In this document: positions 1-64,000 of the stretch, in pieces
Position numbering within the stretch: position 1 is the first letter of the stretch
How the letters are laid out: each line of letters begins with the position of its first letter
Assembly: GCA_964566795.1 (NCBI GenBank)
Contig: CAZMIU010000001.1
Location: 214,789-278,788 of the forward strand
Direction of reading: 5' to 3'
Source: an uncultured Candidatus Saccharibacteria bacterium
GTDB taxonomy: Bacteria; Patescibacteriota; Minisyncoccia; Phycocordibacterales; SBAW01
Length of the DNA stretch: 64,000 nucleotides
The notes under the pieces: generated by a model
The model's input: only the letters and a program-made list of their open reading frames with translations
Database searches by the model: none
Told to the model about the DNA's origin: nothing
Program-made: the position numbers and the translations under genes

Positions 1-283
1 CGGCCAGATCCTTAACCCCGTCGTTGTCGTTGTCGATAGTATCCAGACACTGCGGCAAGGGGCCGGGCTCGGTCGGCTCGCCGGAGTTGCAGTAGTCGTT
101 CTGCGGATTAAACGGTAGGTCTGGGCCCAGTTGCTGGTCTACATAGCAGATAATCTGCTCTGCCATAGTCGCGGCCTGTGCCTGTTGCACAGACGCAGAC
201 AGCGCAAACCCAAACAGGGACGCAACAAGCGCCAGCGCTGCAAGCACGCTTGTGGTCTTGAGTAGTAATGGATGCGTGTTCAT
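1..283 (-). CDS. N-terminal part of a secreted Asp-rich (DNDNDG) calcium-binding repeat protein; the gene runs off the window edge
   Basis: Reverse-strand ATG at 281-283 gives MNTHPLLLKTTSVLAALALVASLFGFALSASVQQAQAATMAEQIICYVDQQLGPDLPFNPQNDYCNSGEP...CLDTIDNDNDGVKD. This is a signal peptide plus the same N-terminal architecture as the 12443..13915 protein. It is absent from the ORF track because it is truncated by the window edge. Confidence 0.5.
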   Translation of the reverse strand, partial: MNTHPLLLKTTSVLAALALVASLFGFALSASVQQAQAATMAEQIICYVDQQLGPDLPFNPQNDYCNSGEPTEPGPLPQCLDTIDNDNDGVKDLA

Positions 284-410
284 ATACTGATACCTAAGCT
301 CTTAAAAGTAATACGCGCCCTGCATACAGGTGCCGCTACGACCAGTATGGTCACAGGCCGCTGAACCGAGTATGAAAGATTCACTGCCAAAATTTCAGGT
401 GCGCTACAGA

Positions 411-444
411 AAACACCGCCCCCAACCGGGGCGGTGTTTTGATG
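411..444 (-). terminator. Rho-independent terminator (bidirectional hairpin) downstream of the 451..957 gene
   Basis: aaaacaccgccccaaccggggcggtgtttt is a GC stem flanked by an A-run and a T-run. Confidence 0.6.
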
Positions 445-450
445 CGGGAG

Positions 451-957
451 TTATATAAACCAGTTTAGGATGCTGGCAAAAAAGGTTTGTACTGCCAATA
501 CAATAGATGCGCCCAGTGTCAGCTCTTCTTTAACAGGAGTCGTTGACGCAGGCTCGGCTACCGCCACAGAGGTGGACGCACCAGGCTCTGTAGATACATC
601 AGCTGCAGGTATCACCCTCTGCTCGATCACTTTGCCGTTTGCCTCGTCCTTTATATCTACTGTTGTGGCCTTAGGGGTTGCCTGCACGCGCACCTCAACA
701 TTAGACGAGGTGGAGGTATAGGTCTCCTCGTGTACCTCGCCGTTGGCGTTTGTCTTTATATAGATGCTCGAGGTCGAGGAGCCCGAGACATTGCTGGTCG
801 AGACAGACGCAGAGGTTGCTCCGGTGCTAACAACCCCGCCCGGGCCCACCGTGTTGCCGCCGGTTTGGGACGAGGCGCTGGTGTGGCTCTGTATATCGGC
901 GCTGGCAAAAGCCGGCAGAGCCAGAGCAACAATGGTTGTAACAATGAGTGCGCGCAT
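451..957 (-). CDS. Ser/Thr-rich secreted protein with a C-terminal hydrophobic segment
   Basis: ORF 451..1029 trimmed to the internal Met (MRALIVTTIVALALPAFASA signal peptide). Composition is low-complexity S/T-rich. The C-terminus LGASIVLAVQTFFASILNWFI is hydrophobic. Confidence 0.5.
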   Translation of the reverse strand: MRALIVTTIVALALPAFASADIQSHTSASSQTGGNTVGPGGVVSTGATSASVSTSNVSGSSTSSIYIKTNANGEVHEETYTSTSSNVEVRVQATPKATTVDIKDEANGKVIEQRVIPAADVSTEPGASTSVAVAEPASTTPVKEELTLGASIVLAVQTFFASILNWFI

Positions 958-1003
958 ATCAGGGTAGTGTACTGCCCTGCCCCTGCCTGTATACAGCGGG
1001 GGT

Positions 1004-3790
1004 CTACAGAGCAGGCGTGCCGCAGGCAATAGTGCGGATCTTCTTTATCGTCATGCCTCCTACCGTGCCTGTGGGGTTTGCCAGGCCAATGGGTGTCAGG
1101 ATGTCGGCAGCGTAGGTCTTCTGGAAGGTGTTAACCGCTGCGCGGGTCATCGGGCCAAAGAAGCCGGTCGGAGGCAGCGTTGTGGCCTGGTGCGCGTTGA
1201 GGAAGTTCTGCAGCTTTACAACCTCGGGGTTGGTCATGCCGTAGCGCAGGGTCTGGCTCACAGCCAGGCTGCAGTCTATGGCCGCACCCAACACCGCGCC
1301 CGCACCGCCAAGCGACACGGTAGCCTCGCCCGATATAGGGTCAAACGGCTTGCCCTGTGTGCCCGAGCTAAAGCGCTTGCCGGTTATCGTGGCCTTGTTG
1401 CGGTAGGAGCCGGGCACGGTCGATGTGGCAAACTCGACAGAGTAGGTGAGCGTAATCTGCTCGCCGGCATCCATGGGGCCAATGTCCCACGAGCGCTCGT
1501 ACAAGACACTGCCAGTCGGGTCGTAGAGCACATCAGAGAGCTTGCCGTCGTACAGCGGGCCGGCCTTCTCAAGGTTGGTTATAACGACCTTGTAGTCGAC
1601 CAGTGCAGGCGTGGTTGTGCTTACGCGCACCACCTCCTTGACCACCGATATGTCGGGGTTTTTGCCGGAGGCAACCGCAACCGCCAGGTTGGACGAGGCC
1701 TTAATCTTGCCACTCTTGCCACCACCCCCGCCGCCACCGCCACCTCCGCCGCCGCCAGACGCAGGCGGAGCCTGCACCTCGACAGTTGCGATAGTAAACG
1801 ATGCTTCTGCGTTGCTGCCGTTGCCGTCGCTCAGCGCGGTAACCGCCACAGGGACAGTCACGCCGGTGCCCGCCGGTATATCGCCCACGGTTGCCGGATA
1901 GGTAAATGTCTCAGACTCGCCGCGGTGTACGGTGGGCAGGCGCCACTCCCGGCCCGTATCGGTGCTGTCGCCCTCTGTGTCGGCAAAGGCGAGTTTGCTC
2001 TTGTCGTAGTCGGCCTTAAGCACAATGTCGTCTGCATCGCGGTCGCCGTTGTTGGTGATAGTAAACTCGTACGCGATAGTACTGCCCGGCGCTACTGCCG
2101 CCGGAGCAACCGTCTTGGCCGAGAGCGCAAGCGCCGACTTGCCAAACGAGATGTCGCCGTTCCAGTTGCCCAGCACGTTAAACAGGGCAAAGATCCAGTT
2201 GCGGCCCACAATGTTGGTGTTGATGATGTTGACCAGATTGGCAATAGCGTAGGCGTCACCCGAGATAATATGCGACGTACCATCCTCGGTCACGGTCAGG
2301 TTGCGGCCCGTGTTGGCACCCACATCTATGTCGTTCTCGACAACTGCGCTATTGGTAGAGGAGGCCACCATGGTCGAGGAGTTGTAGCAGTTGTTGATAG
2401 GACCCTCGTCCTCGTCACAGTTGGCCACAGCAGCGCTCTCCGGGTGTTGCAGGCCCTCCGGGTCGCCCTCGGTCGCATCCTCCAAAGAGTCCTCGTTGGT
2501 TACAAGTACCAAGGTTGAGGTAGAGGTGACGCCTGCCGGAGTAGTGGACACATCGTACATCTTAAGGAAGTTCAGCCCCTCAGGAAGTGACTTGGCCGTG
2601 CCCATCCACTCGCCCGCGACACGGAACATAAAGAAGGCCGACGTGCCGCCGACATAATTCTTGTTCATATCGGTAAACTCGGTCGACTGGCTGTATGCGT
2701 CGCCTGTCATCACGACACCGCTGCCCTCGCCCGTTGTCGAGGCCATGTTCTCGCCCGTATTGGCGTTGGTAAGCACGTCGCCGGTGGTGGTGCCGTAGTT
2801 CTCATTATTTATGAGTGCATAGCTGGAGTTCATCTCCGGGGCCGAGCCGCCGCGTGCAAAAAGGTCTACAAAGAAGCTGCCTCCCGGGAGCGTAATGTCG
2901 CCATCCAGGTCGCCAAAGTTGTTGAAGGCGACCATCAGGTAGCTCGAGTTGATGATGTTGGTGTTAACTAGGTTGACCACGTTGGCACCGGCATACGCGT
3001 CGCCGGATGTAATCTCCGCATCGCCATCGCCCGAGGTGGTTGCGGTGTTGCCGCCCGCATCGGCGCGCACAATAACCGTGTTGGTTACAGTAGCGGTATT
3101 GCCGCTCTCTACCAAAAGGTTGGATGAGTTAAGGCAGGTAAGCAAGGTGCACTGCTCTTCGCCCGTCTCCGGGTTTACTGTCGGAGATGAGCCCGCCTCC
3201 CCGTCAAAAAAGTAGGAGAGGTTGTAGTCGCGCAAGTCAAGCCCGGTACTAAACATCTGGTTGAGGAAGATAATGAGGCCGGTGGAGTTAAAGATGTTGG
3301 TGTTAATAAGGTTGATGACATTGGCAAATGCAAAGGCGCCGCCGGTTACTACCGTTGCCGTGCCCTGCCCGCCCTGGGCAACGTTGTCGCCTGTAGATGC
3401 GGTTGAGGTCGAGAAGTTGGCTACCAGCGCCTCGTTAGATGAGGTGGCGTGGATCTCAGAGGAATTGGTGCACTGCTTGTCGGAGTCCGGGGAGAGCGGG
3501 TCGCAGGCGGCGTCCGGGTCTACGTTGTTGGTGTTAAGCGTGTCCTCTACCGAGGTAGACGCGTACGCGTTGCCTGTGTTGATGGTGCCGCCCACATCGT
3601 GCTGGCCGCCGGTGCCATCGGAGGATGTCGCAATAACCTGGCCGGAATTGGCGCCATTCTCGCCGTCTGGTGTCACCACATCCTCATTGTCTGCACGCAC
3701 CGGCGCCACAAAGGCAAACAAAACTACAAAAAGTAAAGAGAGGGCGAAGGAGATAAAGAATGCCTTGCGGGATGTGTGTGTATGTGTCAT
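1004..3790 (-). CDS. 928-aa secreted repeat protein with four copies of a (S/T)GDAYAxANxVNxxNTNI-type repeat, a DUF11-like segment, a poly-Gly linker and a C-terminal putative peptidoglycan-binding domain
   Basis: N-terminal signal peptide (…FVAPVRA/DNE). Repeats: TGGAFAFANVINLINTNIF, SGDAYAGANVVNLVNTNIINSS, SGDAYAIANLVNIINTNIVG. TITNNGDRDADDIVLKADYD resembles the DUF11 conserved repeat. A G13 tract is present. The C-terminal LQNFLNAHQATTLPPTGFFGPMTRAAVNTFQKTYAADILTPIG looks like a PG_binding_1 module. Confidence 0.8.
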   Translation of the reverse strand: MTHTHTSRKAFFISFALSLLFVVLFAFVAPVRADNEDVVTPDGENGANSGQVIATSSDGTGGQHDVGGTINTGNAYASTSVEDTLNTNNVDPDAACDPLSPDSDKQCTNSSEIHATSSNEALVANFSTSTASTGDNVAQGGQGTATVVTGGAFAFANVINLINTNIFNSTGLIIFLNQMFSTGLDLRDYNLSYFFDGEAGSSPTVNPETGEEQCTLLTCLNSSNLLVESGNTATVTNTVIVRADAGGNTATTSGDGDAEITSGDAYAGANVVNLVNTNIINSSYLMVAFNNFGDLDGDITLPGGSFFVDLFARGGSAPEMNSSYALINNENYGTTTGDVLTNANTGENMASTTGEGSGVVMTGDAYSQSTEFTDMNKNYVGGTSAFFMFRVAGEWMGTAKSLPEGLNFLKMYDVSTTPAGVTSTSTLVLVTNEDSLEDATEGDPEGLQHPESAAVANCDEDEGPINNCYNSSTMVASSTNSAVVENDIDVGANTGRNLTVTEDGTSHIISGDAYAIANLVNIINTNIVGRNWIFALFNVLGNWNGDISFGKSALALSAKTVAPAAVAPGSTIAYEFTITNNGDRDADDIVLKADYDKSKLAFADTEGDSTDTGREWRLPTVHRGESETFTYPATVGDIPAGTGVTVPVAVTALSDGNGSNAEASFTIATVEVQAPPASGGGGGGGGGGGGGKSGKIKASSNLAVAVASGKNPDISVVKEVVRVSTTTPALVDYKVVITNLEKAGPLYDGKLSDVLYDPTGSVLYERSWDIGPMDAGEQITLTYSVEFATSTVPGSYRNKATITGKRFSSGTQGKPFDPISGEATVSLGGAGAVLGAAIDCSLAVSQTLRYGMTNPEVVKLQNFLNAHQATTLPPTGFFGPMTRAAVNTFQKTYAADILTPIGLANPTGTVGGMTIKKIRTIACGTPAL
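1719..1757. repeat. Near-homopolymeric (GGN)13 / (CCN)13 triplet tract that encodes Gly13 inside the 928-aa gene
   Basis: ccaccacccccgccgccaccgccacctccgccgccgcc. On the coding (-) strand it translates to GGGGGGGGGGGGG. Confidence 0.7.
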
Positions 3791-3886
3791 GTCGTTGTGA
3801 GTTAATGCCCTCTCTGAAGTCTCGTATGTCTAGCACATACAAGGCCTCATGAGAAGGGGGAACGTGAGTTCCCCAATCTCTTTAAA

Positions 3887-4579
3887 CTAGATGCGAACGC
3901 GGAGGAAGTTGGTGTTGAGAACGTTGACTGCACCCGAGTTCGTAGTCGAGTTGCCAGTGCGTACCTCGCCGCCTACGCCACCTGCGCCACCATGGCCGCC
4001 TGCACCGCCGGTACCAGAGGTTGCATCGCCGTTGTTGGAGCCAGCAGCCTTGGTTGCAGAACCAGAGTTGCCACCCTCCTCGCCATCGCCGCCAGTCGAG
4101 CCGACTGCTGCGTTAAGGCCAGTAGATGCAAGAGCAGTGGTAGTCTCGTTGATGTTACCAGCGTTAGCCTGTGCTGCGACTGCCGACGAGCTGTTGAGGC
4201 CGCCGTTTACGCGAACACGGGTGTTGTTGCTGTTAGCAGTGTTGATTGCACCAGCGTCTGCCGAGGCAGAGCCGGTTACAACCAAGCCGCCTGCACCGCC
4301 GTTGCCGCCGTTGCCGCCGGAACCTGCGTTGCCTGAGGTTGCATTACCCTGGCTGCCGCTGTTTACAGAGGAGCCCGAGTTGCCACCCTCATCGCCATCG
4401 CCGCCAGTCGAGCCACCTGCCAAGTTGAGGCCGGTGTTCGAGATGGCAGAGGTGTTGCTCGTTACGTTACCCGAGTTCGAGTTGCTGATAACGAGGGAGC
4501 TGCTGTTGACTGCTGCGAGGGCCGGAGTCGCGGTTGCGAGCATGCCGAGCGCAGTGAGTGCTGCAAGAGTTTTCTTCAT
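3887..4579 (-). CDS. Gly/Ser/Asn-rich secreted low-complexity protein with an internal duplication and a C-terminal NVLNTNF motif
   Basis: Signal peptide MKKTLAALTALGMLATATPALA. Two ~75-aa internal repeats (TGLNLAGGSTGGDGDEGGNSGS… and TGLNAAVGSTGGDGEEGGNSGS…). The C-terminal GAVNVLNTNFLRV matches the NxVNxxNTNI repeat of the 928-aa protein. Confidence 0.65.
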   Translation of the reverse strand: MKKTLAALTALGMLATATPALAAVNSSSLVISNSNSGNVTSNTSAISNTGLNLAGGSTGGDGDEGGNSGSSVNSGSQGNATSGNAGSGGNGGNGGAGGLVVTGSASADAGAINTANSNNTRVRVNGGLNSSSAVAAQANAGNINETTTALASTGLNAAVGSTGGDGEEGGNSGSATKAAGSNNGDATSGTGGAGGHGGAGGVGGEVRTGNSTTNSGAVNVLNTNFLRVRI

Positions 4580-5200
4580 ATACTTTCTTTCAGAATTAAT
4601 TAATTGTTTATAAACCCGGCATCCTGCCTCCGTACGGCAAGCATGATGCGCGGTGCATCGACCAGCGTGTGAGCCACAAGCCTTTCAGCGTGCAGCCCAC
4701 GGCACAGCCAGCACTAATAGTGCGGACTATGCTCTGAACTCCACATGAATTCCCCATCTAAATGAACTTGTATTTCAAGAAACAAAAAACGCGAAGCCCG
4801 CCCACGGCGGATACCTCGCTTGTCTACACTGCTGTGTATTGTCGTGCGGTCATATACCTAACCGCTGGTTTCCCTGCACAACAGGTGCAAAACTGTCGCG
4901 CACAGGAATTATCCTACCGCCCTATAGGCGCGTCAATGCAAAAGCAGGCAAAAAACCCACTGCGCATACACAAAACGCGCCTGTCAAAATTGACAAGCGC
5001 GATTAATTAAGACATCACGTGCTTTTTCGTATAAAAATGTCTGGCGATTTATACTGTACAACAGGAGTACGATTTTGGAGAGGGCCCAAGTCCTAGGGAA
5101 ACCAGCGAAAAGCTGTCGGACACGGGCCCACTCCAGAATCTTACGCGCTCAAACACTCCCCATAGGAGATGAGCGGATACTACTGGAGCTTGCACGTCTG

Positions 5201-6226
5201 TCAATCTTGAGCGGGCTCCCCTTCTTGTGGTGTAGCTTGCTCCTGAGGCGCCTCAGGCTCTTGCAGAGCCTCGGTCTTAGGCTCTTGCAAAGACTCCGGC
5301 TGCGGCTCCTCAACCTGCAGCGGTTCTAGCTCTACAACAGGGGGCTCCTCTTGTATAGCCGGCGGCGTTGTTGACGCCTGCTCGCCCAACACCTCGCCGC
5401 TTTGCCCATGAGTCTTAGTCGTAGTTGCTGTTGTCGTTGCCGTGTCGTCTAAAGCCGGCTGCGCAAAACTTTCTATACTAAACGGGTTTACAAACGGGAC
5501 CACGGGCATGGGCGCCCATGTTGTTGCGGCAAGCAGGTTGCCCGAGGTGTACTCTTGGTCGGCAAACAGTGCCAACGTGTGCCCCGCGTACGTAAGGCCA
5601 AACACCACTGCCAGCATGAGCGACACTGCCGCTCCTATGCTGCCGCCGTGTTTTTGTGTCCGCCGCTGCACCGTACCCACAACAAACATGTCGTCCATAG
5701 TGCGCACGCGCGCGTAGCGCACAACACGCTGTGGCTTGGGCTGCCGCGCACCCCTAAGCGCCTGCCACAGCGCCACAGACTCATCGACAATAACCATAAG
5801 CGCCGGCAAACCAATAAGGAGCGCAAAGCCCAGGGGTTGGCGCGCAAAGTGGAGTACAAACCCGGCGTAAGGCACGGTTAGCCACACCTTGCCTACAACT
5901 TTCTGCGCCGCCGCCACCTGGCTGTCCGGCTCCTCGTTGGCGTCGCCTTTGGTGGTGTACCCCGCCTCTCCCTGCGCCACAATGCGGTGCGTGGTGGGTA
6001 CGCGCTTACCGTCGTTAAATGTAATGACATCGCCCACCTGGTAGTGCGCGGCGGGCTTTATAAACACCAGGGCCCCCACAGGTATGGCAGGCTCCATAGA
6101 GCCCGACTGCACAATTTTTGACTCGATACCCCCCGGTATAGGCAGCATGCTCGACATAAACACTGCGCCCACAGCAAGCAGCGCCAGGGTTATAAACAAC
6201 TGGAGTATCTGGGTAAGCCGTTTCAT
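5201..6226 (-). CDS. sipW: Archaeal/eukaryotic-type (S26B, SipW-like) signal peptidase I with a ~160-aa C-terminal extension
   Basis: The SGSMEP catalytic-Ser motif, VGDVITF, THRIV, TKGDANEEPD and VPYAGFVLH are SipW hallmarks. An N-terminal TM is present. The extension carries extra TM segments and an acidic Pro/Glu-rich tail (EPLQVEEPQPESLQEPKTEALQEPEAPQEQ). Confidence 0.8.
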   Translation of the reverse strand: MKRLTQILQLFITLALLAVGAVFMSSMLPIPGGIESKIVQSGSMEPAIPVGALVFIKPAAHYQVGDVITFNDGKRVPTTHRIVAQGEAGYTTKGDANEEPDSQVAAAQKVVGKVWLTVPYAGFVLHFARQPLGFALLIGLPALMVIVDESVALWQALRGARQPKPQRVVRYARVRTMDDMFVVGTVQRRTQKHGGSIGAAVSLMLAVVFGLTYAGHTLALFADQEYTSGNLLAATTWAPMPVVPFVNPFSIESFAQPALDDTATTTATTTKTHGQSGEVLGEQASTTPPAIQEEPPVVELEPLQVEEPQPESLQEPKTEALQEPEAPQEQATPQEGEPAQD

Positions 6227-6229
6227 ATA

Positions 6230-7168
6230 TTAGCGGTTGCGGGTTGGGACACTGCGGTCGGTGCGAACCTGCGGGCCAGCCTGCACCGGCGGCGGGAAGC
6301 CGTTGGGGCACTCGGTAGTGTAGCGGGGCAGCGGCCAGCCAAAGGTGGCAACTGTTTTGCACTTAACAAACAGGCCTATTTGCTCGCCGAGCCCCGGGGT
6401 TTTGGGCGTGGTGGTTGCCGGCTCGCCGCCCAAGCTGCACAAAAATGTGGGCTGCTCAGAGGCCACCGCCGCCTGGAGCCCCACATTGACAGAAAATGAG
6501 TCGCTCTGGGCCACGTTGCCGAGTGCCGAGCCGTCGCAACTTATCTGTGCGGTGGGCACGTTTACCGAGAGGTTGCCGGCACACCAGGCAATGCCTACAT
6601 ACTTGGTAACACCCGCGGGTATGGGCACGCCAGAGCCCGCATCGGCAAGCGCGTAGGTTGTAGATGCGAGCACTGTGGCAGCACTTTGCACTCCGGTGCC
6701 AAACAGCGGCTGCTCCCCCACCTCAAACACGTTGTCGCCGTCGTCACGCCAGGAAAAGAACTCCATGCCCTCTGCAAGCTCTCCTTTGTCTGCCGGGATG
6801 CTGGCATCGACCGGGTCCTCGGGCTCGTTCTCGCCGTTTTCCAAGCTGATGAGGTTGCTAAACTGCAGGCACATCCATGCGGGTTTGTTTACATGGAGGC
6901 TAATGGTGCTGTTGCCTTGGTCGCCCGGCATGATGTTTGAGAAGTTAAAGAACTTGTCTACACCGGGCACCAGGTTTTTTAGGTCCCACGTGGCCGCGGG
7001 TACAGGTAAGCCGTTGTAGCTGGCTTTGCTGTCGAGCTCTAGGCTAAAGCCGTTTGGCGCGGCAAAGGTTATGCCGGGTGCGGCCTGCGCGAGCAGGGCG
7101 AGGGAGCCCACTAGCACCAGCGTGGTGCCAATGAGTCCTACGTGCTTGAGCGTGCGTGCCAAGTGCAT
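6230..7168 (-). CDS. TasA/camelysin-like paralog without the AFFSD motif (TapA-like accessory candidate)
   Basis: It shares the post-signal region with its neighbours (KFFNFSNIMPGDQGNSTISLHV…AWMC versus KFFDFADLKPGDWGEDTIGLFV…YLCA). Its signal region is AQAAPGITFAAPNGFSLELD. Confidence 0.6.
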   Translation of the reverse strand: MHLARTLKHVGLIGTTLVLVGSLALLAQAAPGITFAAPNGFSLELDSKASYNGLPVPAATWDLKNLVPGVDKFFNFSNIMPGDQGNSTISLHVNKPAWMCLQFSNLISLENGENEPEDPVDASIPADKGELAEGMEFFSWRDDGDNVFEVGEQPLFGTGVQSAATVLASTTYALADAGSGVPIPAGVTKYVGIAWCAGNLSVNVPTAQISCDGSALGNVAQSDSFSVNVGLQAAVASEQPTFLCSLGGEPATTTPKTPGLGEQIGLFVKCKTVATFGWPLPRYTTECPNGFPPPVQAGPQVRTDRSVPTRNR

Positions 7169-7174
7169 TGTGGG

Positions 7175-8527
7175 TTAGGGTGTCGGGATGCCGCAGTGGA
7201 GAGCCTCTATGGCGTCTAAGTCGTATGCGTCTGCATCGTTGGGAAACAAGGCTACGTTGCTTGCGTCGGTAATGCGCACGTATTGCGCCCATGCCAAACC
7301 AGATGAGCTTATGTCTATCTCTGCGTCGCGGGTGTACACACCTGCAACCGGTTGGTATGTGACGCCGTTTTGGCTGACCTCAACGGTTATCTTTTCGTCC
7401 GGATATACGCCGCCGGTGACCTCGTACACTTTCAGATCGGCTCCAACCTCATCAAGCACGACGTTGTCGCCAAAGTTAAGCACTACGCTGCCGTGTGGAG
7501 GCCCGCCCGGCTTAAACCCAAGGCTCAGGAACGAGCTTGCAGGAAACCCTACGTCAGACGCAGCACCACTTGTCTGAGGAGCGCCAGTGGCAGCGGCAAT
7601 AACCGAGCGGTTTGCGAGCACTGCTGCCCCACTCTTTTGCGTACCCTGGCTTAGATCATTGCCGGAATCAGCATACTTTTGATTGCCCGTGCACTCGCCA
7701 AAGGTTGGGGTATCGTCCTCGACACAGACAAAGCTGTCGTTGTTGCGGGACTGCACCGCGCTAAACGCAATGTCTGCGGTAAGCGAGTCGGTTTGGGTGG
7801 TGTTGTTAAGCCCCGAGCCGTCGCATGATATGCCGCCGGAGGAGTTGGCGGGTGACTGCGGGCTGTTGATACCAAGCCCATCCTGCGCAAGCGGAGCGAG
7901 CGTAAGCGTGCCAAAGCACCACGCCTTGCCAATGTAGTGCGCCCATCCTCCCTGTACGGGGCCCGGAGCCTGACCTGGGTTCCAGATGTTGAGCGTGCTG
8001 TCGGCAAGCGTAACTGTGGTAGTGACCCCAAGCGTGAGCGCACCTATGGGGCCCTGCGATATGGGCGCCTCGTCGCTCTCCAACACGTTGTCGCCGTCGT
8101 CTGCCCACCAGACAAAGTTGACCTCGCCCGCAAGCTCGCCCTGCCCTGCGCCGTCGGTTGCGTCGCCGTCCAGACTCTCGGGCTCGTTTATGCCGTTGTC
8201 GTCGTTGCTGGTGAGCGATATGTCGGCACACAGGTAGGAGTCGTTTGTCTCGACAAAGAGCCCAATGGTGTCCTCGCCCCAGTCGCCGGGCTTGAGGTCG
8301 GCAAAGTCAAAAAACTTTTGCATCACCAGGTCGGCAAAGTCCCACGATGTTGCGGGCGAGGGGGCGCCGTTGTAGTAGCTTTCGTTGGCTACGGTTAGGT
8401 TTATCTCGCCTGCGGCAAAGATGTTGGCGACCGATGTCTCGCTGTCGCTAAAAAATGCGCTTGTACCCGCAACCAGCACGGTGCCCGCGAGCAGAACGGA
8501 ACCAAGGCTGAGCAGTATGCTTTTCAT
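7175..8527 (-). CDS. TasA/CalY (camelysin, peptidase M73 family)-like secreted protein with a SipW-cognate signal peptide
   Basis: N-terminus …AGTVLVAGTSAFFSDSETSVANIFAAGEINLTV matches the SipW-cognate class signal consensus (compare CalY GGGTFAFFSDKEVSNNTFAAGTLDL). Paralogous to 8616..10139. Confidence 0.8.
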   Translation of the reverse strand: MKSILLSLGSVLLAGTVLVAGTSAFFSDSETSVANIFAAGEINLTVANESYYNGAPSPATSWDFADLVMQKFFDFADLKPGDWGEDTIGLFVETNDSYLCADISLTSNDDNGINEPESLDGDATDGAGQGELAGEVNFVWWADDGDNVLESDEAPISQGPIGALTLGVTTTVTLADSTLNIWNPGQAPGPVQGGWAHYIGKAWCFGTLTLAPLAQDGLGINSPQSPANSSGGISCDGSGLNNTTQTDSLTADIAFSAVQSRNNDSFVCVEDDTPTFGECTGNQKYADSGNDLSQGTQKSGAAVLANRSVIAAATGAPQTSGAASDVGFPASSFLSLGFKPGGPPHGSVVLNFGDNVVLDEVGADLKVYEVTGGVYPDEKITVEVSQNGVTYQPVAGVYTRDAEIDISSSGLAWAQYVRITDASNVALFPNDADAYDLDAIEALHCGIPTP

Positions 8528-8615
8528 CGCTTGTAAAAATGAGCTTATAAGGCGCCGGGTTCCCCTCCAGCCCGCCCAGCACGAGTTGCCTCATGCTGGG
8601 TACGGCTTGATAGGA

Positions 8616-10139
8616 TTAGAGCTCGAAGTTGTACGTTGTTCCGTCAAACTCGATTGAGCTCACATAGTTTGTCGCACCTGCTGGGCCCGGCTGTCCGGTG
8701 CGGACACCCAGGAATGAACCCGGCGAGAGGAGCTTTGCTGTGGGGAACGCCGCTACGATAGAGTTCCATGAGCGGTACTGGTTTGTATCAGCATCCGGCC
8801 AACTGTTGTCGTCTGCTGTTGCAGCAGTGAGGTCAGGACCAACGGCAAACTTTGACCAAGTCCACATCGCGGTTCCTTGGGCATCAACTGTGGTCCATGT
8901 TGCCGGAGGGAGTGCGGAATTGCCGCCCGAGCCCGGTTGCATGGTCAGACGACCCTCATACGCCGGTCCCGGTAACGGGAAGTCAACGTTGAACTGGATA
9001 AACGGCGTATCGCCATCTGCAGTCGCGTCATATACACGGAACTTGAGCGAGCTGATGGTGTTGAGCAGGTTGCTAAACTGCGCAGTCGCAATGTTGTAGC
9101 GGGGATTCGGATTCGTATCCAGCTTCATCTTTGCGCCCGCCTCGCTGGCGACCACTTCCATGTGGTTCTCACCGCCCTGTCCTGAGAACTGGTCAGGGGT
9201 CATGACGGTATCGTTGGTGTCGTTGTAGAAGAACCATGGGTTCGGTCCTACACCGAGGTCATTCTGATTGACCACCACAACATTATTCCCTGCCGAGCAG
9301 GTGAAGTTCGGATTGTTGCGGGACTGCTCTGCGCGGAAGCTGATGTTTGCGGTCATGGAGTCGGTCTGCGCCTGGTTGCCCATTGATCCGCCGTCACAGG
9401 TAAGTGTGCCGGGTATAGAGGTATCTATGTCGCCTGCGCACCACGCAAGGCCAACATACGTTGTTTGGTCTCCCTCAAACGGACCATTGCCCGTCGTCGA
9501 ATCGGCTAACGCGAGAGTGGTGGTTACACCAAGGATATTGGATGCGGGGCCGGAGTCAAACAACAACGGCTCACTTGCCTGCCAAATGTTGTCTCCGGCG
9601 ACCGCTCCGTTGGTGTTTGCAAGGTCTGCCCAGGCAACAAACTGGATGTTCTGAGCAAGTTCTCCGTCAAAGTCATTGTTGGAGTCCTCTGCAACATCAC
9701 CTGCGGCAAGTTCTGGCTCTACAGACGACTCGTCATCATTTGCGGTGATGTCTACGTCTGCGCACATCCACGCATCGTTGTTTATAACGTGGAGCGAGAT
9801 TGTGTTTTCGCCCTCATCACCCGGCTTGATATCGCTTAGGTTAAAGAACTGGTTTGTGGGCCCAAGGTCACCCTGCACCCAGGTACCATCACAGTCGCCA
9901 TTAAGCAGGTCAGGACGAGTTGTCACCTCTTGGACATTCGGATCATCTACCCAGTGGTTTGTTGCATCACACACGAGACCTGCATAGTGTGCCTGAGAAT
10001 CAACCTGCAAGTCTATAGACCCTGCAGTAAACGTGTTGGCAGACGAGGTCTCAACATCGCTAAAGAACGCGCCCGTTGCACTTGCAACTACTGCTCCAAT
10101 GAATACGAGCGTGCCCGCGCTCATAAGTATTCTTTTCAT
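8616..10139 (-). CDS. TasA/CalY-like secreted protein with a SipW-cognate signal peptide; first gene of the operon
   Basis: …VVASATGAFFSDVETSSANTFTAGSIDLQV. The following FNLSDIKPGDEGENTISLHV…AWMCADVD motifs are shared with the other two paralogs. Large C-terminal domain. Confidence 0.8.
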   Translation of the reverse strand: MKRILMSAGTLVFIGAVVASATGAFFSDVETSSANTFTAGSIDLQVDSQAHYAGLVCDATNHWVDDPNVQEVTTRPDLLNGDCDGTWVQGDLGPTNQFFNLSDIKPGDEGENTISLHVINNDAWMCADVDITANDDESSVEPELAAGDVAEDSNNDFDGELAQNIQFVAWADLANTNGAVAGDNIWQASEPLLFDSGPASNILGVTTTLALADSTTGNGPFEGDQTTYVGLAWCAGDIDTSIPGTLTCDGGSMGNQAQTDSMTANISFRAEQSRNNPNFTCSAGNNVVVVNQNDLGVGPNPWFFYNDTNDTVMTPDQFSGQGGENHMEVVASEAGAKMKLDTNPNPRYNIATAQFSNLLNTISSLKFRVYDATADGDTPFIQFNVDFPLPGPAYEGRLTMQPGSGGNSALPPATWTTVDAQGTAMWTWSKFAVGPDLTAATADDNSWPDADTNQYRSWNSIVAAFPTAKLLSPGSFLGVRTGQPGPAGATNYVSSIEFDGTTYNFEL

Positions 10140-10446
10140 ATATTTTTATTTGTATATATCTAGTAAACCCATCGCGATCGACCATTGCTACACTCAAAAA
10201 GAGCTGCCTTTGTGTACTACTTGGTAATACAGAAAAGCAGCCCTATACGAAGCGCACGCACGCGATGCTTGTAACCTCTGCACCATGATTATTTCCCGCT
10301 CATTCCCGCAAGCAGTGCCGCAATAGTAGCGCAGCAAAAGATGTGTCAACTCCGCGCACATTCGTTTTTGGGGAAAACTCGGTGGAGAACCTGTACGTAA
10401 CACCTGCGCGAACTGTGCATAACATATTCGGGAATATTTTTTACAA

Positions 10447-10483
10447 ATGAAAAGAGCGGTTGCACGCTGTGCGGCCGCTCTTT
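10447..10483 (-). terminator. Rho-independent terminator downstream of the 10500..10919 gene
   Basis: aaaagagcggttgcacgctgtgcggccgctctttt hairpin followed by a T-rich run on the minus strand. Confidence 0.5.
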
Positions 10484-10499
10484 TGTCTATAAGCCTCTG

Positions 10500-10919
10500 C
10501 TAGCGCGAGCGCGTTATGCAGCCGCGGCTGTCACACTGGGGAGCCGGCGTAGGCTCTGGTGCAGGCGGGTTTACCTGGCCCTGCTGTCCCCCGATAATTA
10601 CCGTGTTGCTGTTGTCGCGGGGAGGGTTGATGTTTGTCACCGTCACCGTGCTGCTTTGGTCGCCGGTTATCACATTGGAGCCGGTATTGCCCCCTGTGTT
10701 GTTGGAAGCTGTGGCGTTGCTGGTAATGTTGCCATTGCCACCCGCGTGATGAGGAGGATTCTGCGGCACAGTTGGGAATATGTTTGGCAGCGTCGGGAGA
10801 GCCGGTGCCGGAGCAGGTGCGTCTGCATCGCGCGAGCGGTCAGAGCGGTTGTCTGCCGCCAGTGCGGGAGTTGCGAGTAAAAGAGAACCGACAAGCACCA
10901 ATGCAGCAGTTGTACGCAT
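10500..10919 (-). CDS. Small secreted Pro-rich protein
   Basis: Signal peptide MRTTAALVLVGSLLLATPALA. PAPAPALPTLP segment. GSNVITGDQSSTVTVTNIN weakly resembles the GDAY…NTNI repeat family. C-terminal Cys pair. Confidence 0.5.
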   Translation of the reverse strand: MRTTAALVLVGSLLLATPALAADNRSDRSRDADAPAPAPALPTLPNIFPTVPQNPPHHAGGNGNITSNATASNNTGGNTGSNVITGDQSSTVTVTNINPPRDNSNTVIIGGQQGQVNPPAPEPTPAPQCDSRGCITRSR

Positions 10920-11008
10920 ACAGATGAGGTGTTAGGAGTAAGGAAAACTTAATAAGCTCCACAAAGAGCGTTGCCAGTTTCCCCGCCGCGGTTGCCCGCA
11001 GCTATGCC

Positions 11009-11272
11009 TTATAGTCTACACCCGCTCTGAAGGTGCAATGAGCCCGAGCGGCGATAATTGATGATAAGACGGCACAAATAGCTTGTGGTCAAGAACACCG
11101 AGAGGGATGTGAGCGCCAAAAAGAGTCCTGCTATCCACATGTTGCCCGATGCGGCAAGCAGGTATCCCGCGTAAAGACCCAGTGGCGTCACTGAGCCAAG
11201 CCCTGTTGAGTTGAATGACAGCATGTCAGTTGGTCCGAGTGCCCCAGCGGCCAGAGTATCCGAGTTTAGCAA
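11009..11272 (-). pseudogene. Out-of-frame TM-rich ORF overlapping the GT2 3' end; possible frameshifted C-terminal membrane anchor of the GT2 gene
   Basis: The ORF encodes TGLGSVTPLGLYAGYLLAASGNMWIAGLFLALTSLSVFLTTSYL (two TM helices). It sits directly 3' of the GT2 ORF in another frame, overlapping by ~45 nt. Confidence 0.3.
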
Positions 11273-12443
11273 ACAGTATGGTGCCCCACGCTGCGATGCG
11301 CGCCAGGACTCCGCCCTGCCGCATTAGTGTGCGCGACAAGACAGAAAATCCGATGAACGCGTACGAGCCCAGGAGCACTAGTGTCATGATACTGCTAAAA
11401 ATTAACTCGGGCACAAGACTTATCCTCAGGGCCCAGTCCCACCTGTCTTTTTCCGGGTACCAGCGCATGAGCCACAACTGGAGCACATACCACGACACAA
11501 ACTGCAGTATGGAGAGCGTAATAAGGACCCTAAGCACCACAGACGGCACGCCCCCGCCGTCTACAATGAGGAGCGTTATAAGGAGCGCCAGCGTGGCGAT
11601 AAACACCACGTGGCCCAAGACATCCTGGAGCACGGCTGTCTTGTCGCGGGCGCCAAGCACCACCTGCACCCCGCCCAGGCTCCACCTGGTACGCTGCCGC
11701 CAAAACTGCCCCAGAGTCTCGGGGACCTCTGTCCAGGCGGGTGCATCCAGCGCCGCGCGCACGCTCCAGCCCAGGGACTTTAGCCGGGTGGTCATCTCGT
11801 AGTCCTCAATAAGGTGGCTCTCGGCAAAGGGGCCTGCCTGCCTAAGCGCCCGGGCGCGCAGCGCCGTAAGCATCCCGTGCATTACCAGAGGCCCGCGCAA
11901 AAAGCCCTGGTCGCCCAGGCGTATGGCATTAAAGCCCACATACTCCAGGCCCTGCAGGCGCGTAAGCAGGTTTTTGTTCTTATTGAGCACGCCGCAGCGC
12001 GAGCACACCGCCCCCAGCGTAGGGTCGCTAAAGAGCGCCTCTGTCATGCGCTTTACGGTCGTGGGCCCCACCACCACGTCGTCATCAAGCGTAATGATGG
12101 CGGCGGGCTTGTAGGGGCCTTTGCGCTCAAACAGGTACGCAAGCGCCAGGTTAAGCGCCCCGGCCTTGAGCCTGTTGTGCGGCGTGCGCAACACCACAAC
12201 GCGCGGGCCCATAGCCTTAAGGCGCGCCAGCACCTCCATAGCGGGCGCGTAATCCTCTGGCGTGGAGTCGTCTACCACCAGCACCTCAAGCTTGGGGTTG
12301 TACCGTACAAGGTCCTCTACCAAACAAAGCGCCGTCGCCCCCGGTTTGTAGGTAGGGACGACGGCGCTTACGTTGGGCTCAAAAACCTTGTGCGTACTAA
12401 GAGAGCGTGTTGGGACTAGAAAGTTTTTGAGCGATACCCTCAT
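11226..12443 (-). CDS. Family 2 glycosyltransferase (membrane-associated processive GT2-like)
   Basis: VVPTYKP, VVDDSTPED, TLDDD (the DxD), and QRTRWSLGG (the QxxRW motif). Hydrophobic C-terminal helices. Confidence 0.8.
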   Translation of the reverse strand: MRVSLKNFLVPTRSLSTHKVFEPNVSAVVPTYKPGATALCLVEDLVRYNPKLEVLVVDDSTPEDYAPAMEVLARLKAMGPRVVVLRTPHNRLKAGALNLALAYLFERKGPYKPAAIITLDDDVVVGPTTVKRMTEALFSDPTLGAVCSRCGVLNKNKNLLTRLQGLEYVGFNAIRLGDQGFLRGPLVMHGMLTALRARALRQAGPFAESHLIEDYEMTTRLKSLGWSVRAALDAPAWTEVPETLGQFWRQRTRWSLGGVQVVLGARDKTAVLQDVLGHVVFIATLALLITLLIVDGGGVPSVVLRVLITLSILQFVSWYVLQLWLMRWYPEKDRWDWALRISLVPELIFSSIMTLVLLGSYAFIGFSVLSRTLMRQGGVLARIAAWGTILFAKLGYSGRWGTRTN

Positions 12444-13915
12444 TACCGGCCAAAGAGCCAGTTGATAAAGCGGGTAAGCCAGCCCTCGCCTGCCCCGGTC
12501 GAGGTGGCGTTAGCCGCAGTAGCCGTCTGTACCTTGGGGTCTATAACGCTACTATTCTCGTCTACCTTAACGTTGGGAGCGACCACGCTGCCCACAGCGG
12601 GCGCTGCTCCTGCCGCAGCAGGTGCCACTGCGCCAGCGCCTGTGGTGCCCATGCTCGTTATACCCTGCGCGCGCAGCTGGGGCTGCACCTGGCGCACATA
12701 GGCTATCTCCTCAATCTGGCTTGCCGAGAGCGGGAAGTCTTTCTGGAACTTGCAGTAGATAGTGTTTATCGTCTTTTGCGTTGTGTAGTACACGTAGCCG
12801 GTAGCGCCCCTGGCCCCCCACGGGGTGAGGATGTCTGCGGCGTACTTGTTCTGGAAGGCGTTAACCGCAGCAAGCGTTGCCGGGCCGTAGGTGCCTGTAA
12901 CCGGCAGGGTGTTGCCCTCAAAGGTGTTAAGGAACACCTGGAGCTTGGCCACCTCGCCTGCGTCGTTCTGCGCGCCATACTTGATATAGCCGGTGAGGTA
13001 CATGGGGCACTCATCCTGAGCACCCAACACCTCGCCCTGGCTGCCGCTGGAGCGCGAGCCGCCACTGCGGCGGTGCGAGCTGCCGCCCGATGAGTCGCCA
13101 TCGTCGTCATTGCTGCCGCCACCGCCGCCCTGACCCTCGTCGGTCTCATTGTCGTCCTGTGCGTCTGAGCAGCCCAGGTCTGCCGGGAAGTCGACTAGCC
13201 CGTCGCCGTCGTTGTCCTGGCTGTCGGAGCACTGCGCAGAGCCACCGCCGCCTGTAGAGTCGGTTTCGTCGGTGTCGTTGGCATCGGTGCAGCCCGGATC
13301 TGCCGGGAAGTCTGTCTTACCGTCGCCATCATTGTCCTGGCCGTCTGAGCAGGCAGGGTTGTTGCCGCCGCCCTGGTCAGTCTCGTCGGTGTCAGAGGGG
13401 CTCGAGCACCCCGGATCTGCCATGTCGACTTTGCCGTCGCCGTCGTTGTCCTGGCCGTCTGCACACTGTGCCGGCAGGGTAGGATCGTCGCCTTCGTTGT
13501 CATCGGTCGGCGTAGAACAGCCTGGGTCTGCGTCGGCATCACCCGGTACACCCCAATCTACTTTGCCGTCATTATCGTTATCGATGCCATCGTTGCACTG
13601 TGGAGGTACGGTGCAGGGCAGGTCGGACTGGCTTTGATTGCCCGGCAAATCCGGACACCAGTCTATTACCTGGCCGCCATCATCCTCGCAGTCCTCCTCA
13701 AACATCGGAAAGATCCCCGTGGTGCCATCACCCTCATCTCCCACCTGGTCAACCAAGCAGAGGATCTCTGTGGCAAGTGTTGCGTGCACGAGACGCTGGT
13801 TTCCCCAAACAAACGCGGTGAGCGCAAGCGCCACCGCCATCATGAAGGCGATAGACGTGCGCAATTCCCGAGTCAACGTCATAAGTAATATGATTACGCT
13901 ATTAAATAAAAGCAC
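12443..13915 (-). CDS. Secreted protein with 4-5 Cys-flanked Asp-rich calcium-binding repeats (CxDGQDNDGDGKxD…DPGC), a Gly/Ser linker and a C-terminal peptidoglycan-binding-like domain
   Basis: Repeats CADGQDNDGDGKVDMADPGC, CSDGQDNDGDGKTDFPADPGC, CSDSQDNDGDGLVDFPADLGC. C-terminal LQVFLNTFEGNTLPVTGTYGPATLAAVNAFQNKYAADILTPWG is paralogous to the C-terminus of the 928-aa protein. Confidence 0.75.
   Translation of the reverse strand: MLLFNSVIILLMTLTRELRTSIAFMMAVALALTAFVWGNQRLVHATLATEILCLVDQVGDEGDGTTGIFPMFEEDCEDDGGQVIDWCPDLPGNQSQSDLPCTVPPQCNDGIDNDNDGKVDWGVPGDADADPGCSTPTDDNEGDDPTLPAQCADGQDNDGDGKVDMADPGCSSPSDTDETDQGGGNNPACSDGQDNDGDGKTDFPADPGCTDANDTDETDSTGGGGSAQCSDSQDNDGDGLVDFPADLGCSDAQDDNETDEGQGGGGGSNDDDGDSSGGSSHRRSGGSRSSGSQGEVLGAQDECPMYLTGYIKYGAQNDAGEVAKLQVFLNTFEGNTLPVTGTYGPATLAAVNAFQNKYAADILTPWGARGATGYVYYTTQKTINTIYCKFQKDFPLSASQIEEIAYVRQVQPQLRAQGITSMGTTGAGAVAPAAAGAAPAVGSVVAPNVKVDENSSVIDPKVQTATAANATSTGAGEGWLTRFINWLFGR
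13150..13560. repeat. Tandem ~96-bp coding repeats (four copies) that encode the DNDGDGK calcium-binding modules
   Basis: Recurrent DNA blocks …ctgccgggaagtc..ccgtcgccgtcgttgtcctggc.gtc.gagca… are visible directly. Confidence 0.6.
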
Positions 13916-14022
13916 CTGTAAATTAACACCTCAAGCATATACACCACCCCCACGTTGTCAAACTTGCCTGAATATTGGATGTATTGCACAGGCACAACTA
14001 AAAATAGCCGTATACTATACCC

Positions 14023-14823
14023 ATGCGCACACAGCACTCGCCCCTGCCCTACGTTGGCACTGCGGCACTGGTGGCCTGTCTTTTATGTCCTTTAGCCGCC
14101 GGGGCGGCGCAGTTTGCCCCCAGCGCGCTCTTTTTGTCTAAAAACGCCGTGGTTGAGGGCGATACGGTGCTTATACACGCCGTGGTCCAAAACGACGCTG
14201 CGGGCAAGTTCCCAGGCAATGTGGTGTTTAGAGACGGCGACACGCAGGTGGGCTCGGTGCCGGTAACCCTGCTTGCAAGCGAGGTGCGCGCCGTGTCGGT
14301 ATCCTGGACCCCGGCCTCCCCCGGCAGCCACAAGGTGGTCGCGGCACTGCTAGACCAGGGCGGCACCGCGGTGCAGAGCGAGGAGCAGACCTTTACTATT
14401 GCGGCCAAGCCCAAACCCAAGCCGGCTGTGGCCACCTCCTCTAATGCCGCCGCAGCGATAGAGTCCTCTAAAGACATCCAGGACAAGATTGGTGGGCTCT
14501 CCCCCGCCGCCGGCGGCGCTCTGGCCCCTGTGTTTAAGCTCGTAGATGGAGCGCGCTCGTCTGTGGCAAGCGTGTTGGACGACCAACTGGCCAAGACCAA
14601 GCCCAAACTGGCCCCCATACCGGGCGTGGTTGCCGGCACCAGCAGCTCCATACAAGCCCCCGAGCAGGGCTCATGGTTTGGCTCGATATTTACTACCGTC
14701 TACTACTATGTGTTGACCGTACTGCGCTGGCTTGTGGGCTCGGCGGCGGTGTTCTACCCGGTACTTGCCTTTGCCTTTCTCTACATCCTGTACAGGATGT
14801 TTAGACGCTTTAGGAGGGATTAG
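14023..14823 (+). CDS. Membrane-anchored extracellular protein with a CARDB/Ig-like domain
   Basis: Signal peptide. VEGDTVLIHAVVQNDAAGKFPGNVVFRDGDTQVGSVPVTLLASEVRAVSVSWTPASPGSHKV has a CARDB-like beta-sandwich pattern. C-terminal TM (VLTVLRWLVGSAAVFYPVLAFAFLYILY) and basic tail. Confidence 0.55.
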   Translation: MRTQHSPLPYVGTAALVACLLCPLAAGAAQFAPSALFLSKNAVVEGDTVLIHAVVQNDAAGKFPGNVVFRDGDTQVGSVPVTLLASEVRAVSVSWTPASPGSHKVVAALLDQGGTAVQSEEQTFTIAAKPKPKPAVATSSNAAAAIESSKDIQDKIGGLSPAAGGALAPVFKLVDGARSSVASVLDDQLAKTKPKLAPIPGVVAGTSSSIQAPEQGSWFGSIFTTVYYYVLTVLRWLVGSAAVFYPVLAFAFLYILYRMFRRFRRD

Positions 14824-14933
14824 TGCGGAGCAAAAACAAAATTGTTCGGAATGTTTCGTAGACCCGACGGGGTCGAGGTTAGGAAATTTTCAGCAGAAAA
14901 TTTCTGCGTTCCGGCAACTTTGGTTTTGTGAAG

Positions 14934-15359
14934 CTACGTACTGCGCCAGTGCCAAACTGAGGTTATAAACAGCAACAACGTCGTGGCGGCAGACATCGCA
15001 CAGTACTCGCATATGGCGCCTATGACCGAGAGCTGGATATAGAATATCGCCCACGATGAATACAGCACTCCTATGCCGGTATACACAAGCGCCCCCCACC
15101 TCAACCCGCGTGACTGCGGATCGATAATTAAGAGGAGTGAGAGGCACAGCATGTATATGTAGTACACAAGCCCGTAGTAGCTCCACGGCAGTCCAAACAG
15201 CTTAGATTGCGGACTTGTAAGCACTGTCTCGCAGCCGCCAATGGCACAGCTGGGTATCAGATTGTTGTATTGGTAGTAGGAAAGAAAGGCGGTAATCCCC
15301 AAGCCCACCATAGCCAGGGCCAAGAGTACAAAGGGAGCGAGTGCGGGTTTAGTGGGCAT
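14934..15359 (-). CDS. Vitamin K epoxide reductase (VKOR)/DsbB-like membrane thiol oxidoreductase
   Basis: Polytopic membrane protein with CAIGGC and CEYC Cys pairs in the VKOR arrangement. Confidence 0.7.
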   Translation of the reverse strand: MPTKPALAPFVLLALAMVGLGITAFLSYYQYNNLIPSCAIGGCETVLTSPQSKLFGLPWSYYGLVYYIYMLCLSLLLIIDPQSRGLRWGALVYTGIGVLYSSWAIFYIQLSVIGAICEYCAMSAATTLLLFITSVWHWRST

Positions 15360-15360
15360 G

Positions 15361-15897
15361 TTAGTTAAATTCTACTGTTTTAATAAGCGCGTCAAAGTCG
15401 CGTACATTCTGGTCCGTTGGCGTTAACCACCCGACGGTAAAAAGGTACACTTTGTCGTTTTTTGCCACAAGTACCGCCTTTGTTTCATACAGGCCCGAAA
15501 AGCCATATGCGTTTGCCGGCTCGCCGCCCACCACAATACGCTTGGCGCCGCCTGGTTTAGATAGATGCCAATTTGCCCGGATGTCCGTGGTCATCCAGGT
15601 ATCAAGGTCGAGATTGTGCGTGTTTTGGAATACCTGCACGGCAATAGTAGGCGGGCCCTCCCCACCCATAGGCGGTATGTACCCCCTAGGCAGCAAAACC
15701 AGCGCGTCGCCATCGCCCGCCGCACCCGGCCGAGACGACAGCTCGTAGGTGTCGGGGTATTGGAAGGTGTACCCATCCTCCGAGGCATACTGGAGTGTGT
15801 GCTCCTGCGGCGCCACCGCGGGGCGCGGAATGAGGAGATATACACTGGTGGCCACAACAGCCACAACAAGAGCCCATATAAGCGCCTGCCTATCCAT
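15361..15897 (-). CDS. Hypothetical secreted protein
   Basis: N-terminal signal/TM MDRQALIWALVVAVVATSVYLL. No recognisable motif. Confidence 0.45.
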   Translation of the reverse strand: MDRQALIWALVVAVVATSVYLLIPRPAVAPQEHTLQYASEDGYTFQYPDTYELSSRPGAAGDGDALVLLPRGYIPPMGGEGPPTIAVQVFQNTHNLDLDTWMTTDIRANWHLSKPGGAKRIVVGGEPANAYGFSGLYETKAVLVAKNDKVYLFTVGWLTPTDQNVRDFDALIKTVEFN

Positions 15898-15899
15898 AT

Positions 15900-16265
15900 C
15901 TAGAGTGTACCATCTGGGCGCGTATCCTCGCGGCCGCGCACCTGCTCCTCATCAAAGCCAAACGCGTGCGCCACCTCGTGCCAGATAGTCTCTCTAACTA
16001 CTTTGTCTATCGGTTCCCCTGTTTCTTGAGCGTGTTCCTCTATCGTCTTCTGATACAAAGTAATGGTGTCGGGCAGGGTCATGCCCTCGCCATAGTGCGC
16101 GCCGCGCGCGGTGTGCGGTATGCCGTGGTAGAGCCCCAGCAGGTCGCGGTCTGGGGCCTCGTCATCTACCAGAAACGCCACATTGTGGAGCAGATGATGG
16201 AACTTTGCCGGCACCGCCCGCGGGAACTCCTCCTCTATAATCTTTTCAAATTCCTCTCTGCTCAT
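15900..16265 (-). CDS. Minimal zinc metallopeptidase-like protein (DUF1025/COG3824-like, HExxH)
   Basis: HEVAHAFG is the zinc-binding motif. FLVDDEAP…LLGLYHG is conserved in the family. Confidence 0.6.
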   Translation of the reverse strand: MSREEFEKIIEEEFPRAVPAKFHHLLHNVAFLVDDEAPDRDLLGLYHGIPHTARGAHYGEGMTLPDTITLYQKTIEEHAQETGEPIDKVVRETIWHEVAHAFGFDEEQVRGREDTRPDGTL

Positions 16266-16284
16266 ATGTCTGATACGTCAAACG

Positions 16285-16833
16285 TCATTTAAGCAGGGTT
16301 TTGTAGGTTTTTTGGACCTTCTCTATTTTGGGGGCAATCACGAGCTGACAGTAGCCCGCGTCTTTGTGGGTCTCGTAGTACTTCTGGTGGTAGTCCTCTG
16401 CTTTATAGAAGTTGCTTAACGGTTCGACAGTGGTGACCACTTTTTTAACCCCGGTGTACACCAGGTTGTTGAGGTTGTTTATATAGTGCTCGGTCATCTC
16501 CTTTTGGCGCGGTGTCGTGTAGTACACCACCGAGCGGTACTGCGGCCCCAAGTCGGCCCCCTGCCCGTTTGCCTGTGTCGGGTCGTGACTGCCAAAGTAC
16601 ACCTGCAACAGTTCCGGGAACGAGATGAGGTCGGGGTTGTAGACAATTTTGGCACTCTCTACATAGGGTGTAGTGCCTGTCGAGACTTCCTCATAACTTG
16701 GCCCTTTGGGAGTTTTGTACGCGGGGCCGGCGTAGCCGGGTTCCACACTCTCTACACCCTTAATCATAAGGAACACCGCCTCGGTGCACCAAAAGCACCC
16801 GCTACCAAACACTATTTGTTCGTGCTCATCCAT
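16285..16833 (-). CDS. msrA: Peptide methionine sulfoxide reductase A
   Basis: GSGCFWCTE active-site motif. Typical length of 182 aa. Confidence 0.85.
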   Translation of the reverse strand: MDEHEQIVFGSGCFWCTEAVFLMIKGVESVEPGYAGPAYKTPKGPSYEEVSTGTTPYVESAKIVYNPDLISFPELLQVYFGSHDPTQANGQGADLGPQYRSVVYYTTPRQKEMTEHYINNLNNLVYTGVKKVVTTVEPLSNFYKAEDYHQKYYETHKDAGYCQLVIAPKIEKVQKTYKTLLK

Positions 16834-16842
16834 ATACTTATT

Positions 16843-18021
16843 CTACTTCAGATACTTTTTGTTTTTGAGCTTCTCGGGCAAATACGACTCATCATCATAC
16901 ATATCATAGCCTTTGCCATACTTGAGGTTTTTCATCAGCTTGGTGGGCGCGTTGCGAATCTTGAGCGGCACCGGCAGGTTGCCGTGTTTTTTTACATCGT
17001 CTAGCGCCTCAAAGTAGGCGTCGTAGCTGGCCCGGCTCTTTTTGCACTCCGAGAGGTAGGCCACACCGTGTGCCAGGTTTATAGCACACTCGGGGTAGCC
17101 AATTTTATCGCACGCCTCAAATACGGCATTGGCCACTACAAGCGCTGTGGGTGCCGCAAGCCCCACGTCCTCGGAGGCAAAAATAACCATGCGCCGCGCA
17201 ATAAACAGTGGGTCCTCCCCCGCCTCGACCATCCGCGCCAGGTAATACAAGGCTGCGTCGGGCTGGCTGGCGCGCATGCTTTTTATGAATGCCGAGATGG
17301 TGTTGTAGTGCTCCTCGCCTTTCTTGTCATAACGCAGGTGCGTACTCTGCACAGTCTCTTTGAGGCACTCCAGCGATAATTTTCCATAGAGCTTGTGCGT
17401 GTTCTCAAGCGTCGTTATAGCCTGCCGCGCATCGCCGCCGGCGACTCTAAGCAGCCACCCGCGTCCATCTTTAGGCAACTTGGTTTTTAGTACCTTGGCG
17501 GCCCTCTCTACAATTGCGGCCATGTTTTGCTCGGTGAGCTCATTAAGCACAAACACCCGCGCCCGGCTGAGTAATGCCGAAATAACCTCAAACGACGGGT
17601 TCTCGGTTGTCGCGCCTACCAAAGTAATATCTCCTCTTTCGACAAAAGGAAGCAGGAAATCTTGTTGAGCCTTATTAAATCTGTGTATCTCATCCACAAA
17701 GACCACGATTGGCTTTTCAAATCCCAACGTGCCACGTTTGGGTATTATTTTTCTCAGATCTTCTTTACCCGCATCGACTGCAGATAGTTCGTAAAAGTCA
17801 GCCCCTAAAGCGTTGGCGTACATGCGCGCCAGTGTTGTCTTGCCCGAGCCCGGCGGGCCCCAGAGTATAAAGGAAAAAAGCTCGCGCTTTTCCATCGCAA
17901 CACGCAAGGGTTTGCCAGGGCCCACCAAGTGCTCCTGCCCCACAAACTGCTCGAGCGTTTTGGGGCGCAGTTTGTTTGCCAGAGGTTCCACCGTATAAGT
18001 GTACTCTTTTACCCTTCTCAC
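16843..18021 (-). CDS. rarA: Replication-associated recombination protein A (MgsA/RarA AAA+ ATPase)
   Basis: Walker A GPPGSGKTTLA. VVFVDEIHRFNKAQQD. C-terminal MgsA-type domain. The start appears to be GTG. Confidence 0.85.
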   Translation of the reverse strand: MRRVKEYTYTVEPLANKLRPKTLEQFVGQEHLVGPGKPLRVAMEKRELFSFILWGPPGSGKTTLARMYANALGADFYELSAVDAGKEDLRKIIPKRGTLGFEKPIVVFVDEIHRFNKAQQDFLLPFVERGDITLVGATTENPSFEVISALLSRARVFVLNELTEQNMAAIVERAAKVLKTKLPKDGRGWLLRVAGGDARQAITTLENTHKLYGKLSLECLKETVQSTHLRYDKKGEEHYNTISAFIKSMRASQPDAALYYLARMVEAGEDPLFIARRMVIFASEDVGLAAPTALVVANAVFEACDKIGYPECAINLAHGVAYLSECKKSRASYDAYFEALDDVKKHGNLPVPLKIRNAPTKLMKNLKYGKGYDMYDDESYLPEKLKNKKYLK

Positions 18022-18056
18022 AGGTACACAAATAACTACACCACATTTTTTTAAAA

Positions 18057-18112
18057 ATATGGGTGCTTAGCCCCAATATTTTTTGATTTTTGTGGTCTAA
18101 TTTTTATTTACA
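18057..18112 (-). promoter_or_regulatory. Conserved ~55-nt AT-rich element with a GGTGCTWAGCACC palindrome, upstream of rarA (copy 1 of 2)
   Basis: The minus-strand read aaataaaaattagaccacaaaaatcaaaaaatattggggctaagcaccc aligns closely with the 61735..61792 copy. Confidence 0.35.
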
Positions 18113-18130
18113 TTTCGGGTACACAAATCA

Positions 18131-18157
18131 AAAGGCCCCACTATGAGGGCCTTTTGC
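18131..18157 (-). terminator. Rho-independent terminator after the KGG-repeat gene
   Basis: aaaaggccccactatgagggccttttg. Confidence 0.5.
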
Positions 18158-18171
18158 CTGGCACATCAAGC

Positions 18172-18477
18172 CTAGATGTCGCTGTCGAGTGTGTCATTAT
18201 CCCGGCTCGTGCGGCCGCCGCCGTGGCTGTTTTGACCGCCCTTCTGACCCGCTGCAACCGCCTTCTCCCTATTGTTGGCAAAGTTGCCGGGGTTGTTGTC
18301 CTTGCCCTGGGACTGCCCGCCCTTACTTGCGATAGATTTGCGTTTCTCCTCGCTCATTCCGGCAAAGCCGCGGCCGCTCTTGCTGGGCATCTCGACATCC
18401 TTGGCCTCGCCCGCCACCTCAAGCTCGTCGCGTTCCGGGTCAAACTGGTCCTGCTCGTTTTGGTCTCGGTTTTGCAT
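18172..18477 (-). CDS. KGG-repeat general stress protein (YciG/Con-10-like)
   Basis: KGGQSQGK, AGQKGGQNSHGGG. Acidic, hydrophilic 101-aa protein. Confidence 0.6.
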   Translation of the reverse strand: MQNRDQNEQDQFDPERDELEVAGEAKDVEMPSKSGRGFAGMSEEKRKSIASKGGQSQGKDNNPGNFANNREKAVAAGQKGGQNSHGGGRTSRDNDTLDSDI

Positions 18478-18593
18478 ATGGGTAGTCGATTAGCCATTAA
18501 TCGCACTGACCTATGGTAGCGTATTGCACCTGAACTCCGGATTAAGCACCTGTCACGCGCTATAGGCACCGATAGGTGCAAAAGACACCGGGG

Positions 18594-20294
18594 CTATGTG
18601 CTGGCGCCTGGAGCCTGAGGGAGGTCGAGCTTGGCCAGGGCTTGTGAGTAGGTGAGCCCCACCTTTTTGCCCGGGTTAAATATCCCGTGCGGGTCAAACA
18701 GCTTTTTTATCTGGATAAACAGGGCCATCATGTCGCGGCCAAACATCTTCTCTACATACGGGGTGCGCACCAACCCGTCGTTGTGCTCGCCTGTTATGGA
18801 GCCTCCGTACTCCATAACAAGGTCGTACACTTTGTGCGACAGCTCGTCTATCACGCGCCCTATCGTGGGGTCGTTGGGGTTAATGAGCGGGATGATATGG
18901 AAATTGCCGTCGCCTACATGGCCAGCCACGGTGTACACCAAATGAGGATACTGCGCCATAAGGCTTTGCAGTTTGGGCAAAAACTCGGGCAGTGTTTGGG
19001 GCGGCACGACAAAGTCGTCTATAAACGGCGCGGTGCGCTTGTCGCGTATCTTTTTGCGCAGCAAAGCAAAGCTCTCGCGCCGCACCGCCCAATATTTGCG
19101 TGCAGCAGACTCGCTCTTGGCAACGCGCACGGACACGTGAGACTTGTTGTGCGCAGCCTCGGCTGCAAGCCTCTTTGCCTTTGCCAGGGCCTTGGCCTGC
19201 GTGTCGTCCCTAAACTCTACAAGCAACACAAGCTTGGGCACGCCGCCAGTCATAGCCATCCACAATTCGGGCAAAAACGACCACGCCATCGAGATAAGCC
19301 CCGACTTCATCTGGCGGCCAAGCTCGGGCAGATATTTTATCGCAATAGAAAAGGTATGGTCGTCGTAGCTCTCAAAGCTGTCGGGTGCGTAGCGCAAAAC
19401 CTCGGGCACCAACTCGCCCAATTGGGACAGGTTGTTTACAAATATGACCGTCATCGCCGAGTACGGCTTGGGTGTAACTAGCTTAAAGCGGACGCGGGTC
19501 ACAATACCCAGGGTGCCCTGCGCGCCTACCATGAGCCGTGCGAGGTTGAGCGACTGTACGCCGTCGCCCATGTCCCACAGCGCATAGCCTGCAGAGTTTT
19601 TCTCTACCTTTGGCTTGTGCTCTTGTATCACTTTGACATAGGCCGGAGTCTTGAGCATCTGTGAGACACTGCGATACAGGTCTCCCTCTGTGCCCGGCTC
19701 CTGCAGTTTTTGCGCCAGCTCAGGCCCCGAGAGTGCTCGCAGTGTGTGCACCTCGCCGTCCCACAGCACCACATCAAGCTCCTCCACATAGCGTGCTGTT
19801 TTGCCGTATGTAAGGTTTTTCTCGCCGCCGGAATTGTTGCCCACCATGCCGCCCACTGTGTTGAGCTCGCGGCTGGCGGTGTAGCTGGGGAGCTCGAGGC
19901 CCTTCTTTTTGGTCTCGCGGTCAAAGTCCCTAAAGAACATGCCGGGCTCAACTACGGCGTAACCTGCCCCGCCCTTTGCGTCGGGGTCGTCACCCAACTC
20001 AAGAAGGTGGTTAAGGTGCGCAGTGTCTAAAATAATAGAGCTGTTAAGCGGGCCGCCGGACATGTCGGTGCCGGCGGCGCGCGGCGTAATGTGCAGGTCA
20101 AGCTTATGGTTTTCCTGCTTTTTTGCGGCGACAAACTTAACCACCGCGCAGACATCCTGCGCGTCCCTGGGGCGCACCACTACCTGGGGCACCACCCTAA
20201 ACAGGCTCGCATCGCGCGAATAGGTATCGAGCGTCTGTGCGTCATCAAGAACCTCTCCGCGCACCAAGGCGCGCAACTCTTGTGCTAGGGGCAT
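18594..20294 (-). CDS. FAD-linked oxidase (GlcD / D-lactate dehydrogenase family)
   Basis: FAD-binding PCMH-type N-terminal domain (ITPRAAGTDMSGG). C-terminal FAD-oxidase domain with HVGDGNFH. Confidence 0.8.
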   Translation of the reverse strand: MPLAQELRALVRGEVLDDAQTLDTYSRDASLFRVVPQVVVRPRDAQDVCAVVKFVAAKKQENHKLDLHITPRAAGTDMSGGPLNSSIILDTAHLNHLLELGDDPDAKGGAGYAVVEPGMFFRDFDRETKKKGLELPSYTASRELNTVGGMVGNNSGGEKNLTYGKTARYVEELDVVLWDGEVHTLRALSGPELAQKLQEPGTEGDLYRSVSQMLKTPAYVKVIQEHKPKVEKNSAGYALWDMGDGVQSLNLARLMVGAQGTLGIVTRVRFKLVTPKPYSAMTVIFVNNLSQLGELVPEVLRYAPDSFESYDDHTFSIAIKYLPELGRQMKSGLISMAWSFLPELWMAMTGGVPKLVLLVEFRDDTQAKALAKAKRLAAEAAHNKSHVSVRVAKSESAARKYWAVRRESFALLRKKIRDKRTAPFIDDFVVPPQTLPEFLPKLQSLMAQYPHLVYTVAGHVGDGNFHIIPLINPNDPTIGRVIDELSHKVYDLVMEYGGSITGEHNDGLVRTPYVEKMFGRDMMALFIQIKKLFDPHGIFNPGKKVGLTYSQALAKLDLPQAPGAST

Positions 20295-20316
20295 GTGCCC
20301 TTATTTTACAGCACGA

Positions 20317-20913
20317 TTAGCACTGGAGCGCTGCGCGGCACTGCCTCTTAGCTTCGTCGTTGGGGATCATATCGCATTGGCTGCAGGTGTTTGCCGGTGC
20401 GATCCCGGACTGCGCGCCCGCAGCGGCGGCAGCGTCCTGCACCTGCATGCTGGATACAGTGTTAAAGGTTACCGAGGTTGGGATCTCAAACCGGCTCTCG
20501 TCCGGGGCCCACGACTTGCATGTCACCGTTACGCGGTCGTCTGGGCCTGTGGTCGGGCTTTCGCTTGTGCTTGTGGCCTCGCTAAACGAATTTTTAAAGC
20601 CTTGCGTCATGCCGTCGGCCCAGATGTAGCTCGTGTTCTCGCGCATGATAAGGTGCCCGGTTGTGGTTGGCCCGCCAAACGACGCGGTAAAGTCGCCGCG
20701 TATCTTGCCGCCGGCCACAAAGAGCGTGCCTGCGCTGCCGTTTGGAGCCGTAAAGGCGCACTCCTGCGGAGACTGGCTCTGTGCAAGCTCAGCAAAGCTC
20801 TTGGTCGGGTCTGCCTGCTTGGTGCCGGGCATGCCGCCCTTAGACCACAAGTAATACCCGCCTCCTGCTACAACCAAAACTGCGATAATCCCTCCTACAA
20901 CTGCTTTATTCAT
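20317..20913 (-). CDS. Hypothetical membrane-anchored extracytoplasmic protein
   Basis: N-terminal TM MNKAVVGGIIAVLVVAGGGYYLW. Four Cys. No recognisable domain. Confidence 0.45.
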   Translation of the reverse strand: MNKAVVGGIIAVLVVAGGGYYLWSKGGMPGTKQADPTKSFAELAQSQSPQECAFTAPNGSAGTLFVAGGKIRGDFTASFGGPTTTGHLIMRENTSYIWADGMTQGFKNSFSEATSTSESPTTGPDDRVTVTCKSWAPDESRFEIPTSVTFNTVSSMQVQDAAAAAGAQSGIAPANTCSQCDMIPNDEAKRQCRAALQC

Positions 20914-20954
20914 ATAGTACCTGTTGGCTTATAACGTACCCTCAGTATATACGA

Positions 20955-20986
20955 AAAAGCCCCGCTTGCGCGGGGCATTTCCCTTC
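20955..20986 (-). terminator. Rho-independent terminator after the small lmo0937-like gene
   Basis: Minus strand reads gggaaatgccccgcgcaagcggggcttttt. Confidence 0.5.
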
Positions 20987-20993
20987 CTTGGCT

Positions 20994-21146
20994 TTAGGCA
21001 ATCGGGTTGCGGCCCTGAATAAGCCTGATGAGCACCATGACAATCGCTATCACCAAAAGGATATGGATAAACCCGCCTACGGTGTAGGAGGTCACCAACC
21101 CCAGGAGCCACAGCACAAGCAAAATCGTCGCGATGGTTACGAGCAT
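20994..21146 (-). CDS. lmo0937-family small membrane protein (50 aa); below the ORF-track size cutoff
   Basis: MLVTIATILLVLWLLGLVTSYTVGGFIHILLVIAIVMVLIRLIQGRNPIA carries the family signature (LLVLWLLG…GGxIHILLVIAIV…LIQGR). Confidence 0.55.
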   Translation of the reverse strand: MLVTIATILLVLWLLGLVTSYTVGGFIHILLVIAIVMVLIRLIQGRNPIA

Positions 21147-21222
21147 ATAGAGAAATGATTAAGGGTTAATACGTCTACCCTACCATTGAACAAGGCCCGG
21201 CTGATGCCTGTGTGAAGCGGGA

Positions 21223-21651
21223 CTAGAGACCCTCGCGCTGGACGAAGTTGTCGCGCTTAACTACAGTGCCGTCGGCATTAAACTCGACATCACCTTCCTT
21301 AAGGACAAGTTTGCCGCCTTCGCTAAAGATGCCGACCTCCTTGCCGCTTAGGTCGCGGGCGCATATAACGCCAGACACCTCGCCAGGCAGAAGCGGCGTG
21401 GTGGTTGCGCCAACAAGCGCGCAGGTGCCGCGGTAGCCTCCAACAGGCACATCTACGCCGGCAACGTTAAGGAACACGCGCGTGGTGGTGCCTTGGGTAT
21501 CCGGGTCTAGCCCCTGGTCAACGATCTTCCACTGCAGCTGCTCGACCACAACCGGGTCGACTTTCATAGAATTGAGCTTGGCAGCCAGAGCCCAGGCAGC
21601 AAGCGCCAGCACAACAAGCCCCACGACCACCATGACGTATTTTCTGTCCAT
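21223..21651 (-). CDS. Hypothetical membrane-anchored protein (trimmed to internal Met MDRKYVMVVVGL)
   Basis: N-terminal TM anchor, then a soluble domain. The longer ORF start would overlap the divergent rsuA start. Confidence 0.4.
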   Translation of the reverse strand: MDRKYVMVVVGLVVLALAAWALAAKLNSMKVDPVVVEQLQWKIVDQGLDPDTQGTTTRVFLNVAGVDVPVGGYRGTCALVGATTTPLLPGEVSGVICARDLSGKEVGIFSEGGKLVLKEGDVEFNADGTVVKRDNFVQREGL

Positions 21652-21670
21652 ATGGGTGTAGTATAGCAAA

Positions 21671-22348
21671 ATGCGGATAAACAAGTATATGGCCGACCAA
21701 GGCCTATGCACCCGGCGCGAGGCCGACCGATACATAGCACAGGGCCTCGTCCTTATAAACGGGGTCAAGGCCCGCTTGGGCGACCAAGTTCATGAAGGCG
21801 ACATTGTGGAGACGAACCTCCCCGAGCGCCATTACCGCTACTTTGCCTACAACAAGCCGCGCGGGATTGTGACCCACTCGGCGCAGGCGGGCCAAGAAGA
21901 TATTGGCGACGTGGCCGGGCTTGAGGGAGTGTCCCCCATGGGCCGGCTAGACAAAGATTCTCATGGCCTGATTATTTTGACGGACGATGGCCGGATAACG
22001 GAGAAATTGCTAGGCCCCGAGGCCAATAAAGAAAAGGAGTATGTAGTCATAACGAAAGAACACATCCCGCCCAGTTTTGCCGCCCGTATGCAAAAGGGTG
22101 TCGACATCGAGGGTTACATCACCAAGCCCGCTAGGGTTAAAATTTTAGGTGACAAAAAGTTTTCAATCATTTTGACCGAGGGCAAAAAGCACCAGGTACG
22201 CCGCATGTGCGCGGCCTGGGGCTACACTGTCGCCGACCTCAAGCGCATCCGGGTGATGAACATCAAGCTGGGACAACTCCAACCCGGGCAGTTTAGAACC
22301 ATCAAAGGCCAGGAACTCAAGGAGTTTTTTGGGGCGCTCGGCCTTTAA
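21671..22348 (+). CDS. rsuA: S4-domain pseudouridine synthase (RsuA/RluB family)
   Basis: N-terminal S4 domain (INKYMADQGLCTRREADRYIAQGLVLINGV). Catalytic region with GRLDKDSHGLIILTDDG. Confidence 0.8.
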   Translation: MRINKYMADQGLCTRREADRYIAQGLVLINGVKARLGDQVHEGDIVETNLPERHYRYFAYNKPRGIVTHSAQAGQEDIGDVAGLEGVSPMGRLDKDSHGLIILTDDGRITEKLLGPEANKEKEYVVITKEHIPPSFAARMQKGVDIEGYITKPARVKILGDKKFSIILTEGKKHQVRRMCAAWGYTVADLKRIRVMNIKLGQLQPGQFRTIKGQELKEFFGALGL

Positions 22349-22350
22349 CG

Positions 22351-22382
22351 CAAAAGGCCCCGGATTGCTCCGGGGCCTTTTG
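22351..22382. terminator. Bidirectional rho-independent terminator between the convergent rsuA and cspA
   Basis: caaaaggccccggattgctccggggccttttg. Confidence 0.6.
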
Positions 22383-22389
22383 GCGCGCA

Positions 22390-22587
22390 CTAGGCGCGGG
22401 AGACGTTGACGGCGTTGGGGCCCTTGGGTCCCTCGGTAACCTCAAAGTTGAGCGTATCGCCCACCTTAAGTTCATCAAAGGTAACACCTACAAGGTCCTT
22501 GGAGTGGAAGAAGAGGTCCTTGGCCTCGCCCTCGCGGGAGATAAAGCCAAAGCCACGATCCGTCAAGGTTTTGATTGTTCCAGTCAT
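22390..22587 (-). CDS. cspA: Cold-shock protein (CspA family)
   Basis: MTGTIKTLTDRGFGFISREGEAKDLFFH contains the RNP1/RNP2 motifs. Confidence 0.85.
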   Translation of the reverse strand: MTGTIKTLTDRGFGFISREGEAKDLFFHSKDLVGVTFDELKVGDTLNFEVTEGPKGPNAVNVSRA

Positions 22588-22671
22588 TGCTTGTTAGTTA
22601 TTGTGCTGCGAAACTCCGACCCCGTTTCTTGCCTGGCAGTATACCACACATACACGGCATATGCACTTGGC

Positions 22672-23307
22672 CTAGACTATGGGGATAGGCTCGCCCAAAA
22701 ACTTTGGGGAACGGCCCGTCCACACATCAAGGACCGCCTTGATGCGCGCCAGAGACTCCCTCACCTCGTTACGGGGCAAAAGGTTCACATTGTCTGCGCG
22801 ATAGCCTACCGCGTCTATCCCCACACTGTGTGCCAAGTAGAGCGAGCGCGGCAGATGAAAGCTCTGGGTCGCGATAATAGCCGAGCGCACGGCAAATATC
22901 TCGCGCGCGCGGTACATGGTGCTATACGTGTCAAACCCGGCGTGGTCAAGATAAATATCACCCTCTGGTATCCCCTGACCTACAAGGTACTTGCGCGCCG
23001 GGTCTACCTCGTTGTGCTCTACGGTGGAGTTGTCGCCAGACACCAAAATCTTCTCTACCTTACCCGCTTTATACAGCTCTATGGCCGCGTTGGCCCGGTC
23101 TAAAAACACAGCGCTTAATGCCCCGCTCCTAAGCACCGCAGCCCCCGGCACGATGACTACCGTATGCTTAGGCACCTCATCAATACTGGCGTACATGTGG
23201 CGCTGCTCAAGCCCCACCATAAGCGCATTTATGCCCACAAATATCGCAAGGCACGCCAGCGCCGCAAGAAAAAGCCTTTTTAGAAGCATCACGTACAATT
23301 GTAACAA
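22672..23307 (-). CDS. DUF218 (SanA/YdcF/ElyC family) envelope protein
   Basis: N-terminal TM. VVIVPGAAV…ILVSGDNS…DTYSTMYRA is the DUF218 pattern. Confidence 0.7.
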   Translation of the reverse strand: MLQLYVMLLKRLFLAALACLAIFVGINALMVGLEQRHMYASIDEVPKHTVVIVPGAAVLRSGALSAVFLDRANAAIELYKAGKVEKILVSGDNSTVEHNEVDPARKYLVGQGIPEGDIYLDHAGFDTYSTMYRAREIFAVRSAIIATQSFHLPRSLYLAHSVGIDAVGYRADNVNLLPRNEVRESLARIKAVLDVWTGRSPKFLGEPIPIV

Positions 23308-23380
23308 ACTACTTCAGGTATGTGCCCGCATCATGAAGTTTTAAAGCGGGAGTGCAGATCGTTTCGTACACTTAGGTGGT

Positions 23381-23908
23381 ATGAAAAAAGCATTAACGAC
23401 CGCACTACTGAGCCTTATCATCGCCTACTCGTTTGCGCCCGTGGCCCTGGCACCAGAGGCCTCTGCCGCACGCACCAGCCAAACGCCGGCTGCACTTGCC
23501 ATACCATCCATAGGCCTGGGGAGTCCCATTGTCCCCATGGGCCTTACGCAAGAGGGCGACCTGGATGTCCCCGACGGCACGACAAACAATGTCGGCTGGT
23601 ATGCCAAGGGCACCGTGCCGGGCGAGATGGGCAGTGCGGTGCTAGACGCGCACGTATACGCCGCGTTCTCCAACCTCGATGAGGTCAGGAAGGGCGACAT
23701 CATATACATTGCCATGAAGGACGGCGCCACTAGGGAGTTTAAGGTGACGGGCTCCAAAGTGTTTAAACTCTCCGAGCTCTCGAGCGAGGAGCTGTTTAAC
23801 CAAAAGGGCGGCCGCTACCTGCACCTTATAACCTGCGCCGGAGAGCTCACTCCCGACAAAAGCACCTACACACACCGCCTGGTGGTATACGCCGAGCTAG
23901 TCGACTAG
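23381..23908 (+). CDS. Sortase (transpeptidase)
   Basis: N-terminal anchor. LDAHV (catalytic His), HLITCAG (TLXTC Cys motif) and THRLVVYA (Arg). Confidence 0.8.
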   Translation: MKKALTTALLSLIIAYSFAPVALAPEASAARTSQTPAALAIPSIGLGSPIVPMGLTQEGDLDVPDGTTNNVGWYAKGTVPGEMGSAVLDAHVYAAFSNLDEVRKGDIIYIAMKDGATREFKVTGSKVFKLSELSSEELFNQKGGRYLHLITCAGELTPDKSTYTHRLVVYAELVD

Positions 23909-23955
23909 TACAAAACCCCACGAGGCTAAACCTCGTGGGGTTTGTGTGTGCCCAG

Positions 23956-24252
23956 CTAGGGCAAGTCTGTGTCTGTGCGCGGCTGAGTCACCAGGTAATA
24001 TGCAGCAGCGCCAACAAGTCCTATAGCTACAACCGCAAACACAAACCACATGGTGTTGTCTGCGGCGGGGCCGGTGTTAGGAACCCCCGGGGTCGTGGCG
24101 TCGCCTGCGCCCCCGGCACCATCTTGCACCGCCGGCGTATCAACCGGCTCGTTGTAGTTTGTATCCGCCTGTGCCAGTGCTGCACCAGAAACCATAAGCA
24201 GCATCGATATGGCAAGAACACTCAAAACCCTTAAGAATGATGTATGCGTCAT
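23956..24252 (-). CDS. Small (98 aa) sortase-substrate-like protein with a VPNTG sorting signal, a hydrophobic segment and a charged tail
   Basis: Signal peptide (…AALAQA). Mature region of ~35 aa. VPNTG, then MWFVFAVVAIGLVGAAAYYLV, then TQPRTDTDLP. Convergent with the sortase gene. Confidence 0.5.
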   Translation of the reverse strand: MTHTSFLRVLSVLAISMLLMVSGAALAQADTNYNEPVDTPAVQDGAGGAGDATTPGVPNTGPAADNTMWFVFAVVAIGLVGAAAYYLVTQPRTDTDLP

Positions 24253-24326
24253 ATGCCGTTTGTAAGCTGGTAAATGCCCTAGCCTTACTATGCCGGATAG
24301 CGTATGAACGCATCATGTACTCCGGT

Positions 24327-24770
24327 TTAGGCGTGATGATACTTGCCACCGCTTAGGACCGAGTGCACACGGTAGAGCTGCTCTAGGAGTATCAGGCGCA
24401 CGAGCATATGCGGGAACACGAGCGAGGAGAGCTTAATGGTTGTGTCGGCGCGTTCTTTAACCTCGTCTGAGACGCCAAATGCCCCACCAATAACAAAGAC
24501 CAACCGCTTGGTAGCCGCCTGCATTTCTTTGTCTATAAAGTTGGCAAGCCCGGGCGTGTCTATATCGCGCCCGCGCTCGTCCAGGAGCACTATCTTATCG
24601 CCGTCTTTGAGCAGTTTTAAAATCGCGTTGCCCTCTGTGTCTTTGTCAGAGGGTTTAGGGTGCGCCCACTCGAGGGGCCACACGCGGCTCAGGCGTTTTT
24701 CATACTCGGCAATGCCCTCCTTAGCGGTCTCGTCGTGCCCCTTCCCGGGCGAGATAATCAGGATCTTCAT
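24327..24770 (-). CDS. rlmH: 23S rRNA (pseudouridine1915-N3)-methyltransferase RlmH
   Basis: SPOUT-fold. MKILIISPGKGHDE…LVFVIGGAFGVSDEV. Confidence 0.85.
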   Translation of the reverse strand: MKILIISPGKGHDETAKEGIAEYEKRLSRVWPLEWAHPKPSDKDTEGNAILKLLKDGDKIVLLDERGRDIDTPGLANFIDKEMQAATKRLVFVIGGAFGVSDEVKERADTTIKLSSLVFPHMLVRLILLEQLYRVHSVLSGGKYHHA

Positions 24771-24773
24771 GTG

Positions 24774-24989
24774 TTAGAGATTCAGGAGTCGGTATGACCA
24801 GTATCCGAGTATCCCAAGCCCTGCCGGGTATCCCATAAAGAGCCAAAGCAGCGATGCGAGCTCGGCATTGCCCGGATTCTTAAGGAAGTCATACCAGCTC
24901 ATAAGCCCAAAAGAGCCGGCAACCACGTTAAGCAGCAAAGCGCCTGTCAGTATCGCAACACCCAAAATAAAAATTAGTAAGTACGTCAT
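24774..24989 (-). CDS. Small two-TM membrane protein
   Basis: 71-aa hydrophobic ORF in an operon position with rlmH. Confidence 0.4.
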   Translation of the reverse strand: MTYLLIFILGVAILTGALLLNVVAGSFGLMSWYDFLKNPGNAELASLLWLFMGYPAGLGILGYWSYRLLNL

Positions 24990-25856
24990 TTATTTATCGA
25001 ACAAGGTTGGTAAATACTCGTCTATCTCGCGCTGCTCGAGATCATAAAAGTTTTTCTCGCGGTCGTGGAGGTCGTCTGCGAGCGCCTTGCCCACAAAGCG
25101 CCAATGCCACGGCTCGTACACGTAGTACGAGTTGCCTTTAGGATAGCTCAGTACAAAACCGTACTTGTACGCGTACTTGCTCAGCCACTCATACGCTTGT
25201 GTCTTGTCAAACGACTCTACAAGTCCCTCTTGGCGCGAGCCCGAGAGGTCGATGGTGGTACCCAGCTGGTGCTCGGAATAGCCCTGGTCTGCGCTAAATG
25301 CGTTGGCCGTGCCTGCGCCATAGGTTACCGTATAGGCGCTTTTGAGCGCCTTTTGCTCATCAAACGAGCGGTAGGACGAGCGCACGTACATATCAACGCC
25401 GTCATCCTTGGCTTCATTAAGCATGTCCTCCAGGTATGGCAGGACCTGTGCGTTTATCTTTTCAGCCCGCGCCTCGTTGTAGGTAAACTCCTTCTCTATC
25501 TGGGCCAGCCTTGCGGGAGCATAGTGTTCGTTTAAAAAGAACACCTTAGAGTACTTCTGCAGCAGCTCGCGGTCGGTGTCCTTGAGCTTCTCCAGTATGT
25601 CTACCGTGCCCGATATGTCACCCACCTTATTTTCAAACCCGCCCAGGCGCTCCTGCACCGCAGCCAATGCCTGCTGTGCCGCATACAGCTGGTCTGAGAG
25701 GCTTGTCACCTTCTGCTCAAGCTCTGCGGTCGAGCTTGCCATCGCCTGGACGCTTGCCTGTACACCCGTGTAGCCCCACACGCCTGCTGCGCCCAGCAGG
25801 ACAAAAGCCACACCGCCCACAAGCGTTTGCCACGGTATATGCGCCAGGCGCTGCAT
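24990..25856 (-). CDS. D-alanyl-D-alanine carboxypeptidase (VanY / peptidase M15B) with an N-terminal TM and coiled coil
   Basis: SYRSFDEQ, GYSEHQLGTTIDL, EPWHWRFVG are the M15B motifs. Confidence 0.7.
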   Translation of the reverse strand: MQRLAHIPWQTLVGGVAFVLLGAAGVWGYTGVQASVQAMASSTAELEQKVTSLSDQLYAAQQALAAVQERLGGFENKVGDISGTVDILEKLKDTDRELLQKYSKVFFLNEHYAPARLAQIEKEFTYNEARAEKINAQVLPYLEDMLNEAKDDGVDMYVRSSYRSFDEQKALKSAYTVTYGAGTANAFSADQGYSEHQLGTTIDLSGSRQEGLVESFDKTQAYEWLSKYAYKYGFVLSYPKGNSYYVYEPWHWRFVGKALADDLHDREKNFYDLEQREIDEYLPTLFDK

Positions 25857-25881
25857 ACCACCAAGTGTAGCAGACCAAGGG

Positions 25882-26154
25882 TTACCTGCCCCGGCTCAGC
25901 GCCCACTTAACTGATCTGCTTATAGGTTTGTCACTGCGGTGGATGCAGCCAATCCAGCAGCACGGGCGCCGCTCGCCGCTTTTCATCTTCGATAGAGCTT
26001 TTTTGATCCGCAGTCCTCTGGTTTCTGCTTTTTTGCCCGATATCACCCAACAGATCCACTCCTGGCGCGCCAGGGGCGTGATATCCGCCCACAGTGCCGC
26101 CACCTTTTTGTCCGAGGCAATAGCCCTTTTAAAGTCCGGGGGCAGCGTATGCAT
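25882..26154 (-). CDS. YdeI/OmpD-associated family protein (DUF1801-like)
   Basis: LPPDFKRAIASDKKVAALWADITPLARQEWICWVISGKKAETR. Confidence 0.5.
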   Translation of the reverse strand: MHTLPPDFKRAIASDKKVAALWADITPLARQEWICWVISGKKAETRGLRIKKALSKMKSGERRPCCWIGCIHRSDKPISRSVKWALSRGR

Positions 26155-26215
26155 ATGGGTATTGTAGCAAAATAAAAAAACCACCCCGGGACGCCGGGGC
26201 AGTTGCAGTTTCTTG

Positions 26216-26599
26216 CTAGATCCAACGCGGCTGGATAGTGGTTCTACCTACCATTTCTTCCATCTGCACATACGCCTCGCGCGAAAACGCGTTGACCCGC
26301 CGCCCTTTTAACAGGACCTCCGCAGTAAGCTGACCGCGGGCCTCGTGCTCCATCATGTCGTGCAGGCTCAAGTGATGAACATCCATGGGCTCGCCGACCG
26401 GAGTACCGTGGTCGCCGTCTACAAAGTAAAACTGCATGGGTTTGTTTTCCCAATGCCTGCGCAGCCAATACTCGATGCGGCAGAACACACGCACCACCCT
26501 GCTTTTTGGATGCGACTTGGCGATAAGGTCGACTTCTTTAGAGAACTTTTCTAGGTGGCTCACAATCTCCTCCTCATGGGTATCTGCACCTGGGCACAA
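26216..26599 (-). CDS. Hypothetical cytoplasmic protein
   Basis: 127-aa ORF with a terminator-like hairpin just downstream (26186..26214). No motif recognised. Confidence 0.4.
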   Translation of the reverse strand: MCPGADTHEEEIVSHLEKFSKEVDLIAKSHPKSRVVRVFCRIEYWLRRHWENKPMQFYFVDGDHGTPVGEPMDVHHLSLHDMMEHEARGQLTAEVLLKGRRVNAFSREAYVQMEEMVGRTTIQPRWI

Positions 26600-26628
26600 A
26601 ATACCCTAGCCCTGCCTAAAAGTCGAGG

Positions 26629-26817
26629 TTACTTGCCCGAGCGGCCTGCGCGGTAGCCAAGCGTAAACACTGTGTACATACCCGCAAAGATAATAGCCGC
26701 CCACACCGCCACAATGAGGAGATTGGGCCCCTCCGGGTCGTTGATAAGCATAAACGAGAGCCTCGAGAGGATAACAGACGCGATGCCCAGCCCGATTAAT
26801 ATGGTCTTTTTTGACAT
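26629..26817 (-). CDS. Small two-TM membrane protein
   Basis: 62-aa hydrophobic ORF. Confidence 0.35.
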   Translation of the reverse strand: MSKKTILIGLGIASVILSRLSFMLINDPEGPNLLIVAVWAAIIFAGMYTVFTLGYRAGRSGK

Positions 26818-26856
26818 ATGCTCTATAACCCGAAGTATACCCGCAAGGTTCTCTAC

Positions 26857-27492
26857 TCAAAGCAAAGCCGTATAGGAGAGAGAGGCAAGGACCAGATAGG
26901 TAAAGATGGTGGTTACCTTAGATGATGAGAAGAACTTAAACGCGGTGCCCAGCGAGCGCCGGGGAGTGAACGGGTTACCGCCCAGCATATTTTCAGAATG
27001 TATCTCGTCCAGCGCCAGGTGGCTCAAAAATCCTGCCCCTACCGCCGCGGCAAACACCATAGAGAGTGTCTCGCCCTGCTCCAGATGCTTGGCGACAAGA
27101 AACACACTCAAGGAGACGATGCCCATAGCGGGTATCGAGTGCATCATCCCCCTATGCTCGGTAAAGTTTTTAAATATCGCTCCCGCGATAAACCACACAG
27201 CAAAGACCGTTGCGACCGGTGCTCCAATGAGCATGTAGAGCGTCTGGGGCGGGTGCGCAAGCAGGTAGTAGAGCACCACCCCGCCGCACGCGAGTGTAAA
27301 GGTGCCAAAAATAAGGTAAAACGGCGTGCCTGTGTCGTGGTCGAGGTCGGGCAAGAATGAGCCCATAATACTCACAACAAATAAGATACTAAGAAGGAGC
27401 GGGTCTGTCACAATTGCATAAAAGTAGAGCAGTACGACCCCCACCGCGGCGACAATCGCGCCCACGGTTATATGGTCCTTAAACATCGCCAT
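26857..27492 (-). CDS. Membrane-bound metal-dependent hydrolase (DUF457 / YdjM-like)
   Basis: Polytopic. GSFLPDLDHDTGTPFY and HLALDEIH motifs. Confidence 0.7.
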   Translation of the reverse strand: MAMFKDHITVGAIVAAVGVVLLYFYAIVTDPLLLSILFVVSIMGSFLPDLDHDTGTPFYLIFGTFTLACGGVVLYYLLAHPPQTLYMLIGAPVATVFAVWFIAGAIFKNFTEHRGMMHSIPAMGIVSLSVFLVAKHLEQGETLSMVFAAAVGAGFLSHLALDEIHSENMLGGNPFTPRRSLGTAFKFFSSSKVTTIFTYLVLASLSYTALL

Positions 27493-27513
27493 CCGGCTAT
27501 TTTACCCCTGTTT

Positions 27514-27661
27514 GCTGGGAGACTAGGGATCGGTCAGGAATAAATTATACGCCGTCGCGTAGAATTTTTCACGACCCTGCCTCGCTCCCAAGCGTGCTCG
27601 CTTGGGGCCCGCTCCGGCTTTCGATCCCTAGCCGTACGCAACCCCGTTGCGTACTTCTCCC
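27514..27661 (-). ncRNA. tRNA-Gln-derived structured element: tRNA-Gln acceptor ends and 3' T-arm flank a ~125-nt non-tRNA core
   Basis: The 19-nt direct repeat gctgggagactagggatcg appears at 27513-27531 and 27682-27700. The minus-strand read begins tgggaga and ends cgatccctag-tctccca-g, as tRNA-Gln does. It has an 8-bp hairpin gtacgcaa/ttgcgtac and a 10-bp long-range stem ctagggatcg/cgatccctag. It sits between the tRNA-Gln and the hydrolase gene. Confidence 0.4.
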
Positions 27662-27682
27662 ATCTTCATTACTTCGTATTCA

Positions 27683-27753
27683 GCTGGGAGACTAGGGATC
27701 GAACCTAGATTCACGGCTTCAAAGGCCGCTGTCCTACCATTAGACGATCTCCC
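27683..27753 (-). tRNA. tRNA-Gln (anticodon TTG)
   Basis: Cloverleaf tgggaga/tctccca acceptor, anticodon loop ctTTGaa, T-arm ctagg-ttcgatc-cctag. CCA is not encoded. Confidence 0.85.
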
Positions 27754-27860
27754 AATAAGGCCATACTATCAAATCCCCACCCACATTACAAAACAAATTT
27801 AACACCCCGACAAACTTGAGAATGTCAGGATGCTGTAATGGGTAACTTTTTAAAAAAGTC

Positions 27861-28187
27861 TTGGTTTTAATGAGCATGACTACCAACCCGTTTTTGAACG
27901 CCCTTGCGGCTTTTGGCTATATTGTCGCCGTCGTGCTCGCCATATTTTATGCCGGACCGCTTCTTGGCGGGCCCAACGGCGAAGACACCATCTTTATCCC
28001 CATGGCCATGCTTAGCCTGTTTGTATTCTCTGCGGCAACCATGAGCTATATCGTGCTCTACCAGCCCCTGGTACTGTTTCTTGAAAATAAAAAACCGGAG
28101 GCGGCGAACCTCTTCCTTAAAACCATAGGTACTCTGGGCGTCTTTATGGTAGCCCTCTTTGTGCTCCAGCTTGTCTTTGCCCGTTAA
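27861..28187 (+). CDS. Small three-TM membrane protein
   Basis: 108-aa hydrophobic ORF followed by a strong terminator. Confidence 0.5.
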   Translation: MVLMSMTTNPFLNALAAFGYIVAVVLAIFYAGPLLGGPNGEDTIFIPMAMLSLFVFSAATMSYIVLYQPLVLFLENKKPEAANLFLKTIGTLGVFMVALFVLQLVFAR

Positions 28188-28190
28188 AGA

Positions 28191-28223
28191 AAAAGCCCCG
28201 CAGGTTGCTGCGGGGCTTTTTTC
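28191..28223. terminator. Rho-independent (bidirectional) terminator
   Basis: aaaaagccccgcaggttgctgcggggctttttt. Confidence 0.6.
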
Positions 28224-28227
28224 GTAA

Positions 28228-28749
28228 TCAGAACGTATATGCAACAGGTTTGTTGCGGTCTGCCAAAAGGTCGTTGTGCCTGAATATAAACGCCCGGACA
28301 CTTCGCGCGCGCCTGGCGGTCTCCAGAAGTTCGTGCAGTTCATCCTGTTGGACAAACCGCAGGGGTCCCATCGTGTCGTCCTCGATGGCGACAGGAGCCC
28401 CGCGCTGTATGGTCACCTCGAGCGCACTTAAAGCAAGCTCGACGAGTTTCTTCCGGACATCAAGCGTCTGTGCCGCAAGCCGCTTTCTGCGCCACTCAAT
28501 GAACCAGCGGCGCCAAAAAGGCTTCTGCTCGTGTCCAGAGGCTATCCAGCGAAAGAAAGCCTCCCTGCGCATGCGCAACACCTGCATGTAGCGCACATGG
28601 CTCGTAAGCGCGGCATGGATGTCGTATATCCGCACCACCAGCACGATCCGCTTGCCGTCGAGTGCCCGCGAATAGGCCTCATGTGCAATCTGCGAAAAGC
28701 TTTGCGTCTTAACCAGCACAAACTCAAGCTGTGCAATATTGTCGGGCAT
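28228..28749 (-). CDS. Hypothetical protein immediately downstream of dnaX (not YbaB-like)
   Basis: ORF 28228..28779 trimmed to the internal Met (MPDNIAQLEF…). No recognisable motif. Confidence 0.4.
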   Translation of the reverse strand: MPDNIAQLEFVLVKTQSFSQIAHEAYSRALDGKRIVLVVRIYDIHAALTSHVRYMQVLRMRREAFFRWIASGHEQKPFWRRWFIEWRRKRLAAQTLDVRKKLVELALSALEVTIQRGAPVAIEDDTMGPLRFVQQDELHELLETARRARSVRAFIFRHNDLLADRNKPVAYTF

Positions 28750-28782
28750 GTGCCCCTCCCTCGTTCCGGTCCATGGCACACC

Positions 28783-29838
28783 TTACGACAGCGTACGGTA
28801 GAGCGCAAGCTCCAGCGGGATCTGCGGCATGGGGCTGCGGGAAGTTTCCAAGAGGGCTGTGATGAGCTCTGTGAGCAGGTTTGAATTTATGGCAGCGCCG
28901 TCTTTGCCCGAGAGTTCCTTAAGCAAGGCAACGTCGTCTGCGCCAAACTGCCCCGAGAGTCCGCTCTCGGTCTTCGGAGCAAAGCGCAGCAAGAGCACAG
29001 CCCGCACTTTGGCGAGCGCGAGCAATATAAATGTCTTGGCGTCTGCTCCGCTCTCAAGCGCTGTGTGGAATGTCGAGATGGCTGTGTCCATATCTTTGGC
29101 AGAAAGCGCACGCAAAAAGGTATTGACTGTCTGCGCAGCCGGCGCGCCCACGACACGCGCCACCTCCTCCTCTGTCAGCTTCTCGTCACTGCTTATAGTG
29201 AGCACCTTTTGCAAAATACCCAGCGTATCGCGAAACGCCCCCTCGCCCATCAATGCCACAAGCTCTGCGGCGGCGGGCGTCATAGAGGCACCCTCTTTCT
29301 TAACCACATCGAGTACCAGGGCTTTAAGCACTTCGTGGCTTGGTTTTTTAAAGCTAAACACCTGGCAGCGCGAGATGATGGTCTCGGGCACCCTGTCGAG
29401 CTCGGTGGTGGCGAGCACAAACACGGCATGCGCCGGCGGCTCCTCGAGCGTCTTTAAGAAGGCACCCCAGGCGTCTTTGGTGAGCGCGTGGGCCTCGTCA
29501 ATAATGTAGAACTTGTAGGTTGAAGCAAACGGCAACGTGGAGACCCCCTCGCGCAGTGCGCGTATCTCCTCGATGCCGCGGTTTGATGCGGCATCCATTT
29601 CATAGATATCCTGCGGGTCGGTCTCAAGCGCGTTTGCCAAAATGCGCGCCATACTAGTCTTGCCGGTGCCGCGCCCGCCCGCAAAGAGATACGCATGCGC
29701 GAGCTTGCCGCTTTTGACAGCGGCCTCGAGCACGCTCACCACGTGCTCCTGCCCGCGCACCTCCTTAAAGGTCTGCGGCCGGTACGCCCGGTAGAGGCTC
29801 ACCGGAGCGCGCTCCTGAGATTCTGCCTTCTTAGCCAT
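28783..29838 (-). CDS. dnaX: DNA polymerase III gamma/tau subunit (short form, 351 aa)
   Basis: GGRGTGKTSMARILA Walker A. IIDEAH. SRC motif (ISRCQVF). Confidence 0.85.
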   Translation of the reverse strand: MAKKAESQERAPVSLYRAYRPQTFKEVRGQEHVVSVLEAAVKSGKLAHAYLFAGGRGTGKTSMARILANALETDPQDIYEMDAASNRGIEEIRALREGVSTLPFASTYKFYIIDEAHALTKDAWGAFLKTLEEPPAHAVFVLATTELDRVPETIISRCQVFSFKKPSHEVLKALVLDVVKKEGASMTPAAAELVALMGEGAFRDTLGILQKVLTISSDEKLTEEEVARVVGAPAAQTVNTFLRALSAKDMDTAISTFHTALESGADAKTFILLALAKVRAVLLLRFAPKTESGLSGQFGADDVALLKELSGKDGAAINSNLLTELITALLETSRSPMPQIPLELALYRTLS

Positions 29839-29862
29839 CCTGCCCAGTATACCCTTGTGTAC

Positions 29863-30069
29863 TTATTTGCGCTTGATGACGCGCTTGGCGGTGCGGGTTA
29901 CGGCTTTGGTGGCGCGGGACGCCGCCTTGGTCGCAGGGCTTGCCTTGGTACGGGCCTTTTTAACATGGGCCCACGACTCCTTAAACCCCTTAGCCGCCTC
30001 GCCCAGCTCCTCAACTGCATCTGCGGCCGACTGCACCACCTTCTCTATGGTTCCTTTTTTTGTAGCCAT
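29863..30069 (-). CDS. Small basic Lys/Ala-rich protein (histone H1/Hc1-like tail); putative nucleoid-associated protein
   Basis: MATKKGTIEKVVQSAADAVEELGEAAKGFKESWAHVKKARTKASPATKAASRATKAVTRTAKRVIKRK has an acidic helix followed by a KA-rich basic tail. Confidence 0.45.
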   Translation of the reverse strand: MATKKGTIEKVVQSAADAVEELGEAAKGFKESWAHVKKARTKASPATKAASRATKAVTRTAKRVIKRK

Positions 30070-30071
30070 GC

Positions 30072-31070
30072 TTACAGCATGTCAGGATGTGCCTTAAGCC
30101 AGGATGAAATTGTCTCCTCCACCTCTTGTGCGTTTGTTGTCTCCATAAGTTCTGCGCGCAGCTCGCGGGCGCCGTCAAACCCCTCTACATAGGCCTTAAA
30201 GTGCTTTTTCATAATCGCAAAGCTCTTGATGTCGCCCAAAAGCTCCTCAAACAGCTTCGTGTGCTCCACGGCAATCTGCAAACGCTGTTTAACTGTTTTT
30301 GCCTCATCCAAGTTGGCAAATAACCACGGCGTGCCAAAGATGCCGCGGCCAATCATGACCCCGTCGCAGCCTGTTTCTTTAACACGCGCGTGCGCCTCCT
30401 CCAGGTTTTTGACATCGCCGTTGCCGAGTATAACAGCGCTGCTCCCTACCTCGTTGCGGATCTCGACCGCGCGCTTGACCCTGTCCCAATGCGCATCCAC
30501 CTTGCTCATCTCTTTGCGTGTGCGGGCGTGGATGGTGACCGCCGCCGGGTTGGCTAAGAGAAGTTTCCGCAGCCACTCATCTAATATGTCTTTGTTGTAG
30601 CCAAGGCGGGTCTTAACACTCACGGGGATATTGGGGCACCCACGCTTGGCCGCGGCAATAACCTCCAGAGCAATATCGGGAGTGGTAATGAGTTTAGCGC
30701 CCGCCCCCTGCTTCTCAATAGACTTGTCCGGGCACCCCATGTTGATGTCTACACCGTCAAAGCCAAGGTCCTGCGCGAGCCTCGCGGCCTTCTCCATGGT
30801 CTCTGGGTTAGAGGTAAAGAGCTGGGCCACTATCGGCCTCTCTGCCTCGCTGTACACCAGGTCGCGCATCAGTTTTGCCTTGCCCTCGGGGGTCGCGAGT
30901 ATAAGGCCGTCGGCAGACACAAACTCTGTCCATGTTACATATGATGCCCCGCCCGGCACCTTGGAGTACTTGGCGATGAGTTTACGGAAGGCCGCGTCTG
31001 TTACATTGGCCAGAGGCGCAAGCGCCATCACCGGCCGCGGTATGTTGTCCCAGAAGTTTTTCACGGGCAC
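30072..31070 (-). CDS. dus: tRNA-dihydrouridine synthase
   Basis: LAPLANVTD. TIM-barrel Dus motifs (DINMGCP, catalytic Cys). Confidence 0.85.
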   Translation of the reverse strand: MPVKNFWDNIPRPVMALAPLANVTDAAFRKLIAKYSKVPGGASYVTWTEFVSADGLILATPEGKAKLMRDLVYSEAERPIVAQLFTSNPETMEKAARLAQDLGFDGVDINMGCPDKSIEKQGAGAKLITTPDIALEVIAAAKRGCPNIPVSVKTRLGYNKDILDEWLRKLLLANPAAVTIHARTRKEMSKVDAHWDRVKRAVEIRNEVGSSAVILGNGDVKNLEEAHARVKETGCDGVMIGRGIFGTPWLFANLDEAKTVKQRLQIAVEHTKLFEELLGDIKSFAIMKKHFKAYVEGFDGARELRAELMETTNAQEVEETISSWLKAHPDML

Positions 31071-31078
31071 ACTCTACA

Positions 31079-31876
31079 CTACTTTAGTTTGTAATACAGC
31101 TTGTCGCCAAAGCGCAGATCGAGATAAAGGAACTCCTCTAGTGCGTGCTCCAAAAACGGTCCGGCGGTAAGCGCCACAGAAAAGCGCTCAAACGTGTCAC
31201 CCGAGGCATCGCCGAGCGCAAACTTGAGCGTAAAGCCGTTATCAAACTCGGCCTCCACGTCGGCATGGTTGTCTATCGAGACAGTTTCAATCCTGCTGGT
31301 GGCAACCTTTTGCGAGAGTGCATCTACCAGGGAGAACAGTGCCTCAAACTGGTCGGCGTTCAGGTATTGGCGCGGGAGCTTGGCTCCTATTGTGGCACCA
31401 TGGTACTTAACAAAACTCTCTGTCTCCCCGGCCCGCGCGTACACCACGCCCTCTTGGTCCATTAAGTAGCAGTCGCTCCCCTGGCACCACAGGCTTTTTG
31501 GCTCGCGCTCTACAACCTCTACCTCGATAGTATGAAAGTCGCCCGCATGCACATCGGCCACCCTCAGCTCCGGGAAGCTTGATAAGAGCCCCTCGGCAAT
31601 TTTATCCTTGGGATATAAAAAGATATTGCGCCGCGGTATGACAAACAGATAGCGCCCCGCAATCTGGGACTCGACATAGTGCGTGATAGTCGTGGTGGCC
31701 AGCACAGAGACACCCGACACGGCAACCTGGCGGATTTGGACAAACGGAATATAAGAGATGCCTACCAGTATGGCGCACAGTATAAACAGCGCCCCAACAC
31801 AGACTAGTGCCAAGCGCACGCGGCGCCTTTTGCGCCGCGCTCTCAGTTTAGATTGTGGTAGCTCGACCCGAGCCAT
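31079..31876 (-). CDS. ftsQ: FtsQ/DivIB-like cell-division protein (POTRA-type)
   Basis: ORF trimmed to MARVELPQS… (the longer ORF overlaps serS). Basic N-terminus, single TM, extracytoplasmic POTRA-like region. Confidence 0.55.
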   Translation of the reverse strand: MARVELPQSKLRARRKRRRVRLALVCVGALFILCAILVGISYIPFVQIRQVAVSGVSVLATTTITHYVESQIAGRYLFVIPRRNIFLYPKDKIAEGLLSSFPELRVADVHAGDFHTIEVEVVEREPKSLWCQGSDCYLMDQEGVVYARAGETESFVKYHGATIGAKLPRQYLNADQFEALFSLVDALSQKVATSRIETVSIDNHADVEAEFDNGFTLKFALGDASGDTFERFSVALTAGPFLEHALEEFLYLDLRFGDKLYYKLK

Positions 31877-31895
31877 GTACCCAGTATAAACGACG

Positions 31896-33188
31896 TTATA
31901 CCACCACCTTCTCAAGCTTGGTCTTGCCGCCCATATAAGGACGCAGAGCCTCTGGCACGCTAATCGAGCCATCCTCCTCTTGGTAGTTTTCCATAATAGC
32001 GATGAGCGTGCGACCGATGGCGTAGGCAGTGGCATCGTTCATATGTACAGGCTCCACAGTGCCGTCTGCGCGCTTCAGGCGCGAGTTGAGGCGGCGTGCC
32101 TGATACCCGCCCATGTAGTCAGAGGTCTGAGTTTCGCGATAGGTGTTCTGGCCGGGCATCCACGACTCGATATCAAACTGGCGCTGGTCCGGGCCGCCCA
32201 TGTCGCCGGTGCAGGCAATAATGACCTGATACGGGATCTTGAGACGCTGCATAAGCTCCTCCTGCACCGCCACAAACAGCTCTTGCTCCGCGTAGCCGTC
32301 TTCCGGTTTGGCAAACGACTCCATCTCGATTTTGTCGAACTGGTGCTGACGCAAGATACCGCGCGTGTCTTTGCCCGCCGCGCCAGCCTCGCGCCTAAAC
32401 GCAGTCGAGTATCCCACATAGCGTATGGGCAGGCGGTCCTCAGCGATAACCTCATCCATATGTAGCGGCCCCAGCGTGTGTTCGGCCGAGCCCACAAGCA
32501 CCGTGTCCTCATCAAATACGTAGCGCTCATCACGGGGCTCGAGCCGCGCCATGCGGTTCATCACCTGCGGGCGCATCATAACCGGCACCACAACCGGCAC
32601 AAACGGCTTGTCCGACAGGCTGAGGCCCGCCTTCTCAATTATCTTCTTTAACTCCTCGCGCGAGGTCAAAATAGACATGCACAGCTGAATAAGTGCAAAT
32701 TGCATCAGCGCGAGGTCACCCTTTAAAAATGTAAAGCGCGCGCCGGAAATTTCTGCGGCCTTTTCGTTGTCGATAAGCCCAAGCGCTTTACCCAAGTCCC
32801 AATGCGCCTTAGGTGCAAATGTAAACTGCGGCTTCTGCCCCCATTGCCGCACCACCTGGTTGCCGGACTCGTCAGGGCCCACGGGCGTGTCGGCCGAGGG
32901 AATGTTGGGAATCTGCACGAGCAGTGAGACAAGCTCCTTCTCTACCTCGGCATATTTTTCCTCAATAGCCCTGCCCTCTTCCTTAAGGCGCTTGCCTGCC
33001 TCGCCGTCGCGGGCGGCCTGTGCCTCGCCGCGTTTTCTGTTAACCTCGCTAATGTCGCCGGCGAGCTTTTTGCGCTCATCGGCCAGGGCAACAACGCGGT
33101 CGAGGTCAACGACCCCCTCCTTGTTTTTATTCTTCATCGCCGCACGGACGATGTCGGGGTTCTCCCGTATAAATTGCACATCAAGCAT
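31896..33188 (-). CDS. serS: Seryl-tRNA synthetase
   Basis: MLDVQFIRENPD start. Class II aaRS motifs. Confidence 0.9.
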   Translation of the reverse strand: MLDVQFIRENPDIVRAAMKNKNKEGVVDLDRVVALADERKKLAGDISEVNRKRGEAQAARDGEAGKRLKEEGRAIEEKYAEVEKELVSLLVQIPNIPSADTPVGPDESGNQVVRQWGQKPQFTFAPKAHWDLGKALGLIDNEKAAEISGARFTFLKGDLALMQFALIQLCMSILTSREELKKIIEKAGLSLSDKPFVPVVVPVMMRPQVMNRMARLEPRDERYVFDEDTVLVGSAEHTLGPLHMDEVIAEDRLPIRYVGYSTAFRREAGAAGKDTRGILRQHQFDKIEMESFAKPEDGYAEQELFVAVQEELMQRLKIPYQVIIACTGDMGGPDQRQFDIESWMPGQNTYRETQTSDYMGGYQARRLNSRLKRADGTVEPVHMNDATAYAIGRTLIAIMENYQEEDGSISVPEALRPYMGGKTKLEKVVV

Positions 33189-33211
33189 AGAGCGTGTAAA
33201 ACAATCGTACA

Positions 33212-34081
33212 ATGCAATTCCCTATCCGCCAACTGGCGCACAGCGAATACCCGCCGCTCCTCAAAGAGATCCCGGGCAAGGACTACCCGACTCATTTATA
33301 TATACGCGGGGCTCTGCCTGACCCCGGGGTCACCTACCTGTGCGTTGTCGGCTCGCGCGCCACGAGCGTGTATGGCCGCCGGGTTACCCAGAGCCTTATC
33401 GCCGGGCTTGCGGGGTATCCCGTGGCAATAGTCTCTGGCATGGCGCTTGGTATTGATGGCGAGGCGCACAAGGCCGCTCTCGATGTGGGGCTCCCAACCG
33501 TGGCAGTACTCCCCTCATCACTCGACGAGAAGAGCATGTACCCTAGCACCAACAAAGCGCTCGCGCAGCGCATACTCTCGCACGGTGGTGCACTGATAAG
33601 CGAGTACCTAGAGCCGCACAAGGCAGCCATACACGACTTCCCCAAGCGCAACCGTATCGCCGCAGGCATGTCTGTTGCCGCACTTATAATAGAGGCGGGA
33701 GAAAAGTCGGGCACGCTTATCACAGCCCGCCTCGCACTCGACTACAACCGCGAGGTGCTGGCAGTGCCGCACGAACTCGGTAAAGAAACTGGCGCCGGTG
33801 TAAACCGCCTCATCAGAGAGGGTGCCACGCTTGTGAGAAGTTCAAACGATATTTTAGAAGTCCTCGGATTTACACCAATTGAGAAGCCCACTCAGGGGAT
33901 ACTCCCCGCCGATTTAAACGAGACCGAGGCGGCAGTACTTGGGGTTATCAATGGACCAACAGAAAGAGACTCACTTATAGAGGAGGCGGGGCTCACTGCT
34001 CAAGAGGCCAATATCGCGCTCTCCTCGCTGCTCCTCAGAGGTCTTATAGTAGAGCGTCTGGGCAAGATTGAGCGGGCATAG
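33212..34081 (+). CDS. dprA: DNA processing protein DprA (Smf)
   Basis: Rossmann-like DprA domain (LCVVGSRATSVYG…GMALGIDGEAHKAAL) and a C-terminal winged helix. Confidence 0.85.
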   Translation: MQFPIRQLAHSEYPPLLKEIPGKDYPTHLYIRGALPDPGVTYLCVVGSRATSVYGRRVTQSLIAGLAGYPVAIVSGMALGIDGEAHKAALDVGLPTVAVLPSSLDEKSMYPSTNKALAQRILSHGGALISEYLEPHKAAIHDFPKRNRIAAGMSVAALIIEAGEKSGTLITARLALDYNREVLAVPHELGKETGAGVNRLIREGATLVRSSNDILEVLGFTPIEKPTQGILPADLNETEAAVLGVINGPTERDSLIEEAGLTAQEANIALSSLLLRGLIVERLGKIERA

Positions 34082-34139
34082 TTGACATGTCGCCTTTTGA
34101 GGCGTAGCGTATATAGTGGTACTGGAAAGGGGTGCACAC

Positions 34140-34331
34140 ATGAGCCTATACGTTTCTGACGAACACGGACTGGGGACTTTTGACATGGCGCTGGTGGTCT
34201 TGGCCACCATATCGATCGAGGAGTACCTCGAACGCAATCGAAAGATTGCGAAGCGCTTTTGCGATCGGCGTCAGCGTACAAGACCCCGCTTCAACGAATC
34301 TCGTTGGACACTGCCTCAGAAGGAGCGTTAG
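34140..34331 (+). CDS. Candidate stand-alone small protein gene (63 aa) between dprA and topA
   Basis: Upstream TTGACA (≈34083) and an AAAGGGG Shine-Dalgarno 6 nt before the ATG. Followed by a hairpin terminator. No similarity recognised. Confidence 0.3.
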   Translation: MSLYVSDEHGLGTFDMALVVLATISIEEYLERNRKIAKRFCDRRQRTRPRFNESRWTLPQKER

Positions 34332-34355
34332 CACTGTGTAGCAGTTGCGTTTGAG

Positions 34356-34392
34356 TAAGCCCCGCACGTTCTGTGCGGGGCTTTTCTTTCCT
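34356..34392 (+). terminator. Rho-independent terminator
   Basis: aagccccgcacgttctgtgcggggcttttctttcc. Confidence 0.5.
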
Positions 34393-34477
34393 CCACCGAT
34401 TTGACATATGGTACTGTAGTACGGTATCACTCTCTCTTGTGCGCGCACCGCGTTCAAAAGAGCCTCATTCATACTCA

Positions 34478-36685
34478 ATGAAACTCGTCATAGTAGAGTC
34501 ACCGGCAAAAGCCAAAACAATAGAGAAGTATTTAAAGACGATAGACAAGTCGGGCAACTTTACCGTGCGCGCCTCGGTAGGCCACGTGCGCGACCTCCCC
34601 AAGTCCAACAAAAAGGCCATCGATATCCCGGCGGGCTTTGTCCCCCACTACGAGGTAGTGCCGGGCAAGGCGCATGTGATAGCGGAGCTTAAGGACCTGG
34701 CTCACAAAGCCAAGGAGGTGATACTGGCAACCGACCCCGACCGCGAGGGCGAGGCTATTGCGTGGCATATAAAGGAAGAGCTCAAGCTTAAAAAGCCCGA
34801 CCGCATCGTCTTCCACGAGATTACCCCCGAGGCTATTGGCGAGGCTCTGGAACATCCGCGCAAAATTGATGACAACCTACGCTACGCACAGGAGGCACGC
34901 CGCGTGCTTGATAGGCTTGTGGGCTACGACCTCTCCGGCCTTATCTGGAAAAAGGTCCGCTACGGGCTCTCGGCCGGCCGCGTGCAGAGCCCGGCGCTGC
35001 GCATATTGATGGAGCGAGAGCGCGAGATACGCGCGTTTGTGCCCGAGACATTTTATGTAATTACGGCAGCAACCCACACACCGGGCAAAGAACACTTGTC
35101 CCTCACTTGTGTTGAGGAGCCCCGTGACAAAAAAGAGGCTGAAAGGATAGTCGAGGCGGCCAAGCAGGGCCTGACTGTGTCTGAGGTGAGCGAGACAGAG
35201 GCCAAGCGCTCGCCCCGTGCGCCCTACACCACCTCAACACTCCAGCAGTCGGCATCATCGCGGCTGGGCTTCTCGCCATCCAACACCATGCGCATTGCGC
35301 AAAAGTTGTACGAGGCCGGGCATATTACCTACATGCGCACCGACTCGACCAACTTGGGCGCACCTGCACGTGCCTCGATACTCGCCATGGTCGAGAAAAA
35401 GTACGGCAAAGAGTATGTAGAGTCGCACACCTACGCCGCCAAGAGCAAAAACGCCCAGGAGGCACACGAGGCAATACGCCCCACGCATATCGAGAAGGAG
35501 TCTGCGGGACTTACGCCCGAGCAAAAAAAGCTCTACGAGCTTATCTGGCGCCGCACCATTGCAAGCCAGATGAGCGATGCCAAAATCTTGCGCACAAAAA
35601 TTGAGGCCACTACAGGCGACGCAAAAATCCCCGCGTTTGCCGCAACAGGCAGCCGCGTGCTGTTTGACGGCTGGCTTAAGGCCGACACAGCGGCCCGCGG
35701 CGAGGATGTGGAGCTGCCTAAAACATCTAAGGGCGAGGAGCTCGATGTAAAAGACGTGGACATGGAGGAGAAGCAAACCACCCCGCCTGCGCGCTACACC
35801 GAGGCCGGCCTTATTAAGGAGCTCGAAAAGAGAGGGATCGGGAGACCTTCGACATATGCAAGTATTATGAAAACTCTTGCAGACAGAGGGTACGTTGAGA
35901 AAGAAGGCAGATCACTCAAGCCTACGGATACGGGAGACGTTGTCTCGACATTCCTCGAGGAGTACTTCCCTACCTATATCTCGGACACCTTTACCGCCGA
36001 GATGGAGGACGAGCTCGACCAGATTGCCGATGGTACGCGTGAGTATGCCAAAACGCTTAAAGATTTTTATACCCCCTTCCTCAAGGAGGTAAAACTCAAA
36101 GACAAAGAGGCGGGCAAGATTACCGACCTGGGGCCCGCACCCAAGGAGTTTGCCTGCCCCGTGTGCGGCAAGCCTATGGTGTTTAAGCTCTCGCGCCAGG
36201 GCAAGTTTATGTCGTGCTCGACATTCCCCGACTGCGTTGGTGCACGCACTGAAGCTGGCGAGGTGATATCAAACGAGCCGGCCAAGCCTATTGGCAACCA
36301 CCCAGATTCCGGCGAGCCTATATATGTGCTCTCGGGCCGCTTTGGACCGTATGTACAGCTGGGCGGCGAGCCCACCGGCAAAGTTAAAAAGGGCGAGCCC
36401 AAACCCAAGCGCGCCTCTGTGCCTAAAGAAAAAGACCCGGCTACTGTCACTATTGAGGAGGCCGCCACCTACCTTGCACTCCCGCGCGAGCTCGGGCCCC
36501 ATCCGGAGACCGGCGAGATGATTACTGCATCTATTGGCCGCTTTGGGCCGTTTGTGGTGCACCAGAAAGACTTCCGCTCTCTTAAGGTAGACTCGCCGTA
36601 CGACATAACCCTTGAGCGCGCCCTTGAGATATTTAAAGAAGAGAAAAAGAAGCGCGGATTCGCCCGCAAAAAGAAAGCGGAGTAG
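34478..36685 (+). CDS. topA: DNA topoisomerase I
   Basis: ORF trimmed to MKLVIVESPAKAKTIEKYL (TOPRIM domain). C-terminal Zn-ribbon motifs CPVCGKPM and CSTFPDC. Confidence 0.9.
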   Translation: MKLVIVESPAKAKTIEKYLKTIDKSGNFTVRASVGHVRDLPKSNKKAIDIPAGFVPHYEVVPGKAHVIAELKDLAHKAKEVILATDPDREGEAIAWHIKEELKLKKPDRIVFHEITPEAIGEALEHPRKIDDNLRYAQEARRVLDRLVGYDLSGLIWKKVRYGLSAGRVQSPALRILMEREREIRAFVPETFYVITAATHTPGKEHLSLTCVEEPRDKKEAERIVEAAKQGLTVSEVSETEAKRSPRAPYTTSTLQQSASSRLGFSPSNTMRIAQKLYEAGHITYMRTDSTNLGAPARASILAMVEKKYGKEYVESHTYAAKSKNAQEAHEAIRPTHIEKESAGLTPEQKKLYELIWRRTIASQMSDAKILRTKIEATTGDAKIPAFAATGSRVLFDGWLKADTAARGEDVELPKTSKGEELDVKDVDMEEKQTTPPARYTEAGLIKELEKRGIGRPSTYASIMKTLADRGYVEKEGRSLKPTDTGDVVSTFLEEYFPTYISDTFTAEMEDELDQIADGTREYAKTLKDFYTPFLKEVKLKDKEAGKITDLGPAPKEFACPVCGKPMVFKLSRQGKFMSCSTFPDCVGARTEAGEVISNEPAKPIGNHPDSGEPIYVLSGRFGPYVQLGGEPTGKVKKGEPKPKRASVPKEKDPATVTIEEAATYLALPRELGPHPETGEMITASIGRFGPFVVHQKDFRSLKVDSPYDITLERALEIFKEEKKKRGFARKKKAE

Positions 36686-36692
36686 AAAAGCA

Positions 36693-36745
36693 AAAGGCCA
36701 CCAAAGATGAGCGGCCCAGTGCCGGCTCCTTTCGGTGGCCTTATT
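36693..36745. terminator. Long bidirectional hairpin between the convergent topA and the 36741 gene
   Basis: aaggccaccaaag…ctttcggtggcctt. Confidence 0.45.
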
Positions 36746-37070
36746 TCTGTCGGGACAACTTGAGCATGCGCTCGGTCTTGTCCGCATGACCTTTCTTGTC
36801 GATGAAGTACCCCGCTACAAGGAAGAGTGCTGTGATGAGCGAACCGACACCCAGCACCCAGCCGGCCAGCAAATACATGGTGGCCGACTGATTGTTGACA
36901 TAGAGATAGAAGTTCCCGATGCTGTTCAGGAACATGATGAAGTCAAAGATCGCAAGCCGGCGAATTGACTTCATTTTGTCCTTCCAGACGCCGGCCAGAT
37001 ATTCCTGTGTCTCCTGCACCGCTTCGGCAGTGCGGGTATCCGGGTGACGAATGATGTTGCAATCGTTCAT
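36741..37070 (-). CDS. Hypothetical two-TM membrane protein
   Basis: ORF trimmed to MNDCNIIRHPD…. Hydrophobic helices IFDFIMFLNSIGNFYLYV and LLAGWVLGVGSLITALFLVAGYF. Confidence 0.4.
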   Translation of the reverse strand: MNDCNIIRHPDTRTAEAVQETQEYLAGVWKDKMKSIRRLAIFDFIMFLNSIGNFYLYVNNQSATMYLLAGWVLGVGSLITALFLVAGYFIDKKGHADKTERMLKLSRQK

Positions 37071-37182
37071 GGCACATCTCCTGTTGATTAACTGGTTGAA
37101 AGGACTAGAACTTAACACATAGTATACCCCCAAACGGGCATATTGTCAATAGTAGTAAATAGGGCTATACTTAGCGGTACTT

Positions 37183-38733
37183 ATGCCCATCCCGTCTGTG
37201 CAGGAGATCACTTCCAAAATGAGCGCGCCCTCTAAGGCCGACCGCGCTTTGGTGGAAAAAGCATACGCGTTTGTAGAGCTGGCCCACAAAGACCACAAGC
37301 GCTTTTCGGGTGAGCCGTACCTGGTGCACCTGGCCGAGACCGCGCGCATGCTCGCCGAGCTTGGTATGTCTGCCAAGACAGTTGCAGCAGGATTACTGCA
37401 CGACTCTATAGAGGACGTGGGCGTCACCCCCGAGCAGATTGAGCAGGAGTTTGGCAAAGAGATACGCTTTTTGGTTGAGGGTGTTACCAAACTCGGCCGG
37501 TACAAATACCGCGGTGCCGAGCGCCACCGCGAGTCTCTGCGCAAACTCTTGGTGGCCACCGGCAAAGACGCGCGCGTACTCATCATCAAGCTCATGGACC
37601 GCCTGCACAACATGCGCACGCTCGAGCACGTGCCACCGGAAAAGCGGCAGCGCATCGCACTTGAGACCTTGGAGATTTATGCGGCTATCGCACACCGCTT
37701 AGGTATGGGCGTGGTGCGCCGCGAGCTAGAGGACACCGCGTTTAAATACGCCTACCCCGCGGAGTATAAAGAGATCAAGCAGCTTGTCACCGAGCAGAGC
37801 GAGGCCACGCAGGAGCGCCTGCAGACCATGGCGCGCACGCTCAGAAAGGAGCTGGCCAAAAACGGCCTGACCAAGTTTCATACCGACTACCGGGTTAAGG
37901 GGCTGTGGAGCCTGTACCAAAAGCTCAAGCGCAAGGGCGGCGATATTAGCAAGGTGTATGACATCGCCGCGGTGCGCGTGATTATGCGCTCTGTAGAGGA
38001 CTGCTACCGCGTGCTGGGGCTCGTGCACAACCTCTGGCAGCCCCTGCCCAACAAAATTAAAGACTACATCGCCTTCCCCAAGCCAAACGGCTACCAGGGC
38101 TTGCACACCACCGTGTTTGTGGGCGACGGCGGCATTGTCGAGATACAGATCCGCACCGAGGATATGCATCGCGAGTCGCAGTACGGTATCGCCGCGCACG
38201 TGGCCTACAAAGAGGGGCATGGCTCATCCACGGGCGGGCAGTCGAGCTTTGACTGGATCAAGAGCTTGCTCCCCTCCTTTAGGCGCGACAAGAAAGAGGC
38301 CGATGTTACGCCAGACGGCGTGGTGCGGGCCACCCAGAGCCGCTACGGCGGGCCGGCTGCGCCGGAGTGGCTCGAGGAGTTAAGCGAGGAGGCCACCGAC
38401 CCGGAGTTTGAGAACACGCTCAAGACCGACATCTTTACGCATCGCGTGTTTATCTTTACCCCCAAGGGCGACGTGGTAGACCTGCCCTCGGGCTGCACGC
38501 CGCTCGATTTTGCCTACGCAATACATAGTGACATTGGCGACCACGTGTTTGCCGCCAAGCTCAACGGCAAGCTAGTACCCTTAGACACCACGCTCCACAA
38601 CGGCGACATTGTAGAAATCCAGACAAAAAAGAGCGCGCACCCCACTAAAAAGTGGCTCGACTCGGCCAAAACAACGCTGGCCCGCCGCCACATCCGCCTG
38701 GCGCTCGAGAAACAGTCTGAGAGCACTAAATAG
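37183..38733 (+). CDS. rel: Bifunctional (p)ppGpp synthetase/hydrolase (Rel/SpoT homolog) without the C-terminal ACT/RRM regulatory domain
   Basis: HD hydrolase domain (HLAETARMLAELG…HDSIEDV), RelA/SpoT synthetase domain, and TGS domain (FTPKGDVVDLPSGCTPLDFAYAIHSDIG). The protein ends after TGS. Confidence 0.85.
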   Translation: MPIPSVQEITSKMSAPSKADRALVEKAYAFVELAHKDHKRFSGEPYLVHLAETARMLAELGMSAKTVAAGLLHDSIEDVGVTPEQIEQEFGKEIRFLVEGVTKLGRYKYRGAERHRESLRKLLVATGKDARVLIIKLMDRLHNMRTLEHVPPEKRQRIALETLEIYAAIAHRLGMGVVRRELEDTAFKYAYPAEYKEIKQLVTEQSEATQERLQTMARTLRKELAKNGLTKFHTDYRVKGLWSLYQKLKRKGGDISKVYDIAAVRVIMRSVEDCYRVLGLVHNLWQPLPNKIKDYIAFPKPNGYQGLHTTVFVGDGGIVEIQIRTEDMHRESQYGIAAHVAYKEGHGSSTGGQSSFDWIKSLLPSFRRDKKEADVTPDGVVRATQSRYGGPAAPEWLEELSEEATDPEFENTLKTDIFTHRVFIFTPKGDVVDLPSGCTPLDFAYAIHSDIGDHVFAAKLNGKLVPLDTTLHNGDIVEIQTKKSAHPTKKWLDSAKTTLARRHIRLALEKQSESTK

Positions 38734-38734
38734 C

Positions 38735-38780
38735 CCCGACGCTTAGGTCGGGGTCCCGACCGGCACGCCGCGTCGGGAAG
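38735..38780. repeat. Double-hairpin intergenic repeat, copy A (REP-like)
   Basis: ccccgacgcttaggtcggggtcccgaccggcacgccgcgtcggga aligns with 41695..41748. Confidence 0.4.
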
Positions 38781-38783
38781 AAA

Positions 38784-39821
38784 CTAGATCGAAAATGAAC
38801 TAGGGTCGAAGGTGTTTTCGTCCTTCTCTTTTTCTTCTTTACTGCGGTCGTCCAAGCTGTTGCTGTCCTCTTGAGCGGGGCCTTGAGCGAGGGCGGCGGC
38901 AGAAGTTTCATCAGAAATAGTCTGGCCTGCCGGGGGCAGGAGACCCGAGGACTTTTCTGATGAAACTTCTGCCGGAGCTAATTTTGCAGCGGCAACTTTT
39001 GTTGCCAGGTTGGCAAAGATAACGCGCAGGTCGTCCTCGCCCATAAAGTCGATAACGAGCTTGCCGCCGTTTTCTTTTGTTTCAATTGCCACGCGGGTGC
39101 CAAGCACCTCGCCAAGCTGGCGCTCCATGTCTAAAATCTCGGGCGAGTACAAGTACTCTTTCTTGCGCACCTTATCAAACGCGATACGGCGGGCGATACT
39201 CTCGGTGTCGCGCACCGTTAAGCGCTTGACCATAATCTCCCTAAAGAGCGTGTTTTGCTCCTCTGGCCTGTCGCCTAGCATCAACAGCGGCCTGGTGTGA
39301 CCCTCGCTAATCTTGCCCTCCTTAAGAGCGGTAAGCATCTCCTCGGGGAGTGCGAGCAGGCGTATCGAGTTGGAGACGTATTCCCTGCTTTTGCCCACCT
39401 TCTCGGCAACCTCGGCATGCTTAAAGCCAAACTCCTTTACAAGCTGCTCAAAGGCCTTGGCACGGTCTACCGGGTTTAGGTCCTCGCGCTGGAGGTTCTC
39501 TACGATAGCGAGCTCGAGCTTGGTTTTGTCGTCATCCTCGGCCTCGCGGATAAGCGCGGGCACCGTGGCCACGCCGGCAATTTTGGAGGCGCGCAGGCGG
39601 CGCTCCCCCGCCACCAACTCGTACTCTGTGGCTATGCCGCCGTCTGGCTTGATGATCTCTTTGCGGGTAACCGTGAGCGGCTGGATGACGCCGTACTGGC
39701 GTATCGAGCGGGCCAGGTCGTTGAGCTTCGCCTCATCAAACTCGCGGCGCGGCTGAAACGGGTTTGGCTTAATCTTGTCTACCTCGACCCAAAAAATGGC
39801 GTTGTTGTAAAACTGCGACAT
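38784..39821 (-). CDS. parB: Chromosome partitioning protein ParB with an acidic, disordered C-terminal tail
   Basis: ORF trimmed to MSQFYNNAIFWVEVDKIKPNPFQPRR, because the longer ORF would overlap tRNA-Leu. ParB box GERRLRA. HTH region. Confidence 0.8.
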   Translation of the reverse strand: MSQFYNNAIFWVEVDKIKPNPFQPRREFDEAKLNDLARSIRQYGVIQPLTVTRKEIIKPDGGIATEYELVAGERRLRASKIAGVATVPALIREAEDDDKTKLELAIVENLQREDLNPVDRAKAFEQLVKEFGFKHAEVAEKVGKSREYVSNSIRLLALPEEMLTALKEGKISEGHTRPLLMLGDRPEEQNTLFREIMVKRLTVRDTESIARRIAFDKVRKKEYLYSPEILDMERQLGEVLGTRVAIETKENGGKLVIDFMGEDDLRVIFANLATKVAAAKLAPAEVSSEKSSGLLPPAGQTISDETSAAALAQGPAQEDSNSLDDRSKEEKEKDENTFDPSSFSI

Positions 39822-39842
39822 TGGCGATATTCTAACACGTAA

Positions 39843-39923
39843 GCCGGAGTGGCGTAATGGTAGCCGCGCTCGACTCAAAATCGAGTCCCGCAAGGGGTGG
39901 GAGTTCAAGTCTCCCCTCCGGCA
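39843..39923 (+). tRNA. tRNA-Leu (anticodon CAA), type II with long variable arm
   Basis: gccggag/ctccggc acceptor, loop ctCAAaa, variable arm tcccgcaaggggtggg, T-arm gagttcaagtctc. Confidence 0.85.
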
Positions 39924-39991
39924 CAAATTGGTTTTTTATAGCCCGTGTGGTAGCCTGCAGGGCGGACTTCCAATAGCAGCAAAGGTGTTCT

Positions 39992-40618
39992 ATGCAAAAT
40001 CTCAGAAAAGCGCTGGCGAGAGCCGGCGCAGTGCTTGAGGGCAATTTCTTTTTCGCCCTCAAAAAGGAAGGCAATGTCTCCTGCAAGTACATCAACATGG
40101 ACCCGGTCTTTACCAAGCCCGACCTGGTGATGGAGATCGGCGCCATGCTGATTGAGCCCTGGAGAACAGACATGATCGCCCTGGTTGCTCCGGCGGTGGG
40201 CGGGATACCGCTACTCTATGCGGCGGCAGACGCACACCAGCTTACCCCTCCGGTCGCATGGGCCGACAAACAAGCCGGTAGCACGTTTGCCTTTGAGCGT
40301 GCGGGCTTTGCCCAGGCGCTCAAGGGCCGCAGGGTCCTCCTCCTTGAGGATGTTGTCTCGACCGGTAGCTCGGGCCGCGCAGTTGCTGATCTTGTCCGCG
40401 ATGCCGGCGGTGAGATGATCGGCGCCTCGTTTGTCTGGAACCGCGGCAACGTCACCGCCGAGCAGGTAGGGGTACCCGAACTCTACTCGCTCATCAACGA
40501 GTCGGTCGACGTGTACAAGGCCGGCGAGCACCCCAAGTGGGGCGAGTGGCCGCTGGTTAAGAACATCGGCCACCCCGAGTACTACCCGGATTATCCGGGG
40601 ATCAAGATTACAGTCTAG
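39992..40618 (+). CDS. Type I phosphoribosyltransferase (orotate PRTase-like)
   Basis: PRPP-binding motif VLLLEDVVSTGSS. Architecture similar to PyrE. Confidence 0.6.
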   Translation: MQNLRKALARAGAVLEGNFFFALKKEGNVSCKYINMDPVFTKPDLVMEIGAMLIEPWRTDMIALVAPAVGGIPLLYAAADAHQLTPPVAWADKQAGSTFAFERAGFAQALKGRRVLLLEDVVSTGSSGRAVADLVRDAGGEMIGASFVWNRGNVTAEQVGVPELYSLINESVDVYKAGEHPKWGEWPLVKNIGHPEYYPDYPGIKITV

Positions 40619-40692
40619 TACAACAAGCAGAGTCGGCAGCACATACAATGCTGCCGATTTTCTTTTTTATACAAACAGGATAGATTGGGCTT

Positions 40693-41622
40693 GTGCACAA
40701 GCCAAAACTGATAGCCGTTGTGGGCCCTACCGCCTCGGGCAAGACCAGCCTGGGCATTTACCTTGCCCAAAAAGTTGGGGGCGAGATTATATCGGCCGAC
40801 TCCCGCCAGGTGTACAAAGGGCTCGACATTGGCACCGGCAAGGTGACCAAACGCGAGATGGCTGGCGTCCCCCACCACCTGCTGGACGTGATATCGCCCA
40901 AAAAGCAGTACTCCGTAGACATGTTTGTTAAACAAGCGACCAAAGCCGCCTGTTTGATATATCAAACAGGCAATGTCCCCGTGCTTGTGGGTGGGACGGG
41001 GTTATACATAGATACGTTTGTGGGGCGCATGATGTATGCCGAGGTGCCGCCCAATGAGACACTGCGAAAAAAACTCGCACGCAAGACCGCCCCGGAGCTC
41101 TTTGCTCTGCTCCAAAAAGCCGACCCTGCCCGCGCCCAGACTATAGAGAAGGGCAACCCCCGCAGGCTCATACGTGCTCTGGAGATTGCCAAGGCCATAG
41201 GCAAGTCCCCCGCTCCCACCACCGAGCTTATGTATGACGTGCTCTGGATTGGTCTTAACCCTGCGCCAGAAAAACTTAAGGCAAACATACACAAGCGCCT
41301 TAAGGCGCGCATAAAGCAGGGCATGGTCGCCGAGGCCAAACGCCTGCACAAAGCAGGAGTATCGTACAAGCGCATGGACGAGCTGGGGCTTGAGTATCGC
41401 TACCTGGCAAGAGTCCTGCGCAACAGAAGGGCACCTTCTGCAAGCCAAGTTGCAGAAGGTGCCCTTCTGCAAGAGTTGGAGAAGGCTATAAACGACTATG
41501 CCAAGCGCCAGGTGCGCTGGTTTACACGCAACTCTGACATACACTGGGTCACCTCTAAAACCGATGCTCTACGGCTCGCAAAAAACTTCCTTTCGCGATA
41601 CTATGCCCCTACGGGCGATTAG
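40693..41622 (+). CDS. miaA: tRNA dimethylallyltransferase
   Basis: P-loop VVGPTASGKTSL. DSRQVYKGLDIGT. The 3' end overlaps tRNA-Trp by ~10 nt. Confidence 0.85.
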   Translation: MHKPKLIAVVGPTASGKTSLGIYLAQKVGGEIISADSRQVYKGLDIGTGKVTKREMAGVPHHLLDVISPKKQYSVDMFVKQATKAACLIYQTGNVPVLVGGTGLYIDTFVGRMMYAEVPPNETLRKKLARKTAPELFALLQKADPARAQTIEKGNPRRLIRALEIAKAIGKSPAPTTELMYDVLWIGLNPAPEKLKANIHKRLKARIKQGMVAEAKRLHKAGVSYKRMDELGLEYRYLARVLRNRRAPSASQVAEGALLQELEKAINDYAKRQVRWFTRNSDIHWVTSKTDALRLAKNFLSRYYAPTGD

Positions 41623-41683
41623 TTTAATGGTAGAACAGCGGTCTCCAAAACCGCTAGTGAGGGTTCGATTCCTTCATCGCCCG
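41613..41683 (+). tRNA. tRNA-Trp (anticodon CCA)
   Basis: gggcgat/atcgccc acceptor, loop ctCCAaa, T-arm gggttcgattcc. Confidence 0.85.
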
Positions 41684-41694
41684 CCGAGACGCAG

Positions 41695-41748
41695 TCCAAC
41701 GCTTCGGTCGGACCCCGACCACTTCGTGCGTCGGGGTTATCCACAGCC
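41695..41748. repeat. Double-hairpin intergenic repeat, copy B
   Basis: gtccaacgcttcggtcggaccccgaccacttcgtgcgtcggggtt. The acgctt.ggtcgg and cccgacc…gcgtcggg blocks are shared with copy A. Confidence 0.4.
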
Positions 41749-41895
41749 CCCTCTTGCAAGACACGATACGGGTGTATTGTTAGTGGGCTAGTATATGGAG
41801 CTTACCTAGCAATAGGCTAAGCAAAGTATACTAGCACAAAGAACCTCTGCCCTTGGCAGAGATTTTTTGTGCGCAGACGGAGAGTAAGAAAAAAA

Positions 41896-41920
41896 ACCGG
41901 CCTAGTGGCCGGATTCTTTC
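41896..41920 (-). terminator. Rho-independent terminator of rpmG
   Basis: Minus strand reads ccggccactaggccgg followed by a T8 run. Confidence 0.7.
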
Positions 41921-42076
41921 TTACTTCTTGGCCTCCTTAAAGAGGACGTGCTTGCGGAGCACTTTGGAGTACTTCTTAAGCTCGATCTTGCGGGTAACAA
42001 GCTTCTTGTTTTTGCGCGTCCAATACACCTCCCCGGTGGCGGCGTGCTTAAGGATTATCAGTTTGTCCTGTGACAT
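41921..42076 (-). CDS. rpmG: 50S ribosomal protein L33
   Basis: Translates to MSQDKLIILKHAATGEVYWTRKNKKLVTRKIELKKYSKVLRKHVLFKEAKK (51 aa). Below the ORF-track cutoff. Confidence 0.85.
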   Translation of the reverse strand: MSQDKLIILKHAATGEVYWTRKNKKLVTRKIELKKYSKVLRKHVLFKEAKK

Positions 42077-42124
42077 TGCCCAATAACCTTACCAAATAGC
42101 CCTATTTTTGGCAACCTAGGGCAC

Positions 42125-42829
42125 CTATTTGACGATAGTAAAGCCTGATCCGGTTGTATAAGCCATTACTTGCCCCGGTTGGTACGTATTGCCGTCCCAG
42201 TCATGGCGCACTATATTGGTGCCCTCATCAGGACTCTCGCGTGTAGGTATATACAACGCCAGATACCCTCCAACAATGACGTTTGCGGTAGCAATCTCCG
42301 CGCCTGCAAGAGTAGTGAACACTTTTACCCAAGTACCATTCCTCTTTTGGTAGATATCAAATGTGCATCCTCCTGTCCCACAGAAACTCATCATAGTCTC
42401 GTACACCAGAGCCTCAGGGGCACCGTCTTGGTTGAGATCTACCATGGCAACATCTATTGCCGTCTCGTTTAATTTTGGAAATATCTCCTTATTAAGCGCG
42501 AAGTCGCTTGCGTATAGCTTATAAATCTCACCTTCAGCACCTTGAGACGCCTGGTCAACCCGTTTAAACGCCACACGCTGCCCGAGCAAAGCACGATACA
42601 GGGTGTCATATGCTTTATCGTAGTCTTGCAGGGTTTGACCCTGTGTCCCCTGCCTGGGCTGACTTGAAACACCCACGGTTGAGCGGCCGTTAAACGTTGA
42701 GTTTGGGTCGGTGGTGTTTGGGTTTGTCGTTGGTGTGGCTTTTGGACTTAAGACAAACCATGCAATACCAACCACTACCACGACAACCGCGATAGCTATG
42801 GCAAGTATTTTTGTAGCAAGAGGATTCAT
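42125..42829 (-). CDS. Hypothetical membrane-anchored extracytoplasmic protein
   Basis: N-terminal TM (ILAIAIAVVVVVVGIAWFVL). Thr/Asn-rich linker. Globular C-terminal domain with three Cys. Confidence 0.5.
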   Translation of the reverse strand: MNPLATKILAIAIAVVVVVVGIAWFVLSPKATPTTNPNTTDPNSTFNGRSTVGVSSQPRQGTQGQTLQDYDKAYDTLYRALLGQRVAFKRVDQASQGAEGEIYKLYASDFALNKEIFPKLNETAIDVAMVDLNQDGAPEALVYETMMSFCGTGGCTFDIYQKRNGTWVKVFTTLAGAEIATANVIVGGYLALYIPTRESPDEGTNIVRHDWDGNTYQPGQVMAYTTGSGFTIVK

Positions 42830-42847
42830 AGTGTGTATTGTACGGTA

Positions 42848-44611
42848 CTAGCGACAGGCGGTATTAACATAACTTACAGCGTTTGGGGGGACTCCTCCTG
42901 CTTTTATCACGTTGCCTGCACCCTGGAAGTAAGCTGCCGCAGTTATCTGGCACTCGCCGTACTGTTGGCGCAGCGAGGCAAGTGCAGGCAGAGTGCGCAT
43001 TTGCTCTATATATTGCACACCGAGCCTGGTCCCCAACTGCGTGTCGTTTTCGAGAGTCTGTATAACCGGCGCACACTGCGGCCTGATGCTGTTGCGGCTC
43101 GCCAAGCAAGCACCGCAACTGTCTGATATCGAGGAATCCATGCCACATGCGGTTGTAGCCAGCACCTGCATGCAGCCCGCGGCGCCTGTGTTGCTTGTTG
43201 TGCAGTTGCGACCTCCGCTCGACTCATTCATTGCAATTTTTGTCGCTAAAGCACAGTTGCCCCCATTTATCTGGACACAGGCCGCCTGTAGTTCTGCCGC
43301 CATGTTTGGATTGCTAATCCTGCCCTGAGTACGAGCCTCTACCCAGTCGTCGGGATTGTTGGGGTTCTCGCAGTAACCCCCTTCTTCGCTCGTATACGTG
43401 TACCCCGACGGGCATACTGACCCTCCGGATGAGCCCCCGGCACCGTAACTTGTGCCAGAGCCTACTGTGCTGTTGCCAACCGATACACTCACGCCGCAAT
43501 TAGAGTAGGTACATTCGCCAGTCGTGTTGTCGGTACAACCGCCAATTGCCGAGCTGTATGACGATCCGTTGGGACACATTTGGCCTGTTACCGGCACCCC
43601 GGCGCCGGGGTTTACACCGCAGTTTGAGAACGTACATTCATTTGTCGTGCTGTCTACACATCCGCCTAAAGACGACTGGAATATTGACCCGCTCGGACAT
43701 AACGGATTGTTGTATACAGGGTCGCTTGGTGGAGCCACGTTGGTATACCCCGAGAGGGTCGGGAGCGAGGTGTTGAGATAGTCCTTAATGCTCATGTTGT
43801 ACAGGCGCGCACCGCGTACTGCCCTGCAGTCGAGCGTGCGCCAGTCCCACGTGCCAAGCTGGCCCCCCTTCATGAGCATGTTCATGACCGTGTTTACCAG
43901 AGCCCACACGCTCACAATTATCAAAAACCCAATCAGCACAGTCTTAAATATCTTTTTGGCCGCATTGATATGCTCTGCCACGCCACGCGCGGCAAACAGC
44001 CTGATGCCCGCCCAGGCAAACAGGAGTGCCGCAGCCGGGACGCTGAGCCCCAACAAAAAGTTGGCGATGTTTTGTATAAGCTGTGCCAGCGAGCACAGGT
44101 CGCAGTTGGCTACCGTATTTTTGCCGCGGCACTCGGCGGGCACAATGCCGCCCACAAACCCGTTACCGGTTGGGGCTGTAAGCCCTCCGGTTGGCGCAGC
44201 AGGCACTACAACATTGGGCTGTGGGGCCGGCGTTGTGGGCACGCCGGTGCCGGTGCCGGTGGTCCCAGTGCCTGTAGCCCCGCCACCCCCCGAGCCACCG
44301 CCGGCACTTACAACAACTGCCGTGCGGCACACAACAGAGCCCCCGGGGCCCGTAAAGCTCGCGGCGTAGGTGGTGTTTTTACCCGGCACCACGTAGGCAA
44401 ACCCGGCCGATGGGATAGGCCCCACCTCGTTGAGGTAGCCGGCAGATGCGTTCTTACTTGTCCAGTCGAGACGCACACGGGTGTTGGGCGCCACGGTTGC
44501 GGCGCTTGCAAACAAGGTGCAGGTTGGCGCGGGCGCTGTCTGGCTTTGCGCTGATGCAAAAGTAGGCGCAACAAGCGCCAAAACAAGCAGGAGCCTCGCG
44601 AAGGCCTTCAT
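42848..44611 (-). CDS. 587-aa multidomain secreted protein: Ig-like N-terminal domain, Gly/Thr linker, VirB2/TrbC-pilin-like two-helix membrane hairpin, three Cys-rich repeats, C-terminal SLT-type lytic transglycosylase domain
   Basis: Signal peptide. FAWAGIRLFAARG…IGFLIIVSVWALVNTV is paralogous to the 55.3-57.2 kb small proteins. Repeats CPSGSIFQSSLGGCVDSTTNECTFSNCGV and CPNGSSYSSAIGGCTDNTTGECTYSNCGV. The SLT core IAMNESSGG…GAAGCMQV…AAAYFQGAGNV can be compared with Slt70 ARQESAWN…GASGLMQI…AAYNAGPG. Confidence 0.7.
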   Translation of the reverse strand: MKAFARLLLVLALVAPTFASAQSQTAPAPTCTLFASAATVAPNTRVRLDWTSKNASAGYLNEVGPIPSAGFAYVVPGKNTTYAASFTGPGGSVVCRTAVVVSAGGGSGGGGATGTGTTGTGTGVPTTPAPQPNVVVPAAPTGGLTAPTGNGFVGGIVPAECRGKNTVANCDLCSLAQLIQNIANFLLGLSVPAAALLFAWAGIRLFAARGVAEHINAAKKIFKTVLIGFLIIVSVWALVNTVMNMLMKGGQLGTWDWRTLDCRAVRGARLYNMSIKDYLNTSLPTLSGYTNVAPPSDPVYNNPLCPSGSIFQSSLGGCVDSTTNECTFSNCGVNPGAGVPVTGQMCPNGSSYSSAIGGCTDNTTGECTYSNCGVSVSVGNSTVGSGTSYGAGGSSGGSVCPSGYTYTSEEGGYCENPNNPDDWVEARTQGRISNPNMAAELQAACVQINGGNCALATKIAMNESSGGRNCTTSNTGAAGCMQVLATTACGMDSSISDSCGACLASRNSIRPQCAPVIQTLENDTQLGTRLGVQYIEQMRTLPALASLRQQYGECQITAAAYFQGAGNVIKAGGVPPNAVSYVNTACR

Positions 44612-44692
44612 GCTTCAATCATACCCTGGGTTTTTGCGCCAAGGGCCAAAATATTGTACTGTTGTGGAGTACAAGCCTCGAGCTTTGCACAT

Positions 44693-44779
44693 GCGTCGGT
44701 GGCGGAGTGGTCAATCGCAACTGGCTGTAAACCAGTCGCCCTTGCGGCTACGTAGGTTCGAATCCTACCCGGCGCACCA
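44693..44779 (+). tRNA. tRNA-Tyr (anticodon GTA), type II; CCA encoded
   Basis: gcgtcgg/ccggcgc acceptor (one G-U pair), loop ctGTAaa, long variable arm, T-arm gtaggttcgaatcctac, 3' ACCA. Confidence 0.85.
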
Positions 44780-44812
44780 AATAAAAAATCCCCTCACAGG
44801 GGATTTTTTATT
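44780..44812. terminator. Bidirectional rho-independent terminator shared by tRNA-Tyr and clpB
   Basis: aataaaaaatcccctcacaggggattttttatt. Confidence 0.7.
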
Positions 44813-47507
44813 ATGCGGTTTCGTAGACTGTAGTTTTAGAGATCCTGGTGCGGGCAGATTTGCGCACATCGAAGGTAAACTCGCCGTTCTTGACGTCTAC
44901 CGCAATTGAGCCGCCCGAGAGCACGCCGCGGCTGACCATAAGCCCCGCGATCTTTGTCAGGATTTTGTCCTGTATAAGACGGCGCAGGGGGCGCGCGCCA
45001 TAGTGCGGGTTGTAGCCCTCGCGCGAGAGGTACTCATACACGCCCGGGTTTATAGTGAGCGTGATGTCCTTGTGCGCCAGGCGCTCGACAACCTCCTTAA
45101 CCTGGATGCCCACAATATCCCTGATAGCCTCCGGCGAGAGTATGTTAAAGATAATTACCTCGTCGATGCGGTTGAGGAACTCGGGGCGGAAGAAGCTCTT
45201 AAGCGACTCCTGCACCTTTTCCTTGGCCTGGGCGTAGTTAGACTGGTCGCTTGTGTTGGCCGAGAAGCCGATAGACTCCATGCGGTCAATGTACTGCGCG
45301 CCAATGTTGGAGGTCATGATAATTATCGTGTTGCGGAAGTTGACCTTGCGCCCCTTGGAGTCGGTCAGTGTTCCTGCGTCCAGCACCTGGAGCAATATGT
45401 TGAACACCTCCGGGTGCGCCTTCTCTATCTCGTCAAAGAGGAGCACTGAGTACGGCCTGTGGCGCACAAGCTCGGTTAAGGAGCCTCCCTCGTCGTGGCC
45501 CACATAGCCCGGAGGCGCTCCGATAATCTTAGAGACCGAGTGCTTTTCCATATACTCCGACATGTCGACGCGTATAAGCGCCTTGTCGTCGTCAAACATA
45601 AACTCGGCAAGCGCACGGGTGAGCTCGGTCTTGCCCACGCCTGTGGGCCCGAGGAACATAAACGAGGCAATAGGCCTGTTTGGGTCGGCGATGCCCGCGC
45701 GCGAGCGCTTAACAGCGTCGGCTACCTTCTGTACGGCCTCCTTCTGCCCTATCACGCGGGCGCCCAGGTCGTCCTCAATGCGCATTAGCTTTTGCGCCTC
45801 CTCCTCGAGCATCCTCGAGACAGGTATGCCAGTCCACTTGGAGACTACGCCCGCGATGTCGGCCTCGGTAATCTCTTCCTTTAATATGCGGCGGGTCGAC
45901 TGCAGCTTTTTAAGGCGCTTGAGCTTCTGCTCCAATTCGCGCTCCATCGCGGGTATCTCCCCGTAGCGGATCTCGGCCGCGCGGCTCAGCTGCGCCTGGG
46001 CCTCGGCGTTCTCGGCCTCGATGCGCAGCGTCTCAAGCTCTTTTTTAATAGACTTGATGTCGGTCAGAGTGGACTTCTCGTTCTTCCAGCGCGACTCCAG
46101 CTCGTGCGTGGCCTCCTTAAGCTCGGCAATCTCGCGCTCGATAGACTTTACGCGCGTCTTGGCACTGCGGCGTGCCGGGGTGGAGTCTGCATCCTCGGCG
46201 TCTGCCTCCTTCCTCAGAGCCTCCTTCTCTACCTCCAGGCGCATAATCTTGCGGTGCGCATCCTCAAGCGCCGGTGGCTTGTTCTCCAGGCTGATGCGCA
46301 GGCTCGATGCGGCCTCGTCGATAAGGTCTATGGCCTTGTCCGGCAAAAAACGGTCCGGGATATAGCGGCTCGAGAGCTCGACAGCGGCGACGATAGAGTT
46401 GTCTGTAATATGCACGCCGTGGAAGAGCTCATACTTTTCCTTGAGCCCGCGCAGTATAGACACCGCGTCCTCAGTCGACGGCTCTAGTACGTAGACGGGC
46501 TGGAAGCGGCGCTGGAACGCCGGGTCCTTCTCGATATGCTTTTGGTACTCGCGCAAGGTGGTGGCGCCAATCATATGCAGCTCGCCGCGCGCCAATGCGG
46601 GCTTTATCATGTTGGACATGTCGACAGCGCCCTCAGCGGCACCCGCGCCCATCATGGTATGAATCTCGTCGACAAACAGAAGTACTTTGCCGTCGGAGCG
46701 CTCTATCTCTTTCATGATGGCCTTCAAGCGCTCCTCAAACTCGCCGCGGTACTTGGTCCCCGCAATAAGCGAGCCCAAGTCAAGCGACACAAGCTCCTTG
46801 TCGCGCAGGGAGTCCGGCACGTCGCCTATGGCGATACGTGCTGCCAGCCCCTCGGCAATAGCGGTCTTGCCCACCCCCGCCTCGCCAATGAGTATCGGGT
46901 TGTTTTTGGTGCGGCGCGAGAGTATCTGGATAACGCGCTTAATCTCCTCGTCGCGGCCGATAACCGGGTCTATCTTGTTTTGTGCGGCAAGCTGGGTAAG
47001 AGAGCGCGTGTATTTTTGCAGAGCCCTAAACTTTTTCTGGGGCTCCTGAGCAGCCTGCTTGGTTGAGCGCAGGTCCATAAGCGCCCTCGTGATAGCATCG
47101 CGCGTAATCCTAAAGCGGCTCAAAAGCTCGCGTGCCGCGCCCTGCACATCCAAGAGCGCGATAAAAAGGTGCTCGGTAGACACAAACTCGTCGTGGAGCT
47201 CGGTGGCAACCTTGGCGCTTCTCTCAAGCGCCTGCACAAGCTCAGGCGTTAAATACAATTGATATGACGGGCTGAGCGTTGCGCTGCCCGAGGGCCCCTC
47301 CAGGGCCTCGAGCGCCGTGTCGGTCAGGAGTACGAGGTCTACCTCGAGCTTCTCGAGCACCGATGCAACCAGGCTCTCCTCCTGCAAGAGCAGCGCACTT
47401 AAAAGATGGGTCGGTCCCACCTGGTTTTGACCGCGCTCAACAGCGAGCTCGTGGGCTCGCCTGACCGCCTCTTTTGCTTTTGTAGTGAAGTGATTGAATG
47501 GAGGCAT
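44811..47507 (-). CDS. clpB: ATP-dependent chaperone ClpB
   Basis: Two AAA+ modules ([16 protein letters not shown]), M-domain coiled coil, Clp N-terminal repeats. 898 aa. Confidence 0.9.
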
Positions 47508-47528
47508 GAGTAGTATGTCGCTTAGCTC

Positions 47529-48317
47529 TTAAGAGGGCGTCGCCAAACTCTGGTCCGGAACACTGTAGAAGGTTGCTGAGGTTGCACGGGATGCCCCTGT
47601 CGAGATGCCCACCACCTCGCCAAAGAGCGTCATGACAAGCGAGCCGGGTGTTGCAGATGATACGCTCGCCTCGATGACGCCCGGGTGAGCGTCAGTGAGC
47701 GATGCCACCACGCCGGTTGCAACAGTGTCTGCCCCGCCGCCGCCTATGCGTATGACGGACTGGCCCAGCTGTACTTTCGTCGTGTCGGCAAATGGGGCTG
47801 CGGCAACCGTTGTCGTGCCAAGCGCCACATCAAACACCGCAAGCGCCTGACCCTTGGTGGCCGGCCTGAGCACTGCCGTGTAGCGCTTGCCGTCCGGCAA
47901 AAACGCCTCAAACTGGCGGACGCCCGATGCTGTTATGGCATCGCGGTCTGCAAGCACGACCCCCGACGGGCTCACGACAACGCCGCGGCTAATAAGGAGC
48001 GATCCTCCCTTGGCCACGATGCGCACCACAGACTGCTGCATCCGGGCTATAGACTGCGCCGCAAGGTCATCGTCTTTAACAACGACAGTGCGCTCTGTCA
48101 CGGTCTCTGGCTTGCTGGTTGCCACTGCGGCACCCTGGCTTGCGGGGACCACCCTCTCAACCGTGTGCTCAACAATCTGGTTTATCGTGCGGGTCACCTC
48201 CGGCGGTGCCTGGTTAACCAGGGACACGGTCACGATACCGGTGGCAATGGACGTAACAAAGCTCACCAAGAGCGTTAGAAGGACTATCTGGTGTTTGGTG
48301 AGTTGCTCGAGGTCCAT
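47529..48317 (-). CDS. Membrane-anchored trypsin-like fold (HtrA/S1C-like, no PDZ) protein; catalytic triad not evident
   Basis: ORF trimmed to MDLEQLTKHQ…. TM anchor. VVRIVAKGGSLLISRGVVVSPSGVVLADRDAI and GGGADTVATGVV blocks resemble S1C beta-barrels. Co-oriented directly downstream of iscS. Confidence 0.45.
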   Translation of the reverse strand: MDLEQLTKHQIVLLTLLVSFVTSIATGIVTVSLVNQAPPEVTRTINQIVEHTVERVVPASQGAAVATSKPETVTERTVVVKDDDLAAQSIARMQQSVVRIVAKGGSLLISRGVVVSPSGVVLADRDAITASGVRQFEAFLPDGKRYTAVLRPATKGQALAVFDVALGTTTVAAAPFADTTKVQLGQSVIRIGGGGADTVATGVVASLTDAHPGVIEASVSSATPGSLVMTLFGEVVGISTGASRATSATFYSVPDQSLATPS

Positions 48318-48330
48318 TAGGCCTATTCTA

Positions 48331-49497
48331 CTATTTCCGGTACCTATTGGCAATTTCTGCCAATGCTTGTGCAATGCGGCGCGCCTCTCCCGCTGTGGCA
48401 TCTGGCAAAAGCGTAATCCGCACAGCCTCCGCCGCTGTTTTTTTGTCCACCCCCAGCGCCAGCAAAACATAGCTGGGCTCCTCGTCGTCTGTGGAGCAGG
48501 CACTGCGTGTGGAGATTGCTATGCCCGCCGCATCCATTGCCACCACGCACATCTGGCCATCAAGCCCCGGGATTGAAAAGTTGAGGTTGTTTGGAGCGCG
48601 GTTCCAGCTATCAAGATCTGGACCGTGGAGCACGGCGTCTGGCAGGAGCTTTTTAATTTCTGCCCACAGATAGTCGCGTACCGCCGCCACTTTTTTAGCG
48701 CGCTTTGCCGCGCCACTTTGCGCATCTACCAGAGCTGTGGCAAACGCCGCAATGAGGGGGGCGTTCTCTGTGCCGGCGCGCTTGCCATGCTCTTGCCCGC
48801 CGCCCCAGATAATCGGATCTATAAGCGTTCCTCTCTTTATATACAAACACCCTACACCTTTTGGCCCGCCAATTTTCTGCGCATCGAGCGTCATCATGTC
48901 CACACCAAGCGCCTCTACCTTAAGCTCGTACCATAGCGGTGCTTGCGAGGCGTCTACATGAAAAAGCGGCTGTACCTTGCCGCGGCGTATAGCCTTGGCA
49001 ATGTCGCGCACCGACTGCACCGCGCCTATCTCGCTGTTTATAAGCTGTACAGATACAAGCGCGGTGTCTGCGCGCATGGCCTCTGCCACCGCGTTGGGGA
49101 ACAGATATCCATTTGGCTCAACATCTGCAACAGCAAGCACAAGCCCCTCGCGCTCAAGTGCGTTAAGCGGTGCGAGTACCGACTGGTGCTCTACAACGCT
49201 CGTGACTGCGCTCAGCTTCTCACCTAGCGTAAGCCGTGGGCCCAAAGTGCCTGTAATTGCCAGGTTGTTGGCCTCGGTGCCACTGGCCACAAACACAATC
49301 TCGTCGGCGTGCGCGCCAATCGCCTTGGCAACCGCGGCACGGGCCCTGTCAATCTCCTTTTTAGCCAGGAGCGCCTCGGCGTGGAGCGCACCGGGGTTGC
49401 CATAGAGCTCAAGCACCCTGACCAGCTCCTTTTTTGCACGGCGAGAGAGCGGGGTCGATGAGGCAGCATCTGCGTAAATCCGCTTTTTCCAAAACAT
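48331..49497 (-). CDS. iscS: Cysteine desulfurase (class V aminotransferase, IscS/NifS-like)
   Basis: PLP-Lys motif (FHVDASQA). SGTEANN. C-terminal active Cys (RSACSTDD). Confidence 0.85.
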   Translation of the reverse strand: MFWKKRIYADAASSTPLSRRAKKELVRVLELYGNPGALHAEALLAKKEIDRARAAVAKAIGAHADEIVFVASGTEANNLAITGTLGPRLTLGEKLSAVTSVVEHQSVLAPLNALEREGLVLAVADVEPNGYLFPNAVAEAMRADTALVSVQLINSEIGAVQSVRDIAKAIRRGKVQPLFHVDASQAPLWYELKVEALGVDMMTLDAQKIGGPKGVGCLYIKRGTLIDPIIWGGGQEHGKRAGTENAPLIAAFATALVDAQSGAAKRAKKVAAVRDYLWAEIKKLLPDAVLHGPDLDSWNRAPNNLNFSIPGLDGQMCVVAMDAAGIAISTRSACSTDDEEPSYVLLALGVDKKTAAEAVRITLLPDATAGEARRIAQALAEIANRYRK

Positions 49498-49520
49498 ATA
49501 TAAAGGAGTATACTACCCGC

Positions 49521-50048
49521 ATGTCTGCCTCAGCGCTATACCCCTATTTTGTCGTGGCCAAAACATATCTTGGCCTGGCTGCGCCCTACATGGCACTCCT
49601 GGCGCTCATACTCGCCATCGTCCTTTTGTTTGTGCATGTGTCTTTGCGCCGCAGGCTTGCCCGCCTGGCACTCGGCCGCAACGGCTCTATAGAGGAGACG
49701 CTTAGCATACTCATGCGGGACATGAAGGAGTTTAAGGAGTTTAGGCAGGAACTCGAGAAGTATTTAAAGCTCGCAGAAAGCAGGCTGCGCGGTGCAGTAT
49801 CGGGGGTGGGTATTGTGCGCTTCAACCCGTTTACCGGCGAGGGCCAGGGAGGCAACCAGAGCTTTGCCCTATGCATGCTTGATGAGCATGGTGCTGGCGT
49901 GGTACTCTCGACTCTCTACTCGCGCGACCGTGTGGGCGTCTACGCCAAGCCACTCCAGGCCTTTGCATCGACCTACGAGCTCTCAGACGAGGAAAAGCAG
50001 GCTATCGAGCGTGCCCGCGAGCAGCTTACAGCGCACCGCAAAGCTTAA
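49521..50048 (+). CDS. DUF4446-family protein
   Basis: ORF trimmed to MSASALYPYF… with an AAAGGAG RBS. N-terminal TM. VRFNPFTGEGQGGNQSFALCMLDEHGAGVVLSTLYSRD. Confidence 0.6.
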   Translation: MSASALYPYFVVAKTYLGLAAPYMALLALILAIVLLFVHVSLRRRLARLALGRNGSIEETLSILMRDMKEFKEFRQELEKYLKLAESRLRGAVSGVGIVRFNPFTGEGQGGNQSFALCMLDEHGAGVVLSTLYSRDRVGVYAKPLQAFASTYELSDEEKQAIERAREQLTAHRKA

Positions 50049-50052
50049 CTAT

Positions 50053-51558
50053 ATGACAACCACCGCTACTCACTCGGGCACACGCCCACCTATTGTTGCC
50101 GTTGTCGGCCATATCGACCATGGCAAATCGACCCTGCTCGACTACATCAGGAAGAGCAACGTCGTTGAGGGTGAGGCAGGCGGCATTACCCAGCACCTCT
50201 CGGCCTACCAGGCCACGCACGAGAACGCCTCAGGGAAACACCTCATCACCTTTTTGGATACGCCGGGGCACGCGGCGTTTGTAGGCATGCGCTCGCGCGG
50301 GCTCGAAGTGGCCGATGTTGCTATCCTGGTGGTCTCAAGCGAGGAGGGCGTTAAGCCCCAGACCGTCGAGGCGCTCGATTTGATAAAAAGCGCAGGGATC
50401 CCCTACATTGTCGCCTTTACAAAAATAGACAAGCCGGGCGCCAACCTTGAGCGCGCCAAGATGTCTATGCTCGAGCATCAGATATTTTTGGAGGGGCTGG
50501 GTGGTGATGTTGCGTGGGTGGGAGTCTCGGGCAAGAGCGGCCAGGGGTTGCCCGAGCTTCTCGATTTGATATTGCTTGCGGCAGAGCTTGAGGAGGTTGC
50601 CGCAGATGCGTCTAAGCCCGGAGAGGGTCTTATTATCGAGGCGCATACCGACATGAAGCGCGGCAACACCGCAACACTCATCGTGCTTGATGGCAGCGTT
50701 GCCGCGGGCTCGTATGTGGTTGCCGGTGCATGCACCGCGCCCGTGCGCATAATGGAGAATTTTCTAGGTAAGCCTATTAAAGAGGCTAAGCCCTCCGACC
50801 CGATACGCATCGTGGGCTTTTCTCCCCTGCCTGCGGTGGGCACGCGCTTTGTCGTAGTGGGGAGCAAAAAAGAGGCAGAGGCCCTGGCCACCCTGGCACA
50901 GACCACCGCCAAGAGGCCCGGCGCTTCCGCTGCAGTGTCCGAGAACACGGTGGTGCTTCCTCTTATCATTAAGACCGACGTTGCGGGCACCGGCGAAGCT
51001 GTGGAGCACGAGTTGGCCAAAATGCAGAAGTTCGAGAACCTGGAGGTGCGCGTGGTATTGCGCAGCGTGGGCGCAATCTCTGAGGGAGACATAAAAATGC
51101 TCGCGGGCAGCGCCACCCCGGGCATTGTGGTGGGCTTTAATGTAAAGGTAGACGCAGCCGCGCGCGAGCTTGCCGAGCGCCAGGGCGTTACCATCGAGAC
51201 GTTCGACATCATCTATAAACTCACCGAATGGCTCACCGAGGTGCTGGAGCAGCGCCGCCCGCGCCAGGAGGTGGAGCAGATACTGGGTGCCGCTAAGGTG
51301 CTGAAGTTCTTTAGCGCACAGAGCGGCAAGGTAGTCCTCGGCGGCCGCGTTGAGGAGGGTACGCTTGCCGAGGGCGCAGAGGTGCGCATCATGCGCCGCG
51401 AGGTAGACATTGGCCGCGGCAAGATTGTGTCACTCCAGACCGGCAAGAACCCGCAGAAAAAGGTGGAGGAGGGTCAGGAGTTTGGCTCTATGATAAAAAC
51501 AGAGGCGCTGCCCGCCGCGGGCGACAGGCTCGAGGTGGTAACCAAGGTGCTCGCATAA
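50053..51558 (+). CDS. infB: Translation initiation factor IF-2, short form (~500 aa, G-domain onward)
   Basis: ORF trimmed to MTTTATHSGTRPPIVAVVGHIDHGKSTLLD. G1-G4 motifs (DTPGH, TKID). The C-terminal beta-barrels are present; the long N-terminal domains of typical bacterial IF-2 are absent. Confidence 0.85.
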   Translation: MTTTATHSGTRPPIVAVVGHIDHGKSTLLDYIRKSNVVEGEAGGITQHLSAYQATHENASGKHLITFLDTPGHAAFVGMRSRGLEVADVAILVVSSEEGVKPQTVEALDLIKSAGIPYIVAFTKIDKPGANLERAKMSMLEHQIFLEGLGGDVAWVGVSGKSGQGLPELLDLILLAAELEEVAADASKPGEGLIIEAHTDMKRGNTATLIVLDGSVAAGSYVVAGACTAPVRIMENFLGKPIKEAKPSDPIRIVGFSPLPAVGTRFVVVGSKKEAEALATLAQTTAKRPGASAAVSENTVVLPLIIKTDVAGTGEAVEHELAKMQKFENLEVRVVLRSVGAISEGDIKMLAGSATPGIVVGFNVKVDAAARELAERQGVTIETFDIIYKLTEWLTEVLEQRRPRQEVEQILGAAKVLKFFSAQSGKVVLGGRVEEGTLAEGAEVRIMRREVDIGRGKIVSLQTGKNPQKKVEEGQEFGSMIKTEALPAAGDRLEVVTKVLA

Positions 51559-51561
51559 TAT

Positions 51562-51876
51562 ATGTCACAACGTCAGGAACAAATGCAGGAGAGACTCAGA
51601 GAGGTTGCTGCGGAGTTTTTGGCGCGCGAGTCTAACCGCCAATCACTCGTTACGGTTACCGCTGCCGACATTGACGAGGGTGGTAGACGCGGCCGCATCT
51701 ACATCACCGTGCTGCCGGATGACTACGAAGAGCAGGCGCTCGAGTTTGCAAACCGCAACCGCCACGAGTTTGGCAAGTTTTTTGAGTCTCGGGTACGCGG
51801 CATGCGCATACCGCACATAGAGTTTGTGCTCGACCGCGGCGAGAAGATGCGCCAGCGCCTGGACGAGTTGTCGTAA
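51562..51876 (+). CDS. rbfA: Ribosome-binding factor A
   Basis: Small KH-domain protein. RIPHIEFVLD. Confidence 0.85.
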   Translation: MSQRQEQMQERLREVAAEFLARESNRQSLVTVTAADIDEGGRRGRIYITVLPDDYEEQALEFANRNRHEFGKFFESRVRGMRIPHIEFVLDRGEKMRQRLDELS

Positions 51877-51883
51877 CTTTTTG

Positions 51884-51956
51884 TGCGCCTACCTGGGCTC
51901 GAACCAGGGACCATCTCCTTAAGAGGGAGTTGCTCTACCAACTGAGCTATAGGCGC
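51884..51956 (-). tRNA. tRNA-Lys (anticodon CTT)
   Basis: Reverse complement reads gcgcctatagctcagttggtagagcaactccctCTTaaggagatggtccctggttcgagcccaggtaggcgca. Confidence 0.8.
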
Positions 51957-52011
51957 ATGAGCGAACAGAACAGTAATACCATACCCCAAAAAACTCTTTC
52001 CTTCAATCTTG

Positions 52012-52094
52012 TGCCGAGGGTGGGAGTCGAACCCACACGACCTTGCGGTCAGGGGAGTTTAAGTCCCCGCTGTCTACCATTCCATCACCTCGGC
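52012..52094 (-). tRNA. tRNA-Leu (anticodon TAA), type II
   Basis: Reverse complement reads gccgaggtgatggaatggtagacagcggggacTTAAActcccc…ggttcgactcccaccctcggca. Confidence 0.8.
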
Positions 52095-52134
52095 GTTTCC
52101 TATTTGTATCACAAATGGTAGATTGATGAAGTCT

Positions 52135-52206
52135 GGCCACGTAGCCAAGTAGAAAGGCGCGGGACTGCAAATCCTGTATGCGCGGGTGCGATTCCCGCCG
52201 TGGCCT
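52135..52206 (+). tRNA. tRNA-Cys (anticodon GCA), with an atypical T-loop
   Basis: ggccacg/cgtggcc acceptor, loop ctGCAaa. The T-arm reads gcggg-tgcgatt-cccgc, which puts G where the conserved U55 is expected. Confidence 0.7.
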
Positions 52207-52221
52207 CAAGGTACTAGGTAT

Positions 52222-52303
52222 GCTGGGGTGGCGAAATTGGTAGACGCACCTGCCTTAGGAGCAGGCCCCGCAAGGGATGGAGGTTCAAGTCCTCTCCCCA
52301 GCA
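52222..52303 (+). tRNA. tRNA-Leu (anticodon TAG), type II
   Basis: gctgggg/ccccagc acceptor, loop ctTAGga, variable arm ccccgcaagggatgg, T-arm gaggttcaagtcctc. Confidence 0.8.
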
Positions 52304-52320
52304 CAACGGTCAATAGGTAA

Positions 52321-52348
52321 AAAAGCCCTTATTTAAAGGGCTTTTTTA
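52321..52348 (+). terminator. Rho-independent terminator after the tRNA cluster
   Basis: aaaagcccttatttaaagggctttttt. Confidence 0.7.
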
Positions 52349-52349
52349 C

Positions 52350-52378
52350 TTGACAAATGGGCCAGATATGCTATAATA
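52350..52378 (+). promoter_or_regulatory. Near-consensus sigma70-type promoter (TTGACA, 16-nt spacer, extended -10 TGcTATAAT) driving the SPFH operon
   Basis: cTTGACAaatgggccagatatgcTATAATaga is visible directly. Confidence 0.55.
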
Positions 52379-52439
52379 GATGAGAAGGTTGGCTCACCCA
52401 GAGCCGCCACACTTCTTCGACAACCCAAAGGGGCACATA

Positions 52440-53546
52440 ATGTTCAACACAACGCAGATCGTGATCTTGATGGTCATGGCGCTTTCGCTTTTGGGCTTCG
52501 CGGCCCTCTGGCAGTTTCGTGGCAGTCTCACGACTGTCATGGGCAGTCTGACTCAAACTACCCTTCCTCAAGCCACATCCGGCGGATCGCTGTTTAACAC
52601 CAGCTTTCTGCTCGCGATAGTGTTTTGGTTGGCTGTAGGGTATCTCTTTGGTGTCCCCTTCAGCAGGTGGACAGCAAGTGCTCTTGGCTTAAGCGGATTG
52701 TCGATATTGCACAGCGGTATCACCATCGCGATTGCTGCTGCAGGTATGGTGTGGGTTACCCACAACACACCGACCAATCACAAGACAGCTGTCTTGTTTT
52801 TTGGTACAGCACGCTTTCGCGTCGGGCCGCGTGGCAACGGATTCGAGGAAGGGCTCAACGCCCTGCCTTTGGGTTGGCCGTTTTTTGTCGCACACGACAG
52901 GAACGTCAACCAGTTCGTTGAAAAGTTCGACCAGATGAAAGCGTATTCCCAAGACAGGCAGCCGGTCAGAATCTCCGGCACCTTTCGGCGGTACATAGAC
53001 GACATCTACGCGGCATACAATATCAACAACGCGGACGGGCAAGAGACAGAGGCTGTGCAGGAGCTCGTAAGCACCACGCTCGGCTACATCCGGGACGGTG
53101 CCGAAGACTTCACTGCAGTGCAACTCATCTCTGAACACCCGGGCGGGTCCGGTCCAACCAAGAAAGTTCTCGCGGAGTCTGCCTACGAAAAAGTTCAGGC
53201 ATACCTCGCGGGGGCAAATACGATCGGCTACAACATTACGCCGATCCTCATCAACGAGGTTGACCTCGACCCCGACTTCGAAAAGGCTCTCAAGGCCAAG
53301 TCGAGGGAGGAAGTCGAGGGCGAGGCGGAGCAAGTGCAGATCGAGCGGCGACTTAAGCAGATTGATACGCTTAAGGAAAAGGGCGTCAACGCCGATCTCG
53401 CCGCATCCGTCGCGCAAGTTGAGGCTGAAAAGCCGGGGGCGAAGATCAACACGATCAACATCCCCGGCATGCAAGGCATAGGAGAGGCCGCCGGCAACGC
53501 CGGCAAGGCGTTCTCCGAGTGGCTTCGCAACAGACCAACCCAATAG
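52440..53546 (+). CDS. SPFH/band-7 (prohibitin/HflC-like) domain membrane protein
   Basis: ORF trimmed to MFNTTQIV…, because the upstream ATG lies 3 nt after the -10 box. AAAGGGG SD. Several N-terminal TMs. The C-terminal INEVDLDPDFEKALKAKSREEVEGEAEQVQIERRLKQI is an SPFH-type Ala/Glu-rich helix. Confidence 0.55.
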   Translation: MFNTTQIVILMVMALSLLGFAALWQFRGSLTTVMGSLTQTTLPQATSGGSLFNTSFLLAIVFWLAVGYLFGVPFSRWTASALGLSGLSILHSGITIAIAAAGMVWVTHNTPTNHKTAVLFFGTARFRVGPRGNGFEEGLNALPLGWPFFVAHDRNVNQFVEKFDQMKAYSQDRQPVRISGTFRRYIDDIYAAYNINNADGQETEAVQELVSTTLGYIRDGAEDFTAVQLISEHPGGSGPTKKVLAESAYEKVQAYLAGANTIGYNITPILINEVDLDPDFEKALKAKSREEVEGEAEQVQIERRLKQIDTLKEKGVNADLAASVAQVEAEKPGAKINTINIPGMQGIGEAAGNAGKAFSEWLRNRPTQ

Positions 53547-53555
53547 GAGCAAAAG

Positions 53556-54446
53556 ATGAACAGACTTGGTATTGCAGTAGGGATTATCCTGAGCGTAATA
53601 GCTGTGGCTCTCGGGCTTCAGATATTTATTGACTCGGGGATGTCGACTGCTCCCACAACTGCAGGTGCTTCGGGAGATGCAACAGCTATAGTCCTTAAGT
53701 GGGCTGTCGTTGCACTCATCATTGCACTCGCTGTTGCAGGCGTCATGTGGCTTTTCTCCCGGGTCCGGCCCGCTGCACCTGCCACGGCAGGTGCGGCAGC
53801 AGGCTTTGCGTGGAGGCCACCTACGTGGCTGGTCGCTCTTGTGGCCGTCGTCCTTCTCGCGTACTTCTGGACGACGATCATTGCGCTGTTTCCGCCGGGC
53901 ACACAGGCTCGTCTTGTGGGCTTCGGGAACGCGCTGGCGACCAACTGGGTCCTTACGGGCCTCATACTCGCCGCCCTGCTGTTTGTTCTCAAGCAGCGGA
54001 CAGCGGCGATCATTGTGGGTGGTCTGGCGGTGCTGGCGTTCTTCTTGATGCCGGATGCCGGAGGGCTCAACCGGGCCGAGCGGTTCCACACTTGGATCAC
54101 GACGCCTGCGCCCAACCTTTCTCATCGGGCTACCCCGCAAGAGGAGGTCTGGGCGCACAACACCAGCCGCGACTGCCCTGGCAAGCTGCTGGGCCCCTAC
54201 AGGCTCAGCACAGCCGAGGTGAAGTTTAACCCCAACGGATGCTTCTTCTATGCGTTGGGTAGCGGAGAGGTTAAGTTCTCGGGCCTATTCTTTGGCGACC
54301 TCACAGTCGACCTCAAGACGGGCGCGGGCGACTCCACGGCAGGCATGAAAGTGTATACTGCCAGAGCCTCCTACGCTCCGGTGACGTGGCAGTACATCCT
54401 CTGCTCCGGTCCCAAAAAGGACATGAGCACGCTGGATTGCCGATAG
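53556..54446 (+). CDS. Polytopic membrane protein (6-7 TM) with a C-terminal extracytoplasmic Cys-containing domain
   Basis: Hydrophobicity pattern. Co-transcribed with the SPFH gene (10-nt gap). Confidence 0.5.
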   Translation: MNRLGIAVGIILSVIAVALGLQIFIDSGMSTAPTTAGASGDATAIVLKWAVVALIIALAVAGVMWLFSRVRPAAPATAGAAAGFAWRPPTWLVALVAVVLLAYFWTTIIALFPPGTQARLVGFGNALATNWVLTGLILAALLFVLKQRTAAIIVGGLAVLAFFLMPDAGGLNRAERFHTWITTPAPNLSHRATPQEEVWAHNTSRDCPGKLLGPYRLSTAEVKFNPNGCFFYALGSGEVKFSGLFFGDLTVDLKTGAGDSTAGMKVYTARASYAPVTWQYILCSGPKKDMSTLDCR

Positions 54447-54559
54447 TACCTTCACAGCTACAGGGGCGGACTACCAAGTCCGCCCCTTTTTCTATATACG
54501 GCCTTATTTTAAGCCATATTTTATGGCGCTGTGTCTAGACTTGACTTTTAGCCTTATAT

Positions 54560-55279
54560 ATGATACGATATATGCATATGAATAAAACCTTTATTACTAC
54601 TCTCCTGGTATTGGCGGCTATTTCTATGCCCTACTTTGCCTCTGCCTCGACAGTATCTGACACCTACGACACCACCTGGATAGATACAGGCTATTACGAT
54701 ACCTTTGAGCCCATCTACGACACGGTAGCTTCCGGGGGCTCGCAGTCTTATCGCTCCGGCTTCTCTGTCCCTGCCGGCCTCTCGGTTCGCTCAGGCTTCT
54801 CTGTCCCCTCTGGCCGCTCGGTATTCTCCGGCCGCTCCACACCTTCTGGCCGCTCAGTACGCTCCGGCTACTCGGTACCCTCGGGCATCCCGTATAACCC
54901 AGCCTACTCTGCAGTATCCGGCTACTCGACCCGCTCGGGTTACTCGGTGCAGTCCGGATACTCCACCCCCTCTGGCACAGCAGCCCAGTCTGGCTACTCT
55001 GCCCAGTCTGGCACAGCGGCGCAGTCGGGCTATGCTGCTCAGTCTGGCAAGTCTGTACAGTCCGGATACTCTGGCCCCTCGGGCAAGTCTGCAAACTCCG
55101 GCTACTCTGCACAGTCTGGCTACAGCATCGCCTCGGGCTACTCGGCACCGTCCGGCTACAGCATCGCCTCAGGCTACTCCGCCCAGTCTGGCTACTCGGT
55201 GCCCTCCGGTTACTCTGCCCCGTCCGGGTTCTCGGCACCAGGCACACAGATCGGCTACCTAAGCCCCATATACAAGTAA
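54560..55279 (+). CDS. Secreted protein made almost entirely of ~35 hexapeptide SG(Y/F)S-x-x repeats
   Basis: Signal peptide MNKTFITTLLVLAAISMPYFASA. Then …SGYSAQSGYSIASGYSAPSGYSIASGYSAQSGYSVPSGYSAPSGFS…. The underlying 18-nt DNA periodicity is visible at 54760-55250. Confidence 0.7.
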   Translation: MIRYMHMNKTFITTLLVLAAISMPYFASASTVSDTYDTTWIDTGYYDTFEPIYDTVASGGSQSYRSGFSVPAGLSVRSGFSVPSGRSVFSGRSTPSGRSVRSGYSVPSGIPYNPAYSAVSGYSTRSGYSVQSGYSTPSGTAAQSGYSAQSGTAAQSGYAAQSGKSVQSGYSGPSGKSANSGYSAQSGYSIASGYSAPSGYSIASGYSAQSGYSVPSGYSAPSGFSAPGTQIGYLSPIYK

Positions 55280-55328
55280 TACATGCAAACAAAAACCGCC
55301 GCCCCGTTTGAGGGCGGCGGTTTTTGTA

Positions 55329-55592
55329 TTACCAGCACGGCAGCGTGCCGCCGACCACGTTTGAGATAATTTTAATAACGGCGATAGCAGAGACCATGAT
55401 GATCATACCCAAAAGCCCGTAGCCCATGTGCCTCTTGCCGTCCTCGCGCTTGCTGCTCTCCTGGCTGAGGCCCCACATAAACTCCACAAGCCCAAAAATA
55501 AACACAAGCAGGCCTACAGCAAACAAGAGTGCCAGCGCGGGGTTTACAATCGCGCCCACTATCTTTCCAACTATTGAGCAGGTCGCTGTCAT
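55329..55592 (-). CDS. Small two-helix membrane protein, VirB2/TrbC-pilin-like paralog 5
   Basis: LLVFIFGLVEFMWG-loop(SQESSKREDGKR)-LLGMIIMVSAIAVIKII. Shares its architecture with the four upstream ORFs. Confidence 0.55.
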   Translation of the reverse strand: MTATCSIVGKIVGAIVNPALALLFAVGLLVFIFGLVEFMWGLSQESSKREDGKRHMGYGLLGMIIMVSAIAVIKIISNVVGGTLPCW

Positions 55593-55594
55593 GG

Positions 55595-55921
55595 TCAGTA
55601 GATAGCGTTTGCAGAGCTATTGCCCGTGCCCGGATATATAATCTGCGGCGCCTTGCCGGTCGCGTTGGCATTAATGCCGAGTGCCGTCTGCATGAGCGCG
55701 ATAATCCCCCACACCGACACCATCACAAAGAGTATAAGCAGGCCCCACTTCATCAGCGTCTTGGCCTTGTCTATCTCGGGGCCGGCGCCGCTGCCCCACA
55801 TGTACTTAACCAAGCCCCAGAGGAATACCGCCAGGCCAAGCGTAACAAGCACCGGCACGAGCATCCCGACAACCTTTGCCAGGGCGGATATGAGGCTCAC
55901 GAGTGGAGAGAGGTTAAGCAT
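55595..55921 (-). CDS. VirB2/TrbC-pilin-like paralog 4
   Basis: LAVFLWGLVKYMWGSGAGPEIDKAKTLMKWGLLILFVMVSVWGIIALMQTALGI is ~60% identical to paralog 3. Confidence 0.6.
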   Translation of the reverse strand: MLNLSPLVSLISALAKVVGMLVPVLVTLGLAVFLWGLVKYMWGSGAGPEIDKAKTLMKWGLLILFVMVSVWGIIALMQTALGINANATGKAPQIIYPGTGNSSANAIY

Positions 55922-55956
55922 ACGGCAAAAGGGCCGGCGTCAGCCGGCCCTTTAGG

Positions 55957-56313
55957 CTACATCGGGTAGAGTACTTGCGGCGAGGTTGCACCTGCGTTGG
56001 GGTTAATGCCGAGCGCATCTTGTGCCAGGCGCACAATGCCCCAGACAGACACCATCACAAACAGCGTTACAAGGCCCCAGATCATCAAGTCGCGGTTGGA
56101 CTTGGTGCCATCTGCGCCGCCTGCCTTCAGGAGATAGCGCACCAGACCAAAGAAGAACACCACCAGTGCCAGCGTAATAAGGACCGGGACAAGCGCACCC
56201 ACAAGGCGGGCGATGGCGCCAATGAGGTTAGCCAAAGGCTGGAGGCTCTGGGCTGAGGCTGCAAACGGCATAGCCATCAAAAGGGCTGCAGAAGCTACGG
56301 ATATCTTTTTCAT
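55957..56313 (-). CDS. VirB2/TrbC-pilin-like paralog 3, with a cleavable signal peptide
   Basis: MKKISVASAALLMAMPFAASAQS signal, then LVVFFFGLVRYLLKAGGADGTKSNRDLMIWGLVTLFVMVSVWGIVRLAQDALGI. Confidence 0.6.
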   Translation of the reverse strand: MKKISVASAALLMAMPFAASAQSLQPLANLIGAIARLVGALVPVLITLALVVFFFGLVRYLLKAGGADGTKSNRDLMIWGLVTLFVMVSVWGIVRLAQDALGINPNAGATSPQVLYPM

Positions 56314-56449
56314 GTGTAATTATTATTGTAAACCTACGCGCACCACCTAATGAATATGCTGTTAATAGTAGCAGGCTGCGCGTAGCGACAGCTTGCGCGT
56401 GTGGATATCTCCGGCGTTTCCGGCCAAGTCCGTACCAGAGCGTCGGACT

Positions 56450-56686
56450 CTAGGCCACAAAGATGTTCTGCACCACCTGCAGTATCCCAAACACCGACAC
56501 AATGATAAACAGCACAAGCAGGCTCCACCCCAAAAACTCCTTCTGGGCCTGTTTGCGCGCATCCTGCGCATAAAACAGGTAGCGCACGCCGCCCCAGATA
56601 AACACGGCCAAGGCAACCGAGCCTAAAAGCGCCACAAGCAGGTTAATAATCGAGATAATCTGCGACACGAGTGTTGAGAGTGTCAT
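56450..56686 (-). CDS. VirB2/TrbC-pilin-like paralog 2 (78 aa, no signal peptide)
   Basis: LAVFIWGGVRYLFYAQDARKQAQKEFLGWSLLVLFIIVSVFGILQVV. Confidence 0.55.
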   Translation of the reverse strand: MTLSTLVSQIISIINLLVALLGSVALAVFIWGGVRYLFYAQDARKQAQKEFLGWSLLVLFIIVSVFGILQVVQNIFVA

Positions 56687-56689
56687 GTA

Positions 56690-57157
56690 TTAGGTGCGGC
56701 CGCAGAACTGTATCGTGCCCGAGGTGTCGAGTGTCTGTATGGTTGCGGCAATGATGGTGGCCAGGGTCCACGCGCCTAAAAACACGGCAATACCCACAAT
56801 GACAAAGTAGAAGTTGCGTTTGGCCTCCTCAAGCTTGGTCGAGTTGCCGCGCGCCAGAATAAACTTAAAGCCCGACCACACAAAGAAGAACACGGCCACG
56901 GGCAGCCCTATGGCCAGTACAACGTTAAGGAGGCTGCGCACCAGGTCGCAGAAGTTTTTAACCCCCAGAGGGTCGCAGAGCGTAAAGGTGCCGTCGCTGC
57001 CTGGCCCGCACCCGCCACCGGTCGTATACGCCGAGCCACCACCCGTGGTAAAGGTAGAGCCGCCGCCGGTTGTAAAGGTTCCCTGTGCCATAGTCAGTTG
57101 AGGCACCAGAACTGAGGCAAACAGTGCGAGCGTTGCGATGTGTTTTATGAACTTCAT
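56690..57157 (-). CDS. VirB2/TrbC-pilin-like paralog 1, with a signal peptide and a TFTTGGGS-repeat N-terminal extension
   Basis: MKFIKHIATLALFASVLVPQLTMAQG signal. GTFTTGGGSTFTTGGGSAYTTGGG. Cys pair. Then VFFFVWSGFKFILARGNSTKLEEAKRNFYFVIVGIAVFLGAWTLATII. Confidence 0.6.
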   Translation of the reverse strand: MKFIKHIATLALFASVLVPQLTMAQGTFTTGGGSTFTTGGGSAYTTGGGCGPGSDGTFTLCDPLGVKNFCDLVRSLLNVVLAIGLPVAVFFFVWSGFKFILARGNSTKLEEAKRNFYFVIVGIAVFLGAWTLATIIAATIQTLDTSGTIQFCGRT

Positions 57158-58455
57158 TATTGGTTTGGCAAAAGCTGGCGCATAGCCGACGCCGCGTCAA
57201 AGACAGCCTGCTCGGAGGTGCTGCGGCCGCTTATCACCGATTCTATCATCTCTTTAAACAGGCTATTGGTCGTCTGCGTGTTTGGGTCGGCCCACGAGCG
57301 CGACATGAGCGCCGACTGTACAAACACCGCCGCCGCGGCCGAGGACGAGGTGTCGGTGCGCACATCGCGGCGCGCCGGCGGCAGTCCCAGCTGCTGCGCC
57401 ACCGCCGCCGCCGAGGTGGGCGAGGTAAGCTTGATGGCGGCGGCCAGCGCGCCATTTGGGTTTTGCGAGCCGCGCGCAATAGCGAGGCCCACCATGGTGC
57501 CCGAGGTAATCTTGGCTGATGCGCCCTCAAGCTGCGGCAGGGTCGCCACACCAAAGCGCAAGTTGGGGTTTCTCTCACCTATCGAGCGGTATTCGCTGGC
57601 AAAGCCAAAGTAGATAGCGAGGTCGCCCGCAGTAAACGCGTTGTACGAGCTGGGCAGCGAGCGGTTCCACGAGTAGGTGGTCTTGCTGGGATTGGCAAAG
57701 TCGGTATAAAAGCGCAGGGCCTCAGACGCGGGAGACACGTTTGAGTTGTTGGGGCGGCTCCCCAGTATGGGCACGAGGTTGCCCGAGGGAGCGCGGTTGG
57801 TGATAAAGTCGCCCGACTGCATGATAAGCGCCGAGAGTATCGCCTTGGCGTTTACAACATTGTCCCAGGTACCCATCGCCACCGCCGACTTGCGGATATT
57901 GCCGCCCGCATCAAGCCCGGTCATCTTGGGTGCCAGAGTTATAAGCTCGCTCCAGTACTGCGGAGGCTGCCCCTGCCCCACCCCGGTAAAGGTGTCGCGG
58001 TTCCAGTACATGACCAGGGGGTCAATGATAAACGGCAGGGACAATATGCCCTGCGGCGTCAAAAACAGTTGGCCCTCATCTATATAGGAGGTTATAAACG
58101 TGCTTTGCGACACGGTGCTGTACGGGATAGGCGTAACCTTGTCTGCCAAGAGGCCAATGTCCTGTTGCGAGAGGAAGATAAGGTCGGGCCCGGTACCCGC
58201 CGCGATGGCGTTGATAAGCTCAGACTCGTAGGTTGCAGGCTTTTTGGCAATGTAGATTACATCCTGGAGCGCCTTGTCCTTTTGGGTCAACGCCGAGAGT
58301 ATCGCGTCCATCTGTGTTTGGTCGGCAGTACCCCACACCACAACCCTGCCGAGCGTGTCTTTGTTGCCAAAGCCGCCAAACAGCGCAAAGATACCCACGC
58401 CGGCAATAACCAGTATGGCAAAAATGCCCATGACAATAGTTTGGAAGGCCGACAT
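57157..58455 (-). CDS. ABC transporter extracellular solute-binding protein (family 1, sugar-type), membrane-anchored
   Basis: N-terminal TM anchor. SBP_bac_1-like fold motifs (VVWGTADQT…, GPDLIFLSQQDIG, …NPNLRFGVATLPQ). Confidence 0.7.
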   Translation of the reverse strand: MSAFQTIVMGIFAILVIAGVGIFALFGGFGNKDTLGRVVVWGTADQTQMDAILSALTQKDKALQDVIYIAKKPATYESELINAIAAGTGPDLIFLSQQDIGLLADKVTPIPYSTVSQSTFITSYIDEGQLFLTPQGILSLPFIIDPLVMYWNRDTFTGVGQGQPPQYWSELITLAPKMTGLDAGGNIRKSAVAMGTWDNVVNAKAILSALIMQSGDFITNRAPSGNLVPILGSRPNNSNVSPASEALRFYTDFANPSKTTYSWNRSLPSSYNAFTAGDLAIYFGFASEYRSIGERNPNLRFGVATLPQLEGASAKITSGTMVGLAIARGSQNPNGALAAAIKLTSPTSAAAVAQQLGLPPARRDVRTDTSSSAAAAVFVQSALMSRSWADPNTQTTNSLFKEMIESVISGRSTSEQAVFDAASAMRQLLPNQ

Positions 58456-58456
58456 A

Positions 58457-58996
58457 CTACTTCTTTCTTAGTATAAGGCCCCAATGATACCCGCCCACGG
58501 AGATATCCTCTGCATGTGCAAACCCGGCCCGCTCAAATATCGCGCGTGCCTCCTCTTTTGAAATCACATGGTCATCGTGCGGCCCTAAGCCCCCATGGCT
58601 CGCCGACCAGTCAATTAAGAGCAGCCTCCCCGCGCGGCGCAGCACGCGGTATGCCTCGCGCGCCACGGTGTCTTTATCGTGCATCGAAAACAGCGTGTTT
58701 GCGAGAATGCAGAAGTCTATCGTGGCGTCCGGCAGGTGCGTGCCGCGGAGCTTCTCGGGGGTGCCGCGCACCACCTCTATGGTGTGTATCCCCTCGCTTG
58801 TGGCCAAGTTTTTAAGCCGCACGAGCATCTCTTGGCTCGGGTCGATAGCCCATACCTGTGCATCGGGCCCGGCTGCGCGCGCCGCTGCGCGTGTAAAAAA
58901 GCCCGAGCCCGCAGCCAAGTCGGCCACACGGGAGCCTTGGCTTATGTGCGCCCTAGCAATGGCAGCCTGCGGGTTAAGAAACGATGTCTCGCTCAC
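58457..58996 (-). CDS. Class I SAM-dependent methyltransferase
   Basis: Motif I VADLAAGSGFF. Rossmann-like order. Confidence 0.7.
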   Translation of the reverse strand: MSETSFLNPQAAIARAHISQGSRVADLAAGSGFFTRAAARAAGPDAQVWAIDPSQEMLVRLKNLATSEGIHTIEVVRGTPEKLRGTHLPDATIDFCILANTLFSMHDKDTVAREAYRVLRRAGRLLLIDWSASHGGLGPHDDHVISKEEARAIFERAGFAHAEDISVGGYHWGLILRKK

Positions 58997-59065
58997 ATAT
59001 ATATTGTAAAGCCAGTTTTTGTCCCAGGTAACAAAAAGGCCCGCAGCTTGCGCTGCGGGCCCTCA

Positions 59066-59380
59066 TTAGGCCTGTGTGTCCACAATCGAACCGGGCGGCA
59101 GGAACTTGTTGTGCTCCATGAGCGCGTCAAGCGTAAAGTGCCTGGCAAACCCCAGGCACATCTGGAGCGCGGTGTAGTGCCGGTTTGCCTTGCCCCAGCG
59201 GGCAGGGTCTCCAGAGAACTCGCGAGCACTGTCGCACAGGTAATGCGCGTGGGCCAAAAGCTCAATCTGGCTTAGGTCGCCAAAGGTCCGGGCTGTATGC
59301 ATGCGCTTTTTAGGGACGCCCTGGTCCTTTAGGTACTTTTCGTACCAGTTGATGCGGGCGAGCATGTGGTCTGGGGTCAT
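59066..59380 (-). CDS. Hypothetical protein
   Basis: 104-aa ORF. No recognisable motif. Confidence 0.4.
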   Translation of the reverse strand: MTPDHMLARINWYEKYLKDQGVPKKRMHTARTFGDLSQIELLAHAHYLCDSAREFSGDPARWGKANRHYTALQMCLGFARHFTLDALMEHNKFLPPGSIVDTQA

Positions 59381-59419
59381 TTGGGCTCCCTGTCGGTTGC
59401 TGAGTCTGCCCCGACCTTA

Positions 59420-59665
59420 TCAAACTTTTGAAAAACGCGCGAGCCTTTGGCCCTGCCACTCCACAGCCTCGCCCCACTCCTGAAGCGGGCGGGTAAACAG
59501 TTTAGACACCGCGCCCTCATACATGGGCTCGTACACCACAAGCCAGGTCTCGTCGCTGTGGAGTGCCACCCCCACTACTTTGTAGCTGTCGCCTTTGTAG
59601 TGCTTATACACCTCCCCTGCCACAGGAGCATCTGCGGGCACCTCTGGCACAGGTTGATGCGACAT
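59420..59665 (-). CDS. DUF1653-family small protein (81 aa), contained within a longer spurious ORF
   Basis: MSHQPVPEVPADAPVAGEVYKHYKGDSYKVVGVALHSDETWLVVYEPMYEGAVSKLFTRPLQEWGEAVEWQG matches the DUF1653 pattern (YKHYKG…Y.V…VVY…RPL..W). Confidence 0.55.
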   Translation of the reverse strand: MSHQPVPEVPADAPVAGEVYKHYKGDSYKVVGVALHSDETWLVVYEPMYEGAVSKLFTRPLQEWGEAVEWQGQRLARFSKV

Positions 59666-59765
59666 ACGCTCAGTGTAGCAAAGAAAAAGGCCCTGCTCGC
59701 GTTCGTGATGGAACGGAGCAGGGCCCGGCGGTGACGCTCCCTTGCGCGGCCAAGCGTCACCCTGA

Positions 59766-60215
59766 TTATAGCCCAGAATATTGCTGGCGTCCAAGCAGGT
59801 TGTCCATGGTGAGGTGGTCGAGTATCGTGTCGCCCATCGCCGTAGTGCGCTTTTTGCCGATGTCGTAGTCACCCAGGTACACCAGCTCCTCGATCTCGTT
59901 TGAGGCAACCAGGGTGCCCACAAAGTCTGCGGTGAAGCACCACATCCGAAGTTTGGTGCCCTCGACATAGCCGTGGCACGGCCCCTCAAACATAAAGTAA
60001 AACTTGATCGACTCTGCGATAATGTCGACATCCGTCTCCTCTTTAACCTCGCGGACAAGAGCCTCCTCGTGCGTCTCGCCGGGGTTAATCTTGCCGCCCA
60101 CAGTGTAAGACAGTATCTGCCCGCGCGAGCGGGCAAACAGCACCTGGCGCCTGTCATTAAAGTGCAGCCAGGCAACTTTGTTAACGACCCCGCCGGGGGC
60201 CACTTTAAGCGTCAT
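59766..60215 (-). CDS. NUDIX hydrolase
   Basis: Nudix box GGKINPGETHEEALVREVKEETDV. Start chosen at MTLKV, which has a GGAGGA SD. Confidence 0.7.
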   Translation of the reverse strand: MTLKVAPGGVVNKVAWLHFNDRRQVLFARSRGQILSYTVGGKINPGETHEEALVREVKEETDVDIIAESIKFYFMFEGPCHGYVEGTKLRMWCFTADFVGTLVASNEIEELVYLGDYDIGKKRTTAMGDTILDHLTMDNLLGRQQYSGL

Positions 60216-60268
60216 GTGATCCTCCATAGGTGCTCTAGCTACAGAGTACCAAAGCACGCGTACCGGGG

Positions 60269-61111
60269 CTACACCCCGTGGGTATGCTTATGCTGTGTCT
60301 CTGGTGTAGACGATTGGACTCCTTTTAGCTCACTGCACTTAAGGCCGTCGGGGCATACGTTGGGGTTCATCATACCAAAGAGCCCCCATGGGTTTTCAAA
60401 TCCGGGCGCAACCCACGCGTGCATCATCCACAGCTTACTTGCGTACAGCCATGTGCCCGGGCACTCGGCCTTGCCTTCGCCCTCGCCCACCAGCCAGCCG
60501 TTTACAATGCACAACGAGCCGTGCCGATGCCACATGTCATTTTGCCCCGCAAAGCCCTTAGGCTCGGTGTCGCTTTGTACAAAGTAGGAGTACCCCACCA
60601 GTTTTTGCACGCCACCAATAGTGGCGTACAAAAGCATCGACGGCTTAGCCGGGTCAAAGGGCTTGTCTATCAGTGTCCAGTTAACCCAGTGTGAGCCAAT
60701 GCCCGCAAGCTCGCGCGAGGCCTGCGTGTAACCCGCGGCCAGGGCCTTCTGCGGTGTATCAAGCCCCGCGGCTGCTACAGTTGCCGCGGCAATCTCTGCA
60801 TCCAGCTGTACTTGCTCGGTTGTGCCCAGTGGCACCTCTGCCCCGGGGCCAAAGTGCGCCATTGGCATAGGGTCCGGGCGGGCTACTGCGCCAGCATCAT
60901 TTGCAGCCAGAACATCAAGGGCAGCTTGCTGCGCCTGTGGCAGTGGAGGGCGCGTGAGTGCCACATCAAGCTGGATGCCGGATGTTAAAACTGGCAGCGG
61001 CCCATCTTGCATAGGCTTAGACTGCGCCTGTGGCATTCCCATGTATACATAGACACTCACTGCCGCGACAGCTATGGCAGCCAACACTCCCCATACATGC
61101 ATCCCCTTCTC
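60269..61111 (-). CDS. Hypothetical membrane-anchored extracytoplasmic protein
   Basis: ORF trimmed to MEKGMHVWGVLAAIAVAAVSVYVYM (TM). C-terminal domain with His/Cys/Trp-rich motifs (MWHRHGSLCIVNGW, CPGTWLYASKLWMMHAW). Confidence 0.45.
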   Translation of the reverse strand, partial: EKGMHVWGVLAAIAVAAVSVYVYMGMPQAQSKPMQDGPLPVLTSGIQLDVALTRPPLPQAQQAALDVLAANDAGAVARPDPMPMAHFGPGAEVPLGTTEQVQLDAEIAAATVAAAGLDTPQKALAAGYTQASRELAGIGSHWVNWTLIDKPFDPAKPSMLLYATIGGVQKLVGYSYFVQSDTEPKGFAGQNDMWHRHGSLCIVNGWLVGEGEGKAECPGTWLYASKLWMMHAWVAPGFENPWGLFGMMNPNVCPDGLKCSELKGVQSSTPETQHKHTHGV

Positions 61112-61158
61112 CATTACCCCAGTATATAAGAAAACACCCGCGGCCGCGGCCGCGGGTG

Positions 61159-61644
61159 TCATTTTTCGCCCGGGAGTTTCTTTTGTGTTGTCGAGCACAA
61201 AAAGATGCGCTCCGGACGCTGCTTGCGGTACTCCCTGAGACTCTCCACCACCTTGGACACCGAGAACTTAGGGCTGTACGGGTAGATAAACAGACGCTCG
61301 GGCACATAGCTATTGAGTGCGCCGTATGTGTGCTCGATGAGTGCAAATGATGCGCCTTCTACTCTAAAGTAACGCCTGATGCCCTCCGGGCTTTTGATGT
61401 TCTGCAAGTATATGAGACTGTCCCATCCGTCGTGGAACGTGCAATGACTCCAGTTCCTGCGAACCTGGTCGCTCTGCTCCTCGCCTTTAGTTTCGTAGCC
61501 GTAGTAGTCCTCGAGCTCAACGATATACAAGCCCCACCGGTCTCTCCATCCGCCGTGGATATTTGGGTCGCCCCACATACCCACAACATGCAGGAGCTCC
61601 TGTATGGCCTCGTCACTCACTCTTTTGTATGAAGCGCCCATGGC
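61159..61644 (-). CDS. Hypothetical cytoplasmic protein
   Basis: ORF trimmed to MGASYKRV…, which is preceded by AGGAGG. No recognisable domain. Confidence 0.5.
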   Translation of the reverse strand, partial: AMGASYKRVSDEAIQELLHVVGMWGDPNIHGGWRDRWGLYIVELEDYYGYETKGEEQSDQVRRNWSHCTFHDGWDSLIYLQNIKSPEGIRRYFRVEGASFALIEHTYGALNSYVPERLFIYPYSPKFSVSKVVESLREYRKQRPERIFLCSTTQKKLPGEK

Positions 61645-61734
61645 TCCTCCTGTGTGCTGATCTGTAAAAACTATACCGCTACGCATAAAAAAGGAAAACC
61701 CGCTCGGTAAAGCGGGGAATAGGTCGCAAGACTG

Positions 61735-61792
61735 AAATATCGGTGCTAAGCACCCATTTTTTGGGATTTTTATGGTCTAATATTTTAGGTAA
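61735..61792 (-). promoter_or_regulatory. Conserved ~55-nt AT-rich element with the GGTGCTTAGCACC palindrome (copy 2 of 2)
   Basis: Minus-strand read acctaaaatattagaccataaaaatcccaaaaaatgggtgcttagcaccg. It sits between the ASCH stop and a hairpin, ~95 nt upstream of the 61644 start. Confidence 0.35.
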
Positions 61793-61799
61793 AAACCCT

Positions 61800-62138
61800 T
61801 TATAGCTTTTTAAATTTAATGCCAAGCACGCCGTATTTTGCTTCCTCCTCTTTGGAGTAGTACTCGTACATGCTTTCAGTTTTTGTATCGATATCCTCTG
61901 CGCCAAACTCAGCAAGCGGTCGCATTGCAAACAGCTCCCTAAACGTAGGAGCGTGTATAAGCTCAACAACCTCTACCTCTACCCTTTCTATAAAATCCGG
62001 TCGCAACACCAATACAAGGTGGTCACCAACCTTGATCGCTCGGCGCCTATCGTCATTGAGCCGAGACTCAATTACCTGTGTCCCCGCCTGTATCCTCTCA
62101 AAAGGCCTGGGATGCAACCGCATTTCATGCGTCGTCAT
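61800..62138 (-). CDS. ASCH-domain protein
   Basis: MRLHPRPFERIQAGTQVIESRLNDDRRRAIKVGDHLVL shows the ASCH beta-barrel pattern. Confidence 0.6.
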   Translation of the reverse strand: MTTHEMRLHPRPFERIQAGTQVIESRLNDDRRRAIKVGDHLVLVLRPDFIERVEVEVVELIHAPTFRELFAMRPLAEFGAEDIDTKTESMYEYYSKEEEAKYGVLGIKFKKL

Positions 62139-62139
62139 G

Positions 62140-64000
62140 TTACAAGCAGACGAAGGAAGCGATGGCGTCGCCTTCGCGGAGCTTCATGACGCGGACGCCT
62201 TGGGTAGAACGGCTCAGGGACGGGATTTCTTTAAGCTCGGTGCGGATAACCTGGCCCTTTTTGGACACAACCACAATCTCATCCTCGCCTACCCCCTCCT
62301 CTTTGGAAATTATTTTGGCTGCGATAACCGGGCCGGTCTTCGGGGTCATGTTCATGGTCTTGATACCCGAGCCGCCGCGCTTTTGGATCTTGTATTCCTC
62401 CACATCGGTGGTCTTGCCGTAGCCGTTGCGCGAGACAACAAGCACCTCGAGGTTCTTAAGTCCCTTCTTAACCACATCGGCGCCCACGATACTGTCGCCA
62501 CTACCCAGCTTCATACCGCGCACGCCGCCGGCCCCGCGGCCCATGGCGCGAATGTCGCTCTCCTTAAAGCGCACACTCTGGCCCTTGGCAGTGCTCAAGA
62601 ATATCTCGTCGCCCTTCTCCACGAGCATCGCAGAAATAAGCTCATCGCCCTTTTGCAGCTTCATCGCAATAAGTCCTGAGCGGCGCACATCGTGGAACGC
62701 GGTGGCGTCCACCTTCTTGGCAACGCCTTGTGCTGTCACCATGTACAAAAACTTCTCGCCCTCTTTTTGGCCCTTGCGCATCGGGAGTACGCTCGTGACC
62801 CTCTCGTCCCCAGAGAGCTGCAGGAAGTTGACGATAGCTTTGCCCTTGGTCGAGCGCTTGCCTTCCGGGATATCGTACATCTTAAGGCTGTAGGCCTTGC
62901 CTTGGTTGGTAAAGAAGAGCAAGTCGCTATGGGTCGAGGTCGTGAGGAAGGTGGTTACAAAGTCCTCCTCCTTGGTGTCGAGGTCTATCACACCCACGCC
63001 GCCGCGTTTTTGCTTGCGGTACTCATCTGGATTGGTGCGCTTAACATAGCCGCCCTGGGTCAGGACCAGCACCTGCTCGTCGTCCGGCACCAGGTCCTCT
63101 ACGTTAATCACGCCCGCGGCGCCCTTCATGACATGGGTCATGCGCTCGTCGCCAAAGCGCTTGGCAAGCTCGACAATCTCCGTCTTGATAAGCGCAAGCA
63201 TCTTCTTGTCGCTCGCGAGGAGTGCGGTGAGCTCCTCTATAAGGGCCTGTACCTCGGCCAACTCGTCCTCTATCTTTTTGCGCTCGAGGTTGGCAAGGCG
63301 GCTCAGGCGCATCTCCAAAATCGCAGTGGCCTGGAGGTCGGAGAACTTATACTTTTTAACAATATTGGCGTGCGCCTCCGGCACATCCTTAGAGGCGCGG
63401 ATGGTCTTGATAAGCTCGTCTATGATATCGAGCGCCTTCTTAAGGCCCAGCAAGATATGCTCGCGGTCTTGTGCGCGGGTTAGGTCAAACAGCGTGCGGC
63501 GGCGCACCACCTCGCGGCGGTGCTTGATAAACTCCTCCAAAATGCCCTTGAGCGAGAGTGTCTGCGGCACGCCGTCGACAAGCACCACCATATTAAAGTG
63601 GAACGTGTCCTCAAGCGCCGTGTGCTTGTAGAGGTAGTTGAGGACCTTCTGCGGGTGGCCGCCTGCCTTAAGCTCTATGACGATGCGGATGTCCTTTGTC
63701 GACTCGTCGCGCAGGCCGCGTATGCCCTCTATTTTCTTTTCGCGCACAAGGTCTGCAATCCGCATGATAAGGTCGGCCTTGTTAACACGGTACGGTATGG
63801 AGGTAACCACAATACTAAAGTCGCCCTTCTTGCCCTCGACAATCTCAGCGTTGCCGCGCACCACAACGCCGCCCTTGCCTGTGCTGTAGGCATGGAGCAG
63901 ATCCTTCTTGTTAAACGCAACCGCTCCCGTTGGGAAGTCGGGGCCGGATATATACTCCATCAAGTCCTCTACCGTTGCATCCGGGTGCTCTATAAGATGT
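62140..64000 (-). CDS. gyrA: DNA gyrase subunit A, C-terminal ~620 aa; the N-terminus lies beyond the window end
   Basis: The translation spans the end of the breakage-reunion domain, the coiled-coil/tower region and the C-terminal beta-pinwheel with the GyrA box (QRRGGVG-like KRGGVGVIDL). The reading frame stays open to position 64000. Confidence 0.9.
   Translation of the reverse strand, partial: HLIEHPDATVEDLMEYISGPDFPTGAVAFNKKDLLHAYSTGKGGVVVRGNAEIVEGKKGDFSIVVTSIPYRVNKADLIMRIADLVREKKIEGIRGLRDESTKDIRIVIELKAGGHPQKVLNYLYKHTALEDTFHFNMVVLVDGVPQTLSLKGILEEFIKHRREVVRRRTLFDLTRAQDREHILLGLKKALDIIDELIKTIRASKDVPEAHANIVKKYKFSDLQATAILEMRLSRLANLERKKIEDELAEVQALIEELTALLASDKKMLALIKTEIVELAKRFGDERMTHVMKGAAGVINVEDLVPDDEQVLVLTQGGYVKRTNPDEYRKQKRGGVGVIDLDTKEEDFVTTFLTTSTHSDLLFFTNQGKAYSLKMYDIPEGKRSTKGKAIVNFLQLSGDERVTSVLPMRKGQKEGEKFLYMVTAQGVAKKVDATAFHDVRRSGLIAMKLQKGDELISAMLVEKGDEIFLSTAKGQSVRFKESDIRAMGRGAGGVRGMKLGSGDSIVGADVVKKGLKNLEVLVVSRNGYGKTTDVEEYKIQKRGGSGIKTMNMTPKTGPVIAAKIISKEEGVGEDEIVVVSKKGQVIRTELKEIPSLSRSTQGVRVMKLREGDAIASFVCL

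Follow-up and report, generated by a model that had tools for sequence, protein, structure and literature searches.

A conserved tandem array of VirB2-like pilin genes, probably serving a monoderm-type type IV secretion system, in a Paceibacteria-type patescibacterium

Introduction

Do five small, consecutive genes on the chromosome of a Paceibacteria-type patescibacterium encode pilins of a type IV secretion system (T4SS), and, if they do, why are there five of them and why do they stand beside a gene for a solute-binding protein? An initial annotation of the 64-kb stretch of DNA analysed here (hereafter, the window) took their products for VirB2/TrbC-like pilins, offered major and minor subunits or antigenic diversification as reasons for their number and considered the locus a candidate for an undescribed system. 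Here we examine the family membership, architecture, operon context and conservation of these genes, and we weigh the other roles that their products may have.

Arrays of this kind have been reported before. According to a survey of the phylum (Quinonero-Coronel et al. 2025, PMC12102498), VirB4 is present in 2,417 of 3,035 Patescibacteria assemblies (~80%), the machinery is of the monoderm type, with MPF-FATA-like VirB4, TrsD, VirB3 and VirB6, and 383 assemblies contain 441 VirB2 arrays of 2–11 genes, with a mean identity of 25% and a maximum of 54%. The same survey places pilin genes near virB4 in 1,135 of 1,948 assemblies, so that in many others they are found elsewhere (PMC12102498). The only array tested experimentally is that of Southlakia epibionticum strain ML1, which comprises six VirB2-like pilins (PMC12857230); array and T4SS are both essential there (PMC10633639; PMC12857230), the array being needed for growth on the host (PMC10633639). 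For the function of the Patescibacteria T4SS, a recent perspective used the words 'completely unknown' (PMC11665869).

Results and discussion

A five-gene array and a sixth copy of its module

The five genes, named W1 to W5 by position, lie in tandem on the minus strand at 55329–57157 and, in the ORF list, encode proteins of 87, 108, 118, 78 and 155 aa, respectively, in exact agreement with the initial annotation, which had described five small genes of 78–155 aa there. A six-copy profile run against all six-frame ORFs of the window gave exactly six matches, with E-values from 1e-30 to 1e-41; these ORFs contained no seventh copy, the next-best match having an E-value of ~1. The sixth copy is embedded, as had been noticed earlier, in a fusion protein with a lytic-transglycosylase (SLT) domain encoded at 42848–44611, of whose 587 residues it occupies 174–242. 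The paralogs are diverged, with identities of 18–55%: W2 and W3 share 55%, and values of 22–38% were obtained apart from this pair. Two motifs thought to be common to all copies, L.LF.MVSVWGI and the tail ALGIN, are indeed found in W2 and W3 and partly in W4; the remaining copies do not have them.

Family assignment

All six copies match the Pfam family PF18895 (T4SS_pilin), for which the gathering cut-off is 26.6 bits. W5 (40.3 bits) and the fusion protein (37.6 bits) score above this value, and W1 (21.6 bits), W2 (14.0 bits, E 0.055), W3 (19.4 bits) and W4 (24.0 bits, E 4e-5) score below it; for these four, PF18895 is the best or near-best family across the full domain and also the annotation on record for most of the close homologs. 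The TrbC/VirB2 profile PF04956, with a cut-off of 27.9 bits, is matched by W5 at 25.6 bits (E 1.4e-5) and by W3 at 13.1 bits, both under the cut-off. W5 is the most TrbC/VirB2-like copy of the array, and dozens of its homologs have a stored PF04956 annotation. Judged by the curated threshold, the array proteins would appear, from their sequences, to be relatives of TrbC/VirB2 and not members of that family. W3-type and W5-type profiles align with each other with an hhalign probability of 92.4% (E 5e-7). The pilin family comprises 42,778 representative clusters at E ≤ 1e-3, and many of its members are polypeptides of 2–8 concatenated hairpins. The initial call of VirB2/TrbC-like pilins was therefore right as to family, PF18895 being matched by all five array proteins and by the fusion.

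Searches against solved structures added little. With the W3 model as query, Foldseek returned no PDB entry at E ≤ 0.001, only generic helical hairpins, and we consider this search uninformative here because a two-helix hairpin is too simple to discriminate between families. Sequence and profile searches of the PDB with HMMER found no solved pilin and gave only chance matches to other membrane proteins, namely GPCRs and cytochrome oxidase.

Small size and two-helix topology, and these properties only, would also suit holins, bacteriocin-immunity proteins or another characterised two-helix family, and W3 has a marginal match to Pfam Ion_trans (25.4 bits against a cut-off of 25). No other paralog gives this match, in which 81 residues align to a model of 241 positions, and on account of this partial coverage and restricted occurrence we regard it as an artefact of hydrophobic helices. 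Similarity to holins or immunity proteins, which had been named beforehand as grounds for rejecting the pilin identity, was looked for in Pfam (E ≤ 1), NCBIfam and PHROGs, and no such family was found, none of the five proteins having a PHROGs match. Moreover, the genomic context consists of chromosomal housekeeping genes and is not that of a prophage or a bacteriocin locus. We give an identity of this kind next to no chance.

Architecture and predicted topology

Each protein has two hydrophobic stretches (Kyte-Doolittle peak 2.3–2.8) joined by a short loop with 3–5 Lys/Arg residues, and the AF2 model of W3 comprises a signal helix followed by a hairpin of helices 24–61 and 66–101, with block-mean pLDDT values of ~78–93 over the hairpin. 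Hydropathy, loop charge and the model thus bear out the two-helix membrane hairpin proposed at first. Sec-type leaders ending in A-x-A are predicted for W3, W5 and the fusion protein only, with cleavage expected after ASA in W3 and after MA in W5. Considering that the stop-to-stop ORFs of W1, W2 and W4 extend just 0–8 codons upstream, there is no room for a leader in these three. Of the three signal peptides originally counted among the five genes, those of W3 and W5 are predicted here too, and the third belongs to the fusion protein.

The TFTTGGGS tandem repeat of W5 and its Cys residues, both described earlier, are real: Cys50, Cys61 and Cys70 precede helix 1 and Cys152 follows helix 2, with C70 and C152 invariant among 33 homologs. 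W1 has Cys5 and Cys86 near either end, and an ortholog with 73% identity retains both. In the W5-type copies, W1 and the fusion protein, the outer tails on either side of the hairpin both contain conserved Cys residues. The N- and C-terminal tails, predicted to be extracellular, are the most variable parts among the paralogs.

A pilin hairpin fused to a lytic transglycosylase

The fusion protein is encoded on the minus strand (42848–44611) next to clpB and not to virB4, ~11 kb from the array. Its parts are, in order, a signal peptide, an Ig-like domain, a Gly/Thr/Pro linker, the pilin hairpin (aa 174–242, at 43886–44092), Cys-rich repeats and a C-terminal domain (aa ~435–587) in which the SLT fold and the catalytic motifs are present. 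Lytic transglycosylases serve T4SSs as VirB1, and in this protein a VirB2-like hairpin provides the anchor for a VirB1-like enzyme. VirB1 itself, TrsG/TraG of pIP501 and CD419/CTn1-Orf17 are lytic transglycosylases too; in contrast to them, the enzyme here shares its polypeptide with a pilin hairpin, an Ig-like domain and Cys-rich repeats. The stored annotations of its homologs combine PF18895 with PF01464 or PF18896, which means that the pair of pilin and transglycosylase is already present in domain databases. The fusion also bears on topology: since it must expose both an Ig-like N-terminal domain and a peptidoglycan-cleaving C-terminal domain, we infer that both termini of the pilin hairpin are outside.

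We know of no pilus built from PF18895-type proteins that has been seen in any patescibacterium, and an enzyme-tethered copy, like the polypeptides of 2–8 hairpins found elsewhere in the family, fits poorly into a classical conjugative pilus. Proteins of this family might instead remain in the cytoplasmic membrane as stoichiometric parts of a translocation channel or an assembly platform, with no extracellular pilus formed. A role of this sort is assumed for small two-helix proteins in monoderm conjugation, and all five array proteins weakly match NCBIfam NF045849 (11–22 bits against a cut-off of 40), the 'Mbov_0395 family pilin-like conjugal transfer protein' of Mycoplasma ICEs. In addition, Gram-positive T4SSs are mostly pilus-less, as described in PMC10633639 and PMC12102498. 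On the other hand, five to six diverged and individually conserved paralogs exceed the obvious need of a channel, exposure at the surface is suggested by the W5 repeats and the W2 and W3 tails, and a review deems the formation of pili by Patescibacteria arrays plausible (PMC12857230). A purely membrane-bound role is thus unlikely in our view, though it deserves to be taken seriously.

Operon structure

The array genes appear to belong to one minus-strand operon, transcribed in the order methyltransferase, binding protein, W5, W4, W3, W2 and W1. Its first gene encodes a class I SAM-dependent methyltransferase (58457–58996; Pfam Methyltransf_11/25/31), whose stop codon abuts the start of the solute-binding protein gene (57157–58455). 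The latter product is a membrane-anchored, MalE-like extracellular protein (PF13416, 63.9 bits) with a weak full-length match to MalE. The binding-protein gene is translationally coupled to W5 (56690–57157), the ATG of which overlaps its stop codon, and W4 (56450–56686), encoding two hydrophobic stretches and 76% identical to its ortholog in the related locus L003, starts 3 nt past the stop of W5.

The gap of 136 bp upstream of W3 (56314–56449) is a candidate internal promoter or regulatory site. In an alignment of four lineages, the blocks ATATCCACAC and CTGCTACTATTAA within this gap are kept in the relatives, and these blocks are the one reason for the suggestion. A scan for sigma-70 consensus sequences found no minus-strand promoter in the array, the regional counts not exceeding those of shuffled sequences. 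W3 itself (55957–56313) has the predicted signal peptide MKKISVASAALLMAMPFAASA, with cleavage before QS. Between W3 and W2 lies a GC-rich RNA hairpin followed by UUUUG (55928–55953; fold energy −24.3 kcal/mol, z −3.3), which might attenuate transcription or end it in part; in the W2 ortholog, the corresponding place codes for a signal peptide. W2 (55595–55921; window-profile score 133.9 bits) has no signal peptide in this genome, and its ortholog in a relative has one; the identical 108-aa form is found in other assemblies. W1 (55329–55592) starts 2 nt past the stop of W2, and the array ends at a strong hairpin between A and U runs (55290–55326; −29.7 kcal/mol, z −4.8), which coincides with a plus-strand terminator-scan match at 55304–55320 and is the intrinsic terminator of the pilin operon, common to it and a convergent plus-strand gene. 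The other neighbours listed at first, namely an SGYS-repeat protein, an SPFH protein and a polytopic protein, are encoded there as well, along with the solute-binding protein.

Separation from virB4 and linkage to a solute-binding protein

Homologues of VirB4, VirD4, VirB6/TrsD and VirB3/PrgI were not found among the scanned ORFs of the window, which flanks the array by 55 kb on one side and 7 kb on the other, and no T4SS ATPase or mating-pair gene was detected within 10 kb of the array or the fusion gene in seven related loci. A Yonathbacteria relative with a syntenic array is listed as VirB4-positive in Table S1 of the survey (PMC12102498).

The initial annotation had proposed synteny in related genomes as a check, and the array recurs together with the binding protein in all relatives fetched, where 4–6 pilin genes follow the binding-protein gene downstream of gyrA. 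Such arrays of 4–6 copies were found in GCA_964650645.1, Nomurabacteria GCA_020854065.1, Yonathbacteria RIFOXYD1_FULL_52_36, GCA_900218215.1 and a JGI contig. In six lineages the gene immediately before the array encodes a binding-protein ortholog, and in one lineage this holds although the rest of the neighbourhood differs. When W1 was used as the query in a scan of genome contigs, one locus was obtained, in Yonathbacteria. More remote homologs, P0106 for the pilins and P0136, P0156 and P0166 for the fusion protein, share the same housekeeping synteny and have no T4SS ATPase beside them. The methyltransferase gene keeps its position in six of the related loci (L001–L006) and is absent from L012, and its membership of the pilin system is uncertain. 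We are not aware of a T4SS in which a solute-binding protein is coupled so tightly and consistently. The passages of the survey consulted do not mention a linkage of pilin arrays with binding proteins, nor was the present genome seen among the table entries consulted (PMC12102498).

Given that translation of the array is coupled to that of the binding protein, that the two are adjacent in all lineages examined and that T4SS genes are nearby in none of them, they could form a T4SS-independent module for nutrient capture or adhesion, in which the resemblance to pilins would be ancestral only. However, a permease or ATPase partner for such a module is likewise missing nearby, and the module would be without precedent. 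The family is also fused here to a lytic transglycosylase, the enzyme class of VirB1, and PF18895-family genes are located directly beside virB4 in many other Patescibacteria, as given in Table S3 of the survey (PMC12102498). We therefore consider a role independent of T4SSs very improbable.

Conservation and selection

Positional orthologs are 62–78% identical, compared with 18–55% between paralogs. The dN/dS ratios of the pilin genes are 0.13–0.34, with 0.19 for the neighbouring binding protein, in a comparison with a relative at which synonymous sites are near saturation (dS ~0.9–1.6). The best conserved copy is W3, with an ortholog 78% identical and a dN/dS of 0.13. The ortholog comparison showed no trace of gene conversion and no diversifying selection, and the array is nucleotide-identical across three independent sequencing runs (SRR14271365, SRR14271372 and DRR198497). 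The identity of the positional orthologs and the low dN/dS ratios point to old, stable paralogs.

Diverged tandem virB2 copies in host-associated bacteria are also known from Bartonella and Anaplasma phagocytophilum, where, according to PMC12102498, they are thought to provide antigenic variation. By analogy, W1–W5 could be alternative surface subunits for host-range or antigenic variation, in place of fixed major and minor components. The authors of that survey propose versatility towards different host strains (PMC12102498); the divergence of the extracellular tails between paralogs would suit such a role, and the conserved internal element and the hairpin could permit differential expression. 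The copies here differ from those of Bartonella and Anaplasma in being old, in keeping their positions and in evolving under purifying selection. Each array position has its own ortholog despite a dS of ~0.9–1.6, the dN/dS ratios are low, neither gene conversion nor diversifying selection was seen, and the sequencing runs revealed no nucleotide difference. Variation among interchangeable subunits is thus distinctly unlikely, and the antigenic diversification suggested by the initial annotation is left unsupported, considering the conserved counterpart that every paralog has at its own position and the dN/dS ratios of 0.13–0.34. Considering that the paralogs are ancient and separately conserved, distinct structural roles are favoured over antigenic variation, and the companion suggestion of major and minor subunits fits the positional orthology.

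Comparison with known systems

With the published Patescibacteria VirB2 arrays, as described in PMC12102498, the array shares the Pfam family, the phylum, the chromosomal location and the organization in 2–11 diverged tandem copies; it differs from them in having no virB4 in the window and in forming a block of gyrA, binding-protein and pilin genes. The epibiotic patescibacterium S. epibionticum ML1 (Wang et al. 2023, PMC10633639) likewise has an array of predicted pilins that diverge in sequence and resemble one another in structure, a likeness taken from the published description; this organism, however, belongs to a different class, Saccharimonadia, and its array lies inside the T4SS cluster SEML1_0006–0019.

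The classical counterparts are VirB2 of Agrobacterium, TrbC of RP4 and TraA of F, which are small pro-pilins. The proteins here are likewise small, W3 and W5 probably also being made as pro-pilins, and have in common with them the two-helix hairpin, a basic loop predicted to be cytoplasmic and termini predicted to lie outside. Unlike in those systems, the host here is a monoderm without an outer-membrane core complex, three of the five copies are without a signal peptide, no virB genes are adjacent and searches of solved pilins gave no significant sequence or Foldseek match. VirB2 and TrbC undergo head-to-tail cyclisation, and a disulfide across the outer tails of W5 (C70–C152), W1 (C5–C86) and the fusion protein (C170/C173–C262) could, by analogy, mimic this closure.

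Conclusions

What is seen directly at this locus is that the proteins match the family and form a hairpin with a basic loop, and that their genes have the junctions of an operon, keep their synteny and are under purifying selection. Beyond these, we consider it probable (about 0.7) that W1–W5 are VirB2-like PF18895 pilins working with a monoderm-type T4SS, encoded on the 590-kb chromosome of a Paceibacteria-type patescibacterium. Each pilin would insert into the cytoplasmic membrane with both ends out and the basic loop in, W3 and W5 after cleavage of a signal peptide and W1, W2 and W4 without one. This membrane pool would be extracted and polymerised by VirB4/TrsD/VirB3/VirB6 machinery encoded outside the window, in Paceibacteria presumably close to dnaA/dnaN, and the product may be a surface filament or conduit where the cell meets its host, for which the pilin-transglycosylase fusion would open the cell wall. 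Its conservation, the highest in the array, the conserved element in the gap before it and the hairpin behind it make W3 the likely candidate for the major subunit; W1, W2, W4 and W5 would then be minor or specialised subunits.

An undescribed system, as the locus was first thought to represent, finds no support, considering that a Pfam model exists, that arrays are recorded in 383 assemblies (PMC12102498) and that one of them is essential (PMC10633639). Since the family, the array organization and the combination of pilin and transglycosylase domains are already on record, the locus leaves the question of T4SS function unopened. What it adds is an array unlinked from virB4 in one Paceibacteria lineage, its invariable co-transcription with a solute-binding protein in that lineage, and paralogs that are individually ancient and separately conserved. 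These three additions are of modest value and could guide gene targeting once a member of the lineage is cultured.

A bolder proposal, in which we place little confidence, is that the pilin genes moved out of the virB4 cluster into an operon of their own and that the binding protein works specifically with the filament, as a receptor for host glycans at its tip or base or as a device for capturing nutrients. Were this true, a T4SS pilus of Patescibacteria would be linked to the acquisition of nutrients from the host, and the polypeptides of 2–8 hairpins would point to a filament or channel architecture unlike that of classical conjugative pili.

A tandem array of T4SS pilin-like genes

Five consecutive minus-strand ORFs, claimed in the initial annotation and matching the ORF list exactly, occupy positions 55329-57157: W5 (56690-57157, 155 aa), W4 (56450-56686, 78 aa), W3 (55957-56313, 118 aa), W2 (55595-55921, 108 aa) and W1 (55329-55592, 87 aa). 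Their alignment gives a common core of about 75 residues, with pairwise local identities of 22-38% (55% for W2/W3), and every one of them contains a loop of about 12-20 residues, 3-5 of them Lys/Arg, between two strongly hydrophobic stretches. In the AlphaFold model of W3 (56 homologs), a signal helix precedes a long helical hairpin whose helices span residues 24-61 and 66-101 (block-mean pLDDT 78-93 over the hairpin). A profile of W1-W5 plus the pilin module of a 587-aa fusion protein (42848-44611, minus strand) was searched against all 895 six-frame ORFs of the window and retrieved just those six (E 1e-30 to 1e-41). No seventh copy was found, the next-best ORF having an E of about 1, so the repetition is far beyond chance; the search also bore out the sixth copy proposed within the fusion. 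Optional signal peptides had been ascribed to three of the five proteins. Sec-type leaders are present in W3 and W5, the third belongs to the fusion, and W1, W2 and W4 have no room for one. The motifs MVSVWGI and ALGIN, described as shared, occur in W2 and W3 and not in all five.

All five genes match the Pfam T4SS pilin family (PF18895) over nearly the full length of the 71-position model. W5 (40.3 bits) and the fusion (37.6 bits) exceed the cut-off of 26.6 bits, while W1-W4 score 14-24 bits, under it; against TrbC/VirB2 (PF04956), W5 reaches 25.6 bits (cut-off 27.9). Homolog profiles of the W3 and W5 types were aligned by hhalign with 92.4% probability, and most homologs in a collection of 5.8 billion proteins carry a stored PF18895 annotation, often accompanied by PF04956 in the W5 type. 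Weak NCBIfam matches to the 'pilin-like conjugal transfer protein' family of Mycoplasma ICEs were also obtained. For the five proteins, neither Pfam nor NCBIfam gave a match to a holin, immunity or other two-helix family, and PHROGs gave none for any of them; a marginal Ion_trans match of W3 was dismissed as a hydrophobic-helix artefact. Given the PF18895 matches, with W5 and the fusion above the cut-off, the original assignment to VirB2/TrbC-like T4SS pilins is right.

The family is very large, since an exhaustive HMMER search returned 42,778 representative clusters at E<=1e-3, of which 5,729 reach E<=1e-10. Many of its top representatives, which include P0193 (358 aa), P0194 (820 aa) and P0198 (555 aa) from outside the window, are single polypeptides with a signal-like N-terminus and 2-8 concatenated pilin hairpins; linker regions between hairpins were seen in P0193 and P0198. 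Pilin arrays therefore exist as domain arrays besides gene arrays, and such polypeptides are not easily fitted into a classical one-subunit pilus lattice.

In W5, W1 and the fusion, the hairpin is flanked by cysteines on both outer (extracellular) tails. W5-type proteins keep C70 and C152 without exception, which does not hold for the N-side Cys61 of W5; the fusion family invariably keeps C161/170/173/262, and in W1 the residues are C5 and C86. Flanking cysteines are absent from W2, W3 and W4. Their position on both tails suggests a disulfide staple between the N- and C-terminal tails. By joining the two tails, it would mimic VirB2 and TrbC, which are cyclised.

Operon structure and regulatory elements

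The stop of a methyltransferase gene (58457-58996, minus strand) adjoins the start of a gene for a MalE-like solute-binding protein (57157-58455, minus strand), the stop of which overlaps the W5 ATG (TAATG), so that the two are translationally coupled. Spacing is 3 nt from W5 to W4 and 2 nt from W2 to W1. The 136-bp gap upstream of W3 (56314-56449) contains two blocks, ATATCCACAC and CTGCTACTATTAA, that are invariant in the gaps of four lineages including Nomurabacteria (the window and the fetched loci L003, L004 and L006) and may, judging from this conservation, constitute an internal promoter or operator. The window has a 24-nt insertion immediately before the W3 ATG. In the 35-nt spacer between W3 and W2 (55922-55956), a GC-rich hairpin (55928-55953, -24.3 kcal/mol) followed by UUUUG is possibly an attenuator. 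This spacer occupies the place of the signal peptide found in the W2 ortholog of GCA_964650645.1 (MRKALMLLALAGLPLAASAQS). The leaderless form of W2 is not a sequencing error, as other assemblies carry the same 108-aa form, and the contrast with the ortholog indicates that the leader is evidently dispensable.

The operon ends in a strong bidirectional terminator (-29.7 kcal/mol), common to it and to a convergent SGYS-repeat gene (54560-55279, plus strand). The latter encodes a secreted protein with tandem repeats of about 18 nt and 36 nt (SGYS-x-x-SG) that weakly matches collagen-like adhesins (Lcl, SclB) and phage tail-fibre families. In the close relatives (fetched loci L002-L005) a small gene (177-183 aa) occupies the equivalent position; no counterpart was identified in the Yonathbacteria locus L001. 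The SPFH, polytopic and SGYS-repeat genes, on the opposite strand, were left out of the system because conservation with the Yonathbacteria locus does not extend to them.

Conservation and selection

In every relative fetched, the binding protein is followed by 4-6 pilins, downstream of gyrA. The block was found in GCA_964650645.1 and three other assemblies, Nomurabacteria GCA_020854065.1, a JGI contig, Yonathbacteria RIFOXYD1_FULL_52_36 (five pilin copies; binding protein 34% identical, E 8e-81) and the more distant GCA_900218215.1, with six copies and a different downstream neighbourhood. In each of the six lineages examined, the gene of the membrane-anchored, MalE-like binding protein immediately precedes the array (for example 6932-8275 in the Yonathbacteria locus L001, 7165-8436 in L003, 7904-9202 in L006 and 7645-8931 in L012), and neither a permease nor an ATPase gene is found next to it. 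The available portions of the published array catalogue (PMC12102498) make no mention of this linkage. The conserved coupling speaks for a module independent of the T4SS and centred on the binding protein, an explanation that we consider very improbable; for a pilus model, it is unexplained and counts among the main weaknesses.

Positional orthologs in the window and GCA_964650645.1 are 62, 76, 78, 62 and 73% identical, one value per array position, above the 18-55% between paralogs. All five genes are under purifying selection, with dN/dS of 0.13-0.34 (0.19 for the binding protein), values that are approximate because substitution at synonymous sites approaches saturation. The paralogs are thus old genes that are functional and individually conserved, a pattern that favours distinct structural roles. 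Antigenic diversification had been one option first proposed; the pattern argues against a rapid form of it, and makes it improbable that the pilins are alternative variable subunits.

The binding-protein and pilin coding sequences present in three Logan assemblies (SRR14271365, DRR198497 and SRR14271372) are nucleotide-identical to those of the window, all six genes having been compared in two of the three. The same strain thus recurs in several public datasets, a possible source of expression data.

The pilin-transglycosylase fusion

From the N-terminus, the fusion comprises a signal peptide, an Ig-like domain (pLDDT about 95), a disordered Gly/Thr/Pro linker, the pilin hairpin and Cys-rich beta repeats, with a lytic transglycosylase domain at the C-terminus; ES, GCMQ and AAYFQG motifs were found. 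Here a VirB2-type hairpin serves as the anchor of a VirB1-type enzyme. This layout requires both hairpin ends to be extracellular, and so lends support to an identical topology of the free pilins. Domain databases already record the combination, with homologs bearing stored annotations of PF18895 plus PF01464 or PF18896. In every relative, down to 28% identity, clpB adjoins the fusion gene. A 190-234-aa protein without family always follows it (42125-42829, minus strand, in the window; 11624-12199 and 11616-12182 in the fetched loci L010 and L013) and may be a conserved partner.

Genomic setting and proposed function

The window is ordinary chromosome, encoding GyrA, a Nudix protein, a methyltransferase, IF-2, RbfA, ClpB, MiaA, ParB, RelA/SpoT, topoisomerase I, DprA, SerRS and DnaX, among others. 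Proteins identical to W1, W2, W4, W5, ClpB and the fusion occur together on one 590,566-bp NCBI contig, a size usual for patescibacterial genomes, and the closest named relatives are 'Candidatus Paceibacterota', Nomurabacteria and Yonathbacteria. Cell-envelope genes are abundant in the window, including large predicted surface proteins (1004-3790 and 12443-13915, minus strand; 14023-14823, plus strand) with DUF11, PG_binding_1 and bacterial Ig-like domains. Next to a SipW/archaeal-type signal peptidase I (5201-6226, minus strand; TIGR02228, 102 bits) are an ORF without family (6230-7168, minus strand) and two large proteins whose signal peptides are SipW-dependent (TIGR04088; 7175-8527 and 8616-10139, minus strand). 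The region 5201-10139 resembles a fibre locus of the TasA/camelysin kind and is a putative second surface-filament system in the window.

No window ORF matched VirB4, VirD4, VirB6 or VirB3. That T4SS genes were found nowhere near the array is a main weakness of the pilus model, as is pilus formation itself, which is unproven across the phylum. We propose that the pilins would insert with both ends outside, building a membrane pool. They might remain there as membrane-resident channel subunits, which we regard as unlikely. According to the pilus model, which we regard as the most likely, they would be polymerised by a VirB4 machine of the monoderm type, encoded at another site in the genome, with W3 as the putative major subunit and W1, W2, W4 and W5 as minor ones, while the pilin-anchored transglycosylase would open the cell wall. 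The product, a filament or conduit at the cell surface, would lie where cell and host meet.

The initial suggestion of an undescribed system was not upheld, as VirB2-like arrays in Patescibacteria are published. According to a survey of 3,035 Patescibacteria genomes with profiles including PF18895 and PF04956 (Quinonero-Coronel et al. 2025, PMC12102498), VirB4 was present in 2,417 assemblies, 1,948 of which contained VirB2-like pilins, near virB4 in 1,135. The survey lists 441 pilin arrays, each of 2-11 genes, across 383 assemblies (mean identity 25%), series of 6-8 PF18895 genes for Woesebacteria and Nomurabacteria (its Table S3) and, as VirB4-positive, the Yonathbacteria relative with the syntenic five-gene array (its Table S1). 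For Southlakia epibionticum, Wang et al. 2023 (PMC10633639) showed that epibiotic growth requires both its pilin series and its T4SS, and a 2025 nomenclature review treats those six pilins and a possible pilus in a monoderm (PMC12857230). As these sources already describe such arrays, the locus is a further instance of a described kind of system.
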